In this document: positions 1 through 64,000 of the stretch, in pieces | Layout: every line of letters starts with the position of its first letter | How positions within the stretch are numbered: the stretch's first letter is position 1 | Assembly (NCBI GenBank): GCA_027923505.1 | Contig: BROI01000001.1 | Coordinates: forward strand, 1,612,001-1,676,000 | DNA length: 64,000 bases | DNA from: Mayamaea pseudoterrestris | Taxonomy: Eukaryota | Reading direction: 5' to 3' | Notes under the pieces: generated by a model | What the model was told of the DNA's origin: nothing | What the model saw: only the letters and a program-made list of their open reading frames with translations | Databases searched by the model: none | Program-made: the position numbers and the translations under genes

Positions 1-673
1 CCAGCTTGGCTGCATGCAAAAGCTTTCCTGATACTCCATCGCATATCAATAGCTTGTCTGCGGTCCTGATTTTGCCCAATCCGATCTGATAACTTCGATC
101 CATTTGCCAGTAGGCAGCTGCGTCTTGCAATATCCGAAGATAGGAAGGACTGGGTGGTATATGATCGACACGTCGCGTCCGTCGTTGACTTTTTGGATTC
201 GCGACAAGAGTGTAGCACGACAATAAAGAGTCTGCTGCATTTGCAGTTGCCGCTTTCAATGTCTCTTCACCAGCCCGATGATTGTCACCAACGTACGGCA
301 CCACTAAACATTGTTGCCATTGGTACGACAGCGGCACTCCTTCCGTGCGACCCACGCGAGCAAAGTCTGCGTCAGTCAGTTCGTAAATGACTCCGTGAAC
401 GACGCTTCCAGTTTGCTTCCTCACCGACGCTGCCGATGGTTCGACCAATGGGATTCCTGGAATATCAAAGACCAATTCGTAGTCTGCAAGCACTCCAGCT
501 TGCGCCGAAATTGGTCGCAGGTTGCGAAGCGATTCCATGGTGGCGACATTCATGTTGCTTCCAAACGCAAAGTAATGGTAGCTAGAAGGAGCGACGGGCG
601 AGCTGCCAGCCGAAAAGCTCCATGTCTTTTGAAGCAGTAGGCTGATAATTGATATAGTATGCAGGAGCTTCAT
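1..673 (-). CDS. Gamma-glutamylcyclotransferase (GGCT/AIG2-like) family protein; 3' end runs off the window
   Basis: Hand translation from ATG 673 is open to the window edge, so it is absent from the ORF track: MKLLHTISIISLLLQKTWSFS...YFAFGSNM...LVFDIPG...EPSAASV...VHGVIYEL...TEG...PSPSYLRIL. YFAFGSNM and VHGVxYxL are GGCT-fold motifs. The N-terminus resembles a signal peptide. Confidence 0.8.
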   Translation of the reverse strand, partial: MKLLHTISIISLLLQKTWSFSAGSSPVAPSSYHYFAFGSNMNVATMESLRNLRPISAQAGVLADYELVFDIPGIPLVEPSAASVRKQTGSVVHGVIYELTDADFARVGRTEGVPLSYQWQQCLVVPYVGDNHRAGEETLKAATANAADSLLSCYTLVANPKSQRRTRRVDHIPPSPSYLRILQDAAAYWQMDRSYQIGLGKIRTADKLLICDGVSGKLLHAAKL

Positions 674-1023
674 GGTCAAGGATGCTATTCTGCAAGTGAA
701 TGATGGATGATGGCGGAGTTGCGACGAAAATGTGAGCGCGGCTGACTCATGTCCGTGTCGCACCAGTTTCAGGATCGACGCAAGACGCGCTAGCTAACGT
801 CGCCTCGCCCACTAGCTATTTTCTTAACAAACGCACCCACAACGAATTTAATTAACATGCAAATTAACTTTTGTAGAGGTTGTAGAACTCGAGTTGTGTT
901 TCATGAGTCATCGCAAGCCTCCAGAAAGACCCCATTAACATCAGACATCGAACGCACATCATGCTATGTTGGGCGACCCAACAAATTACAGAAAAATGTA
1001 ATAAAAGATCTCCTCGTTTCCAT

Positions 1024-1729
1024 TCACGGTCCCTCATGAGCCTGATAATCCGATGACGGCGACACGGACCGCTTTTGCGCGCTCCGGCCAAACCCCTTGG
1101 CGTCAATTGGTGCCACAATAATGGTCCTCTTAAAGTGATATAGCATGAGACTAAAGACACTCAACACTCCAAAGAGCGTCAAGGCAACATTGGCAAACAT
1201 GCGGTTCGTGCGTTGCTTGCCGTAGCCATATGCATGAAAGGTTCCAAAGACAATCAAGTCTTGATTCAAAATCACCATGATGGTTCCGAGGAAAAATCCA
1301 ATGGAAAAGGCCGTTGGAAATCGCTTTAACACAAAGGTTCCCACGACGCCAAGCAGTAAATGCATGATGCCAGTCCAGACTGACCCGACGACGAGAGCCA
1401 TTGACCCTCCATTGGATTGCACATTGATCACTGAAAAAGAATACGTGAGTGCACGCAGTGTGGGTGAGAGCATGAGAGCATAGCCGACTGCAGTACTGCA
1501 TCAGCATGCGTTAAAAGTCAAAGCAGCCATAACGATTATTCCCTTTTATGTACGTACTTTCAATGACACTCACGACAAAGTAGAGGAGAATGAAAATGAG
1601 GCAAACGCCCCACGCCCGATGGACGGAACCTCGGGGATCCTCCTGACACGATCCAAAGGCCTTGTGGAGCCACGTGTGAGGCCATCCTTCCGCGTCGTCG
1701 TTCGTAACGGCAGTATTATCCCGCGCCAT
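1024..1729 (-). CDS. Multi-pass membrane protein of unknown function, 2 exons
   Basis: Exons 1729-1558 and 1430-1024. GT-AG intron 1557-1431 joins in frame (VVSVIE-M-INVQSNGG). About four hydrophobic segments. Confidence 0.7.
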
Positions 1730-2116
1730 GATTGGAGTATTGTATGCTTTGGTTGATGCAGTGGCAGTGCTGTTGATTGTCGCTGTGTTGAGATGCAAGA
1801 GTTGATTGTCAACGCCGACGATGGAGACGACCTCGGAGGCAGAACGGCGGGGCCGGCTCGCCGCCGGAAGGATCGTTCAACGGAAACCGCGAAGTTGAGT
1901 AACGCCAAGTGAGTCAGGCTGACGTCACCAGAGAAGGTTAGACGTCGCACGCACCTTTTCCTTGCCACCACGACCGCGTTGCATCGATCGTTCGACTCTC
2001 GCCACTTGAGCGGCCTTTTCTTTGTCCCTTGCTTAGATTGCAGCGACACCAAATATACAGGATTACGTGTCTTCTTTCATCTGTATAATAAAAATTATAA
2101 TAGTCGACTGTCGATC

Positions 2117-2563
2117 ATGTACGCCGCCGCTCGCCAACCAATTCGATCGGCAATGAGCCGCCTATCAATTGTTGGCAGCAGCCAACGTCTAGCGCCTCTA
2201 CCAAGAGCAACAACTCTGTCATTGCGCCGCAACATGGCCGACATGCCAGTCCCCCAAAGCTCCAAGGCAGTTTTGTTTGACGGCCACGCTCGCTCCGAAG
2301 GATGGGAATCAACCATGGCCGTTTGGTACGGCACCAGCTTGCTCTTGTTGATCGCCACACTCGGCCTGACACCCAACACGGAGATTGAAACCTGGGCCAA
2401 GCAGGAAGCGACGGCGCGACTGGCCATGGCGGATAATTCTGCCGCGTTCGGAACGCACCACATAGCCAAGAATCCAACGCAGGTGGCGCAGAAATGGGAA
2501 AAGTTTGCCAGCAAGGCGACCAAGTGGGATGATGATGATGACGACGATGAAGATGACGAGTAA
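2117..2563 (+). CDS. NADH:ubiquinone oxidoreductase ESSS subunit (NDUFB11-like), mitochondrial
   Basis: Arg/Ser-rich mitochondrial presequence, then EGWE, one TM helix and P-x-T-x-I-x-x-WAxxEAxxRL, followed by an acidic tail. Confidence 0.75.
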   Translation: MYAAARQPIRSAMSRLSIVGSSQRLAPLPRATTLSLRRNMADMPVPQSSKAVLFDGHARSEGWESTMAVWYGTSLLLLIATLGLTPNTEIETWAKQEATARLAMADNSAAFGTHHIAKNPTQVAQKWEKFASKATKWDDDDDDDEDDE

Positions 2564-3179
2564 ATTATTGCGTTACAGATAATCAATGTAATGCATACTA
2601 ATGTGCGGCAAGCCTAACCAGATGACTGATTAAATCTGATGTTGAAGCAATGATGTAGGATCGTCATCGTCGCTACTTGCAGCACCAACTTTAGTACGCT
2701 CGGAATCCCTTTGGCGGGGCACACTGTAGCTTTCTTTTCTCGTCAAGATCTGTTATAACGCGTATAAAAAGCATATGAGACTTTCATAGCAGGATAGAAC
2801 GGTTGACGCGAGTTGCGGAGTAGCGGAGTTAATGCGATCTCATCCAGTATCATGCATATCTATGGTTAGATTGTACTACTGGTGTCCTTTAGCCTCTCAA
2901 AGATCGTGGTAGCAGCATACTTGTTGTCTTTGCATCATTAAAATTGGCTCTCTCACTCGCAAAATGATGCTTTTTTATAAGTAACGAGACGATAGCTAGC
3001 TTAGAAACGGTGCGACTTTGCGCATGCGTCGACCAAAGGTCGACCATGGATGACCTGCCGTCGTTTGCATTGCAACTTGGACCAATCATTACCGAAATTC
3101 TTCCACAGCAAGACCTGATGAATACAGTTTTATTCAATGCATGAGTCGGTTGATTTATATTCTATCACTGCAGTACCTG

Positions 3180-4801
3180 ATGCGACCTCGGAAAAATCCA
3201 TTGCTTTTGGCGAGCCTCGTCATCGCCTCGTTATTGGCATTGCAATGTATCTCCGTAATGATGCGTCATGATTTAAATACATTCACAAGCCAGACGGAAT
3301 CGCAATCCATTATCAAACTTATTCTTAGTGGAAGGATACGGAGTAATACTGCATCAGACTCGCTTGCAATCCTACTCTTGCCTTCATCTCCGTTGCTACA
3401 TCAGCCATCATCATCTTCCTTTCATTTCCCGAGCAAAGTCAAACTAAAATCCACCAAACCACACTACAATGACATCAAAGTTAAGCATCTCGACGCTTCC
3501 AACTTTCATCGTCGCATTCATTCGCACGACGAGACACACTACAACAAGCAACGAGCAACGCAGCTTCACCACATGCGCCACGGCGAGCGTAGCGTCTACT
3601 ACCACGACTCCGAGCAGGATCGTCCACGCGACTGCGAGCGCACCAACTGGAGGTCGTCCGTGTACATGAACTGCAACGACTTTCACGAAATCAACGTGCC
3701 GCATGATGACGCCTACGACAAGCGGTTTCTGGGGTGAGTAACGGAGAGTTGACTCGAGACTTGGCAGCGAACAGGCAATGTATAAAGACACTCATCCATT
3801 GTCGTTTCCACACGCAGAGGCGGCTACTATCGATATGCTTGGCTATTGAAACCGCGTTATGCATCAATACCAATGGATTCGTTTGTCTTGAAGATGCTCC
3901 AGCTCCCATCCGATGACGACGACAAGGACCACATTCCCTCATCAAGTTCCTTCTTCAAGATTCACCACGAGGCCATCATCATGGAGCGACTCTCCGCGAG
4001 TCCCACCATTGTCGACATTTACGGACACTGCGCCACCAGCATTGCGGCGCAAATCATGCCGGAGGAAGTCACCACCACGATTGTGCCACTGCCTGGTTAC
4101 ATGTCACAGAAACAACTTGACGAACAACCAACACTTTGTCAAAACAAGTTGACATTGGATGAAAAATTGGAGATTGCACTGACCATGGCGGAAAGCATGG
4201 CGGAAATGCATGGGTTTGTCGGAGGAGTCATGGTGCATGGTGACATTCATCCAGGTGCGAGCTGGTGCTGTCGGATAAATTGAGTGGTTTTATTTGGCGT
4301 TTGTACTCACCCACCATTGTATCATTTCTCCGTCGTGCAGACCAATACTTGAGAGACGCCAACGGTCAAGTTCGACTCAACGACTTTAACAATGCCGAAA
4401 TTTTAGATTGGAACGTGACTAACAATCAGCGCTACTGCAAGACGGACCGAGGAGCTTGGGGCGGCATGTATCGCGCGCCGGAAGAGTTTCGAGGCGACTA
4501 CATTGACGAGCAGATTGATGTGTATGCACTTGGCAATAATTTGTACACGTTGCTGACTGGACTGTGGCCGTTTTATGAACACGAGTCGTACAGTGTTGTT
4601 CAAAGGAAGCTTCATGCCAAGGAACGTCCATTCATTGACGACCGCTATCGACATGGTCATGTCATTGAGCAACGATTCGTACATTTGATGGAAAGGTGCT
4701 GGGAGCATACGCCAGAGAATCGACCATCGGTCTTTCAGGTTCTTGACGCCTTGCGTCGGCTGAAGGAAACGTACACGCGAACGAAGTCGGAGGCAACATG
4801 A
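3180..4801 (+). CDS. Type II membrane-anchored protein kinase, 3 exons
   Basis: Introns 3734-3817 and 4255-4340 (GT-AG) give FLGGGYYRYAW, FVLK, HEAIIMERL, HGDIHPDQYL, LNDFNNAE, YRAPEE, DVYALG, CW...RP. There is an N-terminal hydrophobic anchor. The start is uncertain (3141 or 3180). Confidence 0.85.
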
Positions 4802-5032
4802 GCTCGGGAATGTCATCGCTCGAGCCAAGTTTCGTTTGCTACCGGAATTTTCTACGATTAGCTTGCTTACACCGTGGTCATGGGAAGCTGATAGAACGCC
4901 CGTCGAATCGGATGAATCCAGGTTAACGCTCTTAAATCAGCAACGTAATCTACCACCAACGACGAATTACCTGTCGTTAATTGTAATTTTTCTTCATTAC
5001 ATATGCAAAATACAATTTACCATTTATTCTGC

Positions 5033-6571
5033 TCAATGAATCGGATCCTCCGTGAGCTCGCTGTGCGCTTCCCAAGATTGTGCATCACCAACCACCGATG
5101 ACATTCCTGCAAACTGATCAGCCTCCATTTCACCAACTTCCCCATATTCTGCCATGTCAGGATCCATTGGCATAGGCGCTGCATTCGAAAGGTTCGTTGC
5201 TTGGGAATCAGCAGTTGTAGTAGCACGGCGATTACCCGTCGCATACACATGACACCTCGTCAGTGCCTCATACAATGGTTGCGCCGCCGGCGGACACGGC
5301 ACAACGCCCTTTAGAATCTCCATACCAGTCACGCTACGGCCATAAAACTTTTCATTCACCTTTGGCCGCGTCATGATCACCCTACCATCCAGCGATACGC
5401 CAGCGTAGAATCCCTTGGACATGGAATACGAATAAATCGGCGCCACCGCTCCGGGCGCCGCTCCAAAGTCCGCCTCGGCCGTTCGTCCCAGCGGCCCCAG
5501 CGCAACGCCCACATCCGCTCCCAGTTGCACGGATCCCTGCTGAAACATGAGTTCCACCGCCTTGTCACTCATCAGCAGAAACACGTGATCACTCACTTGC
5601 GCACCCACCAGTGCGCCCCAACTCAGTCCCGCCGTGCCAATGGCGCTCGGCGCGCTCCACATTTGTTCGCCCAACCGCGCCACGACGAGGCCCGTGCCAA
5701 ACTCCGCGCCGCCCAAACCAAAGCCAGCCTTGACCACCGTCATGACGGCCACACCCTTGGCTTGCTCCAGCAAGCGGGCTGGTATGCGCACGCCGTCCAA
5801 ATTGGAGAGTGTTGGAGACAATTGGCGGCACGAGTCTTGGCAGTGCTGCAAGTCTTGTTTCGCCATTTCCTCGAGTGACGAATGATTAATATTATTACTA
5901 GCATTCACATTCGACAACACCCCCATACGTTTCGGCAGCGGCAATAAGTTATTCAACGTGTAGCTCGCCTTGCGAATCTCATGACCCAGCGTAAAGGCCA
6001 ACGGACTGTTGAAGAGTCGCTTGGCGTCCGTGGGATCAATGGCGTTGAAGCGCATTGCGTTGCTATTCGAGTTGCGCAGCGATTCCTGCAGTGGCGCGAG
6101 TTGATTGCAGCAGTTAGAACAGACGCGCAGCGGCTCCCGCGCCAAGTGAAACCGCTCCTCCAGTCCCTTGCCGTACAGCAGCTCTTGCTGCGGCGACAAA
6201 AAGGTCAACATGCGATCCGGGTCAGCGTCGGGCGCCAGGGAAGCCGACTGGAGCAATTCGTCGCGAACACTCACGTGGCGGCCGCCCTTTGGTGACAGCA
6301 CAATGCTGGACGGGGGAATGAGGCAACGCTGGTGACTGCACTGGTTGCAAAAGACGTTGCCGCAGTGGCGGCAGTGGTGCTTGCGTTCGAATGGTGTAAA
6401 ATCAATGGAGCAGTGAAAACAGGTTGGTTGCTGATCGTTGTACTGCCAGGGGCGACTCAGTGTGGCGACGCTGGTGATTGGAATTGTAGTTTGTGATTCT
6501 GCTGTTTTCGTATTGTCATCGTTGTCATTATCGTCCTCGTCCAAGGGAATATTCAGGGCAGAAATAGACAT
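5033..6571 (-). CDS. FYVE zinc finger plus Ysc84/SYLF domain protein
   Basis: WxxD, CxxC, RKHHCRHCGNVFCNQCS and RVCSNC (FYVE), then IPARLLEQAKGVAV, GTGLVVARL, WSAPSAIG, GALVGAQVSD, YSYSMSKGFYAGVSLDG, VNEKFYG (SYLF). Confidence 0.9.
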   Translation of the reverse strand: MSISALNIPLDEDDNDNDDNTKTAESQTTIPITSVATLSRPWQYNDQQPTCFHCSIDFTPFERKHHCRHCGNVFCNQCSHQRCLIPPSSIVLSPKGGRHVSVRDELLQSASLAPDADPDRMLTFLSPQQELLYGKGLEERFHLAREPLRVCSNCCNQLAPLQESLRNSNSNAMRFNAIDPTDAKRLFNSPLAFTLGHEIRKASYTLNNLLPLPKRMGVLSNVNASNNINHSSLEEMAKQDLQHCQDSCRQLSPTLSNLDGVRIPARLLEQAKGVAVMTVVKAGFGLGGAEFGTGLVVARLGEQMWSAPSAIGTAGLSWGALVGAQVSDHVFLLMSDKAVELMFQQGSVQLGADVGVALGPLGRTAEADFGAAPGAVAPIYSYSMSKGFYAGVSLDGRVIMTRPKVNEKFYGRSVTGMEILKGVVPCPPAAQPLYEALTRCHVYATGNRRATTTADSQATNLSNAAPMPMDPDMAEYGEVGEMEADQFAGMSSVVGDAQSWEAHSELTEDPIH

Positions 6572-7051
6572 TGTATATACTGCAGATACAGTAATGATAG
6601 AAAGAAGGATTGTCGAGCTTTGATGATGGCGGCAGGCATCTGTTGCTGCGAATCGGTCGACATCGATCAGAAGGGATGAGGTTACGTCGGAGCGGCATTC
6701 GATCACGCCCAACGCGAGATCTTGAATTCACTGACACGATCAAAACCAGACTGACGACTTCAGAGTGATACGACAAGGCAATACAAAAAACTTCAAGGAT
6801 ACGAACCTTTCAAGATTCGTGGCAGTGTGGGAAAGCGATGCAGCGATGGCGGCGACGAGCGCTTGGCGGTGCCTCGTTGGAGCAGCAGGCGGGACTATGT
6901 ACGCGTAGAATGAGCTTGAAAGTAGGCAAAGTGTGTTTTCTATTACATGTTTGTACTGAGGTGCGTTGCTGTAGTGTGCGAATGGTCGGAGCAAAAAGTC
7001 AAAAAGTCTGTCAAAATCCAACGTGGATAAGCTTTCATCTTCATTTCCAGT

Positions 7052-7417
7052 TTATTGCGGGCTCGGTCCACCCACTGAAGGATCCTTGGATGAATGTCGA
7101 GGTGTCCAAGAGATTGCCTCGTCTCCATCATTGCCATAGTCGTCCATGAATTCCGCTGCATCCGTCAGTATCGATGCCAAGTCAAGCATGGAGGCGGGAT
7201 TTCGTCGCAACTGTGGTTGCGAAGCAGAGTTTTGTAACAACATTTGCTGCTGATCGCGCACAAAGGATGACCCGCGTATCAAGTGCGCCACCAAGCTGTC
7301 GGGTGATGATGACGACGCGAGGGATGTGGTCGATTCGGGGCGACTCATGCTGGACGAGTCGGATGTGTGGCGGCGGCGTAGCATTGCCATGTCGGGTAAG
7401 CTGGAAGACTTGTTCAT
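7052..7417 (-). CDS. Hypothetical Ser-rich small protein
   Basis: Open frame of about 121 aa with low-complexity sequence and an amphipathic acidic helix (LASILTDAAEFMDD). No recognisable domain. Confidence 0.4.
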   Translation of the reverse strand: MNKSSSLPDMAMLRRRHTSDSSSMSRPESTTSLASSSSPDSLVAHLIRGSSFVRDQQQMLLQNSASQPQLRRNPASMLDLASILTDAAEFMDDYGNDGDEAISWTPRHSSKDPSVGGPSPQ

Positions 7418-7884
7418 GATGGTTTTGTATGAACTTGGGTTGATGATAGATGAAGTCGAAAGTGTTGTGGTTGCGTGTTGTGGTGCGGATGCAGATTGTG
7501 GATTGTGGGCTGAGTCAGACGATACGCCCAAGGCGTAATCCTCAATACAACCGTCGCGGTCTTGTCAGGCTTATTATAAATGACGCATTTCCACCGAAGC
7601 TCTGCGAATCAACCGGGAACTTTGTGCTGAAGTGCCGGGTTCGGTCATGGAACTTTTTGTCCTATTGTAGGTCGGTGAACGTTCGGGTCATCGCGTTTGC
7701 GTGCACCATAGCACCGTTGCTCGCGAATTGCATACCGGTACAATGATGTCTTTACAACTGATACTTGCCCATTGCTGCTTCATGCTATACAATCTATATA
7801 ACATGAGTTGGACTTTTTGCGGCAGACATTGGTTTGGTGCGTACTTAACCATGGTTCGCACTCACAGACTCGGCAGCATTAGGC

Positions 7885-7896
7885 TTCCGCGTGGAA
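7885..7896. promoter_or_regulatory. Candidate HSP20 promoter element TTCCGCGTGGAA (copy 1)
   Basis: Near-palindromic 12-mer about 140 nt upstream of the HSP20 ATG at 8034. An identical 12-mer lies at 14211-14222. Confidence 0.45.
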
Positions 7897-8033
7897 TTTC
7901 ATTTCCATCGAACTCTGATGTACGGAACGCATGCTTCTCAAAATGCATTTCCTTGCTCTCATAAAGTGAGAAGTCTCGCCGCGTACAAGCCTTTATTATC
8001 GCATCAATTGAAATAAACGAACAAACAAGCACC

Positions 8034-8616
8034 ATGGCCCTCTCACCATTCTTCCGCTATGATCCCTTCACTCCTCGAGGATTCAATGACTTTTCCAGCA
8101 TCACGCCCTACTTTCGCGACATGATGAGCGATTCTCGTCTCGGTTTTGACATCAAGGAGGACGAAGGCAAGTATCACATTTCCGTCGACCTCCCGGGCGT
8201 CAAACCGAGCGACATGAAAGTGGAAGTCGAAAACGACAACAAGGTTTTGCACATTTACGGAGGCCGCAAAGTTACCAAAGGCGACAGCGTCACGGAGACT
8301 CGGTAAGTGGAATGATGGCCAGATTATATCAGGAATGCGGCAACTCGGTCGTTGCCTCCATGATTCAACGAATGCCTTGTCACTCAACCGTCCCCTTCCA
8401 TTCAATCATTCATTCAGTTTCGACAAGAGATTCACCATTGGAGAAAACATTGACATTGAAAAGATGAGCGCGAACCTGCACGACGGGGTGCTCGAGTTGG
8501 AGGCACCCAAGCGGGAGGAGACGCGTCCCAAGACGCGCACGATTGAAGTGTCGGAGGGTCGCCAGATGTTGGAGAACCAGCCAGCGGAAGAGCAGCAGCA
8601 GCAGCAAGAAGAGTAA
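8034..8616 (+). CDS. Small heat shock protein (HSP20/alpha-crystallin domain), paralogue 1, 2 exons
   Basis: Intron 8303-8417 (GTAAG...CAG) joins TETR-FDKRF. Motifs ISVDLPGVK and ANLHDGVLELEAPK, with a C-terminal IEV. Confidence 0.92.
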
Positions 8617-8995
8617 GCGAGTGCGATGGAGTGCACAAGCAGAAATCTCAGGAGGAGCAGCGGGATTTTGCGAGTTGATGAAGTGCATGTTTGAGCTCGG
8701 CGCGGGCGGCATTGTCAGACAGGATGCGAGCTAAGGTAGTTTCGGCGATAAAGCCTGCGTATACATATAAAGCAAAGCCCTTTTAGCTTATATTCATATC
8801 AAAACTAGACTGTCAGCGAGTAGATGGACTGGTATGGCGGGAGCTATCAAGACAGTTCGCAACGCGACGATGCTTGCGCACAATGCGAAACGGAATGTGA
8901 GTGCCGCTACGATGCACGTCTTGCGAAGAATTCCTTCACTCGACGACACCATGATGGACACAATAAACAATTAACAAAGCCGCCGTTCATTAAAC

Positions 8996-10092
8996 ATGCT
9001 GCGTCGCTCCAAATACAAGCGACAATCCTTCTTTCCCCTCCTGGACCTGCCGGAGGAGCTATTGGTTAAGTCTTGCTCATTCTTGTCGGCGCATGACGCC
9101 GTCTCGCTTTCACGAACCTGCCGCAATGTACGTTTCAATTATCTGCTTGTATTTGTTCCGAATGTCAGGCGTCTTTTTCTAATTATCATGCATCATCTTT
9201 TGCTGTATTACAGCTTCACTCGCAGTTTCATCTCGCTCTACTTTCTCCCATTCCTGTATTTGAGCGTCTCGGATGGATGGGTCATCCGACAAGCGGCGAG
9301 CAGCGCCAAAAGTCGATTCGTCTCGGTACGGAAATGCTGGAGCGTCACGTGCAGGCCGTTCGCTTCGAGTTCATTTGGCGCGATCAAGGCTGGGGCCATC
9401 AAAAAGGCCAAGTATGGATCATTGCCAAGTCGATCAAGGATGACAAGACGCACAAGGATGAATCAAACTTTAATGGCGGTCGGATTGTATACGAGTCTGG
9501 AGTGGCGCCGCACGCGAACGCAACCGAAGTAGTTTGGTTTACTCCAATACCAGGCGAGGAGTATCATCTGTGGTACAAGGTTGGATCTGGAGGTGGGCAT
9601 TCGCTGCATTTGGAGAATGGCAAGCTGCAAGTCTTTGTTCGCGATGATGCAAATTGGAACATTCGAACGAATTACTCTGGGCTGCTCCAGGCTGATTTAA
9701 TTCCAATCGTCAAGGATATTCCGACGCTTTATCCTCGGATGCTCATGACGCTTATTGAGAGTCTGATTCGGCAGCAAGAGCAAGGTGAAAATGTTGATGC
9801 ACAAGTTGTTGATTTGCTGCGGCAGTACCACTTGTCAACGTCTACACCAGGCTTGCGCGTCATTTTGGACATTATGCGTGACGCTCAAGTCTGCGCACGA
9901 AAGAATTCGGAGTCTTTGCCGTTGCCAGCCCCCGTGCGAGCACCGGCGCACGTGTTCGCCATGGGTCAGCCACCAGACGCTCCGCCGCATCATCGACATA
10001 TTCGCTTGGGCCGCATGATTCGTTTGGATCGTCAGCCGCCGCTCCATGCTGGAGGAGGAAATCCACCTGGAGGCCAAAATGAGGAAGGTTAG
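8996..10092 (+). CDS. F-box domain protein, 2 exons
   Basis: N-terminal LLDLPEELLVKSCSFLSAHDAVSLSRTCR (F-box). Intron 9128-9213 joins in frame with the 9277..10092 ORF, which contains WRDQGWG. Confidence 0.8.
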
Positions 10093-10603
10093 TGAGAAGA
10101 AGGTGGACTTTTTGTAGCATTGCGGCTGCCAAACATTGTAATTGTTTCGGGCAAATAATAGATAATAATCTGCGTGTTTTACATTATAGATGTGGATGCA
10201 TGTATGATACTACTACTAATGCTTAGCGCCATTAGTCAAAAGCTTCGCTATTCGTAAAAAGGACGACATAATTTGACTCGTGAACTGTATGAAACGTGCA
10301 GGAAATTGATGACAGCTCAACGCTGCAGATATGACGAAAACTTGGGCAGGCGGAAGCTGATGAATCCGAGTCTCGGTATACAGGAAGAAAGTGAATTATG
10401 CTTCTATACGACGACGCAAAGTTTTGATGCTGTGGAGTCTGCAAAGCTTCAAAGACATGAAACTAATTTTAAAGCACGCGACACGCGACGACACAAGTTC
10501 TGCACGTCGGCAATCGCAGTTATGGCAGCTACAGCGATAAATCAATGGTTTCAGTCATTAGTAAGCTGCATGCTGCAACAAAAATCGTTTCTTTACGTGC
10601 TTT

Positions 10604-11782
10604 TTACGCATTCACAGCCTCCGGTTTCAACGCCGTCGCTTCGTCCCACAGATTCTGGAACAAGGCCGTCGACAAGTATCGCTCGCCAAAGCTTGGAATG
10701 ATGCAAACCACGCGCTTGCCCTTGTTTTCTGGCCGCAACGCCACTTGACGAGCCGCCAAGACGGCAGCACCCGATGAAATGCCGCAAAAGATGCCCTCCT
10801 CCTTGGCCAGTCGTCGAGCCATGACCATTGCATCCTCTCCTGTAATCTGAATCACTTCATCCAACAAACTGGTATCAGCATTACCAGGAATAAAGCCAGC
10901 ACCAATTCCTTGAATCTTGTGCGGACCAGGCTTGCCTCCCGACAAGACAGCCGACTCGGCCGGTTCGACGGCAACAATCTGCAGCGCCGGATTGAGCGGT
11001 TTCAAGTATTGTCCACACCCCGTCAGCGTACCGCCCGTGCCAATGCCTCCCACCAAAATGTCAATCTTGCCGTCCGTGTCTTGCCAGATTTCTGGTCCAG
11101 TCGTTTCGCGATGAATCTTTGGATTGTCGGGGTTGTTGAACTGCTGCAGCAGCATGCCGTCGGCACCCAGCTTGCCGACAATCTCTTCCGCCTTGGCAAT
11201 GGCTGTCATAGAAAAGCAACACGAGATTAGTGAATTAGAAACTAACTTTCTCGTAATCTCTCTTTCATTCATTCAATTCTATTACTCACCTCCTCCCATT
11301 CCCTTGGCCGCCGGCGTCAAGACCACATCCGCTCCAAACGCCTTTAATAGCACTCGTCGCTCCATACTCATACTCTCCGGCATGGTCAGTTTCAATTTAT
11401 ATCCCTTGGCGGCCGCCACCATGGCCAGTCCAATCCCCGTGTTACCCGACGTTGGCTCCACGAGCACCGTCTTGCCCGGCACAATTTCACCGCGGGCTTC
11501 CGCCTGCTCAATCATGCTGAGCGCAATGCGGTCCTTGACGCTGTTGGCGGGATTGCAGCTTTCCAGTTTGGCCACGACTTCCGCGAAACAACCTTCCGTG
11601 ACGCGGTTCAACTTGACCATTGGCGTGTTTCCAATCAAGTCGAGGATCGAGTCGGCAATCTTGGTGGCGGAATGTGATGAAGCTGCATGGCGGGTGTTTG
11701 CTGGTTGCAGCGGGACAAAGGCCGCAGCAAATGACGCCAGTAGCGACACTAGAAGAGCTTTCTTTACAATTAGAGTCACCAT
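10604..11782 (-). CDS. cysK: Cysteine synthase (O-acetylserine thiol-lyase), plastid-targeted, 2 exons
   Basis: IGNTPMV, SVKDRIA (PLP lysine), [36 protein letters not shown]. Intron 11289-11203. Signal peptide followed by AAAFVP (ASAFAP-type). Confidence 0.95.
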
Positions 11783-12052
11783 GGCGATTCTAATGTAGAT
11801 GATTGTGCAATGGAAACACGGTAAGAGGAAGCGGGCAGCAACGGCACGACTCGGCTGGAGAGTGGCATCGCATCGCTTGGCTGCGCAAGGATCGCGGAGG
11901 ATCTTCGTCAACGTGACGTCAATATGACGTCATATTCAACAGGATATGAGCGTGAAGATAGTCGGTCCGGTACTCGATCACTCATCATCGACGCCATGAT
12001 GCCTCGCGCGTCCGTTTCTACTTCTTCCAATGGCCGATGGTCGACTGAACCC

Positions 12053-13192
12053 ATGAGAAGAAAACGAACGCCAACATTGTGCATGGCTATAACGCTCTGT
12101 ATCTCGACACTCAAATCTTCAGCGTTGCTTACATCACAATCGGTCAGGTTATCATCGCGAAACAAGCCTTCGTCTTTTGCCATTCGTCGTGCGTTTCATC
12201 GGCGCATTTTCATGTCGACAAAATCTTCGCCACCTGCGTTAATAGATGTCGACTGCAATCTATGGCACAGCGACTTGAAATCGTTACTTTCAAAAGCCGA
12301 AATCAATGAAACTACGCTACATATTCTCGAGGAGGATGCCGTCCGAGAGCAAAACATTGTGGCAATGCTTTCACCCAGCAGCACCATAAACGAAGCGAGA
12401 AGCGGCATGCAACTGCTGCGCAGCTATCAAGGACCACTTCACATCAAAACGACGGTTGGCGTTCATCCGTATCACGTCAATGACGAGGCGCTGCAGGAGC
12501 TGACTATCACGGAACATGTAGCAGTCATGCGCGACTTGCTCGTCGACCATGGCTCCACGTGCGCCGCCATTGGCGAGTGCGGATTGGACGCCTCGGATGG
12601 ATTTCCACCCATCGCCGACCAAGTGCCATGGTTTCAGGCGCAAATAAAGCTGGCCGAAGCGCTGCAACTGCCGCTCTTTGTCCACGAGCGACTTGGGTTC
12701 GAAATGTGCATGACCATGCTGCAGGAAACGACTGTACCAGTCATTATTCACTGCTTTACCGGCACTGCCAATGAATGCGCCGCCTACATGGAGCGTGGAT
12801 ACTCTATTTCGTTCAGCGGCTACTTGTTTAAACCCGAGGCGGAACAAGCGCGCGAGTGCTTGCGACGTGGCCTTGTGCCGCTCGACAAGCTCATGATTGA
12901 AACGGATGCGCCGTACATGGGGTTTGCCAACTGCCGCAAACATTACCTCGCCAAGCATTTTGATTTTGTCGCCAACAATTTAAACGCCAAGCAGCGCAAG
13001 CGACTCGTTGGTTCCACCTATCCCAACCTGCCGTCGGCGTTGCCAATGGTCCTCGACAAGGTGCTGGAGGAAATCAATATAGGTCGAGCAGCACGAAACG
13101 AACGTTTGCTTTCGCGTGACGAACTGGCGAAAGCTACAACTCATAACGCAATACAGTTCTTCGGGTTCGAGCCGCTGGAGCGAGTAGCTTAA
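12053..13192 (+). CDS. TatD-family deoxyribonuclease
   Basis: TVGVHP, AIGECGLD, LPLFVHER, IIHCFTG, LMIETDAPY, TTHNAIQFF. The start is uncertain and the N-terminal extension may be a targeting peptide. Confidence 0.88.
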   Translation: MRRKRTPTLCMAITLCISTLKSSALLTSQSVRLSSRNKPSSFAIRRAFHRRIFMSTKSSPPALIDVDCNLWHSDLKSLLSKAEINETTLHILEEDAVREQNIVAMLSPSSTINEARSGMQLLRSYQGPLHIKTTVGVHPYHVNDEALQELTITEHVAVMRDLLVDHGSTCAAIGECGLDASDGFPPIADQVPWFQAQIKLAEALQLPLFVHERLGFEMCMTMLQETTVPVIIHCFTGTANECAAYMERGYSISFSGYLFKPEAEQARECLRRGLVPLDKLMIETDAPYMGFANCRKHYLAKHFDFVANNLNAKQRKRLVGSTYPNLPSALPMVLDKVLEEINIGRAARNERLLSRDELAKATTHNAIQFFGFEPLERVA

Positions 13193-13492
13193 CTTTAATG
13201 GACCATACTACGCTGATGAGCTGTTAACTCATGATTCGGACAACCGCTAGAGTGGTATGTAATACTACGAACAATATTTTACAAGAAAATTGTTTATAAT
13301 GCAAGAACCAATAATGTATTTTTTAGACTTATCCTAACTCCTTGTGCTCAACGTCGCCTTAGATACCGTCCTCGCTTGATGTAACCATGTATACGCAGCC
13401 ATGCCAGACAGGCGTTCTTCCAGCAACTTGCCCGACTGAAATAACATAACACATGCAAATATGTAAACCACCCGCGCATTCCTTTTCACAGC

Positions 13493-13948
13493 TTACTCCT
13501 GGGTAAGCATGCCAGAACTCCCTTCCGAGACTTGAATGGTGCGAGTCTTGGGGCGCTCCTCCTCCAACTTGGGCGCCGTCAACTCGAGGACGCCATTCTC
13601 AAGCTTGGCCGAAATCTTGTCAACGTCCACATTGTCACCAATGGTGAACGATTTGTCGAATCGGGTCTCCGTCGTGGTGCCCGCCTTGGTGACCTTGCGA
13701 CCGCCGTGGACGCGAAGGACGCGGTTGTCATTCTGAAGCTCCACCTTGAGATCAGACGCCTTGACGCCGGGGACGTCGACAGAAATGTGGTACATGCCGT
13801 TTTCCTCCTTGGTGTTGATTCCCAAGTTGCCAAATGACGGTGAAGTGTCAGTCATCAGGTCTCGGAAAATGGGCGAGAGGCTGGTCGAAAAGTCGTCAAA
13901 GCCACGAGGAACGAAGGGGTCGTAGCGAAAGAACGGGATCAAGGACAT
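13493..13948 (-). CDS. HSP20 paralogue 2 (intronless)
   Basis: MSLIPFFRYDPF...ISVDVPGVK...AKLENGVLELTAPK...TIQV. Close paralogue of 8034..8616. Confidence 0.92.
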   Translation of the reverse strand: MSLIPFFRYDPFVPRGFDDFSTSLSPIFRDLMTDTSPSFGNLGINTKEENGMYHISVDVPGVKASDLKVELQNDNRVLRVHGGRKVTKAGTTTETRFDKSFTIGDNVDVDKISAKLENGVLELTAPKLEEERPKTRTIQVSEGSSGMLTQE

Positions 13949-14074
13949 GATGAAGGTCGAGTTGTTGTTTTGTTGTCGAGCGGCTGAAGGTTGCGAATGT
14001 GAGGTTTCACCTTGATGCTTTGTCAATTTGTGAGAGCACAGCAAAATGAGAACGAAGCAAGGACCAGTCGTGTA

Positions 14075-14222
14075 TACACGTGGAATGCGAAGCGTACATT
14101 ACACGTGGAGGCTCGAGATAGCATCTCTACACAATCACTCATAGTATTCTTTTTTGCCACGCGGCAATTTGTTTCCACGATACTTTCACTACGCAAATGC
14201 GAGCGCGGAGTTCCGCGTGGAA
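14075..14222. promoter_or_regulatory. Cluster of C(A/G)CGTGG motifs in the divergent HSP20-2/HSP20-3 promoter
   Basis: TACACGTGGAA (14075-14085), TTACACGTGGAG (14099-14110), TTGCCACGCGGCAA (14154-14167) and TTCCGCGTGGAA (14211-14222). Confidence 0.45.
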
Positions 14223-14330
14223 GATCGCATCCGTGCTTTGCTTCGCAAGAGCTTCACTGGAGCATCGCCCACAATTTGCTTCAGCAGCAAACACCTATCT
14301 CACCAAGACAAGTATATGACTAACCAAATC

Positions 14331-14924
14331 ATGTCTTTAAAGAACTGGCTTCATCGTCACCCGATCTTTGACACAGGAGCCGACGCTGAGAGCCCGTACC
14401 CGTACGCCTTGTCCAGCAGCATCCGCGATCCGTTCTCGGATGCCTTTTCGGATCTCGTCAGCTCAATGGCTCGCCTCGACAGTGAGTTTGGAGCTCTGAG
14501 AGGATTCGACAGTCGCAAGTTCCTTGCAAACTTCCCAGCATATGAAGTCGATGTTACTGGCGATAAGTACAAGCTCAAGATCGACATGCCTGGTGTCAAG
14601 GCTGATGACCTTTCGGTAGAGTTGGAGGATGATGGCAAAGTTGTTCACATTTCCGGCCATCGCAAGTTTGAGAAAGAAGGTGTTGTGACGGAGTCTCGCT
14701 TCGAAAAGCATTTCACTCTTCGCGATACAGTTGATCCGAGCGGGTTGACGGCTCGGCTTGAGCATGGGGTGTTGACTTTGGAGGCTCCCATGTCGAAGGA
14801 AATCCAGCCGAAAAAGCGTCCGATTGCTATTACGGAAGGGCCGAGTAATCAAGGGGAGACTGATCTCAATGTCCTTGGCGCTAAGAAGGACAGTGGCAAA
14901 GGTAGCCTTTTGACGGAGATGTAA
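14331..14924 (+). CDS. HSP20 paralogue 3
   Basis: KIDMPGVK, ISGHRK, FEKHFTL, ARLEHGVLTLEAP, IAI. An alternative ATG lies at 14316. Confidence 0.9.
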   Translation: MSLKNWLHRHPIFDTGADAESPYPYALSSSIRDPFSDAFSDLVSSMARLDSEFGALRGFDSRKFLANFPAYEVDVTGDKYKLKIDMPGVKADDLSVELEDDGKVVHISGHRKFEKEGVVTESRFEKHFTLRDTVDPSGLTARLEHGVLTLEAPMSKEIQPKKRPIAITEGPSNQGETDLNVLGAKKDSGKGSLLTEM

Positions 14925-15152
14925 GGGTAAACGAGAGGGCGGAACGACGCTTACAGCGGGCGCAATACTATACATTGGACTGCATTATGGTATGTATCGT
15001 ACATAATATAAATTAAAGTAAATTACACTTCAAATGGACGCTGAGAGTGTATGTATTCCATGCAACGCTGCCGCACCATCAGGCAGCTTAGACATGCATT
15101 ATCAAAACCCGATCCAGCCTCACCATTATCCCGCAATTCGTTAGCAACCAGC

Positions 15153-15641
15153 TTATGATTCGCTCACCTCAATGGTTCTGACCTTTGGCTCCGGCGGCTG
15201 CAGCTTGGGCGCTTCCAAAACAAGGACACCGTGCTCAATGTTGGCCGTGAGCTTCTCGGCATCAAGATTGCTTCCTAATGTGTAGCGTTTGTCGATCTGC
15301 TTCCCTTTTTCCTTCTTTCCAAAAATGCGAACCACCTTGTTGCTTTGACACTGGCAACTTCCACACGAGCAGTCGCGGCAATTACAATCGCTGCACTCGC
15401 ATCCACTTTCAAGCTCAATTTTCAAGTCGCTCGACTTGAAGCCAGGTACATCGACAGAGATGCGGTAACTATCGTCTGTTTCCTCCACTTCAAAGTTGCG
15501 AGTGGCGGCCGCCGCAGCAGCCGTGGATCCCGCCATGAGTGCCTGGGCCAGACTCGTTGCCATGCCTTCAAAGTCCTTATCATAGCCGCGGGGACCGGAA
15601 AAAGGGTCGAGTGAAGTTGTGAAAAATGGATTGAGCGCCAT
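15153..15641 (-). CDS. HSP20 paralogue 4 with a Cys-rich insertion
   Basis: ISVDVPGFK and ANIEHGVLVLEAPK...TIEV, with the insertion CECSDCNCRDCSCGSCQC inside the alpha-crystallin domain. Confidence 0.9.
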   Translation of the reverse strand: MALNPFFTTSLDPFSGPRGYDKDFEGMATSLAQALMAGSTAAAAAATRNFEVEETDDSYRISVDVPGFKSSDLKIELESGCECSDCNCRDCSCGSCQCQSNKVVRIFGKKEKGKQIDKRYTLGSNLDAEKLTANIEHGVLVLEAPKLQPPEPKVRTIEVSES

Positions 15642-15925
15642 GGTGATGATTGCTTTGTCGAGTAAAGTTGTATGAACGAGTTGCTTCGTCGAGTAAATTG
15701 TATGAACGAATGTGATGCTGCGTGCACTACTATTGACTTTGTGCCAGCTGGTTCAAGGATCGTTCGGAAGCGAAGATTGTGACTCTCATGATCTTCCATT
15801 TCGTTCGATCGAACGCCACCTGGTCCATGGAAATCGTCGTCGAGCGTTGACCTTTCCGTACTCATTCGTTTGTCAACATCACAAAAGCAAAACGCCAATC
15901 TCGATAAAACAAAAACTAATATACC

Positions 15926-16147
15926 ATGTCACTGACTCGCAAAATCAAACGCATCATCATCCGCTACCTTCGCCCCGTGGGAATGGCTCCCCGTCGGCGA
16001 CGAGTGGGCTACGGCTACGGACCTCCTCCTCGACGAGGAAGATATGGCGGTGGAGCTTATGGCCGTCGTCGTCCGCATGGACACGTCCCTGCAACAACAA
16101 AAACCAAGCGAGGAGTCAAGGCATTCTTGCGGGAAATGTTGCGATAG
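15926..16147 (+). CDS. Small basic Arg/Gly/Tyr-rich protein (73 aa)
   Basis: ATG in an A-rich context (aatataccATG), strongly biased composition, divergent from HSP20-4, AT-rich 3' flank. Confidence 0.45.
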   Translation: MSLTRKIKRIIIRYLRPVGMAPRRRRVGYGYGPPPRRGRYGGGAYGRRRPHGHVPATTKTKRGVKAFLREMLR

Positions 16148-16657
16148 ACCGACGCATTCACGTGTCAACCCGCGTCCTCGCCTAATTCGACGCGACTCGA
16201 CGCACTACTCGACTCAGGCAGAAGCCACATAATATAGATCAACATAATTACATACTTAGAAAAATGCATCATTGTAAGACATGTACTTTATCCATAGTTG
16301 TAAAATCGCAAATCGCAAGTGTTTGTCGGACTGATGATCGCATTTATTGAAGCGCCACTTGTCGCAATTTGACGCATCGGCGCATCGGTCTGACATACTG
16401 TACAAGGGGACCTCACGGTCTGTGGCACTGCCCCGGCGCTTGCGCGCGGACGAACGTGTTACCTATGTGACTGTATTGCACCGAGGGACCGGGGTCTGAC
16501 CTGACTGCGTGGCAGTTCCAATGGAACAAACAGTACCGGTACATACACCCGGAATGTTGGCACTAACGAAGGGGGGAAATTGGGTCCTGCTCCAAGCGTG
16601 GTGCTGCACCGGGAAGGAGACTAGCGGACGCTTAAATCGTCTGACACACGTGTTTGA

Positions 16658-16986
16658 TGACACAATATTATTGAGTTGAGTTGACCTGCGTCTTATGACA
16701 AGACGGTTAGCTACCTGTGTTTTGTATGCATTTAATCCTGTGCAGGGTTGAGTCACACTTGTGACCGAATCCTCACATACATGAGTGAAATCGCTGACGA
16801 TCGAGGCGTGAACCTCGACCGTGAACCCAGTGAGAACGAGAAGGAAGCGCACGAGTAGAGTAGCGAGTAACATGCACTATTCTAGCAATTGAGTTTGTTT
16901 GTTTGCTTTACGCTGGACGAAGAGGTTGATCGCTCCGAGTCCATTGTAGTCGCTGGAATAAAGGTTCGTCTGATATTATCGTGTCA
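16658..16986 (+). repeat. Family 1 5' LTR (copy A), 329 bp
   Basis: TG...CA ends; near-identical to LTRs at 27363, 33540, 47849 and 54322. Confidence 0.95.
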
Positions 16987-17204
16987 GATTAACAGTCTTG
17001 CTAGCTTGTCTTGACCTGAGAGAGCTGTGCGAAAGAGAGAGAGTGAAAGAATCGAGAAATTGAGAGAGAAAGAGCAGATTCCTTGCGGCGTCGTCAATCC
17101 GAATACTTGGCACGAGCGCGTAGAACAGGATCGTATAAGGCTCGACCGCATTGAGAGCGGTTGTTGTGTGAGAGAGGACTTGCGGAAGCGAGGTATTCAT
17201 TATC

Positions 17205-20200
17205 ATGGTTTCAATTACTGCGGAAGCTTTGCAGCTTCTCTGCACGAACGTTTTCGGACGAGACATCCAAGAAGCGTTCTTGTTTTGGAATGTAACCACC
17301 ACTACCCAGATGTTGAGATTGACCAAGGAGCAACTTGAAGCCCCCTACTGGGTCGACAGAGCCGCCATCCCAGCTGGCGCTGAGCAAGAAGAAGGCGCGC
17401 AACCCGACGATGCGCAGCCGGGCGACGAGCCGGCCGAAGAACCGGCCGAGGAACAAGCAGCCGCCGCCCCAGAACGATACGAAACGACACTAGCACCAGT
17501 CTACGTGAACCTTATCCTCGATGCATGCGAATGGTTTAACATGCACGACGGACCCCCTACCACCAGGAAGTGGGCGTTGCTCGACTTAGGCAAGCTCGAG
17601 CGATTCCAAGAGATACTCGCCGAACAAGAAATCGGTCGGAAGCGTGAAGAAGGATACTACGAGCTCGAGTCCAAGAAGAAGCAAGCCGAGCTACTTGCCA
17701 AGCAACTCGAAAATGAGAATATCAAGGCTGAGAAGGCCGAAAAGGAAGAAGATGCCAAGGGTCGTTTCTCGAACCTCAAGACGAAGCGAGATTACAAGGA
17801 CTACAAAACGTTCCAACATCCCCACGCGTGGTTGAGTTGGAGCGCGTCTACCAAGGCAATCGCCAAGCTCCATGGCTGTTCTAACGTGCTCGACAGCAAG
17901 TACGTACCAGTCACGGAACAAGAGAAGGAAGAGTTTGAGAGCCAGCAAATCTTCATGTACACTGCGTTTCGCAATTGTCTCGAAGTCCCTGGATACCAGT
18001 CGCTCTTAATGAAGTACAGTGACAAGTCTGACGCTCAGAGCGTCTATCGCGAACTCGCGACCAAGTTTGGTTCTGGCGAGTTAGCTACCATCCAAGCGAA
18101 CGAACTACAAGCCAAGCTTGCGACGATTCGCCTAGATTCGACCTGGACGAAGGGACACTACAAGTTCCTAAACTACATCGAACAGCTCATGAAGAATCTC
18201 GAAGAGTTCCGTCCTGGAGTGACGGATGACAAGAAGAAGTACTACTGGCTCCGAGCAGCAGTGGAAGGCGACGAAGAATTCGGCCCCACGTGCACGACAT
18301 TCGACCAGCACTTGACATTTGAACGACGACGCATCATCAATGCGAATGGTGATCCAGATACTGTCTTAACGGAAGATTATGACTATCTTTTCGACATGTT
18401 GTTGCAGCAAGCTTTGCGTGTCGACAACAAGAACGCCAAGTTGAATAAGGGCAAGAAGAACGCCGACCGCCAAGCGAACAACGCGAACACTTCCGGGCAA
18501 GGACGTGGTAATGGACGCGGTTCCGGTCGTGGCGGAGGACGCGGCGGCCAAGGCGGACGCGGCGGTGGACGAGACGGTGGACGCGGTTCCCAAGTGAGCC
18601 GCGGTTCCGGAGGACGAGGCTCTTCCGCGCCACTACCAGCAGCCGGTACGCAAGCGCATCGGGAACGATTCCCTGGTGATTATCTGAACTTTGAACAGTT
18701 GTTGCAGAACCCCTGGTCGTACATGTCGTACGAACGACTCGGCCGACTTAACGAGGACGAATACGCTCAGCTCATGGCTCGACGCGAAGCCGTCCCAAGA
18801 CCCGCCACGACAAGACGCGCGAACAATGGCAACCGTGCGAATAACCAGCAGTCACAAGCGGCTGCCTCGGTGCCTGGTACAATCTTGTATCAGAATGACG
18901 CTGTCTCGATCGCCCCGACGACAGCCACTCAAGGTGCACCGGACGATATGATTAGATCCTTCCTTGCGAACGCCGCGTCGTCTCGCACTCAAGCTGCGAA
19001 TAACACCCAGCAAGAGTTTATGGGAAGCGACGGCCGTCGGTACCGCGCAATGGTATCGGTGCGCTACACTGTGAATCGAGCCCGCAGCAACGAGACTCGC
19101 CAAGGATCGCTGATTGACGGCGGTGCGAACGGTGGACTCGCTGGAAGCGATATGAGAATCTTGAGTACTACCAACCACACGTGCAACGTGACAGGTTTGA
19201 GCGACCACACGGTTCGCGACCTTCAAGTCGGAACTGGCGTCGCATTGATTGAGACTCGGACTGGACCCATAATCGGTCAGTTCAACCAGTATGCTTTGTA
19301 CGACGGTGCTGAATCCATTCATGCACCATCGCAGCTTCGTTCGTTCGGCCATCTGATCGACGACGTTGCTCGCTCCCAGAATGGAACACAAGCCATTGTC
19401 ACCAGTTGTGGCAAGACCATCCCCTTGGCGATCCGCGACGGTTTGCCTCGAATGGATATGCGTCCGCCGACGGACGCAGAGTTGGAAATGTATCCGACGG
19501 TCATTTTCTCTGCGGACACCCTTTGGGATCCGGCGGACTTGGACAATGAATGGAACGAAGAAGAACTTGAGTTTAATCGTCACCTCGACGAATTGGAAGA
19601 AACCCATGGTTTCGTCGACGCCCGCATGGATGACTTCGGCGACGCCACCTACCGGAACAACATGAATTCAGTGGAACGTGTGGTGCAGTATGTCGATCGC
19701 AATCAGGCTGATACGACGCGCCAAGCCAATGCACGACGCATAATGCCACAAGAACCTGACTACCAAGCGCTTCGACCCTACCTTGGCTACACGCCACTTG
19801 AACGAGTCAAGCGCACCATTAAGAATACGACACAGCTTTTCCGTGCATCGGCACACACCCCATTTCGCCAACACTTTAAGTCGCGATTCCCTGCCGCCAA
19901 TGTGGTTCGTTTCCATGACGATACGGCGACAGATACCTGGTTTTCCAAGGAAGCTGCCTTTAACGACGGAATCCGCGGTCATGGCGGATGCAAGATGATG
20001 CAACTGTTCGTCGGCAAGAAGAGTCTGCTGACGAGGGGATACCCACTGAGAACCGAGAGTGACATGCCCATGGCGCTCGAAGACTTCATTCGAGACATTG
20101 GCGCTCCCGACTTGCTCATTAGCGATAACTCGCGAGTGCAGCTCGGGAAGCAAGTTGAAACCTTGTTGCGATTCTACGCGATTCGTGACCAACAGAGCGA

Positions 20201-20738
20201 GCCCGGATACCAGAACCAGAACCCTGCCGAGCGTCGCATCCAAGAAGTCAAGTCATCAGTCCAGAACATCATGAACCGTACGGGCGCACCCGCTGGAGCC
20301 TGGCTCCTATGCGCGCTGTACGTAATCGCCTTATTCAACAATCTGGCGACCGAGTCCCTCAACTGGAAGACCCCTACTGAAGCCGCCTTCAACCGAGTAC
20401 CCGACATTTCGCCGTTCCTGCAGTTCAAGTTCTGGGAACGAGTCCTGTACGAAGCTGGAGCCGACGAGCCGCCGACATTTCCTCACACCAAGGAAGCAGC
20501 AGGACGCTGGGTCGGCATTGCAGAGAACAAGGGTGACATCCTCACGTACCAAGTTCGATCCGATCGGACTGGAATGGTTGTCGTCCGATCCAACGTTCGT
20601 CCCTTCTCCGAAGGGCGTAACCTACGCGCTGAAGCTGAAAGCGCTCCTGAACCCAAGTCCGAACGACCACTGTTCGCGGAACCTGCTCGACGCGCCGCGC
20701 GCGGAACGAGTCCAAGTCGAAACTGTCGACGAGTTTGA
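17205..20738 (+). CDS. Gag-protease-integrase part of the copy A polyprotein; frameshifted downstream
   Basis: RGG-rich Gag tail, protease LIDGGANGG, integrase DTW/SDN/NPAERRI. Collinear with the 49076..54310 ORF. Confidence 0.85.
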   Translation: MVSITAEALQLLCTNVFGRDIQEAFLFWNVTTTTQMLRLTKEQLEAPYWVDRAAIPAGAEQEEGAQPDDAQPGDEPAEEPAEEQAAAAPERYETTLAPVYVNLILDACEWFNMHDGPPTTRKWALLDLGKLERFQEILAEQEIGRKREEGYYELESKKKQAELLAKQLENENIKAEKAEKEEDAKGRFSNLKTKRDYKDYKTFQHPHAWLSWSASTKAIAKLHGCSNVLDSKYVPVTEQEKEEFESQQIFMYTAFRNCLEVPGYQSLLMKYSDKSDAQSVYRELATKFGSGELATIQANELQAKLATIRLDSTWTKGHYKFLNYIEQLMKNLEEFRPGVTDDKKKYYWLRAAVEGDEEFGPTCTTFDQHLTFERRRIINANGDPDTVLTEDYDYLFDMLLQQALRVDNKNAKLNKGKKNADRQANNANTSGQGRGNGRGSGRGGGRGGQGGRGGGRDGGRGSQVSRGSGGRGSSAPLPAAGTQAHRERFPGDYLNFEQLLQNPWSYMSYERLGRLNEDEYAQLMARREAVPRPATTRRANNGNRANNQQSQAAASVPGTILYQNDAVSIAPTTATQGAPDDMIRSFLANAASSRTQAANNTQQEFMGSDGRRYRAMVSVRYTVNRARSNETRQGSLIDGGANGGLAGSDMRILSTTNHTCNVTGLSDHTVRDLQVGTGVALIETRTGPIIGQFNQYALYDGAESIHAPSQLRSFGHLIDDVARSQNGTQAIVTSCGKTIPLAIRDGLPRMDMRPPTDAELEMYPTVIFSADTLWDPADLDNEWNEEELEFNRHLDELEETHGFVDARMDDFGDATYRNNMNSVERVVQYVDRNQADTTRQANARRIMPQEPDYQALRPYLGYTPLERVKRTIKNTTQLFRASAHTPFRQHFKSRFPAANVVRFHDDTATDTWFSKEAAFNDGIRGHGGCKMMQLFVGKKSLLTRGYPLRTESDMPMALEDFIRDIGAPDLLISDNSRVQLGKQVETLLRFYAIRDQQSEPGYQNQNPAERRIQEVKSSVQNIMNRTGAPAGAWLLCALYVIALFNNLATESLNWKTPTEAAFNRVPDISPFLQFKFWERVLYEAGADEPPTFPHTKEAAGRWVGIAENKGDILTYQVRSDRTGMVVVRSNVRPFSEGRNLRAEAESAPEPKSERPLFAEPARRAARGTSPSRNCRRV

Positions 20739-22109
20739 CGATGAGTATGACCTAGTCGGTCCGGTGTTTGAACACGACTACAACCGACCCCAGCGCCTGA
20801 TTCTGGGGGAACCGTGGATGAAGACGCATTCACGTTGGAAAGCGCTGCCGAGTTAGCCGGTCTGGATCCCGACGGACCCATGCCGTCCTTTACTCCGGCT
20901 GAACTGATGGGACGCACTGTCCTTCTTGACGAGGAAGACGGCTCAACGCGACGTTACAAGGTTATCGAGCAACTGAACGATCGCGATGAAGCCAACCACA
21001 AGATCATCAAGTTCCGATTGAGTCTCGGCGACGGCGACGTCGATGAGCTTATTACCTACAACGAACTAGCCGACCTGTGCGAGCGGCAAGATTCTTTACG
21101 ACTGGGGGACGATGACAACGACGACCAGTACTACAAGTTTGATTTCATTGACGGACATGAAGGTCCACTGACACAAGCCGACGCTACGTATCGCGGCTCA
21201 TCCTACAACTTGCTCATCCAATGGGCAAATGGCGAGAAGACCTGGGAGCCACTCGCATTGATTATCAAGTCCGACCCTGTGACCGTTGCCAAGTACGGCA
21301 AGCGCAAGGGTATGCTGGACAAGGATGGATGGAAGCGCTTGAAGCGCATGGCAGGACGCACTAAAATGTTTAACCGCATGTGCAAGGCTGCAAAGAAGAA
21401 CCGTGTCCAAGAAGCGCGTTTCAAGTTTGCGCCTAAGTTCCTAATACCTGGAAGGAAGCGAACCGCCTCGACGCGCTAATGGAAACACACTGTGGCTGAC
21501 GCCGCCAAGACTGAGATGGAGCAGCTACGACGAGTACGACACTTTCATCGACAAGGGCATTCAGCCTTTCATGGAAAGTGACTGAAGCGCATCAACGCGC
21601 ATCTTGTTTTCGACTGCAAGAACGATCTACGACGTAAGGCCCGACTTCGTCGCCGGGGACATTCGATCCGCCCAAGGACCCCACTCCGGCGTTGTATCTA
21701 TGCGAAGCATCCGAACCATAGCACTGTTAGCTGAACTGAACGACCTCAAGTTTTGGCTGCCGATGTCGGGTAACGCCTACCTCGAGGCCAAGACCAAGGA
21801 AAAAGGTCTACATTGTTGCCGGTCCCGAGTTTGGACCATTGGAAGGCCATACCTTGGTCATCTACAAGGCACTATACGGATTGCGCACTTCTGGCGCAAG
21901 CATTGGCATGAGCACTTTCCACACTCTCTTTGCCATTGCTGCACCTACGAGAAGGACTGTGGCAATTTCACTACGTAGTACGTCGAAGCGTGTTCGTCGA
22001 CGCATTGGTTGGCAAGAAAGATCCAAAGCTTCGAAAAGAGAAGTACAAGCATAAGTTGAAGGGCGTCGGGCGACATCAAGTATCACCTTGAGCCGATTTC
22101 TATGTGATA

Positions 22110-22680
22110 CAATAGTCAGGCAAAAATGTCCAGGGATGCCATTGACAGATAGTCTCAAATGGTGCAAAAAGGACTCGCTGGCGCTGACAACATGGGTACG
22201 GCCTCCACTGTGGGTTGGCCAACACCACAAGTTGCAGATTAACAAACGCCATGCCTGGGCCACACAAATACCCAATGACAAGGAAAAATGTCCAGGGGGG
22301 ATGCCATTGACAGCATAGTCTAAAATGGTGCAAAAAAGGGAGAGGTTCAAAAAGGGTACCATCGATACAACAGTTGTAGATTCTTCCCCTGTCAAACGCC
22401 CCACAGTCCTGGCTTACCAAATACCCAATGAGTCAGCAAAACATGTCCAGGGTATGCCATTGACAGGTGCATAGTCTCTGGTGAAAAAGGATGCTGAGGC
22501 TGACAACATGGGTACGGCCTCCACTGTGGGTATGGCCAACACCACAAGTGAGATTCATCCCTGTAAGCCCCATGCGCCAAGGGGCCCAAGGGCAAAAATG
22601 TCCAGGGTAGGCCATTGACCAGGTGATAGTCTCAAATGGTGAAAAGGAGTGTATGGGTATGGTCGACGTGGGTATGGCTA
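22110..22680. repeat. Degenerate copies (about 4) of the 170/180-bp satellite
   Basis: ATGTCCAGGG..GCCATTGAC recurs near 22127, 22287, 22443 and 22598. Same unit as 29640-31140. Confidence 0.65.
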
Positions 22681-22683
22681 CTA

Positions 22684-23155
22684 TGACACGAGAATATCAG
22701 ACTAAACCCTTATTCCAGCTGGCAATGGACTCGGAGCGATCAACCTCTGCCCAGCGTAAAAGCAAAACAAACAAACTCAATTGCTGTGAATAGATGTTAT
22801 ACATTTACTGGTGGCGCTTCTTTCTCAAGTCACTGGGTTCACGGTCGAGGTTCACGCCTCGAGATCGTCAGCGATTTCACTCATGTATGTGAGGATTCGG
22901 GTCACAAGTGTTGACTCAACCCTGCACAGGATTAAATGTACAAAACACAGGTAGCTAACCGTCTTGTCATAAGACGCAGGTCAAACTCAACTCAATAATA
23001 TTGTGTCATCCCCTGATCTAGGCTTAGACAACGATCGCTTTCAGACACCCTTCCAGAAAAGAATCGGAATGATCAGGGTCGGAACGATGCGGCAAGAATG
23101 CAAGAACGTCGGCGACGTTCTGCTTGCCGAAGATGTGCTCAAAGTACAGAACATT
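22684..23155 (-). mobile_element. Error-rich inverted family 1 3' LTR plus PPT and end of pol
   Basis: TGACACGA...TTGTGTCA at 22684-23008, followed by the reverse complement of the PPT and RNase H C-terminus. Confidence 0.75.
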
Positions 23156-23162
23156 GAGCAAT

Positions 23163-26100
23163 TTGTATCAGAATGACGCTGTCTCGATCGCCCCGACGAC
23201 AGCTACTCAAGGTGCACCGGACGATAGGTGATTAGATCCTTCCTGCGAACGCCGTCGTCTCGCACTCGCTGCGAATAACACCCAGAAGAGTTTATGGGAA
23301 GGACGCGGCCGTCGGTACCGCAGAATGGTATCGGTGCGCGCTACACTGTGAATCGAGCCCGCAGCAACGAGACTCGCCAAGGACGCTGATTGACGGCGGT
23401 GCGAACGGTGGACTCGCTGGAAGCGATATGAGAATCTTGGTACTACCAACCACCGCGTACCGCGTGACAGGTTTGGAGCGACCACACGGTTCGCGAACCT
23501 TCAAGTCGGAACTGGCGTCGCTTGATTGAGACTCGGACTGGACCCATCGGTCAGTTCAACCAGTATAGCGGTACGACGGTGCTGAATCCATTCATGCACC
23601 ATCGCAGCTTTCGTTCGTTCGCCATCTGATCGACGACGTTGCTCCGCTCAGAATGGAACACAAGCCATTGTCACCAGTTGTGGCAAGCCATCATCCCTTG
23701 GCGATCCCACAAGGCGACGGTTTGCCTCGAATGGATACGTCCGCACGACGGACGCAGAGTTGGAAATGTATCCGACGGTCATTTTCGTTCGCGGACACCT
23801 GGGATCAAGGCGGACTTGGACAATGAATGGAACGAAGAAGAACTTGAGTTTAATCGTCACCTCGACGAATTGGAAGAAACCCATGGTTTCGTCGACGCCC
23901 GCATGGATGACTTTCGGCGACGCCACCTACGGAACAACATGAATTCAGTGGAACGTGTGGTGCAGTATGTCGACCGCAATCAGGCTGACACGACGCGCCA
24001 GCCAATGCACGACGACATGCCACAAGAACCTGACTACCAAGCGCTTCGACCCTGCCTGGCTACACGCCACTTGAACGAGGTCAACGTACACCATTAAGAA
24101 TACGACACAGCTTTTCCGTGCATCGGCACACCCCATTTCGCCAACACTTTAAGTCGCGATTCCCCGCCAATGTGGTTCGTTTCCATGACGATACCGCTTA
24201 CAGATACCTGGTTTTCCGTGCGAAGCTGCCTTTAACGACGGAATCAGCGGTCATGGCGGATGCAAGATGATGCAACTGTTCGTCGGCAAGAAGAGTCTGC
24301 TGACGAGGGGATACCCACTGAGAACCGAGTGACATGCCCATGGCGCTCAAGACTTCATTCGAGACATTGGCGCTCCCGACTTGCTCATTAGCGATAACTT
24401 CGCGAGTGCAGCTCGGGAAGCAAGTTGAAACTCTTTGCTGATTCTACGCAGTTGTGACCAACAGGCGAGCCCGGATACCAGGAACCAGAACCCTGCCGAG
24501 GCGTCGCATCCAAGAAGTCAAGTCATCAGTCCAGAACATCATGAACCGACGGGTGCACCCGCTGGAGCCTGGCTCCCTATGCGCACGATCGCACTTCGCC
24601 TTATTCAACAATCTGGCGACCGAGTCCCTCAACTGGAAGACCCCTACTGAAGCCGCCTTCAACCGAGCACCGACATTTCGCCATTCCTGCAGTTCAAGTT
24701 CTGGGAACGAGTCCTGTACGGAAGCTGGAGCCGACGAGCCGCCCGACATTTCCTCACACCAAGGAAGCAGCAGGACGCTGGGTCGGCATTGCAGAGAACA
24801 GGTGACATCCTCACGTCCAAGTTCGATCCGATCGACTGGAATGGTTGTCGTCCGATCTCAACGTTCGTCCCTTCTCCGGCGATGAACCTACGCCGCTGAA
24901 GCTGAAAGCGCTCCTGAAACTCAAGTCCGAATCCACTCGTTCGGAACCTGTTTTCGCGACGCGCGCTTTGCGCGTGAACGCAGCGTCGGTCGAAACTGTC
25001 GACGAGTTTTGACGATGAGTATGACCTAGTCGGTCCGGTGTTTGACGACCTACTCACACCCCAGCGCCTGATTCTGGGAACCGTGGATGAAGACGCATTC
25101 ACGCTTGAAAGCGCTGCCGGAGTTAGCCGGTCTGGATCGACGGACCCATGCCGTCCTTTACCTGGCTGAACTGATGGGACGCACTGTCCTTCTTGACGAG
25201 GAAGACGCGGCTCCACGCGACGTTACAAGGTTATTTAGCAACGCTGAACGATCGCGATGAAGCCAACCACAAGATCATCAAGTTCCGATTGAGTCTGGCG
25301 ACGGCGACGTCGATGAGCTTATTACCTACAACGAACTAGCCGACCCAGGCGAGCGGCAAGATCTTTACGACTGGGGACGGCGACAACGACTACCAGTACC
25401 ATAAGTTTGATTTCATTGACGGACATGAAGGTCCACTGACACAAGCCGACGCTACGACGCGCTCATCCTACAACTTGCTCATCAATGGACAAATGGCGAG
25501 AAGACCTGGGAGCCACTCGCATTGATTATCAAGTCCGGACCCTGACCGTCGAAGTATGGCAAGCGCAAGGGCATGCTGGACAAGGATGGATGGAAGCGCT
25601 TGAAGCGCATGGCAGGACGCACTAAATTGTTTAACCGCATGTGCAAGGCTGCAAGAAGAACCGTGTCCAAGAAGCGTTTCAAGTTTGGCGTTCAAGTTCC
25701 TAATACCTGAAGGAAGCGAACCGCCTCGACGCTGCTAATGGAAACACACTGTGGCTGACGCCGTCAAGACTGAGATGGAGCAGCTACAGCGAGTAGCACT
25801 TTCATCGACAAGGGCATGTGTCTTCATGGAAAGTGACTGGAAGCGCATCAACGCACATCTTGTTTTCGACTGCAAGAACGATCTGACGTAAGGCCCGACT
25901 CGTCGCCGGGGGACATCTGACCGCTCCGCCCAAGGACTCCGCCTACTCCGGCGTTGTATCTATCGCGAAGCATACGAACCATAGCACTGTTAGCTGAACT
26001 GAACGACCTCAAGTTTTGGGCTGCCGATGTCGGTGTAACGCCTACCTCGAGGCCAAGGCCGAAAAGGTCTACATTGTTGCCGGTCGCGAGTTTGGACCAT

Positions 26101-27351
26101 TGGAAGGCCATACCTTGGTCATCTACAAGACACTATACGGATTGCGCACTTCTGGCGCGCGTTGGTATGACACTTTACCGACACACTCACGCGACATTGG
26201 ATTCTACCCAAGCTACGCCGATCCTGACGTCTGGATGAAGGACTGTGGCACTCACCGCAGTCGACGGCGTGTTCGTCGACGATCTGGCTATGGCATGAAA
26301 GATCCACAAGCCTTCACGGACCCCTCAAAGAAAGTACAAGTATGTTGAAGGCGCGCATCAAGTATCACCTTGGAGCCGACTTCTATCGTGATCCCGATGG
26401 AACCCTCTGTATGAGCGCAAGACCTCGTCGGTCGCATGCTCAAGAACTACGAGACCATGTTTGGCGAGCAGCCACGCATAGCGCAAGTCACCGCTTGACG
26501 ACGGGGACCACCCGAACTCTGACCTTACCGAAGAGCTGGATGCCCGTGGCATTCAACAGTACCAGTTCTCTTATCGGTGACCTCCAGTGGGCAGTGACCT
26601 ATGTCGACTTGACATTCATTGTGCTGTAATGACACTTGGGCGCCTGCGCGCGCCCCGCCACACGGACACCTGGACCGAAGCCAAGCGAGTCTGCGGTTAC
26701 CTAGCTGAGTACCCTGATGCGGGCGATTCGTTTTCCGGACGAAGATCGTCGATCACGGGAACCTACCAAGTATGATTGGTTGCAATCGGTCTCACGGCAA
26801 CTCAAGCGAAGAGCTTCCGTGGAACATGCCGATCCCGAAGGCAAGCCTGTGCAACTAACTACCTTTATGGACGCGAACCTGTACCATGATTACACTACTG
26901 GACCGTTCCGCAATGGGAGTCCTGCATTTCCTGAACCAGACGCCCGTCGAATGGTTCTGCAAGCGCCAGAATACTGTCGAGACTGCAACATATGGATCCG
27001 AGTTCGCTGCCGCCAAGACCGCGACGGAACAGATTATGGATTTCCGATACTCCTACATGTTGGGGAGTTCCTTTGAGTGGACCAGCCTGGATGTTCGGCG
27101 ACAACGAAAGTGTCAAGAAGTCATCAACGATCCCGCACTCCACACTTTCTAAGCGACACAATGCGCTCGCCTACCATCGAGTTCGCGAGGCCATTGCAAG
27201 CAATGTTCTGTACTTTGAACACATCTTCGGCAAGCAGAACGTCGCCGACGTTCTTACCAAGTTCTTGCCGCATGCCACGTTCCGAACCCTGATCATTCCG
27301 ATTCTTTTCTGGAAGGGTGATACGGCAAACCGATCGTTGTCACAAGCCTAG
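23163..27351 (+). pseudogene. Second, indel-rich copy of family 1 pol (PR-INT-RT-RH)
   Basis: Restarts at sequence equivalent to about 18884 and runs to ...TANRSLSQA. Many 1-2 nt indels. Confidence 0.8.
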
Positions 27352-27362
27352 ATCAAGGGGGA

Positions 27363-27691
27363 TGACACAATATTATTGAGTTGAGTTGACCTGCGTCTTA
27401 TGACAAGACGGTTAGCTACCTGTGTTTTGTATGCATTTAATCCTGTGCAGGGTTGAGTCACACTTGTGACCGAATCCTCACATACATGAGTGAAATCGCT
27501 GACGATCGAGGCGTGAACCTCGACCGTGAACCCAGTGAGAACGAGAAGGAAGCGCACGAGTAGAGTAGCGAGTAACATCCACTATTCTAGCAATTGAGTT
27601 TGTTTGTTTGCTTTACGCTGGACGAAGAGGTTGATCGCTCCGAGTCCATTGTAGTCGCTGGAATAAAGGTTCGTCTGATATTATCGTGTCA
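27363..27691 (+). repeat. Family 1 3' LTR (copy A)
   Basis: Preceded by the PPT (GATCAAGGGGGGA) and followed by the TSD TTTGA. Confidence 0.95.
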
Positions 27692-27959
27692 TTTGACAGA
27701 CATGTATTGAACGAAACAAAACAGCAAATGGTCCATTTACAACGCACAAAGGAGCAACAATTGAAGGACAAGCTACCTTCCAAGAATGAACGAATCGTTT
27801 TCTGCTCACACTAGGTGACTTACGGGATTTGGTGCAAGGGTCACTTGAGTTGTTGCACTGAAAAGGAGAAATAGGTCATGTGGTAGGTGACACACGGCTT
27901 ATTGCACACTTATTGTGTACCAATACAACATTATTGCATTGAAAGTGCTTTTTCCGCAT

Positions 27960-29113
27960 GCTCCTGAGCTTGGCACTTGGGCCATTTATTGGCACACTTG
28001 ATAGCAAGGTGCTTGGGTGAGTGCTGGGAGACACACTGGGAGACACAGAGGGTGACACGCTTGGTGCTGAACTGGGAAGAAGACTGGCTCCTGCACTAGG
28101 TGACTCACTTGGCTTGGCAATTGGGTCACTTGACGGCACACTTGATAGCAAGCTGCTTGGGTGAGTGCTGGGAGACACACTGGGAGACACGGAGGGTGAC
28201 AAGCTTGGTGCTGCACTGGGAAGAAGACTGGGCCCTGTGCGCTAGGTGCCTCACTTGGCTTGGTGCTTGGGTCATTTGATGGCACACTGGCACACTGCTT
28301 GGCTCGCTTGGGTGAGTGCTTGAGACACACTTGGAGCCACGGAGGGTGCATGCTTTGTGCTGCACTGGGAAGAAGACTGGCTCCCTGCACTAGTGGTGAC
28401 CCGCTTGGCTTGGTGCTTGGGTCATTTGATGGCACACTGGGCACACCGCTTGGGCGAGTGCTAGGGAGATGCACTGGGAGCCCACGGGAGGTTGGTGCAG
28501 CACTGGGGAAATAGGCAGGGTCATGGGCCAGGGACTCACTCGGCTCGGCCGGCTGGGTCACTTGACGGCACACTTGATAGCAAGCTGCTTGGGTGAGTGC
28601 TGGGAGACACACTGGGAGACACGGAGGGTGACAAGCTTGGTGCTGCACTGGGAAGAAGACTGGGCCCTGTGCGCTAGGTGCCTCACTTGGCTTGGTGCTT
28701 GGGTCATTTGATGGCACACTATGGCACACTGCTTGGCTGCTTGGGTGAGTGCTCGGGAGACACTTGGAGCCACGGAGTGGTGACAAGCTTTGTGCTGCAC
28801 TGGGAAGAAGACTGGCTCCTGCACTAGGTGACTCGCGGCTTGGTGCTTGGGTCATTTGATGGCACACTGTGGCACACCGCTTGGGCGAAGGTGTAAGAGA
28901 TGCACTGGGAGCCACGGAGGTTGGTGCAGCACTGGGAAATAGGCAGGGTCATGGGCTAGGGGACTCACTCGGCTTGGCGCTTGGGTCACTTGACGGCACA
29001 CTTGATAGCAAGCTGCTTGGGTGAGTGCTGGGAGACACACTGGGAGACACGGAGGGTGACAAGCTTGGTGCTGCACTGGGAAGAAGACTGGGCCCTGTGC
29101 GCTAGGTGCCTCA
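27960..29113 (-). repeat. About 144-bp coding-type tandem repeat (Ser/Pro-rich PSxxPS, mucin-like) of a disrupted gene
   Basis: CACTGGGAAGAAGACTGG recurs every 140-150 nt, with a higher-order period of about 430 nt. Translates as ...PSESPSAGASLLPSAAPSLSPSVSPSVSPSTHPSSLLSSVPSSDP... Confidence 0.75.
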
Positions 29114-32100
29114 TGACACGATAATATCAGACGAACCTTTATTCCAGCGACTACAATGGACTCGGAGCGATCAACCTCTTCGTCCAGCGTAAAGCAACAA
29201 ACAAACTCAATTGCTAGAATATGTGTGGCTACACCCTATGCTCGTACTCCGCTACATGCTTCCCCTGTTACCACAACAGCCTGTCAGCTTCAGTCATTCA
29301 TGTGAGGATTCGTCACAGTGTGACTCAACCCTGCACAGGATTAAATGCGTACAAAACATCAGGTAGCCAACCGTCTTGTCATAAGACGCGAGGTCAACCT
29401 CAACTCAATAATATTGTGTCATCCTCCTTGATCTAGGCTTGACAACTACGTCGTGCAACGTGTCATTGCCATTTGACATGAATGATCATGGTCAGAACGC
29501 TGGAGCCTACACGAGAACGGCGTCTGCGCCAACATGGCTCAAAGTACAGAACATTGCTTGCAATGGCCTCGCGAACTCGATGGTAGGCCAGGCTTTAATA
29601 GTGCTCGTTGACGACTTCTGACCATGTCTCCCGAACATCCAGGGGTGTGCCATTCATGGGATGGTCCATACATGGTACAAACGGTCTGCCTGGCGGCCTA
29701 CGCATGAGAATGCTCTACAGATGGTGCTGACAGTATTCTGACGCTTGCAGAACCACGTGCGTCTGGTTCAAAATACTCATGCGAAGTCCAGTAGTGTAAT
29801 CATGGACAGGTGGTGGGCATAAACGGCTGCCCAGGGCCACCACCATCTGCAAAATGGGTGTGGCCCGCCCCCAAATTATGGATCATCCCTACCATGCCCC
29901 GTCCCTGATCACCCAACACCCAATGAGTAAAACAAGTCCAGGTGTGCCATTGACATGAGGATGGTCTGACATGGTACAAACGGCTGCCTCTCTACTGGGT
30001 CCAGTGGGTGTGGCCAACCCCCCAAATTATGGAATCATACCGCTGCAGTGCCCCTGTCGCTACCCAACGTCCCAATGAGTCAGGCAAAAACACATGTCCC
30101 GGTGTGCCATTGACATGAGGATGGGCTGAAGTGGTGCAAATCGGACTGCCTGGGGGCTACCACCACCATCTCGCAAAATGGGTGTGGCCAACACCCCAAA
30201 ATTATGGAATCTTACCCTACAATGCCCCGTCCCCTGTCCCCCCCAATGAGTCATGCAAACAAGTCGGGGTGCCACTTGCATGGGTGGTCTGACATGGTAC
30301 AAAGCGGACTGCCTGGAGGCCTACAGCATGGAATGGTCTGCAAGATGGGTGTGGCCAACCCCCCTAATTGTCGGATCACCACTACATGCCCCCCCCCTGG
30401 CCACCCAACAACCCAGAAGTGGATGGTGTGCTTGCGCTGAATGGTGCAAAACGGACTGCCTGGAGGCCTACACCATCTGCAAAATGGGTGTGGCCAACAC
30501 CGCAAATTATGGAATCATACCACTACAATGCCCCTCCCGTCCTTATCACCCACACAACCCAATGAGTCATGCAAAACATGTCAGGGTGTGCCATTGCATG
30601 AGGATGGTCTGACATGGTGCAAAAAGGACTGCCTGGAGGCCTACAGCATGGAATGGTCTACAAGATGGGTGTGGCCAACACCCCAAATTATGGAATCATA
30701 CCACTACAATGCCCCCATGCCCTGGCCACCCAACAACCCAATGAGTCAGGCAAAACATGTCCAGGGTGTGCCATTGACATGAGGATGGGCTGAAATTGGT
30801 GCAAAACGGACTGCCTGGAGGCCCTCACCATCTGCAAAATGGGTGTGGCCAACACCGCAAATTATGGAATCATACCACTACAATGCCCGTCCCTGATCAC
30901 CCAACAACCCAATGAGTCCAAAACATGTCCAGGGTGTGCCATTGACATGAGGATGGTCTGACATGGTACAAAACGGACTGCCTGAGGCCAACAGCATGGA
31001 ATGGTCTACAAGATGTGTGTGGCCATCACCCCCAAATTATGGAATCATACCACTACAATGCCCCATGCCTGGCCCCCAACAGCCCAATGGGTCAGGCAAA
31101 ACATGGTTCTGGGTGTGCCCATTGACATGAGGGATGGTCTTGCCACAACTAGTGACAATGGCTTGTGCTCCATTCTGGGAGCGAGCGACGTCGTCGATCA
31201 GATGGCCGAACGAACGAAGCTGCGATGGAGCATAAATGGATTCAGCACCGTCGTACAAAGCATACTGGTTGAACTGACCGATAATGGGTCCAGTCCGAGT
31301 CTCAATCAATGCGACGCCAGTTCCGACTTGGAGGTCGCGAACCGTGTGGTCGCTCAAACCTGTCACGTTACACGTGTGGTTGGTAGTACTCAAGATTCTC
31401 ATATCGCTTCCAGCGAGTCCACCGTTTGCACCGCCGTCAATCAGCGATCCTTGGCGGGTCTCGTTGCTGCGAGCTCGATTCACAGTGTAGCGCACCGATA
31501 CCATTGCGCGGTACCGACGGCCGTCGCTTCCCATAAACTCTTGCTGGGTGTTATTCGCAGCTTGAGTGCGAGACGACGCGGCGTTCGCAAGGATAGATCT
31601 AATCATGTCATCCGGTGCACCTTGAGTGGCTGTCGTCGGGGCAATCGAGACAGCGTCATTCTGATACAAGATTGTACCAGGCACCGAGGCAGCCGCTTGT
31701 GACTGCTGGTTATTCGCGCGGTTGCCGTTGTTTGCGCGTCTTGTTGTGGCGGGTCTTGGGACGGCTTCGCGTCGAGCCATGAGCTGAGCGTATTCGTCCT
31801 CGTTAAGTCGGCCGAGTCGTTCGTACGACATGTACGACCAGGGGGCCTGCAACAACTGTTCAAAGTTCAGAATCACAGGGAATCTGCCCGGAGTGCTTGC
31901 GCCGGCTGCTGGGAGTGGCGCGGACCCAAGCCCCGTCCCCTGGCGCCGCCCAGCGTCTGCCTGTCTCAGCGCCGCGTCCGCCTGACCCGGCTGGTCGCGT
32001 CCACCACGGCGACGCCCGAGTCCGTGGCCGGTCGCGTGGATGTTCCGTTTCTTGGCGGTCGGCGTTTTTCTTGCCCTTGTTCAACTTGGCGTTCTTGTTG

Positions 32101-33868
32101 TCGATGCGCAAAGCCTGCTGCGACAACATGTCGAAAAGATAGTCATAATCTTCCGTCACGACGGCATCTGGGTCACCGCCTGCACTGATGATGCGTCGTC
32201 GTTCAAATGTCAAGTGCTGGTCGAATGTCGTGCACGTGGGGCCGAATTCTTCGTCGCCTTCCACTGCAGCTCGGAGCCAGTAGTACTTCTTCTTGTCGTC
32301 CGTCACTCCAGGACGGAACTCTTCAAGATTCTTCATGAGCTGTTCAATGTAGTTTAGAAACTTGTAGTGTCCTTTCGTCCAGGTCGAATCTAGGCGGATC
32401 GTCGCAAGCTTGGCTTGCAGTTCGTTCGCTTGGATGGTAGCTAACTCGCCGGAACCAAACTTGGTCGCGAGATCGCGATAGACGCTCTGAGCGTCAGACT
32501 CGTCAGCGTACTTCATTAGGAGCGACTGGTATCCAGGTACTTCGAGACAATTGCGAAACGCAGTGTACATGAAGATTTGCTGCTCCTTAAACTCTTCCTT
32601 CTCTTCTTCCGTGACTGGTACGTACTTGCTATCGAGCACGTTAGAACAGCCATGGAGCTTGGCGATTGCCTTGGTAGACGCGCTCCAACTCAACCACCCG
32701 TGGGGATGCTGGAACGTTTTGTAGTCCTTGTAATCTCGCTTCGTCTTGATGTTCGAGAATCGACCCTTGGCATCTGCTTCCTTTTCGGCCTTCTCAGCCT
32801 TCATATTCTCATTTTCGAGTTGCTTGGCAAGTAGCTCGGCTTGCGCTCTCTTAGACTCGAGGATATAGTACCCTTCTTCACGCTTTCGACCGATTTCTTG
32901 TTCGGCGAGTCTTTCTTGGAATCGCTCGAGCTTGCCTAAATCAAGCTCCGCCCACATCTTGGTGTTCGGGGCTCCGTCGTGCATGTTAAACCATTCGCAT
33001 GCATCGAGGATAAGGTTCACGTCGACTGGTGGTAGACGTGTTTCGTATCGTGCTGGGGCGGCGGCTGCTTGTCCTTCGGCCGGTCCTTCGGCCGGCTCGT
33101 CGCCCGGCTGCGCATCGTCGGGATGCGCGCCTTCAGGTTGCTCAACGCCAGCTGGGATGGCGGCTCTGTCGACCCAGTAGGGGGCTTCAAGTTGCTCCTT
33201 GGTCAATCTCAACATCTGGGTAGTGGTGGTTACATTCCAAAACAAGAACGCTTCTTGGATGTCTTGTCCGAAAACGTTCACGCAGAGCGCTTGCAAAGCC
33301 TCCGCAGTAACCGAAACCATGATAGTGAATACCTCGCTTTCCGCAAGTCCTTTCTCACACAACAACCGCTCTCAATGCAGTCGAGCCTTATACGATCCTG
33401 TTCTACGCGCTCGCGTCAAGTATTCGGATTGACGACGCCGCAAGGAATCTGCTCTTTCTCTCTCAGTTTCTCGATTCTTTCACTCTCTCTCTTTCGCACA
33501 GCTCTCTCAGGTCAAGACAAGCTAGCAAGACTGTTAATCTGACACGATAATATCAGACGAACCTTTATTCCAGCGACTACAATGGACTAGGAGCGATCAA
33601 CCTCTTCGTCCAGCGTAAAGCAAACAAACAAACTCAATTGCTAGAATAGTGCATGTTACTCGCTACTCTACTCGTGCGCTTCTTTCTCGTTCTCACTGGG
33701 TTCACGGTCGAGGTTCACGCCTCAATCGTCAGCGATTTCACTCATGTATGTGAGGATTCGGTCACAAGTGTGACTCAACCCTGCACAGGATTAAATGCAT
33801 ACAAAACACAGGTAGCTAACCGTCTTGTCATAAGACGCAGGTCAACTCAACTCAATAATATTGTGTCA
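29114..33868 (-). mobile_element. Family 1 copia copy B (reverse strand); most of pol replaced by satellite
   Basis: Clean 5' LTR 33540-33868, PBS 33526-33539, gag from ATG 33320 into protease (to about 31135), garbled pol end and 3' LTR 29114-29421. No matching TSD. Confidence 0.8.
29640..31140. repeat. Tandem satellite with alternating ~180 and ~170-bp units
   Basis: Unit starts near 30578, 30757, 30925 and 31103 (spacings 179, 168, 178). Conserved blocks GGGTGTGGCCAACACC, AAATTATGGAATCATACC, GTGTGCCATTGACATGAGGATGG. Confidence 0.85.
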
Positions 33869-35673
33869 GCCATGGTTGCCGTGTCATGGACAGGAGTTGA
33901 GGAGATGGAGAGCCGCTCATCCAAAGTTGAAAAACTGTAGCTCAAGGTTTTGCTACATGGAGTAATACAAGTCCTCCAAGATATTTGCTAAAGAGATGAT
34001 CTAAGGGCAAATGGATGTCACACATGAGGCATATACGGCAAGTGCAGCTATTTCCGGCAACCCCCCAAAGTATTTATGTGCCACCATCGTAGCAAGTTCA
34101 GAAATGGTCTCCATCATCATATATTCCAAGTATCTGCCGTGACAATGAGTTCAAATGTGTGATTGGGCACTTCAGATGATCAATCACACGTCCGAGGACA
34201 CGCATTCGAGCCAGCTTTTCCATAGCATCCATCACCAAGTACTATCTACCTCGAGGACCATGTCAAACGACCATTCCCTCCGTTTTGTCCTTCCGCTTAT
34301 TGTGGAGGGACACTTTAATGATGATCCATGGTCGAATCTGAAAGGCTGACTGGACACTGCACTTTTAGGCGGCAGCATAAGTTCTCCATAGTGGCAGTAC
34401 CTGCAGCAGCTTTAGTAGTAAACTCAATGCGCTGTTGGGTAATTTTCAATAAGAGAGCAAATTGATATCTTTCTTTGTGTTGCGGCATGCTCGTCTTGCT
34501 TTGCGGCGGCTTTAGCAGTGTTAGCAGCAAGAGTGTCGGCATTGGATTTGTACAGCACCGCGAGCATTTATACCAAGCAAGATTCGATGCAAGCAAGGAT
34601 TGGCGTATCTCGTTGGAGGCTTAATAAGCAACCAGCAATGAATAGTCAGCCGCGTCCAGCTCGTTGCAGTTCTTGGAAGTAGCGACGGGCGACGGCCATT
34701 GCGCCTATGCTGGCTTGGTGTACTTTTGCCGTCACGTCAGCCATTTAGAGAGTAGCGACTCGAAAGCTTTGGACCCCTGCGCTCGCATCCATTACATGAG
34801 AAGCTAGCTTGGCCCATCCCTGACTGCTCATAAATTTTTGCATTTATCTTTGTTGCCTTGGTAGTGCTGGCTTTCGTCTGCGACTCGCTATTCCGGTAGG
34901 GTCGTGCTCGTTGCCACACTACCGGAATCAGCTGCTCTGAGTCCTTGGCAGCTATTTGCCATCCACACTTGTTGCTGCTGAGACAGCTTTCGTGCGAGAA
35001 ACAGTATTTTCATGCTTGCAAGCGTGGTCATGATGGCGGTTGATTGTCAGCTGTCTATGCATTTGTATCGCTCGCCAAGGCAACATCGCAATCGGCTACA
35101 ATCTTCTTGAACACCTCTGAACCTATAGCGTCAACTCTTGGCTTTTCATTCCTCCAGCTAGTCAATTTTATGGCAATGTTATTGGCTCCGTGGCCATTTC
35201 TTTGGCAGAATTCCAACCACTTTGGAGGTCCTCGTTTGGGATTGGGATGGACTGACTCGCTCCTCACTTTGATGGCTTGCTATTTTAGATAAAAATCTGA
35301 CTCATATTGACAACAGTACATGGCATTGTTAATGCTTGCGTATCGTATACATTGACAGAGGCAGCAGAAGAGCAGGTATAGTAGTAGTATATTTATTTAT
35401 CGCCATGGTCAATGCAACGGATGGCTCCTCGAAGCGGGATTTTGAATGGGTCACGATGCGACAATAGCACGGTTCCCCTCCACGGTGGCGCGTCGCTCAA
35501 GGCCACACTCTCCAGTCTCCATTATTATGCCTCGCTCATCCTTGCTTGATTTCAACAAAATGGGCAGACCATTTCCGAGAGCAACATATATTTTACTCCT
35601 TCTTTTTTTCTTCCTTTGAATGAGCGAGCGCCAAGCCATGGACGATGGAGCATTTGATGCGACTCAGCCTTTC

Positions 35674-38600
35674 TGCTAAGAGGCTGGCTGGCAAATACAT
35701 GCTATAACTGATGAGCTAGTCAGATCAATGAGAAGGACCGTAAGGGTCGACTACACTTGACCTTCCCTCCAGCTCATGGCGGCAGGAGGGAGGCTCGGAT
35801 GGAAGCCCAAGATACCCATGATGGGGAATGGCGATTTCTAAGTGGGTAGCTGGCCAGGCTCGCTAGCGGGAGCGGCTGGCGCAAGATCAATCCCTTTTGG
35901 CGGTGCTCCCAGGGGACCGGTCAGGTCGGTGGAATGCACAGGAGCAGGGTGACGGAACAACACACCCTCACCACCGTCCTGATCGGGAGGAAAAGTGGTA
36001 TCAGCATCCTAGAGGAGTTCAAAATAATTGTAAGATGGAGCATTAGGCTCATGCAAGTAGACGGTTCAGATTTGCTGATGGTGGGAGGTGGGATGATGCT
36101 TGGTGAAATAATCGGCCAGGTTGAGGCAGCCTTTGCGCCACAAGATGATAAATTGACCTTGGTTGACACGATCGCAGACCCAGTAGAAACGCATGTCGCA
36201 CGCTTTTGAGCGTTTTTGCTTGACTGTGTCATTGGCAATACCAGCAGTGGTGCTATTGTCGGTTTCAACAATTTTCCTCAAGGGCCGTGCGTAGGGGGCA
36301 GGCTTCCTTGCAGTTGTGGAAGAGGGAGCCAAGCTCAGTTTCAGTGGCGCTGGAGAGGACTTCGTGCATAATTTTGCATTCAATGTGCACTGGACCATTT
36401 AGAGGTGGCGGTGACGCAGTAGCGGGTGCATCATTGGGCGGCGAGCTGAGAAAGAAATAGCCGCCGGTGCGGGAGCAAGATTTGGGCGCAGAGAGATGCG
36501 AGCCATCGGAGACAACGTAGAGAATCATGCCACTGGCGGTGAAACGCACCACAGCATTGGAATGTGTTGCTGCATAATTTAAAAACTGGGTTAAAGCTTT
36601 CATGGTGTTTTCTGTAGGCTTGGATTGTAGCGAACCAAGTTTGCCGAGGGCCATGAGCATCGTGTTATCAATGCCACGCGCGTAGCACAGGAAAGTACCA
36701 ACAATCTCTTGGACATGCGTGATGCTATCAACAGCGACGGATGCAGAATCGTCATCTGGTGGGGTGTATTGTGGGCCTTTGCCGTACACTGGTTTTGTCC
36801 AGGCAAAGGGGGAGTGCTGTGGCCGCTTCGGATGTGGGTGCTTGAAATGCAGCAGCGCACGTTGAACGTAGCCTGGCATGGAGATGTCGCAGTTGCGGTT
36901 CACCTAATCCCAGACGATGTCAATGCCACAGTATTTGCTGCTGGTCCAATCAATGCTGATAGTATATTTCGCAAATAAGACAACAATGAGGCGTTGGCCT
37001 GCAGCTTTGTCGGGAACACAGACACCAAGTCATCAACAATGAGCGTGAAAACAAGTTTACTGCGTTTGTCAATCCACAGGCCAGGGGTAAGCGTCGCTGG
37101 TGCAAAATCGTGAGGGGCAAGGTATGCGACGAGTTGATCGTAAGCAATGCAACCAGCTTGTTTGAGACCATACATGCCATGATGAATTTCGACGACAGCA
37201 TGACCATTGTGGATGAGGTCAGCGAGACGGTATTGTTCCCGGATATCATCGGGAATGGCCCAGACAGGAATGTGCATGTATTCATACTTGTCCATTGGTG
37301 TGTTGAGGTAGAAATCTTTGATATCAATAGTCAGGAAGGTAGCACCGGGTGAAGAGACAACTTTGTTGAGCAGGAGCTTGACGGTGGCCAGGTCGGCGGA
37401 CTTTGTGCTCACGTCGCCGGCGTAGTCGAGTCGGTCCCCGCCAACAGTGAAAAGCACCCGGCGCGGATTTTCCTTTTCAGAGCGCCATGCAGACACAATG
37501 CGAAGGTACGTGACTTTCTTGTGCTTAGGGACAGCAGTGTGCGGAATGAAGAACATTGTATTAGTGCCGGTTGCCATTTTGTCATGACCATGGCACAAGC
37601 ATCCGATTTCATCTTTGCAAGCGTCAATCCAAAGCGCGCCTTCACTGCTTTTAGACAATTCGTGGTAGTCAGCAATGGCGCCAGTATCGGGGTCAGCGCA
37701 TTGCCAAGCATGGCAAAATGATGCTCTGCAAGCGACTTTTGTGTGGCCAGTGCAGATGGATGGACGGTGCGGCTGGGACCGAGCTTCTTCTTACCAGCAG
37801 CTTGGCGCGCGGCTTGTTTGCGTCGGCTCTTACCAACTGGACCAGTCATGTCAGAGTATGTAGCAGGTGGTGCCAATAGCAAAACACACTTGTTTGCTTG
37901 GAGAGGTCACCACCCTCAGAGCTGGGGCAGCGTCAGTGGACTCCACCCTCAGAGGTGGCGCACTAGGAGTAGTCGGCGGAGCAGAAACTTTGGAGAGGAC
38001 TGTCATTAAGTTCTGTAATGTGGTGATGTGACTATCGGTCAGCGGTGCAAGAGGTGATCCTGGAGAGGGATGCAAAAGGGCATGCGTAATGTCAGCAATG
38101 CCAGCCAAAATTAAATCAGTGGAGGAGGCAAGGGGCATAGTCACCTTTGTTGGGAACCATTTGACAGTGTCAACAATGCGAATTTTCTTGGTTTCCCAAA
38201 TCCAGATCTGGAAACATCGATAGGATTCCAGCGCTGGGCCAACATACCAGCCATCAAGGGCATGTGGCGACCAAGTAGTGTGCTGATCAGGTGATTCAAA
38301 AGCAAGAACGCAAATGCCTGGAGGCGCAATGGGCGTGCGATTGAAATCAAACTGGCCATACAACTGGGCGTAGGCACTTAGCTTGGGGTTTATGCGGGAG
38401 CCACGCAGTAAATTGACGGTAAGTTCTGCTTGTGGGACAAGGCGATCCCATAAGTGCAAAGGAAAATCTTTGTTGGTACTGCAGAGGCCGGCAAAAAAAT
38501 GATTTGCAAATGTGCGAATACAGCGCTCAGCTGCATTGCGACGATAGTTGTGCGGCGGCACAAGCTGATAATCAACGCCTTCATCACGCATATATTCTTT

Positions 38601-41294
38601 GAGTAGCGTGGACACTTCATTGTCCAGACGTTGGAGGACCGGACGCAGACCGGCAGCACACAAGCAGGCATGTAGGACTTTGTAGGCAGCACAAATGTGT
38701 GACACATACCAAGTTTTGAACAATTCAATTACGATTGTGTTGCTATCATAGTCATATAGGACCATGAGGTATTGATTGCTCTCACTGGATGCGCAGACAA
38801 ATTGGCCTGTTTGATCAGTGTAGATTTGGCCCATAGGTTTGATAATGTTGATGTAACGATGGTGCTCGTCGCGGATGGCGCCAACGTTGGGTGGAGTGGG
38901 AAGCGTTGGTCCGGCTGTCGCGAGCTGGTGATTTTTTAGTTGAGTGAATATTTTGGCGCTGATGATCCATGTGACCTTTGTGCATGGGGATAGAGACAGG
39001 TGGATGACGCCGCAGTGTCTCGACAGTAAGGCCTGGGAAGTTGGTGATGTAGTTCTTAGATAATGCTTTTTCCAGTGTCGTGAGCGCTGGTGAAAATAAG
39101 CTGGCATGCGCAAATGCCACAAGCTCGGCTGGAGTGGCTGCGCCAATTGCCACGTTGGCAGTAGCAAGAGGAGCATGCGTTGGTAGGGAAGGTGGAGGGC
39201 CAGGAAGATCAATGTGCCATAATTTGGTGGAAGGATGCCAATGACCGGAAAGGAGGAGGCTGTCATGATGCAAAATGTGCACACTGTCCTTGTCAAATTT
39301 GATATCGCAACCAGCATCACAGAGCACTCCAATAGAGAGCAAAATGAGTAGCAAGTTTGTGGGAACAATATGACCAGGCAAGCATCAGGTGGGAGACAAT
39401 CCAAATCCAATTCGGCAATGTGAGTAGAGTGCATGATGTCGCCATTTGGATTGGAAATAGTGATGCCACATGTCGTTGGTCATTTATTTATGACGGGTGC
39501 ATCAATGCGGAAATAGTGGCTGGTGCAGCCCGTGTCAGCAATAATACTTGTTGGCAAAGGAGTCGGAACAACGTCGGCTTGAGAAGAGGCAAGTGACTCG
39601 GCAGGAACGTTGGCCTCATGCATGAGAGTAGGTGTGGTTTGTGTTAAAATAGATTTTGGATGAGGAGTGGGCTGGGCTACAATGGCAGACAATGGAGTAA
39701 CAGCAATTGTTTTGTTTACATAGTTATTGTCTGGCATTGTAGCTGGCCCTCCCCGTCACGGATTATCTGTCGACGTCGCAGCCGCAGCCGAGCCAGAGGC
39801 AGTGCTGCTTGTGCCTGCGCGAGCGCGACGTGTGCGTCTATGGTTGATGTGATCGAAGCCGCCCATGCGAGATTCCAAAGTAGCCGCATCTTGATGACCA
39901 TCCTTTTTATTGTTGCATGTGCCACTGGTGTGCGCGGCCACCTTGCATAAACCATGGCTCCAACAGTAATACCAACCGGGAAGAGATGACGTGCCACCAG
40001 CAGCAGCGTTGTTGGCAGGTGCAGCACCAGTGCGCGGAGGATTGCGTTGAGCTGCATTAGCACCATGGTAGCCAGCGGTGCGACTCGTTCCCGAGGTGAG
40101 CGTTCACGTTCAGCAGTAGCCATGAACAGAATAAACGCATTCATGGTGGCTTGCGCTGGTGGATTCGTGTTCCATTGATACACAGCATTGCTGTAAACTC
40201 TGGCCTGGTCGAAAACCTGAATCGTGGCGTTAATAGCAGCAGAATCGGGAATCGGCTCGCCACCAAGTTCAGCAAAATACTGCACATCAGCGACCAAGGT
40301 CCAGCGTGGATCCAAACCCTTGTCGACATCGAACGGTGTTGCTAGAAGCAAACGATTTTTGGCCAAGTCATTTGCTGTCATGATTGCGTATTTGGCTTCG
40401 ATCCATTGGAGCAGTTCGGCACCAGATTGATTTTCAAATCCAATTCGGCGGTCGCGGCAACGTTCGATGTAGATTGGTTCGATACACGCAATGATCCCTT
40501 GCTTGACACTTTTGAGGACTTCTTGATGAAGCGTATAACGAGCATGCGCTGCTTTCCAAGTGTTGGTAGCGTTGGCGATAGCCTGGTTGGTAGCGTTATT
40601 GGCAATGACAGGGCCATCACCAGGATTGGGTGGAACTTCATAAGCCTCAGTACCTGGAAGGGCAAGATATTTGGCGGGTGGTAGAAAGGAGCCAAGATGA
40701 CCATGGCTGCCTCTGCCAGCAGTAGTAGTGACAGTCATGAGGTTGGCATGGATCTTGGTGCAAAGGTTGGCACACAACCTGAAGTTGGGCTGGCCATTGA
40801 TGGGTGTAAAACTCTTGTGCGGCATTTGCTCGAGGAGGGAAAGGACGTTAGAGGACATGATGGTAGACTCATCAAACGAAAAGGTGGCGAGAGGGACAAC
40901 AGCTCAAATGGCGATGGCGTAGGCGTGAAGCGTGCAAGGCACTAAAACAGTTTGGTAGACTGAAGGCTTGCTGCAAGGGCAAATGGGAGAGTTTTTGACT
41001 AGCTCTGCTAAGAGGCTGGCTAGCGAATACGTGCTATAACTGATGAGCTAGTCCAATCAATGAGAAGGACCGTAAGGGTCGACTACACTTGACCTTCCCT
41101 CCAGCTCATGGTGGCAGGAGGGAGGCTCGGATGGAAGCCCAAGATACCCATGATGGGGAATGGCAATTCCTAAGCGGGTAGCTGGCCAGGCTCACTAGCG
41201 GGAGCGGCTGGCGCGGGATCAATCCCTTTTGGCGGTGCTCCCGGGGGATGGGTCAGGTCGGTGGAATGTGCAGGAGCAGGGCGACGGAACAACA
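35674..41294 (-). mobile_element. Ty1/copia LTR retrotransposon, family 2; full length but decayed
   Basis: 289-bp LTRs 41006-41294 (5') and 35674-35962 (3'), TG...CA ends. TSD CTTTC at 35669-35673 and 41295-41299. Purine-rich tract before the 3' LTR. About 18 differences between the LTRs by manual count. Confidence 0.93.
36066..40858 (-). pseudogene. Family 2 gag-pol, frameshifted
   Basis: Gag (HGHLG), protease (IADTGCTSHY), integrase (IYTDQTG, RLDNE, RRNAAERCIRTF), RT (DIKDFYL, MYGLKQAG, IVDD), RNase H (ETELGSLF, TDN, DMRFYW, NLADYFTKHH). The INT-RT-RH order indicates copia. Confidence 0.9.
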
Positions 41295-42664
41295 CTTTCG
41301 ATCCTGCATTTCGAATCCTCCCTGCTACGCTTTCTCTCAACCGCATGCTTCAGGAAACTGGTTTGGTTGACCATATCGTTGATGGATTCTATATGGGCAC
41401 TTTAGCAAAAGATGCTGCAAGACGAGTCGCAATCATCATGGAAGAGCTCTCCCAGGCCGCCGGACCGGTAAATGATCGCCTGGATGGTCTCATTCAAGAA
41501 ATGTTCCACCTTGCGCACTACTACATCACCTGTAAATCCTTTGCCTTTCCCTTCATGTCTTATGTCATTTGTCATTGGCGTTTAATTAATTGGGCCATAG
41601 GTGAGAAAATACTCACTACCACAATGGACCTCTTTATTCAAGCGGTGAATCTACATGGCCTTGAGAGTTTCGATTATTTCCTATATTTCCTGATCATAAA
41701 TCTGGTTGATGGAGCTGTTGTTTTGTTATTAATACCTGAAGTCCAAGATTTTAGCCCTTTCCAGGTTGGAAACTGGAATGCTTACTTTGCGGAACGTCTG
41801 ATTGATGCAACTGGAGGGATTGATGAGCTACTCTGCTCGGCCAGTGCAATGGACATGGAGTGAGAGGTATCACCACGGGACCTTATTTGATTTCTGCTAG
41901 TTGTTCTTATTACTCATTTGCAATGGACACCTTGTCATGACAAGCAGCGGCATGAATGACTGCGTGCGCTCATCGCTGCTTTAGTTTGGGTCAACCTGCC
42001 AAATGGAAATGATGCAGCAAACGCGGATAGTGAGAATGGGATGAGTTGGACATGATCAGTTGGATTTACGCATTTGTTGATGAAGCGAATAAAAATTGAT
42101 ACAGTAGATTGCTTGTAAAATTACACTCTACCGTAGGTGAATTCGCATTGCGCTACAGATTGCAGAAGTTAGTGTGAAGCTCAGGAGGCACGCGTACCAA
42201 TGACGTTCACGTCCAACCTTCAATATCTGATATAAGGGAACTGTCACTAAGCCTGTGCTTGTCATGCTTTTATAAAGCAGACTGGCGCTCTAAAAGGTAA
42301 TTGATAGTTGCAATGCTTCAACATTATCGATCCAGAGAATGCTTTAACAAAGCCCGTCTATCGTCGCTTTCACCAATCCGTCTACCTAGCCATTACTCTA
42401 CATGATAAGGTGCGTTTATCCCAAGTGCTTGCATGGAATCACATTCAGCTGCACCTTGCCAATGACAACTCCATGACACAGACAAAACATGTAGATGACA
42501 AAGAGGTTCAATAGATTCAATTAGGAATAGTGAAGTCAATGCTAATCAGTGCATGCAAAACATGTCGGATGCAATCTTCCGCCACCTTTCAAACAGTTCA
42601 CTGCATTCCCAAAGACAATCTCTCCGACACCATGGTCAATGTACCACTCCATCAAGGAAAGCTA

Positions 42665-45600
42665 TTAGGAGGTAAACCGGTGCCTCTGGAAGGTGAGTAA
42701 GGCTTCCTCGTCAAGGTTAAACCATGTCTCAATGGCTTGGTTTTCCTGCTCAAATGACCAGCAAATGCAACCAAGAATGCAGAGTTGCTGCAAGGGAGGT
42801 GACGTCTTGTTTTGATCTTGAATACAATATGGACGAGCCAAAAAGTCTGGAGACAAGAAATAAAAATCAGTCAGCGAAGCAACACCCCAAGCATTCATTG
42901 CTTCCTGGATCAAGCCATTACAGAGCACTCCGTTCATGAGATTTGTCATGGCGGCAGCTTGTAGCTCCACTTCTTGGTCACCAATCCCATCAGTGACCAA
43001 TGAAATGGTTGGCGCCGGCAAATCTAAATTTGAGCGATGAATGTCAGCAGTCACCGATGCAAGAGCAGTCTGCTCCCAAGGGTTGACGTTGACAGACAAA
43101 GTAGAAGGATTCTGATTGAGTGTTTCCAGCAAACCCAAGCTACCGCTAGCAGCAGCAACAGCAGCAGCAGCCACCAATGCAAAAGTAGTCTGCTCCGCTT
43201 TGCTAGGGTTGACGTTGCCCGACAAAGTGAAAGGATTCTGATTGAATGTTTCCGGCAAACCCGAGCTACCACTAACAGTTGCCGATGCAACAGCAGTCTG
43301 CTCTCCAGGTTCAATGTTGCCTGACAAAGTAAATTGGTTCTGATTGAGCATTTCCGGCAAACCCAACTGCTCCGCTTTGCTAGGGTCAACGTTGCCCAAC
43401 AAAGCAAAGGGATTCTGATTGAGCGTTTCCGGCAAACCCAACCTACCAATAGCAGTAGCCAATGCAAAAGCAATCTGCTCCACTTCGCTAGGGCCAAAGC
43501 TGCATGACAAAGGGAAAGAATTCTGATTGTGCATTTCCAACAATGGCGGAGCCTTCTGCTTGAAACAAATGCCTAGCACTCTGAGTCGTCAAAATGGTTG
43601 CGTCGAAAGCACTTCCAATTCACCATTTTCATGGTGCGCATACAAGGCCTGCTGTGTTTTGCACCAGCGTTGGAGAAACGATCCATTGACTAGCTCAAAT
43701 GCCAAGGTTACAGTGTTTTGATGCTCTTTCGGCTGCTGGTACATGTCGCTCCATGAATCATTGGCTTCGGTTTCTGCCCCCTCGTTAAAATTTCCTTGGC
43801 ACTGCCTTTTTCGGGCATGCAAGGCTTTCTGCACGTTCTCCCCTTGTGTCTGGTGCGTCTCAATGCTACGTTTGCGAACGTCCATTGCCGGCTCGAGTGC
43901 AGCCATCTCACGTTGGTGTGCAGCATTACGCACTCCATCTCCGTCATAATTTCCATGAACTGTGGCAGCCACATGGGCAACAACTGGGGCCATAAAAGGA
44001 GCAGCACTGGGAGCCAGAAGAGAAGCAGCAGCTGCAGCTCCACCAAAAGCAAAAAGTCCAGCCACAACAACTAAATCCGCGTCGTTAGCAGCAGCTCGCT
44101 GAGTCGGAGCTGCAACAGGAGCCGGAGCGGCAGCCATAGGAGCATACACTTCTAGATCCATCATGTGACATTCAAATTTGCCATCCCAAGCATTTGGAAT
44201 CTGTGTATATAAGTCATGGCAGCTATTGTTGTTGGAGTCGCTTAATTCTTCCTTTACGTCATTGTTGGAGTCATTATTGTCATCTTCCTGCCACATATCG
44301 TGGACACGCAAGGGATCGTTCCAGTTCCAAGCAATTTGAATGCCAAGACCATTCAACTTGTCCAAGACACTCTCCTCGAAAGTCTTGGCAATCTTTATGA
44401 TACGCAACCATTCAAGCCAGAGCGCCAAGGCATTCCATCCCTTGTTAAATGATACGTTGCAATTCTTGAACTAGCCACTGGAAGTGAAAACAAGATCTGC
44501 ATCAATCATTGCTTTGAATCGCTCGCGACTCAAATCGCCAACGCAAAATAGAGAGCACTGTCGTATTTGCCAACGATTCAGCTTGTGGTTCAGTCCAGTC
44601 ACTTTGTTTTCACGCTGAGCAATTGTAAGCAAACTCAGCGAATACTTCCATTTGCGTCAGCTGTGATGAGATACATGATCAGGGTCATCAATGTTGTCTT
44701 GCTTCTTGGACTTTGTCTTCTTGTTTGCTGTCGCATTTGGTGCATTGCGCGTGACTTTGTGGGTGTTCTTGCAATCGCGGTCCTCTCAAAATTTTCTGCG
44801 CCACCAACGCAGGGGAGCCAGCCGACAATGCTTTTGTGCCAGACTCCTTTCACGTGGCTCGTCTACCGAGCATACGTTACAGACAGATGATTGTAATTTG
44901 CAAATTGTAGCATATCAAGCTGCTGCACTTGTGGCAGTGAAGGGTAAAAAAACTCAATGAGCCAGTCATGGGTGATTTAAAGCAAAAATGATTGAACCTA
45001 ATTTGGATTAGTAAATGTTGCTTTCATTTGAAGGTATCCGGCATCCGATCCATTCTCTTCTGTAGTGCTCTCATTGTTGTATTCATTGTCTGATCCATCC
45101 CCATCACCACTTTTGCTTTTGTCATGGTCTTCTTGCTCACCAGTTGCGGAGCAAAACACTTCCACCAATTTCTCACGTGTAAATCCGACTTGATGATGTT
45201 TGCAAATGAATGCAGCTGCGGACTGGTCTATAAACTTTACTTCATTTGACGCCGTAGCCGCGCCAGGTGCCTTCTTCGTGCCGCTTGATGTCGTTCCCCT
45301 CGTTGCAGTCTTGTGCTTGCCTGCTTTCTTTTTGCCTGGCAATGTCGCTGCTGAAGCCGCTACATATGCCTTATGTTTCTTCTTTTGAACAGGCTGGTTG
45401 GCAGCCAAACGCTTCTGTTTCGTACTGCTTGGCGTAGGCACAATTGGCCTTGCAAGGACAAATGTGTATGGATACAGAATTGTAGCTCATCCATTCTTCA
45501 CTGCAACAGTCTCATCAAGAGTCATTGATTCTTTCAGTTCCTCTGCAGTCAGCTTGACCCAGATGTCACCCATCTTACTTCTCCCGTCAGTCATCCCTTT

Positions 45601-46236
45601 AGTCACCAAAACATATGCATGATGAGTTTCTGGTGATGGGCAAATATGTTCCTCTACTCCAGAAGGCAAGTCTTCTATTGCACATGCTTGTATACTTGCA
45701 TCAGTCATCTCATTGACGGTGATCTCGGTGAGGTAATAGTCACGTGTGTCTGGGCCAACCTTGTCCACTCTAGATCTGCTAACAGACTTCTTGGTGGCGG
45801 ACTTCTCTTCTTGGATATATAACTTGGCTTTGAATCCTCTGCATTGCATGCTGTGAGAGGCGGGTTGTTGGCTACAACCTTTTTTGATGAGCGATGAGAT
45901 CTCTTGCCAATGACTTTGTCATCTCCCATGGCGACCACTATCACAGTATCAGCATCAGTTTGTTCAGCCACCTTAGCAACCAACTCACTGGTGTTTGTGT
46001 TGACTCAGTTAAATTAGAAAGTTGTGATATTGTTTCTACTACTGGAAAACGATATTATGTACCTCATCTTCTTTAGGGACATTGCTGTTTTCGATTGGCG
46101 CACTTGCAGCAACAGCCATCGCAGGAGCAATATCATCCAAAGCTTCCACTGGGTCCATCTTATCATCGCTCATTGCTGACATGAAATAAGTACACAAGTC
46201 AATGGATGGTATGTTGTAGTTTGGTTGAAAACACAA
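42665..46236 (-). pseudogene. Long decayed ORF(s) with internal LGLPETLNQNPFTLSGNV repeats and a C-terminal Gag-N-terminus-like domain
   Basis: ORFs 43589..44428 and 42665..43579 are in the same frame, separated by one TGA (probably from CGA). Upstream fragments 44998-46236 are on the same strand; their linkage is uncertain. Confidence 0.5.
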
Positions 46237-47848
46237 AGCGTTTGTGCAGTAGGAATTGATGGTGGATGGTGTTCATGGCCGCAAGTCGAAAGCGTGCGTG
46301 CGTGAGTGCGTGCGTGCTTGAAGTCGGGTCTGTACCAGTACGACATAAATGCGATGAAAAATAGCAAGCAGTCCAAGGCCTGGATGGAACTCAACACAAA
46401 AGGTGTTGCGGCGGGACCAATACTCAATGACAAAGCAAAACTAATTACACCGTTAGAACCTGCTTGACTTACTTAGTAGATCTAGTCCTTTAAATCAATG
46501 AAAACGGTCTACTATAAGCTTTAAAAGGCCAATGATTTGTGATGCGGGGTGGTGGGTCAATTTTTGAAAACTCTGCGTTAAGTCGCTGAATGAACAAAAA
46601 CCCCAGAGCGTATACCGGTACGAGTGCACAATGCCCTGCCATTACCACGTCCAATGGCCAGCAACAAAAAATACAACGACAATGATGTAGGCCATTCAGT
46701 ACACAACATGTCGAGAAACTCACACCATAATATTCCAATAATCTATAACATGCTTGCAGGATTGGATCCTAAGCTTGCTCTCTTGATTCACACCACGGCT
46801 ACTCAAGTTAGCAAAACAGCTACTCAAGTTAGCACCATGGCTGCTCAAGTTAGCCAGCAAGGTACTCAAGTTAGCCAGCAAGGTACCACCCTGGACACCA
46901 TGGCCAAGAACGTCAGCAATACTTTGCAACTTGTCATTAGCATGAATAATGGTATGGCTAAAAACCATCAGGCCACCCTCGCCAACCAGACTGCCAACCA
47001 GCAGCAGATCCTTGACACCCTCGCCAACCAGCCAATAATCCTTGTGCACCAGGAGCAGACCCTTGCCATTGTTGCCAACCAGGCTGCCAACCAGACGGAA
47101 AACCTTGCCAACCAGTGGCAGATCCTCGACATCCTTGCCAACCAGCCGAAAATCCTTGTGCACCAGCGGCAGATCCTCACCAACCAGGATGCCAACAAGC
47201 GCGCCACAACTGGGCAGCTCAACACTCTCCTGGCCAACCAGGCTGCCAACCTGACGGATAACCTTGCCAACCAGAAGTAGATCCTTGACATCCTTGCCAA
47301 CCAGCCGACAATCCTTTTGAACCAGGAGCAGACCCTTGCCATCGTTGCCCTCCAGCAGCAGATCCTCGACAACCAGCCAAAGATCCTGACCAACCAGGAG
47401 CAGATCCTCAACATCCTTGCCAACCAGCCGACGATCCTCACCAACCAGCAGCAGATCCTTGACACCAACCAGCAGCAGATCCTCAACATCCTCGCCAACC
47501 AGCCAACGATCCTCACCAACCAGCAGCAGATCCTTGACATCCTTGCCAACCAGCCGGATATCCTTGACATCCTTGCCAACCAGCCGACGATCCTTTTGCA
47601 CCAGGAGCAGACCCTTGCCATCGTTGCCCTCCAGCAGCAGATCCTCGACAACCAGCCAAAGATCCTGACCAACCAGGAGCAGATCCTCAACATCCTCGCC
47701 AACCAGCCGACGATCCTCACCAACCAGCAGCAGATCCTTGACACCAACCAGCAGCAGATCCTCAACATCCTCGCCAACCAGCCAATGATCCTCACCAACT
47801 AGCAGCAGATCCTTGACATCCTTGCCAACCAGCCGGATGTCCTCACCT

Positions 47849-50800
47849 TGACACAATATTATTGAGTTGAGTTGACCTGCGTCTTATGACAAGACGGTTA
47901 GCTACCTGTGTTTTGTATGCATTTAATCCTGTGCAGGGTTGAGTCACACTTGTGACCGAATCCTCACATACATGAGTGAAATCGCTGACGATCGAGGCGT
48001 GAACCTCGACCGTGAACCCAGTGAGAACGAGAAAGAAGCGCACGAGTAGAGTAGCGAGTAACATGCACTATTCTAGCAATTGAGTTTGTTTGTTTGCTTT
48101 ACGCTGGACGAAGAGGTTGATCGCTCCTAGTCCATTGTAGTCGCTGGAATAAAGGTTCGTCTGATATTATCGTGTCAGATTAACAGTCTTGCTAGCTTGT
48201 CTTGACCTGAGAGAGCTGTGCGAAAGAGAGAGAGTGAAAGAATCGAGAAACTGAGAGAGAAAGAGCAGATTCCTTGCGGCGTCGTCAATCCGAATACTTG
48301 ACGCGAGCGCGTAGAACAGGATCGTATAAGGCTCAACTGCATTGAGAGCGGTTGTTGTGTGAGAAAGGACTTGCGGAAAGCGAGGTATTCACTATCATGG
48401 TTTCGGTTACTGCGGAAGCTTTGCAAGCGCTCTGCGTGAACGTTTTCGGACGAGACATCCAAGAAGCGTTCTTGTTTTGGAATGTAACCACCACTACCCA
48501 GATGTTGAGATTGACCAAGGAGCAACTTGAAGCCCCCTACTGGGTCGACAGAGCCGCCATCCCAGCTGGCGTTGAGCAACCTGAAGGCGCGCAACCCGAC
48601 GATGCGCAGCCGGGCGACGAGCCGGCCGACGAACCGGCTGAAGAACAAGCAGCCGCCGCCCCAGTACGATACGAAACGCGTCTACCACCAGTCGACGTGA
48701 ACCTTATCCTCGATGCATGCGAATGGTTTAACATGCACGACGGAGCCCCGAACACCAAGAAGTGGGCGGAACTTGATTTAGGCAAGCTCGAGCGATTCCA
48801 AGAAAGACTCGCCGAACAAGAAATCGGTCGGAAGCGTGAAGAAGGGTACTATATCCTCGAGTCCAAGAGGGCGCAAGCCAAGCTACTTGCCAAGCAACTC
48901 GAAAATGAGAACTTGAAGGCTGAGAAGGCCGAAAAGGAAGCGGATGCCAAGGGTCGATTCTCGAACATCAAGACGAAGCGAGATTACAAGGACTACAAAA
49001 CGTTCCAGCATCCCCACGGGTGGTTGAGTTGGAGCGTCTACCAAGGCAATCGCCAAGCTCCATGGCTGTTCTAACGTGCTCGATAGCAAGTACGTACCAG
49101 TCACGGAAGAAGAGAAGGAAGAGTTTAAGGAGCAGCAAATCTTCATGTACACTGCGTTTCGCAATTGTCTCGAAGTACCTGGATACCAGTCGCTCCTAAT
49201 GAAGTACGCTGACGAGTCTGACGCTCAGAGCGTCTATCGCGATCTCGCGACCAAGTTTGGTTCCGGCGAGTTAGCTACCATCCAAGCGAACGAACTGCAA
49301 GCCAAGCTTGCGACGATCCGCCTAGATTCGACCTGGACGAAAGGACACTACAAGTTCCTAAACTACATCGAACAGCTCATGAAGAATCTCGAGGAGTTCC
49401 GTCCTGGAGTGACGGATGACAAGAAGAAGTACTACTGGCTCCGAGCTGCAGTGGAAGGCGACGAAGAATTCGGCCCCACGTGCACGACATTCGACCAGCA
49501 CTTGACATTTGAACGACGACGCATCATTAGTGCAGGCGGTGACCCAGACGCCATCGTAACGGAAGATTATGACTATCTTTTCGACATGTTGTCGCAGCAG
49601 GCTTTGCGCATCGACAACAAGAACGCCAAGTTGAACAAGGGCAAGAAAAACGCCGACCGCCAAGTGAACAACGCGAACACTACCGGACACGGACGTGGCA
49701 ACGGACGCGGTTCCGGCCGTGGTGGAGGACGCGGCGGTCAAGGCGGACGCGGCGCTGGACGAGACGGTGGACGTGGCACCCAAGCGGGCCGCGGTTCCGG
49801 AGGACGAGGCTCTTCCGCGCCACTCCCAGCAGCCGGTACGCAAGCGCATCGGGAACGATTCCCTGGTGATTATCTGAACTTTGAACAGTTGTTGCAGGCC
49901 CCCTGGTCGTACATGTCGTACGAACGACTCGGCCGACTTAACGAGGACGAATACGCTCAGCTCATGGCTCGACGCGAAGCCGTCCCAAGACCCGCCACAA
50001 CAAGACGCGCGAACAATGGCAACCGCGCGAATAACCAGCAGTCACAAGCGGCTGCCTCGGTGCCTGGTACAATCTTGTATCAGAATGACGCTGTCTCGAT
50101 CGCCCCGACGACAGCCACTCAAGGTGCACCGGATGACATGATTAGATCTTTCCTTGCGAACGCCGCGTCGTCTCGCACTCAAGCTGCGAATAACACCCAG
50201 CAAGAGTTTATGGGAAGCGACGGCCGTCGGTACCGCGCAATGGTATCGGTGCGCTACACTGTGAATCGAGCTCGCAGCAACGAGACCCGCCAAGGATCGC
50301 TGATTGACGGCGGTGCGAACGGTGGACTCGCTGGAAGCGATATGAGAATCTTGAGTACTACCAACCACACGTGTAACGTGACAGGTTTGAGCGACCACAC
50401 GGTTCGCGACCTCCAAGTCGGAACTGGCGTCGCATTGATTGAGACTCGGACTGGACCCATTATCGGTCAGTTCAACCAGTATGCTTTGTACGACGGTGCT
50501 GAATCCATTCATGCTCCATCGCAGCTTCGTTCGTTCGGCCATCTGATCGACGACGTCGCTCGCTCCCAGAATGGAGCACAAGCCATTGTCACCAGTTGTG
50601 GCAAGACCATCCCCTTGGCGATCCGTGACGGCTTGCCTCGTATGGATATGCGTCCGCCGACGGACGCAGAGTTGGAAATGTATCCGACGGTCATTTTCTC
50701 TGCGGACACCCTTTGGGATCCGGCGGAGCTGGATAATGAATGGAACGAAGAAGAACTTGAGTTTAATCGTCGCTTCGACGAATTGGAAGAAGAACACGGC

Positions 50801-53800
50801 TTCGTCGACGCCCGCATGGATGACTTCGGCGACGCCACCTACCGAAACAACATGAACTCAGTGGAACGTGTGGTGCAGTATGTCGATCGCAATCAGGCTG
50901 ATACGACGCGCCAAGCCAATGCACGACGCATAATGCCACAAGAACCTGACTACCAAGCGCTTCGACCCTACCTTGGCTACACGCCACTCGAACGAGTCAA
51001 GCGCACCATTAAGAATACGACACAGCTTTTCCGTGCATCGGCACACACCCCATTTCGCCAACACTTTAAGTCGCGATTCCCTGCCGCCAATGTGGTTCGT
51101 TTCCATGACGATACGGCGACAGATACCTGGTTTTCCAAGGAAGCCGCCTTTAACGACGGAATCCGCGGCCATGGCGGATGCAAGATGATGCAACTGTTCG
51201 TTGGCAAGAAGAGTCTGCTGACGAGGGGATACCCACTGAGAACCGAGAGTGACATGCCCATGGCGCTCGAAGACTTCATTCGAGACATTGGCGCTCCCGA
51301 CTTGCTCATTAGCGATAACTCGCGAGTGCAGCTCGGGAAGCAAGTTGAAACTTTGTTGCGATTCTACGCGATTCGTGACCAACAGAGCGAGCCCGGATAC
51401 CAGAACCAGAACCCTGCCGAGCGTCGCATCCAAGAAGTCAAGTCATCAGTCCAGAACATCATGAACCGTACGGGCGCACCCGCTGGAGCCTGGCTCCTAT
51501 GCGCGCTGTACGTAATCGCCTTATTCAACAATCTGGCGACCGAGTCCCTCAACTGGAAGACACCTACTGAAGCCGCCTTCAACCGAGTACCCGACATTTC
51601 GCCGTTCCTGCAGTTCAAGTTCTGGGAACGAGTCCTGTATGAAGCTGGAGCCGACGAGCCGCCGACATTTCCTCACACCAAGGAAGCAGCAGGACGCTGG
51701 GTCGGTATTGCAGAGAACAAGGGTGACATCCTCACGTACCAAGTTCGATCCGATCGGACTGGAATGGTTGTCGTCCGATCCAACGTTCGTCCCTTCTCCG
51801 AAGGACGTAACCTACGCGCTGAAGCTGAAAGCGCTCCTGAACCCGAGTCCGAACGACCACTGTTCGCGGAACCTGTCTTCGACGCGCGCCCCGCGCGTGA
51901 ACGAGTCCAAGTCGAAACTGTCGACGAGTTTGACGATGAGTATGACCTAGTCGGTCCGGTGTTTGAACACGACCTTACACCGACCCCAGCGCCTGATTCT
52001 GGGGGAACCGTGGATGAAGACGCATTCACGTTGGAAAGCGCTGCCGAGTTAGCCGGTCTGGATCCCGACGGACCCATGCCGTCCTTTACTCCGGCTGAAC
52101 TGATGGGACGCACTGTCCTTCTTGACGAGGAAGACGGCTCCACGCGACGTTACAAGGTTATCGAGCAACTGAACGATCGCGATGAAGCCAACCACAAGAT
52201 CATCAAGTTCCGATTGAGTCTCGGCGACGGCGACGTCGATGAGCTTATTACCTACAACGAACTAGCCGACCTGTGCGAGCGGCAAGATTCTTTACGACTG
52301 GGGGACGATGACAACGACGACCAGTACTACAAGTTTGATTTCATTGACGGACATGAAGGTCCACTGACACAAGCCGACGCTACGTATCGCGGCTCATCCT
52401 ACAACTTGCTCATCCAATGGGCAAATGGCGAGAAGACCTGGGAGCCACTCGCATTGATCATCAAGTCCGACCCTGTGACCGTTGCCGAGTATGGCAAGCG
52501 CAAGGGCATGCTGGACAAGGATGGATGGAAGCGCTTGAAGCGCATGGCAGGACGCACTAAATTGTTTAACCGCATGTGCAAGGCTGCAAAGAAGAACCGT
52601 GTCCAAGAAGCGCGTTTCAAGTTTGGCGTTCAAGTTCCTAATACCTGGAAGGAAGCGAACCGCCTCGACGCTGCTAATGGAAACACCCTGTGGGCTGACG
52701 CCGTCAAGACTGAGATGGAGCAGCTACACGAGTACGACACTTTCATCGACAAGGGCATCGGTGCCTTCATGGAAAGTGACTGGAAGCGCATCAACGCGCA
52801 TCTTGTTTTCGACTGCAAGAACGATCTACGACGTAAGGCCCGACTCGTCGCCGGGGGACATCTGACCGCTCCGCCCAAGGACTCCGCCTACTCCGGCGTT
52901 GTATCTATGCGAAGCATTCGAACCATAGCACTGTTAGCTGAACTGAACGACCTCAAGTTTTGGGCTGCCGATGTCGGTAACGCCTACCTCGAGGCCAAGA
53001 CCAAGGAAAAGGTCTACATTGTTGCCGGTCCCGAGTTTGGACCATTGGAAGGCCATACCTTGGTCATCTACAAGGCACTTTACGGATTGCGCACTTCTGG
53101 CGCGCGTTGGCATGAGCACTTTGCCGACACACTCCGCGACATTGGATTCTACCCAAGCTACGCGGATCCTGACGTCTGGATGAAAGACTGTGGCACTCAC
53201 TACGAGTACGTCGGCGTGTTCGTCGACGATCTGGCTATGGCCATGAAAGATCCACAAGCCTTCACGGACCTCCTCAAGGACAAGTACAAGTACAAGTTGA
53301 AGGGCGTCGGTGACATCAAGTATCACCTTGGAGCCGACTTCTATCGTGACCCCGATGGAACCCTCTGCATGAGCGCGAAGACCTACGTCGGTCGCATGCT
53401 CAAGAACTACGAGACCATGTTTGGCGAGAAGCCACGCAAGCGCAAGTCACCGCTTGACGACGGGGACCACCCCGAACTTGACCTTACCGAAGAGCTGGAT
53501 GCCCGTGGCATTCAACAGTACCAGTCTCTTATCGGTGCCCTCCAGTGGGCAGTGACCCTATGTCGACTTGACATTCATTGTGCCGTAATGACACTTGGCC
53601 GATTCCGCTGCGCCCCGCGCCGTGGACACCTGGACCGAGCCAAGCGAGTCTGCGGTTACCTAGCTGAGTACCCTGACGCGGCGATTCGTTTCCGGACGAA
53701 GATCGTCGATCACGGGGAACCTACCAAGTATGATTGGTTGCAATCGGTCTACGGCAACTCAAGCGAAGAGCTTCCGTGGAACATGCCGATCCCGAAGGGC

Positions 53801-54650
53801 AAGCCTGTGCAACTAACTACCTTTATGGACGCGAACCTGTACCATGATTACACTACTGGACGTTCCGCAATGGGAGTCCTGCATTTCCTGAACCAGACGC
53901 CCGTCGAATGGTTCTGCAAGCGTCAGAATACTGTCGAGACTGCAACGTATGGATCCGAGTTCGTCGTCGCCAAGACCGCGACGGAACAGATTATGGATTT
54001 CCGGTACTCCCTACGGATGTTGGGAGTTCCTTTGAGTGGACCAGCCTGGAAATTCGGCGACAACGAAAGTGTCAAGAAGTCGTCAACGATCCCGCACTCC
54101 ACACTTTCTAAGCGACACAATGCGCTCGCCTACCACCGAGTTCGCGAGGCCATTGCAAGCAATGTTCTGTACTTTGAGCACATCTTCGGCAAGCAGAACG
54201 TCGCCGACGTTCTTACCAAGTTCTTGCCGCATGCCACGTTCCGACCCCTGATCATTCCGATTCTTTTCTGGAAGGGTGATACGGCAAACCGATCGTTGTC
54301 ACAAGCCTAGATCAAGGGGGATGACACAATATTATTGAGTTGAGTTGACCTGCGTCTTATGACAAGACGGTTAGCTACCTGTGTTTTGTATGCATTTAAT
54401 CCTGTGCAGGGTTGAGTCACACTTGTGACCAAATCCTCACATACATGAGTGAAATCGCTGACGATCGAGGCGTGAACCTCGACCGTGAACCCAGTGAGAA
54501 CGAGAAAGAAGCGCACGAGTAGAGTAGCGAGTAACATGCACTATTCTAGCAATTGAGTTTGTTTGTTTGCTTTACGCTGGACGAAGAGGTTGATCGCTCC
54601 GAGTCCATTGTAGTCGCTGGAATAAAGGTTCGTCTGATATTATCGTGTCA
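47849..54650 (+). mobile_element. Family 1 copia copy C; full length (6802 bp) and very recent
   Basis: LTRs 47849-48177 and 54322-54650 with two differences seen. TSD CACCT at 47844-47848 and 54651-54655. PBS 48178-48191; PPT about 54309-54321. Confidence 0.97.
48397..54310 (+). CDS. Gag-Pol polyprotein (Gag, PR, INT, chromodomain-like segment, RT, RNase H) with one 2-bp deletion near 49035
   Basis: LIDGGANGG; DTW/SDN/AERRI; KARLVAGG, ADVGNAYL, LYGL, FVDD; MDAN, GSEF, GDN, NVADVLTK. GGAGCGTCTA here versus GGAGCGCGTCTA in copies A and B explains the frameshift. Confidence 0.93.
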
Positions 54651-55869
54651 CACCTGCCAGGAGCAGATCCTTGCCAACCAGCAGCAAATCATCGCCAACC
54701 AGGCTGCCAACAAGGATGCCACTACTGGGCAGCTCAACACTGTCCTTGCCAAACAGGATGCCACTACTGCGCAGCTCAACACTGTCCTTGCCAAACAGGA
54801 TGCCACTACTGCGCAGCTCAACACTGTCCTTTCCAAACAGGATGTCACTACTGAGCAGCTCAAATCTCTTCTTGCCAACCAGATGCAGATCCTTGCCAAC
54901 CAGACTGCCAACACGCGGGCCATCAACAAGATGAATCAGGCCATCAACCAGGCGAATCGGGCCATCACTAATGTGTACACAGCTATCGATACTAAATTCA
55001 ACAGTCTCACTGAGCATATCACCGACAAGATGCGTCGCATGAATACCAATTCAGTACTTCTGTGCGCACTTATCATGACTTGATGTTGCCGCCTCTTGCA
55101 AATATTGATACACGCATTGGTGAGGTTATGGTTGGGATGCAGGTCTTGCTTGGAGGCATGCAGGCAGGCCCAGCCGGTGTAGGCCAAGGCCAGGCGGGCG
55201 GCAACGAAGAAGCCGAGGTTGGCGTGGATGCTGAGGCAGGCGCCAACAAAGAAGCCGAGGTTGGTGCGGATGCTGAGGCGGGCGCCAATGAAGAAGCCGA
55301 GGTTGGTGCGGATGCTGAGGCAGGCGCCAACGAAGACGCTGAGGTGGGCGCCAACGAAGAAGCCGAGGTTGGCGCAAATGCTGAGGCGGGCGACATTGGA
55401 GCTGGTGAAGATGGCGCCGACAAAGACACCGAAGATGGCGGCAACAAAGTTGTCAAGGAGATTGACATTGCGGCAGATGCCTAAGACTTGAGTTCAAAGT
55501 TTGAACATGGAGGGACGGCGTTTGGAAGGGCCGTTTGTTGGTGGAACAATATTATTACATGTTTATTTCATGGTCATTTGAGACTGGTGCTCAAGCTTGA
55601 CGCAGCTTTGACCAATTATAGTTTTAGTTGATGACTATTTCAATATACATGTAGTTGTCGTCAAAGGTGATACATAGTAAAGTAGTTGATGCTGCGTAGC
55701 AAAGCCACGGCAAATCTTCGCAAGCCACTCGTTTCCGTGTCGCAGCGATTATAAATGAGTCATGCTGCGACGTTTTACGAGTTGGCAACTTGCAGCCATG
55801 AAGATTCCACTCGATTCTTTTGTTGGCATGTGTCTCTCCTTGCCGATTACATTACCCTACACTAGCAAT

Positions 55870-56864
55870 ATGCCATCTTCATCATCATCTATGTGCCTGT
55901 CATACTTGACTAAAGAGCTCGTCGCCGCTGCCAAGCGCCACTGGCAGTTTCTGGCCGACCTGCATCGCCGCAGCATCACTCTTGCACCAAGGAATCGGCA
56001 GGCTTTGAGCATTCATCGCTACTTGTGTTACTGGATTCCGCTACTGCGGCAGCAGCAAAATGAAAGCAGTAACAATATCATGTTAGTTCATCCACTCGAC
56101 ATTGCCTGGGTGGGGCACTGTGATCGGCTGCAGCCTTTGGAATACTTGAAGCGATTCGACGATGGCAATGGAATAAGCGACGCCAATTTACAGCATCACA
56201 TGGCATCGGCCTTTTTGTTTCAGACGCCGAGCGCAAACATTCATGTTCCTACAATTGAAGTTTGGAAGAGTATGTATCCAAATGAACCATTCTTCACGAC
56301 GAGCATGACAAGCGCGAAACAATTCACAGCAGCAGCAGCAGCAGCAGCAGCAGCGCCGATATGCAGTCGCTCCAATCACTCTGCGCCAGTCAAGCTGACT
56401 TTTTCTACAAAATATCAAGTCCAAACTACATTGACGAGGCCATTTTGAGCAAGATCATCAACTGCTACCAGCTGTTTCTGTCACTGCCACCGTCACATGT
56501 GCCGCTCATTCCGATGCACTCGATTGATTTTGTTTGGCACACACACATAGCGCTGCATGCGCCTTCATACGTAGAGGATTGCCAAAGGCTGCGCCAAGAT
56601 GCAAGCGTGCTCATGCATCATGTTGATGAACGCGCGGAGCAACGCAAGGACAATCAGCAGCAGCAGCAGCAGCAGCAACAACATTCACACAATCATGCTC
56701 AACAAGCAAACGAAATGCACCAGCAGCAGGAGCACAATGCGTGGCTAAATACGCTGGCACTTTGGAAGCAGGTGCATCCATCTAAAGACTTTGTCGTCGA
56801 CGGTGATTGCCTCTGCCATGGCTCGTCGCCGCGAGAGTATTACAAGCAGCATGAAAGTTGGAAA

Positions 56865-56899
<35 letters not shown>

Positions 56900-57551
56900 A
56901 GATGCTAGTAATGGCAACGGCAGCAGTAAAGGTAATATAGCAATGAGGCACAAGTTGCAGGAATAACAAGAGGAGCAGCCGCACGTGCCGCCATGCGCGT
57001 TCGTTCCAATGCATGTGCCACGCTTGACGGAGCTGCCACGCAAACCAGCGCCACCAGCATTCATTAGCACAAGTGTTGGTCAATCACCAAAATCATCACT
57101 CGCAGCAACTGCAGACGAGTATTCCGATGTGAAGCATCCTCCAAAAGACCATTACGTGTTTGGCATGGGACCCTGCGGCGTGGGCTACTACTCGCTGGAG
57201 CCCTGCAGCAACAACCATCACTTGGCTGATGCATTACTGATCATGCACCAGCGCTTCAAGCACAAGCAGCACACTTTGGAAGCGCAAGTGCAAGCGATTG
57301 ATACAAGCTATTGCTTGTGTGGATTGTTTGGATACTTGCCAGCGCGGACGTGGCAAAAACGTGAGCTGTTGGAGGAGGAGATTGTCACGTTGACCAACAT
57401 GCGGCAAAGCATTTGGCACACCGTCAAGAAGGATTCATTGAGGAGCAGGAGGCGACATCACAGCTGCAGCAGCAAAATCTATGTATTGGGCTACAGAGCG
57501 GTATGTTTATCTGCAGGAAAGCCATACTATTTCAACTTTAAAACCATATAA
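55870..57551 (+). pseudogene. Glycine-rich-domain protein (GRDP/DUF1399-like) pseudogene
   Basis: Two units of RY...P.LD[IV]..[VW].H: IHRYLCYWIPLL...PLDIAWVGHCDRL and YQLFLSL...PMHSIDFVWHTH...YVEDC. A frameshift and a stop lie near (GCA)n tracts. Confidence 0.65.
56327..56897 (+). repeat. Three (GCA/CAG)n microsatellites
   Basis: Runs at about 56327-56353, 56655-56676 and 56869-56898. Confidence 0.8.
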
Positions 57552-58209
57552 TTTGTATCATTCTATATATTTAGTTTATATAAAAGGAAACTGATTGTTG
57601 AAAGGAAGGGCGAGAAGGAATGGACAGTATAAAAAACTTGAACACAGCGTTCGATTAAAGGCCCAGCATTTCCTTCGCATGATAAATCTCCTGCAATTTT
57701 GTTTCTGCATACACACGCTCTTCAATCGACATATATGATTTATACTTGTCTGGATGATACATAAGTGCCATGGCATGTTAACCCTTCCTCAGAGTTGCCC
57801 GACTAGCATTCTTGTCCATGACACCAAGAAAAAAGCCGTAAATGAGCCGTTCCCCTTCCGAAAGAATAGGACGAGGCGGTGACTCATTTTGACTGGGGTT
57901 GCTGGAATTGGCAACACTTGCAGCATATGGCTCATATGTGACTCCTGTCCCCTCATGGCATTTAGCTTGCCACTGGGATGGCTCATTTCATCTGTGCGGC
58001 AAACACATAAGTGACACCCTTCAACTTTGAGTTTTGCTGCAGCTTTCCACCTCCTCTGCACCAGCACACACCACCGTTATGGCAGTCTTATGTACCTTGA
58101 ACACATGATTATACTACTACAACAATTCTGCATAATTTTTAAATCCATTACATAGCCTGGATTACATTTTTTCCCATCCATTCGCTCACAGTTTTTGGAG
58201 CTTGCAGCA

Positions 58210-59162
58210 CTACATATTATTGTAGTTTACATTGAACAAGGGCTCACCATTCTCGATTGCAAGCTGAGTGACTACGGCAACAGCACGGAACATTGAAGAT
58301 TGTTTTGATGGATCATGCCGAAAGACTTGCTTCAAGCAGCCCCATTGCTTGAAACGCTTGTTCACGGTTTCATGCCTCGCCCACACTCGCTTGGTCAAGG
58401 CAACACGCGCAGCACCTTCAGCAAACCGACGTGGTGCCACCACAAACCGAGGACACTCTCCAGCATATCCATCATCAGCCTCCACCCTTTCACCTTGGCT
58501 CAGCATTCCCTTCAAAGCCTGGCGAAAAATCTTGATGTCGGGCCATTCACCGCAAGGAAACGGTCCAGAAATCCACACAATATGACCTGTAAGAATGCAA
58601 AGCGCAACTTCCCAGCGCAGGCCTGGCCCATTAAATTTATGGGAGTACCACCCTTTCCAAAATGGTTGAAACTGTTGAATGCGAAAGTCAGTGCCATCAA
58701 CTGATACCAGGCAATCATTTCCAACGTCATTTTGAAGGCGGTTTTCCCAAAGAATCTGTGGAGCAGCATGGGAATAACTGCATGAGAATTGAAAGAAACA
58801 AGTAGACAAATTGGAGCTTTACCAGCCAAACTTACCACTTGATTCTCCAAGAATGAGATTTGATCAATGAAAAGCCAGCTCCACTTTGAAAAGGTCTTCT
58901 CGTCAACTCCACCAGCCAAGGAAACTATTGCACGCTCAGGGAGATAGAGTTTCATATGCATCAAGCCCCATAACAGATGCTTTGGTTTGGCTCTCTTGTG
59001 TATGAACCTTTCAGGTTCAAGTTTGGCCCAAAGGATGCTGCAAATTGCAGGCGTGGTTCCAAATGTCGAGCGGAAGCGTTGGTCAGTTTGGCCAGTGACG
59101 CGGTGGCCATGGCGCGACATTATCTCATTGCCAATGCCAACAAAATGCTCTAATGGAACCAT
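58210..59162 (-). CDS. DDE_Tnp_4-like (PIF/Harbinger/ISL2EU-related) transposase, 2 exons, intact
   Basis: Intron 58835-58756 joins ENQV-ILWENR. N-terminal FRSTFG...LLWGLMHMKLY...GVDEKT (HTH-like). Catalytic VDGTDF, WYSHK, WPD, ADDGY, ARHETVNKRFKQW. Confidence 0.8.
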
Positions 59163-59395
59163 TCTAGCTGCTGCACTAGTGACAAGTTAAAAGAAGCTTA
59201 GTAAAGTTTGCGGGTGCCTCATCAATGGCATGATGGTCCGCATGATCAAGTCTTTGATGCGATGGCATCGTTCACGACGGCAAGGAATCGAGCGTGGAAG
59301 GCGTGCGCGTCGCTCTGCCACGCACTCTTGTGAACGAGCACTTCTCACGGACCACGACACAAATTGACAATTTTTACATATGCCTAATTAAGTGG

Positions 59396-59757
59396 CATAT
59401 GTGATGTATGACGTCATAAGTGACATATGTGACTCATGCTGACAGGTGTCGCATGTGAGGCATATGTCGACATATGTCGCATGTGTCGCATATGTCACAT
59501 ATGCGATTTTTCAAGCAGCATAAAGTCCGCAACAAAACAGCTACAACCAAAAAGTAAATAGGTGATTATTTACCTCTACCATTGCTTTATCTGATGAAAT
59601 ATTGCTGGTTGCAATCAGAGGTCTATAGGTGACAAAATGGTGGTTTGAAAATGGCTGTTTTTCATGCATCGACATATGTCGCATGTGTGACACCTGTTGA
59701 CACGTGTCGCATATGTCACATATGTCAACATATGCCCCTTGCGTCACATGTGATGTC
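59396..59757. repeat. Two mirrored arrays of CATATG/CANNTG 9-bp-periodic motifs
   Basis: 59420-59470 aligns without gaps to the reverse complement of 59669-59719 (40/51 identical by manual count). Confidence 0.7.
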
Positions 59758-59980
59758 AATGGCGATAAAAGGCATATCTAAAGAAATGTCAATTCACTTT
59801 TGCCGTCCATTGTGACACGTTTTGCACGGCGAAATGTGACGCGTCGACTGCTGCAGCAATCAAGACTGCGCGGCCGCGTGTCATCGCTCGTCACGACAGC
59901 AACACCATCAGTCGATCAAACACGAACAAGTTGCTTACTTTTGACCCATTCTCAACAACAGCACACAATATTACTTGACA

Positions 59981-61152
59981 ATGCCTGCTGGGCGCTGGCA
60001 ATCAAAGGTTGAAGGAGCTAATCTTTGTGCATTGTTTGATCGGAAGGAAGCTGACCCACACAAGGCGGACGACACGAATTACATCCACCAAGTCCAGCAG
60101 CTCAACAGTCGGCTCTTTGGTCACGTTGAACCCCGCAATTGGCTCAACAACTACCGGCGCACGGCGCGAGATTATTTAACAAACAAGCAAGCTCAAGGAG
60201 GTCGTCATCAATCTCTGCCGCCTCCAGTTCTGCCTCCAGGCCACCTTCAACCAAGTGCGCCAGGTAAGTAGCGACTTGCGAAACATCAAAGTGTCATTTT
60301 CAAGTACTCACTCATATTAATTCCTCCATTTCTGCAGACGAGTCAGAAGACGAGTCGTACTCCTTGACCACCGGTAGTGTCGAGTTGGAAGAGTTGACTC
60401 AGGTTGACGATATTGACAGCAAGGAACTCGACAGCATCGGCCAAGTCAGTGTCATCAACATGCCGTCGCCTCACAAGCCTTCTCCTGGTGTGAATGGTAC
60501 ATTTCACAACCTTGTTTGTGGTCCCTACATCAATGAAGTTGGAGATTTTGAATTGCAAGTCCGAGTCCTTGCACACTCTGGCATGCTACCCGAATATGTC
60601 ACGGTCAAGCTTTCCAATGATCGGCGCTCATTGCTTGTTCTGCAGCGTGTACCTGATGAGTTCTATGACGCGCAAATTGTTGCTGCAGAATTCTTTGGGC
60701 CTTGTGGTATGGGATCAGCAGTGACAGCCGCCTTTCGTCAAGCTGTACAGCGAGTTCGTGCCACCGACAAGGAGCCTGTCTTTGTTGGGAATGGCGACTA
60801 CATCTGCCTTGGGCACCAGGTCAAGCAGCTTTCAGAAAATTCTACTGAGATCATTGTGCTGCCAACTAAGAAGGGCAAAACTACCTTGCATGTCATCAAA
60901 GTAACACTTCAGCTGCCTCGAACTGGTTACAAGATGCCGAACGCGCCAGTGCTGCGAGTCATTCATCCGTATGCGTCACCGCCAGCCGCTGCAGCTGCAG
61001 GGCCAGTTCTGCCGGACGTTCCAAGAGGCTTATTTGCAGCTGGGCAGGCAAAATTGGAACGGGTGATGGAAGGCGTGGTGCCTTTTTTTGCCACTCTACT
61101 GTTCTGCTACTTTTTCAATTTGGTTTACGGTTGGTCAAAATACGTGTTTTAG
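59981..61152 (+). CDS. Unknown protein divergent from the transposase (putative second transposon ORF), at least 2 exons
   Basis: ATG 59981. Intron 60264-60337 (GTAAG...CTCAC...CAG) joins in frame with 60364..61152. The 3' end is uncertain. Confidence 0.6.
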
Positions 61153-64000
61153 GAAACCAATCAATGTCGCTTTCAAACATTGTTGAGATAGATTGTATGT
61201 AATTAGCTATCTCTATAACAATAATATGGTCTATTTGCAGCACCTGCTTCATGTTCCGGCATCCCCACTTTCTTGCTGGTGACGCAACGGCAAATGATTC
61301 GGTGTGCCATGCTGTTCTGATGGCGGCTCCGGAGCTGGATCCGCCTGTTGTTCCTGCTCTTGCGCTTCTTGTAGGTTCATTGAGTCTAGATCTGGGATGG
61401 AATAACCATCGACGTCTTCATTGTCGGTATCACCTTGAGCATCGACGCCGTCTCCGTCTCCTCCTCCTCCTACATCCGGATGAACGTATGCAATGCTCTT
61501 CTTGCAGAGTCCAAATTCAGCTACCCCAGCATCACGAGTAAATGTAACTCACTCCTTTGCTTGAATTGGGGCAGCTTGATGTCGCAACACATCCAATTGC
61601 TTCTTTTTTTGCTCCTTTAGCTTCTTCTTCATCTCTGTGATTTTCTTGATTTTCTTATGGTAGGCTTCGGGGCTGGCTAGGAAGTTTGGAGCGTTGTCGT
61701 TGGAAGAGCCGGAAGAGGTGTAGGCTCCATCATTGTGACTTGTGACTATGTCGCTGTTGTTTTGCTCGAAACGTCGAATCACAATATAAATTCTGAGGAG
61801 GCTTGAAAAGCCAGGTTGTCAAATAGAAATTATTGATAAGGTCGATATTACAACTGTCGCAACAAACACATTCGATCGGCTCTGGCTGTTGTCAGGCCAT
61901 GGTGCAGCTGCCGGAAATCGAAGGGAACGAGCGGAAGCACGTGTCACCACTGTCGTCATTGGTGTACAGTTTATTGTACAATTCTGGAAACAAGCGGAAG
62001 CCCGCACCACACTGTGGTCGTCGGTGTACAGTATTGTACACTTTATTTGACAGTACTACACTACATTGCGTCCATGAACTGCATGCATTTTCGCCACCAT
62101 GCTTGGAACTGCACATGGGTTCATGACCATGGCCAATTGATGATATACCAGACTCTGTATTCACGTCATGACTAAATAGATATGTTCGAAGACAAATTTG
62201 TTAATGCAACTATTTCCATTCTCGGCGTGGCCGAAATGGTCCGGATTGTGCAAACAGCGTCGGAGACGGTAGGTGATTGTTGCGTGATTCTTTGCATTCG
62301 TTTCACAGCTTGAACGAGCTGTAAAGTACATTCATTGCTAAAAATATTATCATCCTTAACACAGACGTCGGAAACATCCAATTCACATCTGACCGCTCCA
62401 GAGTTTGCAGAACGGTGGTGTGGCACCTTCATTGGTCAAGAGCCCAAGCAGCGAGAAAAGGCCGAGCAGCTGAGCAAGGCCTTCCATTGCATAAACCCTT
62501 TAAACGAGATGTGGAACGGCCTGACCACGGTTTCGGACAACAAAAATCCTTTTCGAAAAGTAAAAGTGTAATGCTGTATACTATTATTCCGAAAGAGGAG
62601 TCGTGATGGAATTGGAAAAGGTTTCATGATCGCTACCAAGGATATGGTTGATGGCAAACGATGGCTTGATTGACACTGGGCTCTTGCCGGAAAGCCAAAA
62701 GGACTTCAGCAAGCTTCTTTGCATTTGATGTTTCCACTTGACTTTCCAGCTGTCGAAGGTCATCACGTCAACCTCCAGCCAGCAAGTGGCGCTCGCGTCA
62801 CTTTCTTTGAAGGCAACAAGGAGTTGGAGATTGGTAAGCACAATGAACTACCTGCGAGTTTTGATGGTTTGTATCTAATACCTTTTCTACTGCAGCTGCT
62901 AACTTATCAATTGTGGGTTGGGTGGTTATGGACAAACTACTTGATGAGATGGACCTGGAATCCGAGGTATGAATTGTTATTACGCTTACCAAGTTCTTGT
63001 TTGGATCTTAACATTTATATCTGCCTCTCCATTCTCATCTTTAGACTAATTTGCGAAGTTGGCACGCACCTTGGATGAATGCTGTCCTTGCCAAGAGCGA
63101 TGGGTTTGAAGCAACAGTCGATGGGCATCCATGGAATCTCTTTCGGCAACCTTTTATTTCTTTTACGGCGTTCTGTTGCCTGTACTACGCAGTGAAACAT
63201 GTTCGCTGCGGCAGCGAAACTTCCCAAGTGCCAGACATTTTTGAATTTGGATATAACCTTGCTATTTTGGACCGAGCAGATGGCACCGCATGGCTTCGCA
63301 ATCATTTCAATTTGATCAGCAGGTTTGATGAACAAAAGCAATCACTTCGCAGCATCCTTCCTGTGCTTTTCAATGCTCAAGTTGATAATTAGTGATTTTT
63401 ATTCAATTATTGCGATGGTATCGGTCAGTCAATGCAGCTCATTGCGCAGCATTGTTTGGTTTGGAAACGCTGCACGCCGATATATTTCGCACTGAAGTAG
63501 AGTATCCTTTCTTGAACATAATCTTGATCAATGGAAGCGCATGATTTACAATGTATGAATTGCTTAACAGTAAATCTACACTGCTAATTCGTCAATCATC
63601 TGTAGATCAAGGACCTGGATGCATGATTGAAAACTCAGTGCACGTGTCTTGTGAGACATGAGCTATGCATTGAACCAAAAATGTCTGTAGCATCACTTGT
63701 TTAAGTTTGATGGAAGCAAATGAATCTGCTTCCATCCTGTCAGTAGCTTTGATGTGTTTGGTATAGGAACACGTTTTGGGAACTTGTCCCATACATTCTA
63801 GTCATGTCAAGTGCCTGCTGGTACAGGCGGTAGAGCAGACTGTCAGTAACAATCATCGGGCAGTTTCAGCTGCACTGCGAGCAACAATAAAGCCACATAG
63901 ACTGCTGCGTAGATTGTTAACCACTATGCAGTACAACATTGAGCTATTAGTATTATAAGGTGTTGGCTGGATGTCGGAATTAACTTGATAGAAACAACTC

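Follow-up and report, generated by a model that had tools for sequence, protein, structure and literature searches.

Probable self-priming of reverse transcription in a Ty1/copia retrotransposon lineage with a decayed copy in Mayamaea pseudoterrestris

A Ty1/copia lineage, represented by one decayed element in the 64-kb stretch of Mayamaea pseudoterrestris DNA analysed here (the window), probably resembles Tf1 in using its own RNA, and not a tRNA, to initiate reverse transcription. The site immediately after the 5' long terminal repeat (LTR) was complementary to a segment inside that same LTR. This pairing was observed directly, as were its precise placement with respect to the end of the LTR and its retention, through compensatory changes, among relatives. 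The window element itself, referred to as Family 2, is a dead copy on the minus strand, with a broken coding region and a putative priming system that has decayed to 9 exact pairs. The first-pass annotation of the window had raised the possibility that this lineage is independent of tRNA, a suggestion that now appears well supported by the comparison with relatives.

Assignment of the element to Ty1/copia followed from TG...CA LTRs, a 5-bp target-site duplication, the gene order protease, integrase, reverse transcriptase (RT) and RNase H (PR-INT-RT-RH), and an RVT_2-type RT, all of which were found (Table 1). In the alignment of the LTR pair, 271 of 289 positions were identical and 18 differed. 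The coding region was split into four ORF pieces (39716-40903, 37851-39479, 36900-37790 and 36265-36903) with stops and frame changes between them, along which DTGCTSH, an integrase-like stretch, LIVDDL and ADYFTKHH occurred in that order. Pfam matched RVT_2 on the piece at 36900-37790 (E 6e-10) and returned no match for the other five ORF pieces; intact relatives, 1200-1400 aa long, also have RVT_2. The junction of the polypurine tract with the 3' LTR, GAGGG/TGTGTT (translated GEGV), was conserved in relatives. The sole hint of a link to the diatom CoDi copia lineages came from the nearest RT cluster in the ESM Atlas, which lists Bacillariophyta, the phylum being given for a single one of its members. 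Comparison of the contigs of runs X1 to X4 at 80% likeness recovered the same single copy and neither further copies nor starts or ends.

Table 1. Features of the Family 2 element, in window coordinates
Feature	Position	Strand	Remarks
Target-site duplication GAAAG, upstream copy	41295..41299	-	5 bp; bounds 5' LTR
5' LTR	41006..41294	-	289 bp, TG...CA; found as direct repeat, aligned
CTCATT, window form of conserved CTCAT(A/T)A	41059..41064	-	just 5' of arm; putative initiator
5' arm TTGGACTAGCTC, in 5' LTR	41045..41056	-	putative self-primer; core 41053..41045 pairs exactly
Loop, last 39 nt of LTR	41006..41044	-	putative strong-stop template
3' arm GAGCTAGTCAAA, at primer-binding-site position	40994..41005	-	begins at first base after LTR
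Broken gag-PR-INT-RT-RH coding region	36265..40903	-	four ORF pieces
Polypurine tract GGACGGTGGTGAGGGTG	35963..35979	-	adjoins 3' LTR; pol frame reads through (GGEGV)
3' LTR counterpart of 5' arm, TCTGACTAGCTC	35713..35724	-	without downstream partner
3' LTR	35674..35962	-	289 bp, TG...CA; followed by GAAAG and host flank, no 3' arm
Target-site duplication GAAAG, downstream copy	35669..35673	-	bounds 3' LTR

The first-pass annotation had claimed that the 12-mer following the 5' LTR complements the element's own LTR 39 nt from the LTR end, that each LTR departs from the 12-mer at a different single base, and that the post-LTR site lacks TGG. We recovered the complementarity at the same coordinates, found the 39-nt spacing true of both LTRs, and could verify the single-base differences and the missing TGG in the window sequence. 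Both LTRs contain an exact complement, 9 nt long, of the core GACTAGCTC. The arms of the window copy formed 9 exact pairs, or 11 of 12 overall. The duplex ends exactly at the boundary between LTR and internal region, because the next pair would set A opposite A. RNAfold placed the 9-bp stem in the minimum-energy structure, and the 116-nt segment as a whole was not more stable than its shuffles (z = -0.05). A chance complementarity in a single decayed element could be argued from the mere 9 exact pairs, from this ordinary overall fold energy and from the several elements that the first-pass annotation probably took in. Against it, dinucleotide-preserving shuffles of the 5' LTR, scored for an exact complement anchored 0-3 nt after the LTR end, reached at least 9 nt in just 67 of 20,000 cases, and a 12-mer with no more than one mismatch arose in 20 of 20,000. 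We give coincidence almost no weight, and it was in practice refuted by comparative data: the same feature, in the same place and with compensatory changes, was present in 38 of 80 related loci.

These relatives were 80 metagenome loci encoding a related RT (39-66% amino acid identity). An exact form of the hairpin, with a stem of 10-15 bp, occurred in 34 of them, hairpins having first been picked by a scan for perfect stems, an ascertainment bias that controls of strand, slide and position offset in part. Four more loci had an imperfect stem with one mismatch or bulge, and in eight only a 3' LTR was present. Among the loci of at least 5 kb (n = 40), 30 had an exact stem, 2 an imperfect one and 6 only a 3' LTR, with 2 unresolved. 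A table of 36 hairpins was checked by hand and replaced a motif filter that had given three false matches (two in L012, one in the window element) and had missed L003, L039 and the true site of the window; a very relaxed scan returned mostly noise and was dropped. The layout was that of the window copy, with the 5' arm inside the LTR and the 3' arm running from the first base after it. L030, with 100% identical LTRs of 201 bp and the duplication CTCCT, looks recently inserted; its 3' arm adjoins the LTR without an intervening base, as do the 3' arms of L018 and L001. Independent placement of the LTR end came from the L057 family, in which the 3' LTRs of L024, L031, L032 and L078 stop exactly at the end of the loop and are followed by unrelated flanks, and from the L042 family, where L035 revealed the same LTR end. 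All 29 matches to a covariance model of the clade lay on the sense strand; the decayed window copy scored 11.2 bits against this model (E = 1), and only with filters off. There were two exceptions: L027 had an arm-like segment without a complement downstream, and L076 carried the 3' arm after both LTR copies, which we read as a tandem or assembly effect. Contig ends of the related loci showed no poly(A) tail and no start at the arm, so that no contig could be taken for a transcript, and a scan of viral_contigs with the RT alignment found no relative. Searches for tRNA genes found none in the 64-kb window and none in 60 related loci. Loop lengths ranged from 23 to 55 nt; a self-priming element must hold R and U5 within this loop, which is unusually short and speaks against self-priming.

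Complementarity was kept while the sequences of the arms were not. The 36 hairpins had 32 distinct 10-mers as 3' arms, and post-LTR sites differed between families (GAGCTACGTAAA, GAACTATCTAA, GTTCTAGCAAGA, GACGTTACTA and others). In a plain MAFFT alignment of 10 sequences (A2), 87.7% of cells paired, against 28-43% when the partner was slid by 1-3 columns, and both sides had changed in 9 of 13 pairs. The covariation score of this alignment was 0.530 compared to 0.176 in shuffles, and none of 500 shuffles reached it; the same stem was the only consensus structure predicted by RNAalifold. A model-fitted alignment with 27 distinct rows (A3) gave a similar picture, with 87.9% of cells paired and both sides changed in 11 of 13 pairs. 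Conservation of the duplex with compensatory change was the test that the first-pass annotation had named, and it was clearly passed; the ancestral perfect 12-bp duplex proposed there is likewise in keeping with the perfect 10-15 bp stems of the relatives. Since the post-LTR site varies between families, no conserved cellular RNA can be their common primer, and the retention of pairing between arms that differ by family excludes a tRNA primer common to the clade and is consistent with self-priming.

Conserved pairing indicates functional pairing, which is not in itself priming, and functional stems around the primer-binding site are found in retroviruses and in Ty1. The stem could thus be a structural U5-leader hairpin, with a role in packaging, dimerisation, translation control or presentation of the primer site, while some other primer does the priming. 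We consider this unlikely. In every verified case the stem fills the whole primer position from base +1, so that a separate primer would need the same bases, yet these make up 32 distinct 10-mers in 36 hairpins. No TGG-type post-LTR site was found in the listed elements, with the sole exception of L080, in which the TGG lies inside the paired arm.

A second alternative retains a host tRNA but dispenses with TGG. In half-tRNA priming, as in copia, Ty5, FunCo1 and Bianca, an internal tRNA fragment binds the post-LTR site, and the complement in the LTR would be incidental. Such half-tRNA sites, which have no TGG, are frequent in Ty1/copia (PMC6317226, PMC5445492), and the other copia element of the window, Family 1, has such a half-tRNA-type site (GATTAACAGTCT). 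The half-tRNA sites of FunCo1 (ATTAAGAGTCT) and of the plant elements Osser, Bryco and Bianca resemble those of the clade in lacking TGG and lying directly after the LTR. They differ in being conserved and in matching a tRNA anticodon stem-loop; no such site is apparent in Family 2 or its relatives. Conservation of the tRNA keeps half-tRNA sites constant within a lineage, whereas the site here varies by family and tracks the element's own LTR. By the usual rules for tRNAs, no register of the window site combines U33 with a purine at 37, and presumably, as the first-pass annotation had held, no anticodon loop fits. We regard half-tRNA priming of this lineage as very improbable, behind the structural hairpin.

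Self-priming from the LTR-encoded segment, the reading we prefer, would begin at the 5' end of the transcript. The fold-back segment of the LTR directly follows CTCAT(A/T)A, and probably coincides with the transcript 5' end or lies no more than a few bases from it. In all 36 hairpins a CAT[AT] or CACT motif was present 2-8 nt upstream of the arm. This motif resembles the oomycete INR, given as YCAYTYY with transcription from the A (PMC3599244), and CTCAT(A/T)A just 5' of the arm may, judging from this likeness, be an initiator element. The 3' end of the fold-back segment pairs with base +1 after the LTR. If the RNA is cut immediately behind this segment, presumably by the RNase H of the element, as happens in Tf1, the resulting 3'-OH would lie precisely at the point from which minus-strand synthesis has to proceed to account for the LTR end that is seen. 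Strong-stop DNA would then be made on the loop, the rest of the LTR. If the RNA primer is itself copied during plus-strand strong-stop synthesis, the post-LTR site would be rewritten in each cycle, and such rewriting would explain arms that are perfectly complementary yet drift freely.

A broader claim, on which we are evenly divided, is that a whole Ty1/copia clade, widespread in aquatic microbial eukaryotes, is free of tRNA priming. In all its members, the first ~15 nt of the transcript would prime from the base after the LTR, the site would be rewritten every cycle so that primer and site co-evolve, and the system would have an origin independent of Tf1/sushi and possibly of the plant TAR lineage. 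What is probably the same solution in a separate copia clade suggests that self-priming has evolved repeatedly or has a greater age than was assumed, and the comparative evidence is unusually clean, with arms that are near-wholly different yet paired. Software for finding LTR elements that counts a tRNA match at the primer site towards the score will call too few members of this clade or label them wrongly. Independence from host tRNAs would drop one host-specific need and might make transfer from one host to another easier. The families of the clade are also natural material for asking whether each cycle rewrites the site by copying the primer.

To our knowledge, experimental proof of self-primed reverse transcription comes from Tf1-type gypsy elements only. 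In Tf1, self-priming has been shown experimentally, including the RNase H cut, whereas the clade described here is known by its pairing and we infer the rest. The arm of Tf1 is 11 nt long, compared to 10-15 bp in the clade. Tf1 and Tf2 of Schizosaccharomyces pombe and Tj1 of S. japonicus belong to Ty3/gypsy, with integrase after RT-RH, unlike the clade, whose genes follow the copia order (PR-INT-RT-RH) and whose RT is of the RVT_2 type. On these grounds membership of the Tf1/sushi group was considered and rejected; the clade may work like Tf1. Tf1 and Tj1 prime with a segment from the 5' part of their mRNA that complements the primer-binding site (PMC4600332). In all three gypsy elements this site complements the element's own 5' LTR and mRNA instead of a tRNA, and the fold-back brings a 3' end to the first position past the LTR (PMC4600332); the clade resembles them in the complementarity to the 5' LTR and in the placement of the fold-back.

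Fungal GalEa is a copia lineage without a tRNA-type site and with a conserved hairpin at the primer-site position (PMC5445492), a combination that the clade probably shares. The Conserved Hairpin Site of GalEa lies wholly downstream of the LTR and consists of a 9-bp near-palindrome, CTGATCAGT or CTAATTAGT, whose pairing partner is a second box located after another 12-41 bp; the authors found no complement in the LTR (PMC5445492). In the clade, by contrast, the partner is inside the LTR, the arms are non-palindromic and the arm sequence is not conserved. The window element was accordingly rejected as a carrier of the GalEa site: its post-LTR GAGCTAGTC does not form a palindrome and pairs with an upstream segment located within the LTR.

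Self-priming in copia is not unprecedented, having already been predicted for the plant Ty1/copia lineage TAR, which includes Houba and Osr-1 (PMC6317226). Within the literature collection searched, we found no paper on self-priming in a non-plant copia lineage and met no description of it for this clade; the CoDi paper gave no discussion of primer sites under the terms searched (PMC2806351). TAR elements come from land plants, whereas the clade comes from aquatic metagenomes and the present genome, and TAR is compared here by its description. Under that description, at least 10 bp starting 0-5 bp after the LTR are complementary to a segment within the 5' LTR (PMC6317226). The 9 exact pairs of the window copy are fewer than these 10 bp, while 34 of the 80 relatives, with exact stems of 10-15 bp, have just such a segment.

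The Family 2 copia element of the window is a 5621-bp LTR element on the minus strand, bounded by the 5-bp target-site duplication GAAAG. Three-frame translation showed, in this order, a protease DTG motif, an integrase-like stretch, LIVDDL in the reverse transcriptase (RT) and ADYFTKHH at the RNase H end. Among its ORF pieces the sole Pfam family was RVT_2 (E 6e-10), matched by the RT piece only, and the other five coding pieces were without a Pfam family. Interrupted by stops and frame changes, the coding region now consists of at least four separate ORFs. Between the two LTRs 18 of 289 positions differ, and most of the differences are transitions. Given this LTR divergence, gene order, RVT_2 match and split ORFs, the element is a dead, fairly old Ty1/copia copy. 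No second copy was present within the window, and contigs from four public runs contained no further copy of at least 80% likeness. The pol frame of the element crosses the polypurine tract and enters the 3' LTR.

Coordinates of the two copia elements, the Family 2 hairpin and neighbouring repeats in the window
Feature	Position	Strand	Detail
Family 2 5' LTR	41294..41006	minus	289 bp, TG...CA
Family 2 3' LTR	35962..35674	minus	289 bp, TG...CA
Family 2 polypurine tract, GGACGGTGGTGAGGGTG	35963-35979	minus	adjoins 3' LTR
First 12 nt past Family 2 5' LTR, GAGCTAGTCAAA	41005..40994	minus	
Family 2 5' LTR segment, TTGGACTAGCTC	41056..41045	minus	39 nt from LTR end
Family 2 3' LTR segment, TCTGACTAGCTC	35724..35713	minus	39 nt from LTR end
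Clade covariance model match	40991-41069	minus	11.2 bits, E = 1
Family 1 copia	47849-54650	plus	target-site duplication CACCT
Family 1 LTRs	47849-48177 and 54322-54650	plus	329 bp; ~99% alike over 47849-48148 vs 54322-54621
Family 1 open frame	49028-54310		1760 aa; RVT_2 E 4.7e-25
Long tandem-repeat ORFs	42665-44470, 46720-47883, 54657-55420		units 42-126 nt
Repeats flanking Family 1	47142-47248 vs 54657-54763		81% alike
Overlapping inverted-repeat cluster	59420-59726		GACATATGTC/CATATGTGAC-like units

The first-pass annotation had proposed self-priming for this element from the complementarity between its LTR and the primer-binding-site position, and every coordinate it gave proved correct when the window was re-examined. 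Nine bases of the duplex paired exactly, its limit coincided with the LTR boundary, and each LTR departed from the full 12-mer once, at a different base. An ancestral perfect 12-mer, TTTGACTAGCTC, as then suggested, fits these separate departures, but an ancestral CG at the two differing positions is equally parsimonious by mutation count. Anchored exact complements of at least 9 nt arose in 67 of 20000 LTR shuffles, and 12-mer complements having no more than one mismatch in 20 of 20000. RNAfold predicted the stem, with local fold stability no greater than that of shuffles (z = -0.05). Taken alone, the window copy is suggestive of self-priming, no more.

Searching with the window RT piece returned 315 proteins at E <=1e-5 among 2404 candidates, the best 58-64% identical and many of them polyproteins of 1200-1400 aa on contigs of ~5.5 kb. 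With an alignment of 29 of these proteins and the window RT as the query, 80 metagenome loci were retrieved (L001-L080; RT identity 39-66%). Many of the related contigs, including L012, L018, L076 and many of ~5.5 kb, were whole-element assemblies, terminally redundant or arranged LTR-internal-LTR-internal. In L012, for instance, a 99.9% repeat of 3941 nt recurs with period 5313. Such contigs may represent tandem elements sharing an LTR or an assembly collapse of multi-copy families. In closer relatives the pol frame crosses a conserved polypurine tract/LTR junction, GAGGG/TGTGTT, read GEGV, which marks the LTR start. Ten loci (L001, L003, L004, L005, L009, L010, L015, L016, L017 and L043) likewise carry the frame across the tract and into the 3' LTR, and with the junction kept as codons GEGV(L/F) the plus-strand primer site overlaps protein coding. 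A little way downstream of the LTR start these elements followed the order found in the window: first a motif resembling CTCAT(A/T)A, next a 10-15-nt arm inside the LTR, then a loop formed by the remainder of the LTR and usually ending CA or TA, and last the arm again in exact reverse complement. Exact stems of at least 10 bp were found at 34 of the 80 loci (30 of the 40 loci of at least 5 kb), and stems with one mismatch or a 2-nt bulge at four (L037, L058, L071 and L074; two of the 40). Eight loci (six of the 40) held a 3' LTR only, with the arm and then unrelated flank, and 34 were short or without an LTR-leader junction. The last group included two loci of at least 5 kb: L022 had no recognisable junction, and in L027 an arm-like TTTACCTAGCTC was present and its downstream complement was not found.

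We checked 36 hairpins (35 from 34 loci, plus the window), with stems of 9-15 bp (median 12) and loops of 23-55 nt (median 38). Their 3' arms comprised 32 different 10-mers; the first base after the LTR was G in 32 of 36, and 22 of the loops ended in CA and 11 in TA. In a plain MAFFT alignment of ten hairpin regions (A2), 87.7% of the cells of a 13-pair stem were paired, a figure partly built in by the perfect-stem scan that initially picked the hairpins, compared with 28-43% when the partner was slid by 1-3 columns. Both sides had changed in nine of the 13 pairs, and the covariation score was 0.530 against 0.176 in shuffles, none of 500 scoring as high. RNAalifold, supplied with no structure, returned the same 12 pairs and nothing more. 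A covariance model from A2 made 29 matches at E <=1 across the window and the 80 loci, every one of them in the sense orientation. In the alignment fitted to this model, which has 27 distinct rows, paired cells made up 87.9%, again partly by selection, and both sides had changed in 11 of 13 pairs. Run with filters off on the window element, the model's sole match was the site first proposed. Compensated differences at a single pair also separate close relatives, for example L069 (AATCAC/GTGATT) and L058 (AACCAC/GTGGTT). The slide, strand and LTR-end controls are independent of the perfect-stem choice. Compensatory changes in relatives, the test proposed with the original claim, support the self-priming interpretation. 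Among families with unrelated arms the loop start (A2 columns 26-36) was conserved and resembled A(C)C(G/T)TTTAT(C)A; it may be a signal for cleavage or recognition, belong to the R region used in strand transfer, or be a polyadenylation element.

The closing pair of the stem lay exactly at LTR end +1 in six families, including the window. In L030, whose 201-bp LTRs are 100% identical and flanked by the duplication CTCCT, GACGTTACTA at +1 after the 5' LTR is the complement of LTR-internal TAGTAACGTC, and flank follows the 3' LTR; L018 and L001 had the same arrangement. Four independent 3' LTRs of the L057 family (L024, L031, L032 and L078) end in ...AATA before different flanks, the arm following the 5' copy, and in the L042 family the 3' LTR of L035 ends likewise, then flank. 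In L076 the arm follows both LTR copies, a pattern that could come from tandem copies or from the assembly.

Because the LTR end is set where minus-strand synthesis starts, the primer's 3' end must pair with the first base beyond the LTR. A tRNA, tRNA half or other conserved cellular RNA was excluded as a common primer because the bases after the LTR vary by family and track the element's own LTR. The Tf1 self-primer is 11 nt long and is cut by RNase H. The simplest reading for the clade would be the mechanism described for Tf1 in PMC4600332, where the 5' segment of the RNA folds onto the primer site and primes: the 5' segment of the element RNA would fold back on the primer site and be cut to yield a priming 3'-OH. 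All 36 hairpins carried, 2-8 nt upstream of the arm, a conserved CTCAT(A/T)A-like motif similar to an initiator. In oomycetes the INR reads YCAYTYY and its A is the transcription start; an INR was also seen in one non-oomycete stramenopile (PMC3599244). Were transcription to start at this motif, the arm would sit at the extreme 5' terminus of the RNA, which is the arrangement in Tf1. The loop would be the entire strong-stop template, so that R and U5 together would span just 23-55 nt. Plus-strand strong-stop synthesis may then copy the RNA primer and rewrite the site from the arm every cycle, which, if true, would give perfect stems despite free sequence drift.

Family 1, the other copia element in the window, looks young and intact. 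The complement of its post-LTR site, GATTAACAGTCT, reads like an anticodon stem-loop with GUU, presumably Asn, and the LTR held no complement to the site, so one genome would appear to harbour two copia lineages with different priming strategies. The site is one base different from the FunCo1 site ATTAAGAGTCT (PMC5445492). The insertion target of Family 1 seems to have been a repeat-rich gene or array; the two tandem-repeat ORFs tried against Pfam (42665-43588 and 46720-47883) gave no match. The inverted-repeat cluster is unrelated to the hairpin.

Gene order and RT type both identify the present clade as copia. Its nearest ESM Atlas cluster was diatom for the single member of known phylum, and many related loci came from records labelled marine metagenomes. 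A term search of the diatom CoDi paper (PMC2806351) found no primer-site discussion, and the literature searched yielded no published self-priming in a non-plant copia lineage. Fungal GalEa copia elements are described as without a primer site and with a hairpin entirely downstream of the LTR, their authors having sought an LTR complement and found none (PMC5445492), whereas in the window clade the partner lies inside the LTR. Experiments have shown self-priming for Tf1; for Tj1 and for two gypsy groups, Tf1/sushi and Tcn1, it has been inferred (PMC4600332, PMC6317226). Among copia elements, rice Houba and Osr-1 have been proposed to self-prime, and the same has been predicted of the plant TAR lineage, using a complement of at least 10 bp beginning 0-5 bp past the LTR (PMC6317226).

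Follow-up and report, generated by a model that had tools for sequence, protein, structure and literature searches.

This locus raises the question of how a retrotransposon whose 5' LTR is not followed by TGG starts its reverse transcription. The window, i.e. the whole stretch of 64,000 nucleotides that was analysed, holds three elements of one LTR family (E1, E2 and E3, Table 1), each with the same short motif at its 5' LTR. A sequence-only reading of this DNA had taken the motif for a copia-type primer-binding site matching the anticodon arm of tRNA-Asn(GUU), and had proposed that the family primes from a cleaved tRNA-Asn 5' fragment. We consider it likely, on the grounds of complementarity and position, that the 15 nt following each 5' LTR are indeed the minus-strand primer-binding site for a cut tRNA-Asn(GUU).

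The elements and their LTR borders

The LTR of the family is 329 bp long and runs from TGACAC to GTGTCA (TGACACAA...TCGTGTCA); five copies were delimited by repeat finding, alignment and slicing. The polypurine tract AAGGGGGA precedes each 3' LTR, and 5-bp target duplications flank E1 (TTTGA) and E2 (CACCT). The paired LTRs are identical at 328/329 positions in E1 and 327/329 in E2, and these near-identical pairs, together with the intact duplications, are the mark of recent successful transposition, in agreement with the recent activity that had been claimed for the family. In two older LTR relics (88% and 83% identity) the initial 100-150 nt of the LTR are kept, and the LTR centre is variable.

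Table 1. Positions of the retrotransposon features in the window
Feature	Position	Strand	Remark
Element E2	47849-54650	+	TSD CACCT
E2 target-site duplication CACCT, left copy	47844..47848	+	
E2 5' LTR	47849..48177	+	329 bp, TGACAC...GTGTCA; 327/329 identical to E2 3' LTR
LTR segment CAAGACGGTTA	47890..47900	+	can pair 10/11 with site positions 4-14
E2 predicted primer-binding site	48178..48192	+	15 nt complementary to tRNA-Asn(GUU) nt 26-40
E2 first ORF	48397..49074	+	225 aa, presumed gag start; no Pfam family
E2 pol ORF	49145..54310	+	1721 aa, RVT_2 at residues 1211-1423
E2 polypurine tract AAGGGGGA	54314..54321	+	directly before 3' LTR
E2 3' LTR	54322..54650	+	
E2 target-site duplication CACCT, right copy	54651..54655	+	
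Element E1	16658-27691	+	composite, about 11 kb, TSD TTTGA
E1 5' LTR	16658..16986	+	
E1 predicted primer-binding site	16987..17001	+	same 15 nt as E2
E1 3' LTR	27363..27691	+	
E3 5' LTR	33540..33868	-	truncated element; internal part down to about 31131
E3 predicted primer-binding site	33525..33539	-	same 15 nt as E2

The motif GATTAACAGTCTTG occurs exactly three times in the window, at 16987-17000 and 48178-48191 on the plus strand and at 33526-33539 on the minus strand, and the whole window contains no further site even when up to 2 mismatches are allowed. As established by the five-copy LTR alignment and exact slicing, it starts in 3/3 5' LTRs at the base directly after the terminal CA (LTR ends at 16986 and 48177, and at 33540 for the minus-strand element). 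It is absent 3' of 2/2 3' LTRs, where the target-site duplicates TTTGA (E1) and CACCT (E2) are found instead. No TGG is present within the first 20 nt after the LTR, and the site is thus not one for 3'-end priming. The sequence-only reading had placed the motif next to all three 5' LTRs and had noted the missing TGG; the same coordinates were recovered here, with the LTR borders confirmed by alignment. Its length of 14 nt requires correction: the 14 nt are present as described, and one extra base (C at 48192, 17001 and 33525) lengthens the site to 15 nt (GATTAACAGTCTTGC, a single occurrence within E2), the tRNA match thereby reaching G26.

The protein-coding part assigns the family. Pfam detected PF07727 (RVT_2, E 4.6e-25) in the 1721-aa ORF of E2, which puts the reverse transcriptase about 1200 residues into pol; Pfam returned no rve in the pol protein and no family for the first ORF. 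A 2-nt gap near 49034, seen against E1, puts this ORF out of the pol frame. Of 7996 candidates scored in a protein search, 1622 qualified as relatives at E <= 0.001. The best 120 of these 1622 show 46-60% identity and lie mostly on 6-7 kb contigs; among them, three carry PF00665 (rve) before PF07727, the best named relative comes from the diatom Mayamaea pseudoterrestris (53% identity), and an MMETSP transcript is also present. The consensus of 23 relatives contains, in this order, protease-like, integrase-like (D..D..E), YVDD and RNase H-like blocks, which we take to be the protease, integrase, reverse transcriptase and RNase H motifs. RVT_2, the PR-INT-RT-RH order, the TG...CA LTRs, the 5-bp target duplications and the polypurine tract make this a Ty1/copia (Pseudoviridae) family, as had been read from the letters. 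A profile scan of the viral collection for related elements yielded 22 pattern matches and no confirmed relative.

Two further candidates were set aside. A second LTR family in the window (35672-41295) was considered as a half-tRNA user and rejected, having no copia protein match and a post-LTR sequence that fits no anticodon-loop register. A scan for the LTR end joined to the site returned 8 stretches, all of them lacking both a tRNA call and a copia match, which look like chance hits.

Complementarity to tRNA-Asn(GUU) and the host gene

Read as its reverse complement, the site gives CAAGA / CTGTTAA / TC, i.e. a stem strand, a 7-nt loop with U33, the anticodon GTT and A37, and two more bases; the GA before the loop pairs with the TC after it, which provides an internal check. 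This is the anticodon-arm parse that had been proposed earlier, and the GA-TC pairing is consistent with it. The predicted arm CAAGACTGTTAATCTTG is present in real tRNA-Asn(GUU) genes, and GATTAACAGTCTTGC is the exact complement (15/15) of nt 26-40 of one of them, the eukaryote-type tRNA-Asn(GUU) gene of L008, which is directly followed by TTTTT as are eukaryotic nuclear pol III tRNA genes. The fifteenth base is G26, opposite the C at 48192, and complementarity ends beyond it. A possible continuation of the pairing further into the leader (tRNA nt 10-25 with 48195-48211) is not significant, 50/1000 shuffles reaching it.

Such tRNA genes were retrieved by scanning metagenome and viral collections for AAGACTGTTAATCTT, which gave at least 233 loci; the search pattern fixed 13 of the 15 nt, so that the counts prove the existence of such tRNA-Asn genes and not their frequency. 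ARAGORN called 184 tRNAs on these loci, 85 of them Asn(GTT), with 83 loci carrying one. Among the matches listed, 84 Asn genes contain CTGTTAATC, and their contiguous match to the site extends over 15 nt in 23 genes, 14 nt in 7, 13 nt in 53 and 11 nt in one. The 99 non-Asn tRNAs on the listed loci served as a control: none matches the site over more than 7 nt anywhere, and matches required to start at the LTR border do not exceed 5 nt.

It could be argued that the resemblance is fortuitous, that the leader simply begins with these 15 nt and that a working primer site has been lost or is lacking. The repetition of the site in three elements does not speak against this: the copies stem from one recent master and hardly differ in LTR and leader, and a site conserved among them is no independent evidence. 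We nevertheless regard coincidence as scarcely credible, because (i), an exact 15-mer abutting the LTR is expected by chance with a probability of order 3e-6 (about 50 tRNA species x about 60 windows / 4^15, hand arithmetic), and an exact 15-mer that also falls in the anticodon-stem register has odds of order 1e-6, again by hand arithmetic, (ii), the bystander non-Asn tRNAs among the listed matches (n=99) fall far short of it, and (iii), the near-identical LTR pairs and intact duplications indicate that the elements transposed successfully not long ago.

The window itself contains no tRNA gene, and the host gene was sought in sequencing runs. Runs X1 and X2 contain the DNA of the window (0.85 and 0.84 of sampled words, respectively), and their contigs were aligned to L008:240-370. 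In each run a contig of 418 nt covers L008 279-336, i.e. tRNA nt 7-64. This host contig agrees with the L008 tRNA at 57/58 positions; the single difference may fall in nt 26-40 or even in the anticodon. Beyond the aligned part the host contig reads, in tRNA sense, GCACCA before nt 7 and T, ATGGTGC, G and then CACCCTTTT after nt 64. GCACCA and T7 pair 7/7 with ATGGTGC and form an acceptor stem of the contig's own, followed by a discriminator G and a T-run; the contig thus carries a genuine tRNA gene. Two runs of the same study as X1 that come from other organisms, X6 and X7, gave nothing on the L008 tRNA. Since the host has T at nt 65 and L008 has C, the single difference would most simply be a compensating change at nt 49. 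We are rather confident that nt 26-40 of the host gene are identical to those of L008, and an exact 15/15 match in the host tRNA-Asn is very likely on this sequence comparison.

The lack of a host tRNA-Asn matching over at least 11 nt, or a better match to a tRNA 3' end, had been named in advance as speaking against the tRNA-Asn proposal. Neither was encountered: the host contig is near-identical to L008, and the site has no TGG complementarity. The proposed priming from a cleaved tRNA-Asn 5' fragment is thus supported at the sequence level, by a 15/15 complement and a near-identical host gene.

A complementarity of this kind might still serve another purpose, such as packaging, dimerisation or targeting by tRNA-derived small RNAs, or the primer might be another host RNA. 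The borderline extra pairing of tRNA nt 10-25 with 48195-48211 (50/1000 shuffles) counts in favour of such readings, and a second host contig of 86 nt, which aligns to nt 8-48 of the L008 tRNA with 5 differences and has an acceptor stem unlike that of the first, offers itself as a tRNA that could prime in place of tRNA-Asn. The 15/15 match is however of the Asn type, and the five differences of the second tRNA could only lower it. The exact position at the LTR border and the one defined tRNA end base are moreover what a primer site requires and what the other functions do not, and we judge these explanations improbable.

Proposed priming from a cut tRNA

The reading that we favour, a primer-binding site for a cut tRNA-Asn(GUU), implies a definite course of events, which we propose by analogy with copia and Ty5. 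The site would pair with nt 26-40 of the host cytoplasmic tRNA-Asn(GUU), a stretch that begins with G26, takes in the anticodon stem's 5' strand and the complete anticodon loop, and ends two bases into the 3' strand. As the paired stretch ends inside the tRNA, priming would need a free 3'-OH at nt 40 and hence a cut between nt 40 and 41. Annealing through nt 26-40 and cutting after nt 40 is the most likely arrangement on this analogy, and the resulting 40-nt 5' fragment, ending in C40, would prime minus-strand strong-stop DNA from the last base of the LTR. The site would then be rewritten from the primer in every replication cycle, which would explain its perfect match in young copies. Annealing, tRNA cleavage and priming are steps that we infer from the sequence.

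What is known of tRNA-Asn bears on these steps in both directions. It carries t6A37, often Q34 and often a dimethylated G26, and such modifications, which could interfere with pairing or copying, are counted against the proposal. The tRNA-iMet that primes copia and Ty5 also carries t6A37, and a dimethylated G26 would stop the copying of the primer, which fits a site of 14-15 nt. Stress-induced tRNA halves are cut within the loop and would lack nt 36-40. For want of these bases, halves of the stress type are not expected to be the primer, and this weakens any link between transposition and stress cleavage; regulated cutting may still occur. According to the available part of one study, diatom copia elements are activated by stress (PMC2806351); a small-RNA paper on P. 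tricornutum describes, in the part available, internal D-loop/anticodon fragments for 9 tRNAs and a single half, from tRNA-Glu.

Self-priming of the Tf1 type would dispense with the tRNA altogether. A transcript starting near 47890 would fold its first 11 nt (CAAGACGGTTA) onto positions 4-14 of the site, an RNase H cut would yield the primer, and the likeness to tRNA-Asn would be incidental. The segment 47890-47900 is complementary to 48181-48191 at 10/11 positions, and some 30 nt upstream of 47890 there is an AT-rich, TATA-like run. Both older relics (88% and 83%) keep the LTR's initial 100-150 nt, this segment included, and self-priming has been predicted for the plant copia lineage TAR (PMC6317226, available in part). 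The pairing nonetheless has an internal A/G mismatch, and Tf1 needs perfect complementarity according to the accessible text of PMC5445492; perfect complementarity between the presumed transcript start and the site is not what we find here. The first 3 nt after the LTR would be left unpaired, a pairing as good is reached by 84/2000 (15-nt site) to 134/2000 (20-nt site) shuffles of the LTR, and in the minimum-energy fold of a transcript from 47890 only 48191-48192 of the site pair with the LTR segment. The tRNA-Asn match is both longer (15/15 versus 10/11) and in direct contact with the LTR. A better pairing with the element's own transcript had been the third observation named as counting against tRNA-Asn, and with a 10/11 match, a mismatch and a 3-nt offset the LTR does not provide it. 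Like Tf1 of S. pombe and plant TAR, the family has no site for a tRNA 3' end and a part of its LTR pairs with the site; unlike them, this pairing is imperfect (10/11) and offset, and a tRNA matches better. We therefore hold self-priming to be unlikely.

Relation to known half-tRNA systems

The closest parallels to a site for a cut tRNA-Asn are Drosophila copia and yeast Ty5, whose sites have the register nt 27-40 and begin GGTTATG. As in these elements, the family studied here is Ty1/copia, its site abuts the 5' LTR without TGG and pairs with an anticodon stem-loop, and the primer would be made by cutting a tRNA (PMC5371799, PMC8515867, bioRxiv 10.1101/2025.04.25.647736; here and below, the literature is cited from the parts of each text that were available). 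Half-molecule tRNA priming is the defining trait of the genus Hemivirus (PMC8515867), and the trait in its sequence form is found here: a site next to the LTR is complementary, over 15/15 nt, to an internal stretch of a tRNA that ends in the 3' strand of the anticodon stem. For copia a half-tRNA and for Ty5 a cleavage in the anticodon region are described, and a review names host RNase P as the enzyme that makes the Ty5 cut (PMC5371799). The differences lie in the tRNA, Asn(GUU) and not iMet, and in the host, which is a stramenopile, probably a diatom; in addition, priming of copia and Ty5 is experimentally proven, whereas here it is proposed from the sequence. The placement of the host comes from a gene of the FYVE/Ysc84 type in the window, closest to oomycete clusters, which makes it a stramenopile; taken together with the relatives of the element, this points to a diatom.

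Internal sites for tRNAs other than iMet also exist. FunCo1, a copia element of filamentous fungi, has a site internal to tRNA-Lys, ATTAAGAGTCT (PMC5445492), whose register is almost that of ours. It differs by one base, opposite the anticodon wobble base, from ATTAACAGTCT, which is contained in GATTAACAGTCTTGC; the tRNA is Lys(CUU) there and Asn(GUU) here, and our site is longer by one base towards the LTR and by four bases into the stem. In Candida, internal sites for tRNA-Arg(UCU) and iMet have been reported (PMC4139406); the elements described here likewise have an internal site for a non-iMet tRNA, with a different tRNA and a different host. Among plant copia elements, Bianca has a half-tRNA-Ile site and Osser, Bryco and Gymco-II have half-tRNA-Met sites (PMC6317226). 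As in these lineages, the half-molecule site is characteristic of the lineage, and the tRNA differs. The available text of that survey, which covers 80 plant species, lists only Met or Ile among half-tRNA sites, and mentions tRNA-Asn only among the commonest types of mostly 3'-end sites, at 2% of elements (PMC6317226).

The novelty is accordingly smaller than the sequence-only reading had assumed. The use of tRNA-Asn stands as new; half-tRNA sites for tRNAs other than iMet do not, as those for Ile, Lys and Arg were already in print in the texts just cited. The asparagine tRNA is a new primer species and not a new mechanism. Our literature search found no primer site for diatom copia elements and no Asn half-tRNA site, subscription journals and supplements being places that may contain one; a search by sequence string found nothing relevant, and a term search of the CoDi paper (Maumus et al. 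2009) found mention of neither primer sites nor tRNA. The window contains no match to nine primers, taken from PMC2806351, for Blackbeard, Surcouf and PtC34, each of which shows at least 5 mismatches. As far as the literature search shows, a diatom copia family would here be given a primer for the first time. The result adds the asparagine tRNA to the short list of internal-fragment primers of copia-type elements and gives a concrete handle on the start of reverse transcription, namely a 40-nt tRNA-Asn fragment ending in C40.

The list has a feature in common. The half-tRNA primers reported in the texts available, iMet (CAU), Ile (IAU), Lys (CUU) and Arg (UCU), and the Asn (GUU) proposed here all read codons that start with A, and the loop C32-U33-N-N-U36-A37-A38 is common to the five tRNAs. 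These A-codon-reading tRNAs also share t6A37. It is tempting to speculate that half-tRNA priming in Ty1/copia elements is confined to tRNAs of this class, a generalization that we put forward tentatively and regard as doubtful. If it were true, the cutting or annealing step would recognise the CU..UAA type of loop, lineages could switch primer by single-base changes in the site (as the comparison of FunCo1 Lys with Asn here illustrates), and the diatom copia elements would be a branch that has settled on tRNA-Asn. The shared loop ends CU..UAA could thus reflect either a recognition rule or the ease of switching primer by a single base, and the pattern of A-starting codons, if upheld, would point to a shared and as yet unexplained rule of recognition or cleavage.

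Reading frame and structure of the plus-strand copies

E2, a copy of the young Ty1/copia family, carries a 2-nt gap at 49034 relative to 17842-17844 of the sister copy E1, and because these two nucleotides are missing its first ORF (48397-49074) is out of frame with pol. E1 reads without interruption across this point, in a single 1177-aa ORF. E2 is thus probably not autonomous, its near-identical LTRs notwithstanding. Between the primer site of E2 and its first ATG lies a purine-rich leader with GAGAGAG and GAAAGA runs, which differs by only one base among the three copies of the family.

E1 itself is a composite of ~11 kb flanked by matching LTRs. It consists of E2 coordinates 1-5501, an inverted 3'-LTR fragment from an older relative and E2 coordinates 2222-6802, in this order, and so carries two copies of ~3.3 kb of internal sequence.

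Older LTR relics and the extent of U3

Both older LTR relics have a rearranged centre, but 100-150 nt at the LTR start and 100 nt at its end are nearly unaltered. A near-constant LTR start would be unusual if it were promoter (U3) sequence, and the U3 of this LTR may be very short.

Features of the window discussed here
Feature	Position	Strand	Identity or unit	Target-site duplication
E1	16658-27691	+		TTTGA, intact
Older LTR relic	22684-23008	minus	88% identical	
Inverted 3'-LTR fragment of an older relative, within E1	22684-23156	minus	88% identical	
Older LTR relic	29114-29421	minus	83% identical	
Purine-rich leader of E2	48207-48270	+		
Second LTR element	35672-41295	minus	LTRs 94% alike	GAAAG
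Tandem-repeat array	27917-29113		~144-430 bp	
Tandem-repeat array	43064-43480		~126-177 bp	
Array around E2	46963-47865 and 54651-54763		~51 bp	

A second LTR element and tandem-repeat arrays

Another LTR element has LTRs of ~292 bp (TGTTG...TTAGCA), and its degenerate ORFs match neither Pfam nor copia proteins. Directly after its 5' LTR stands GAGCTAGTCAAAAAC, which contains no TGG and matches no anticodon-loop register.

E2 is inserted within an array of repeats with units like CCAACCAGCAGCAGATCCT, which resumes beyond the 3' LTR and is overlapped by ORFs on both strands. The two arrays of longer units adjoin transposon remnants.
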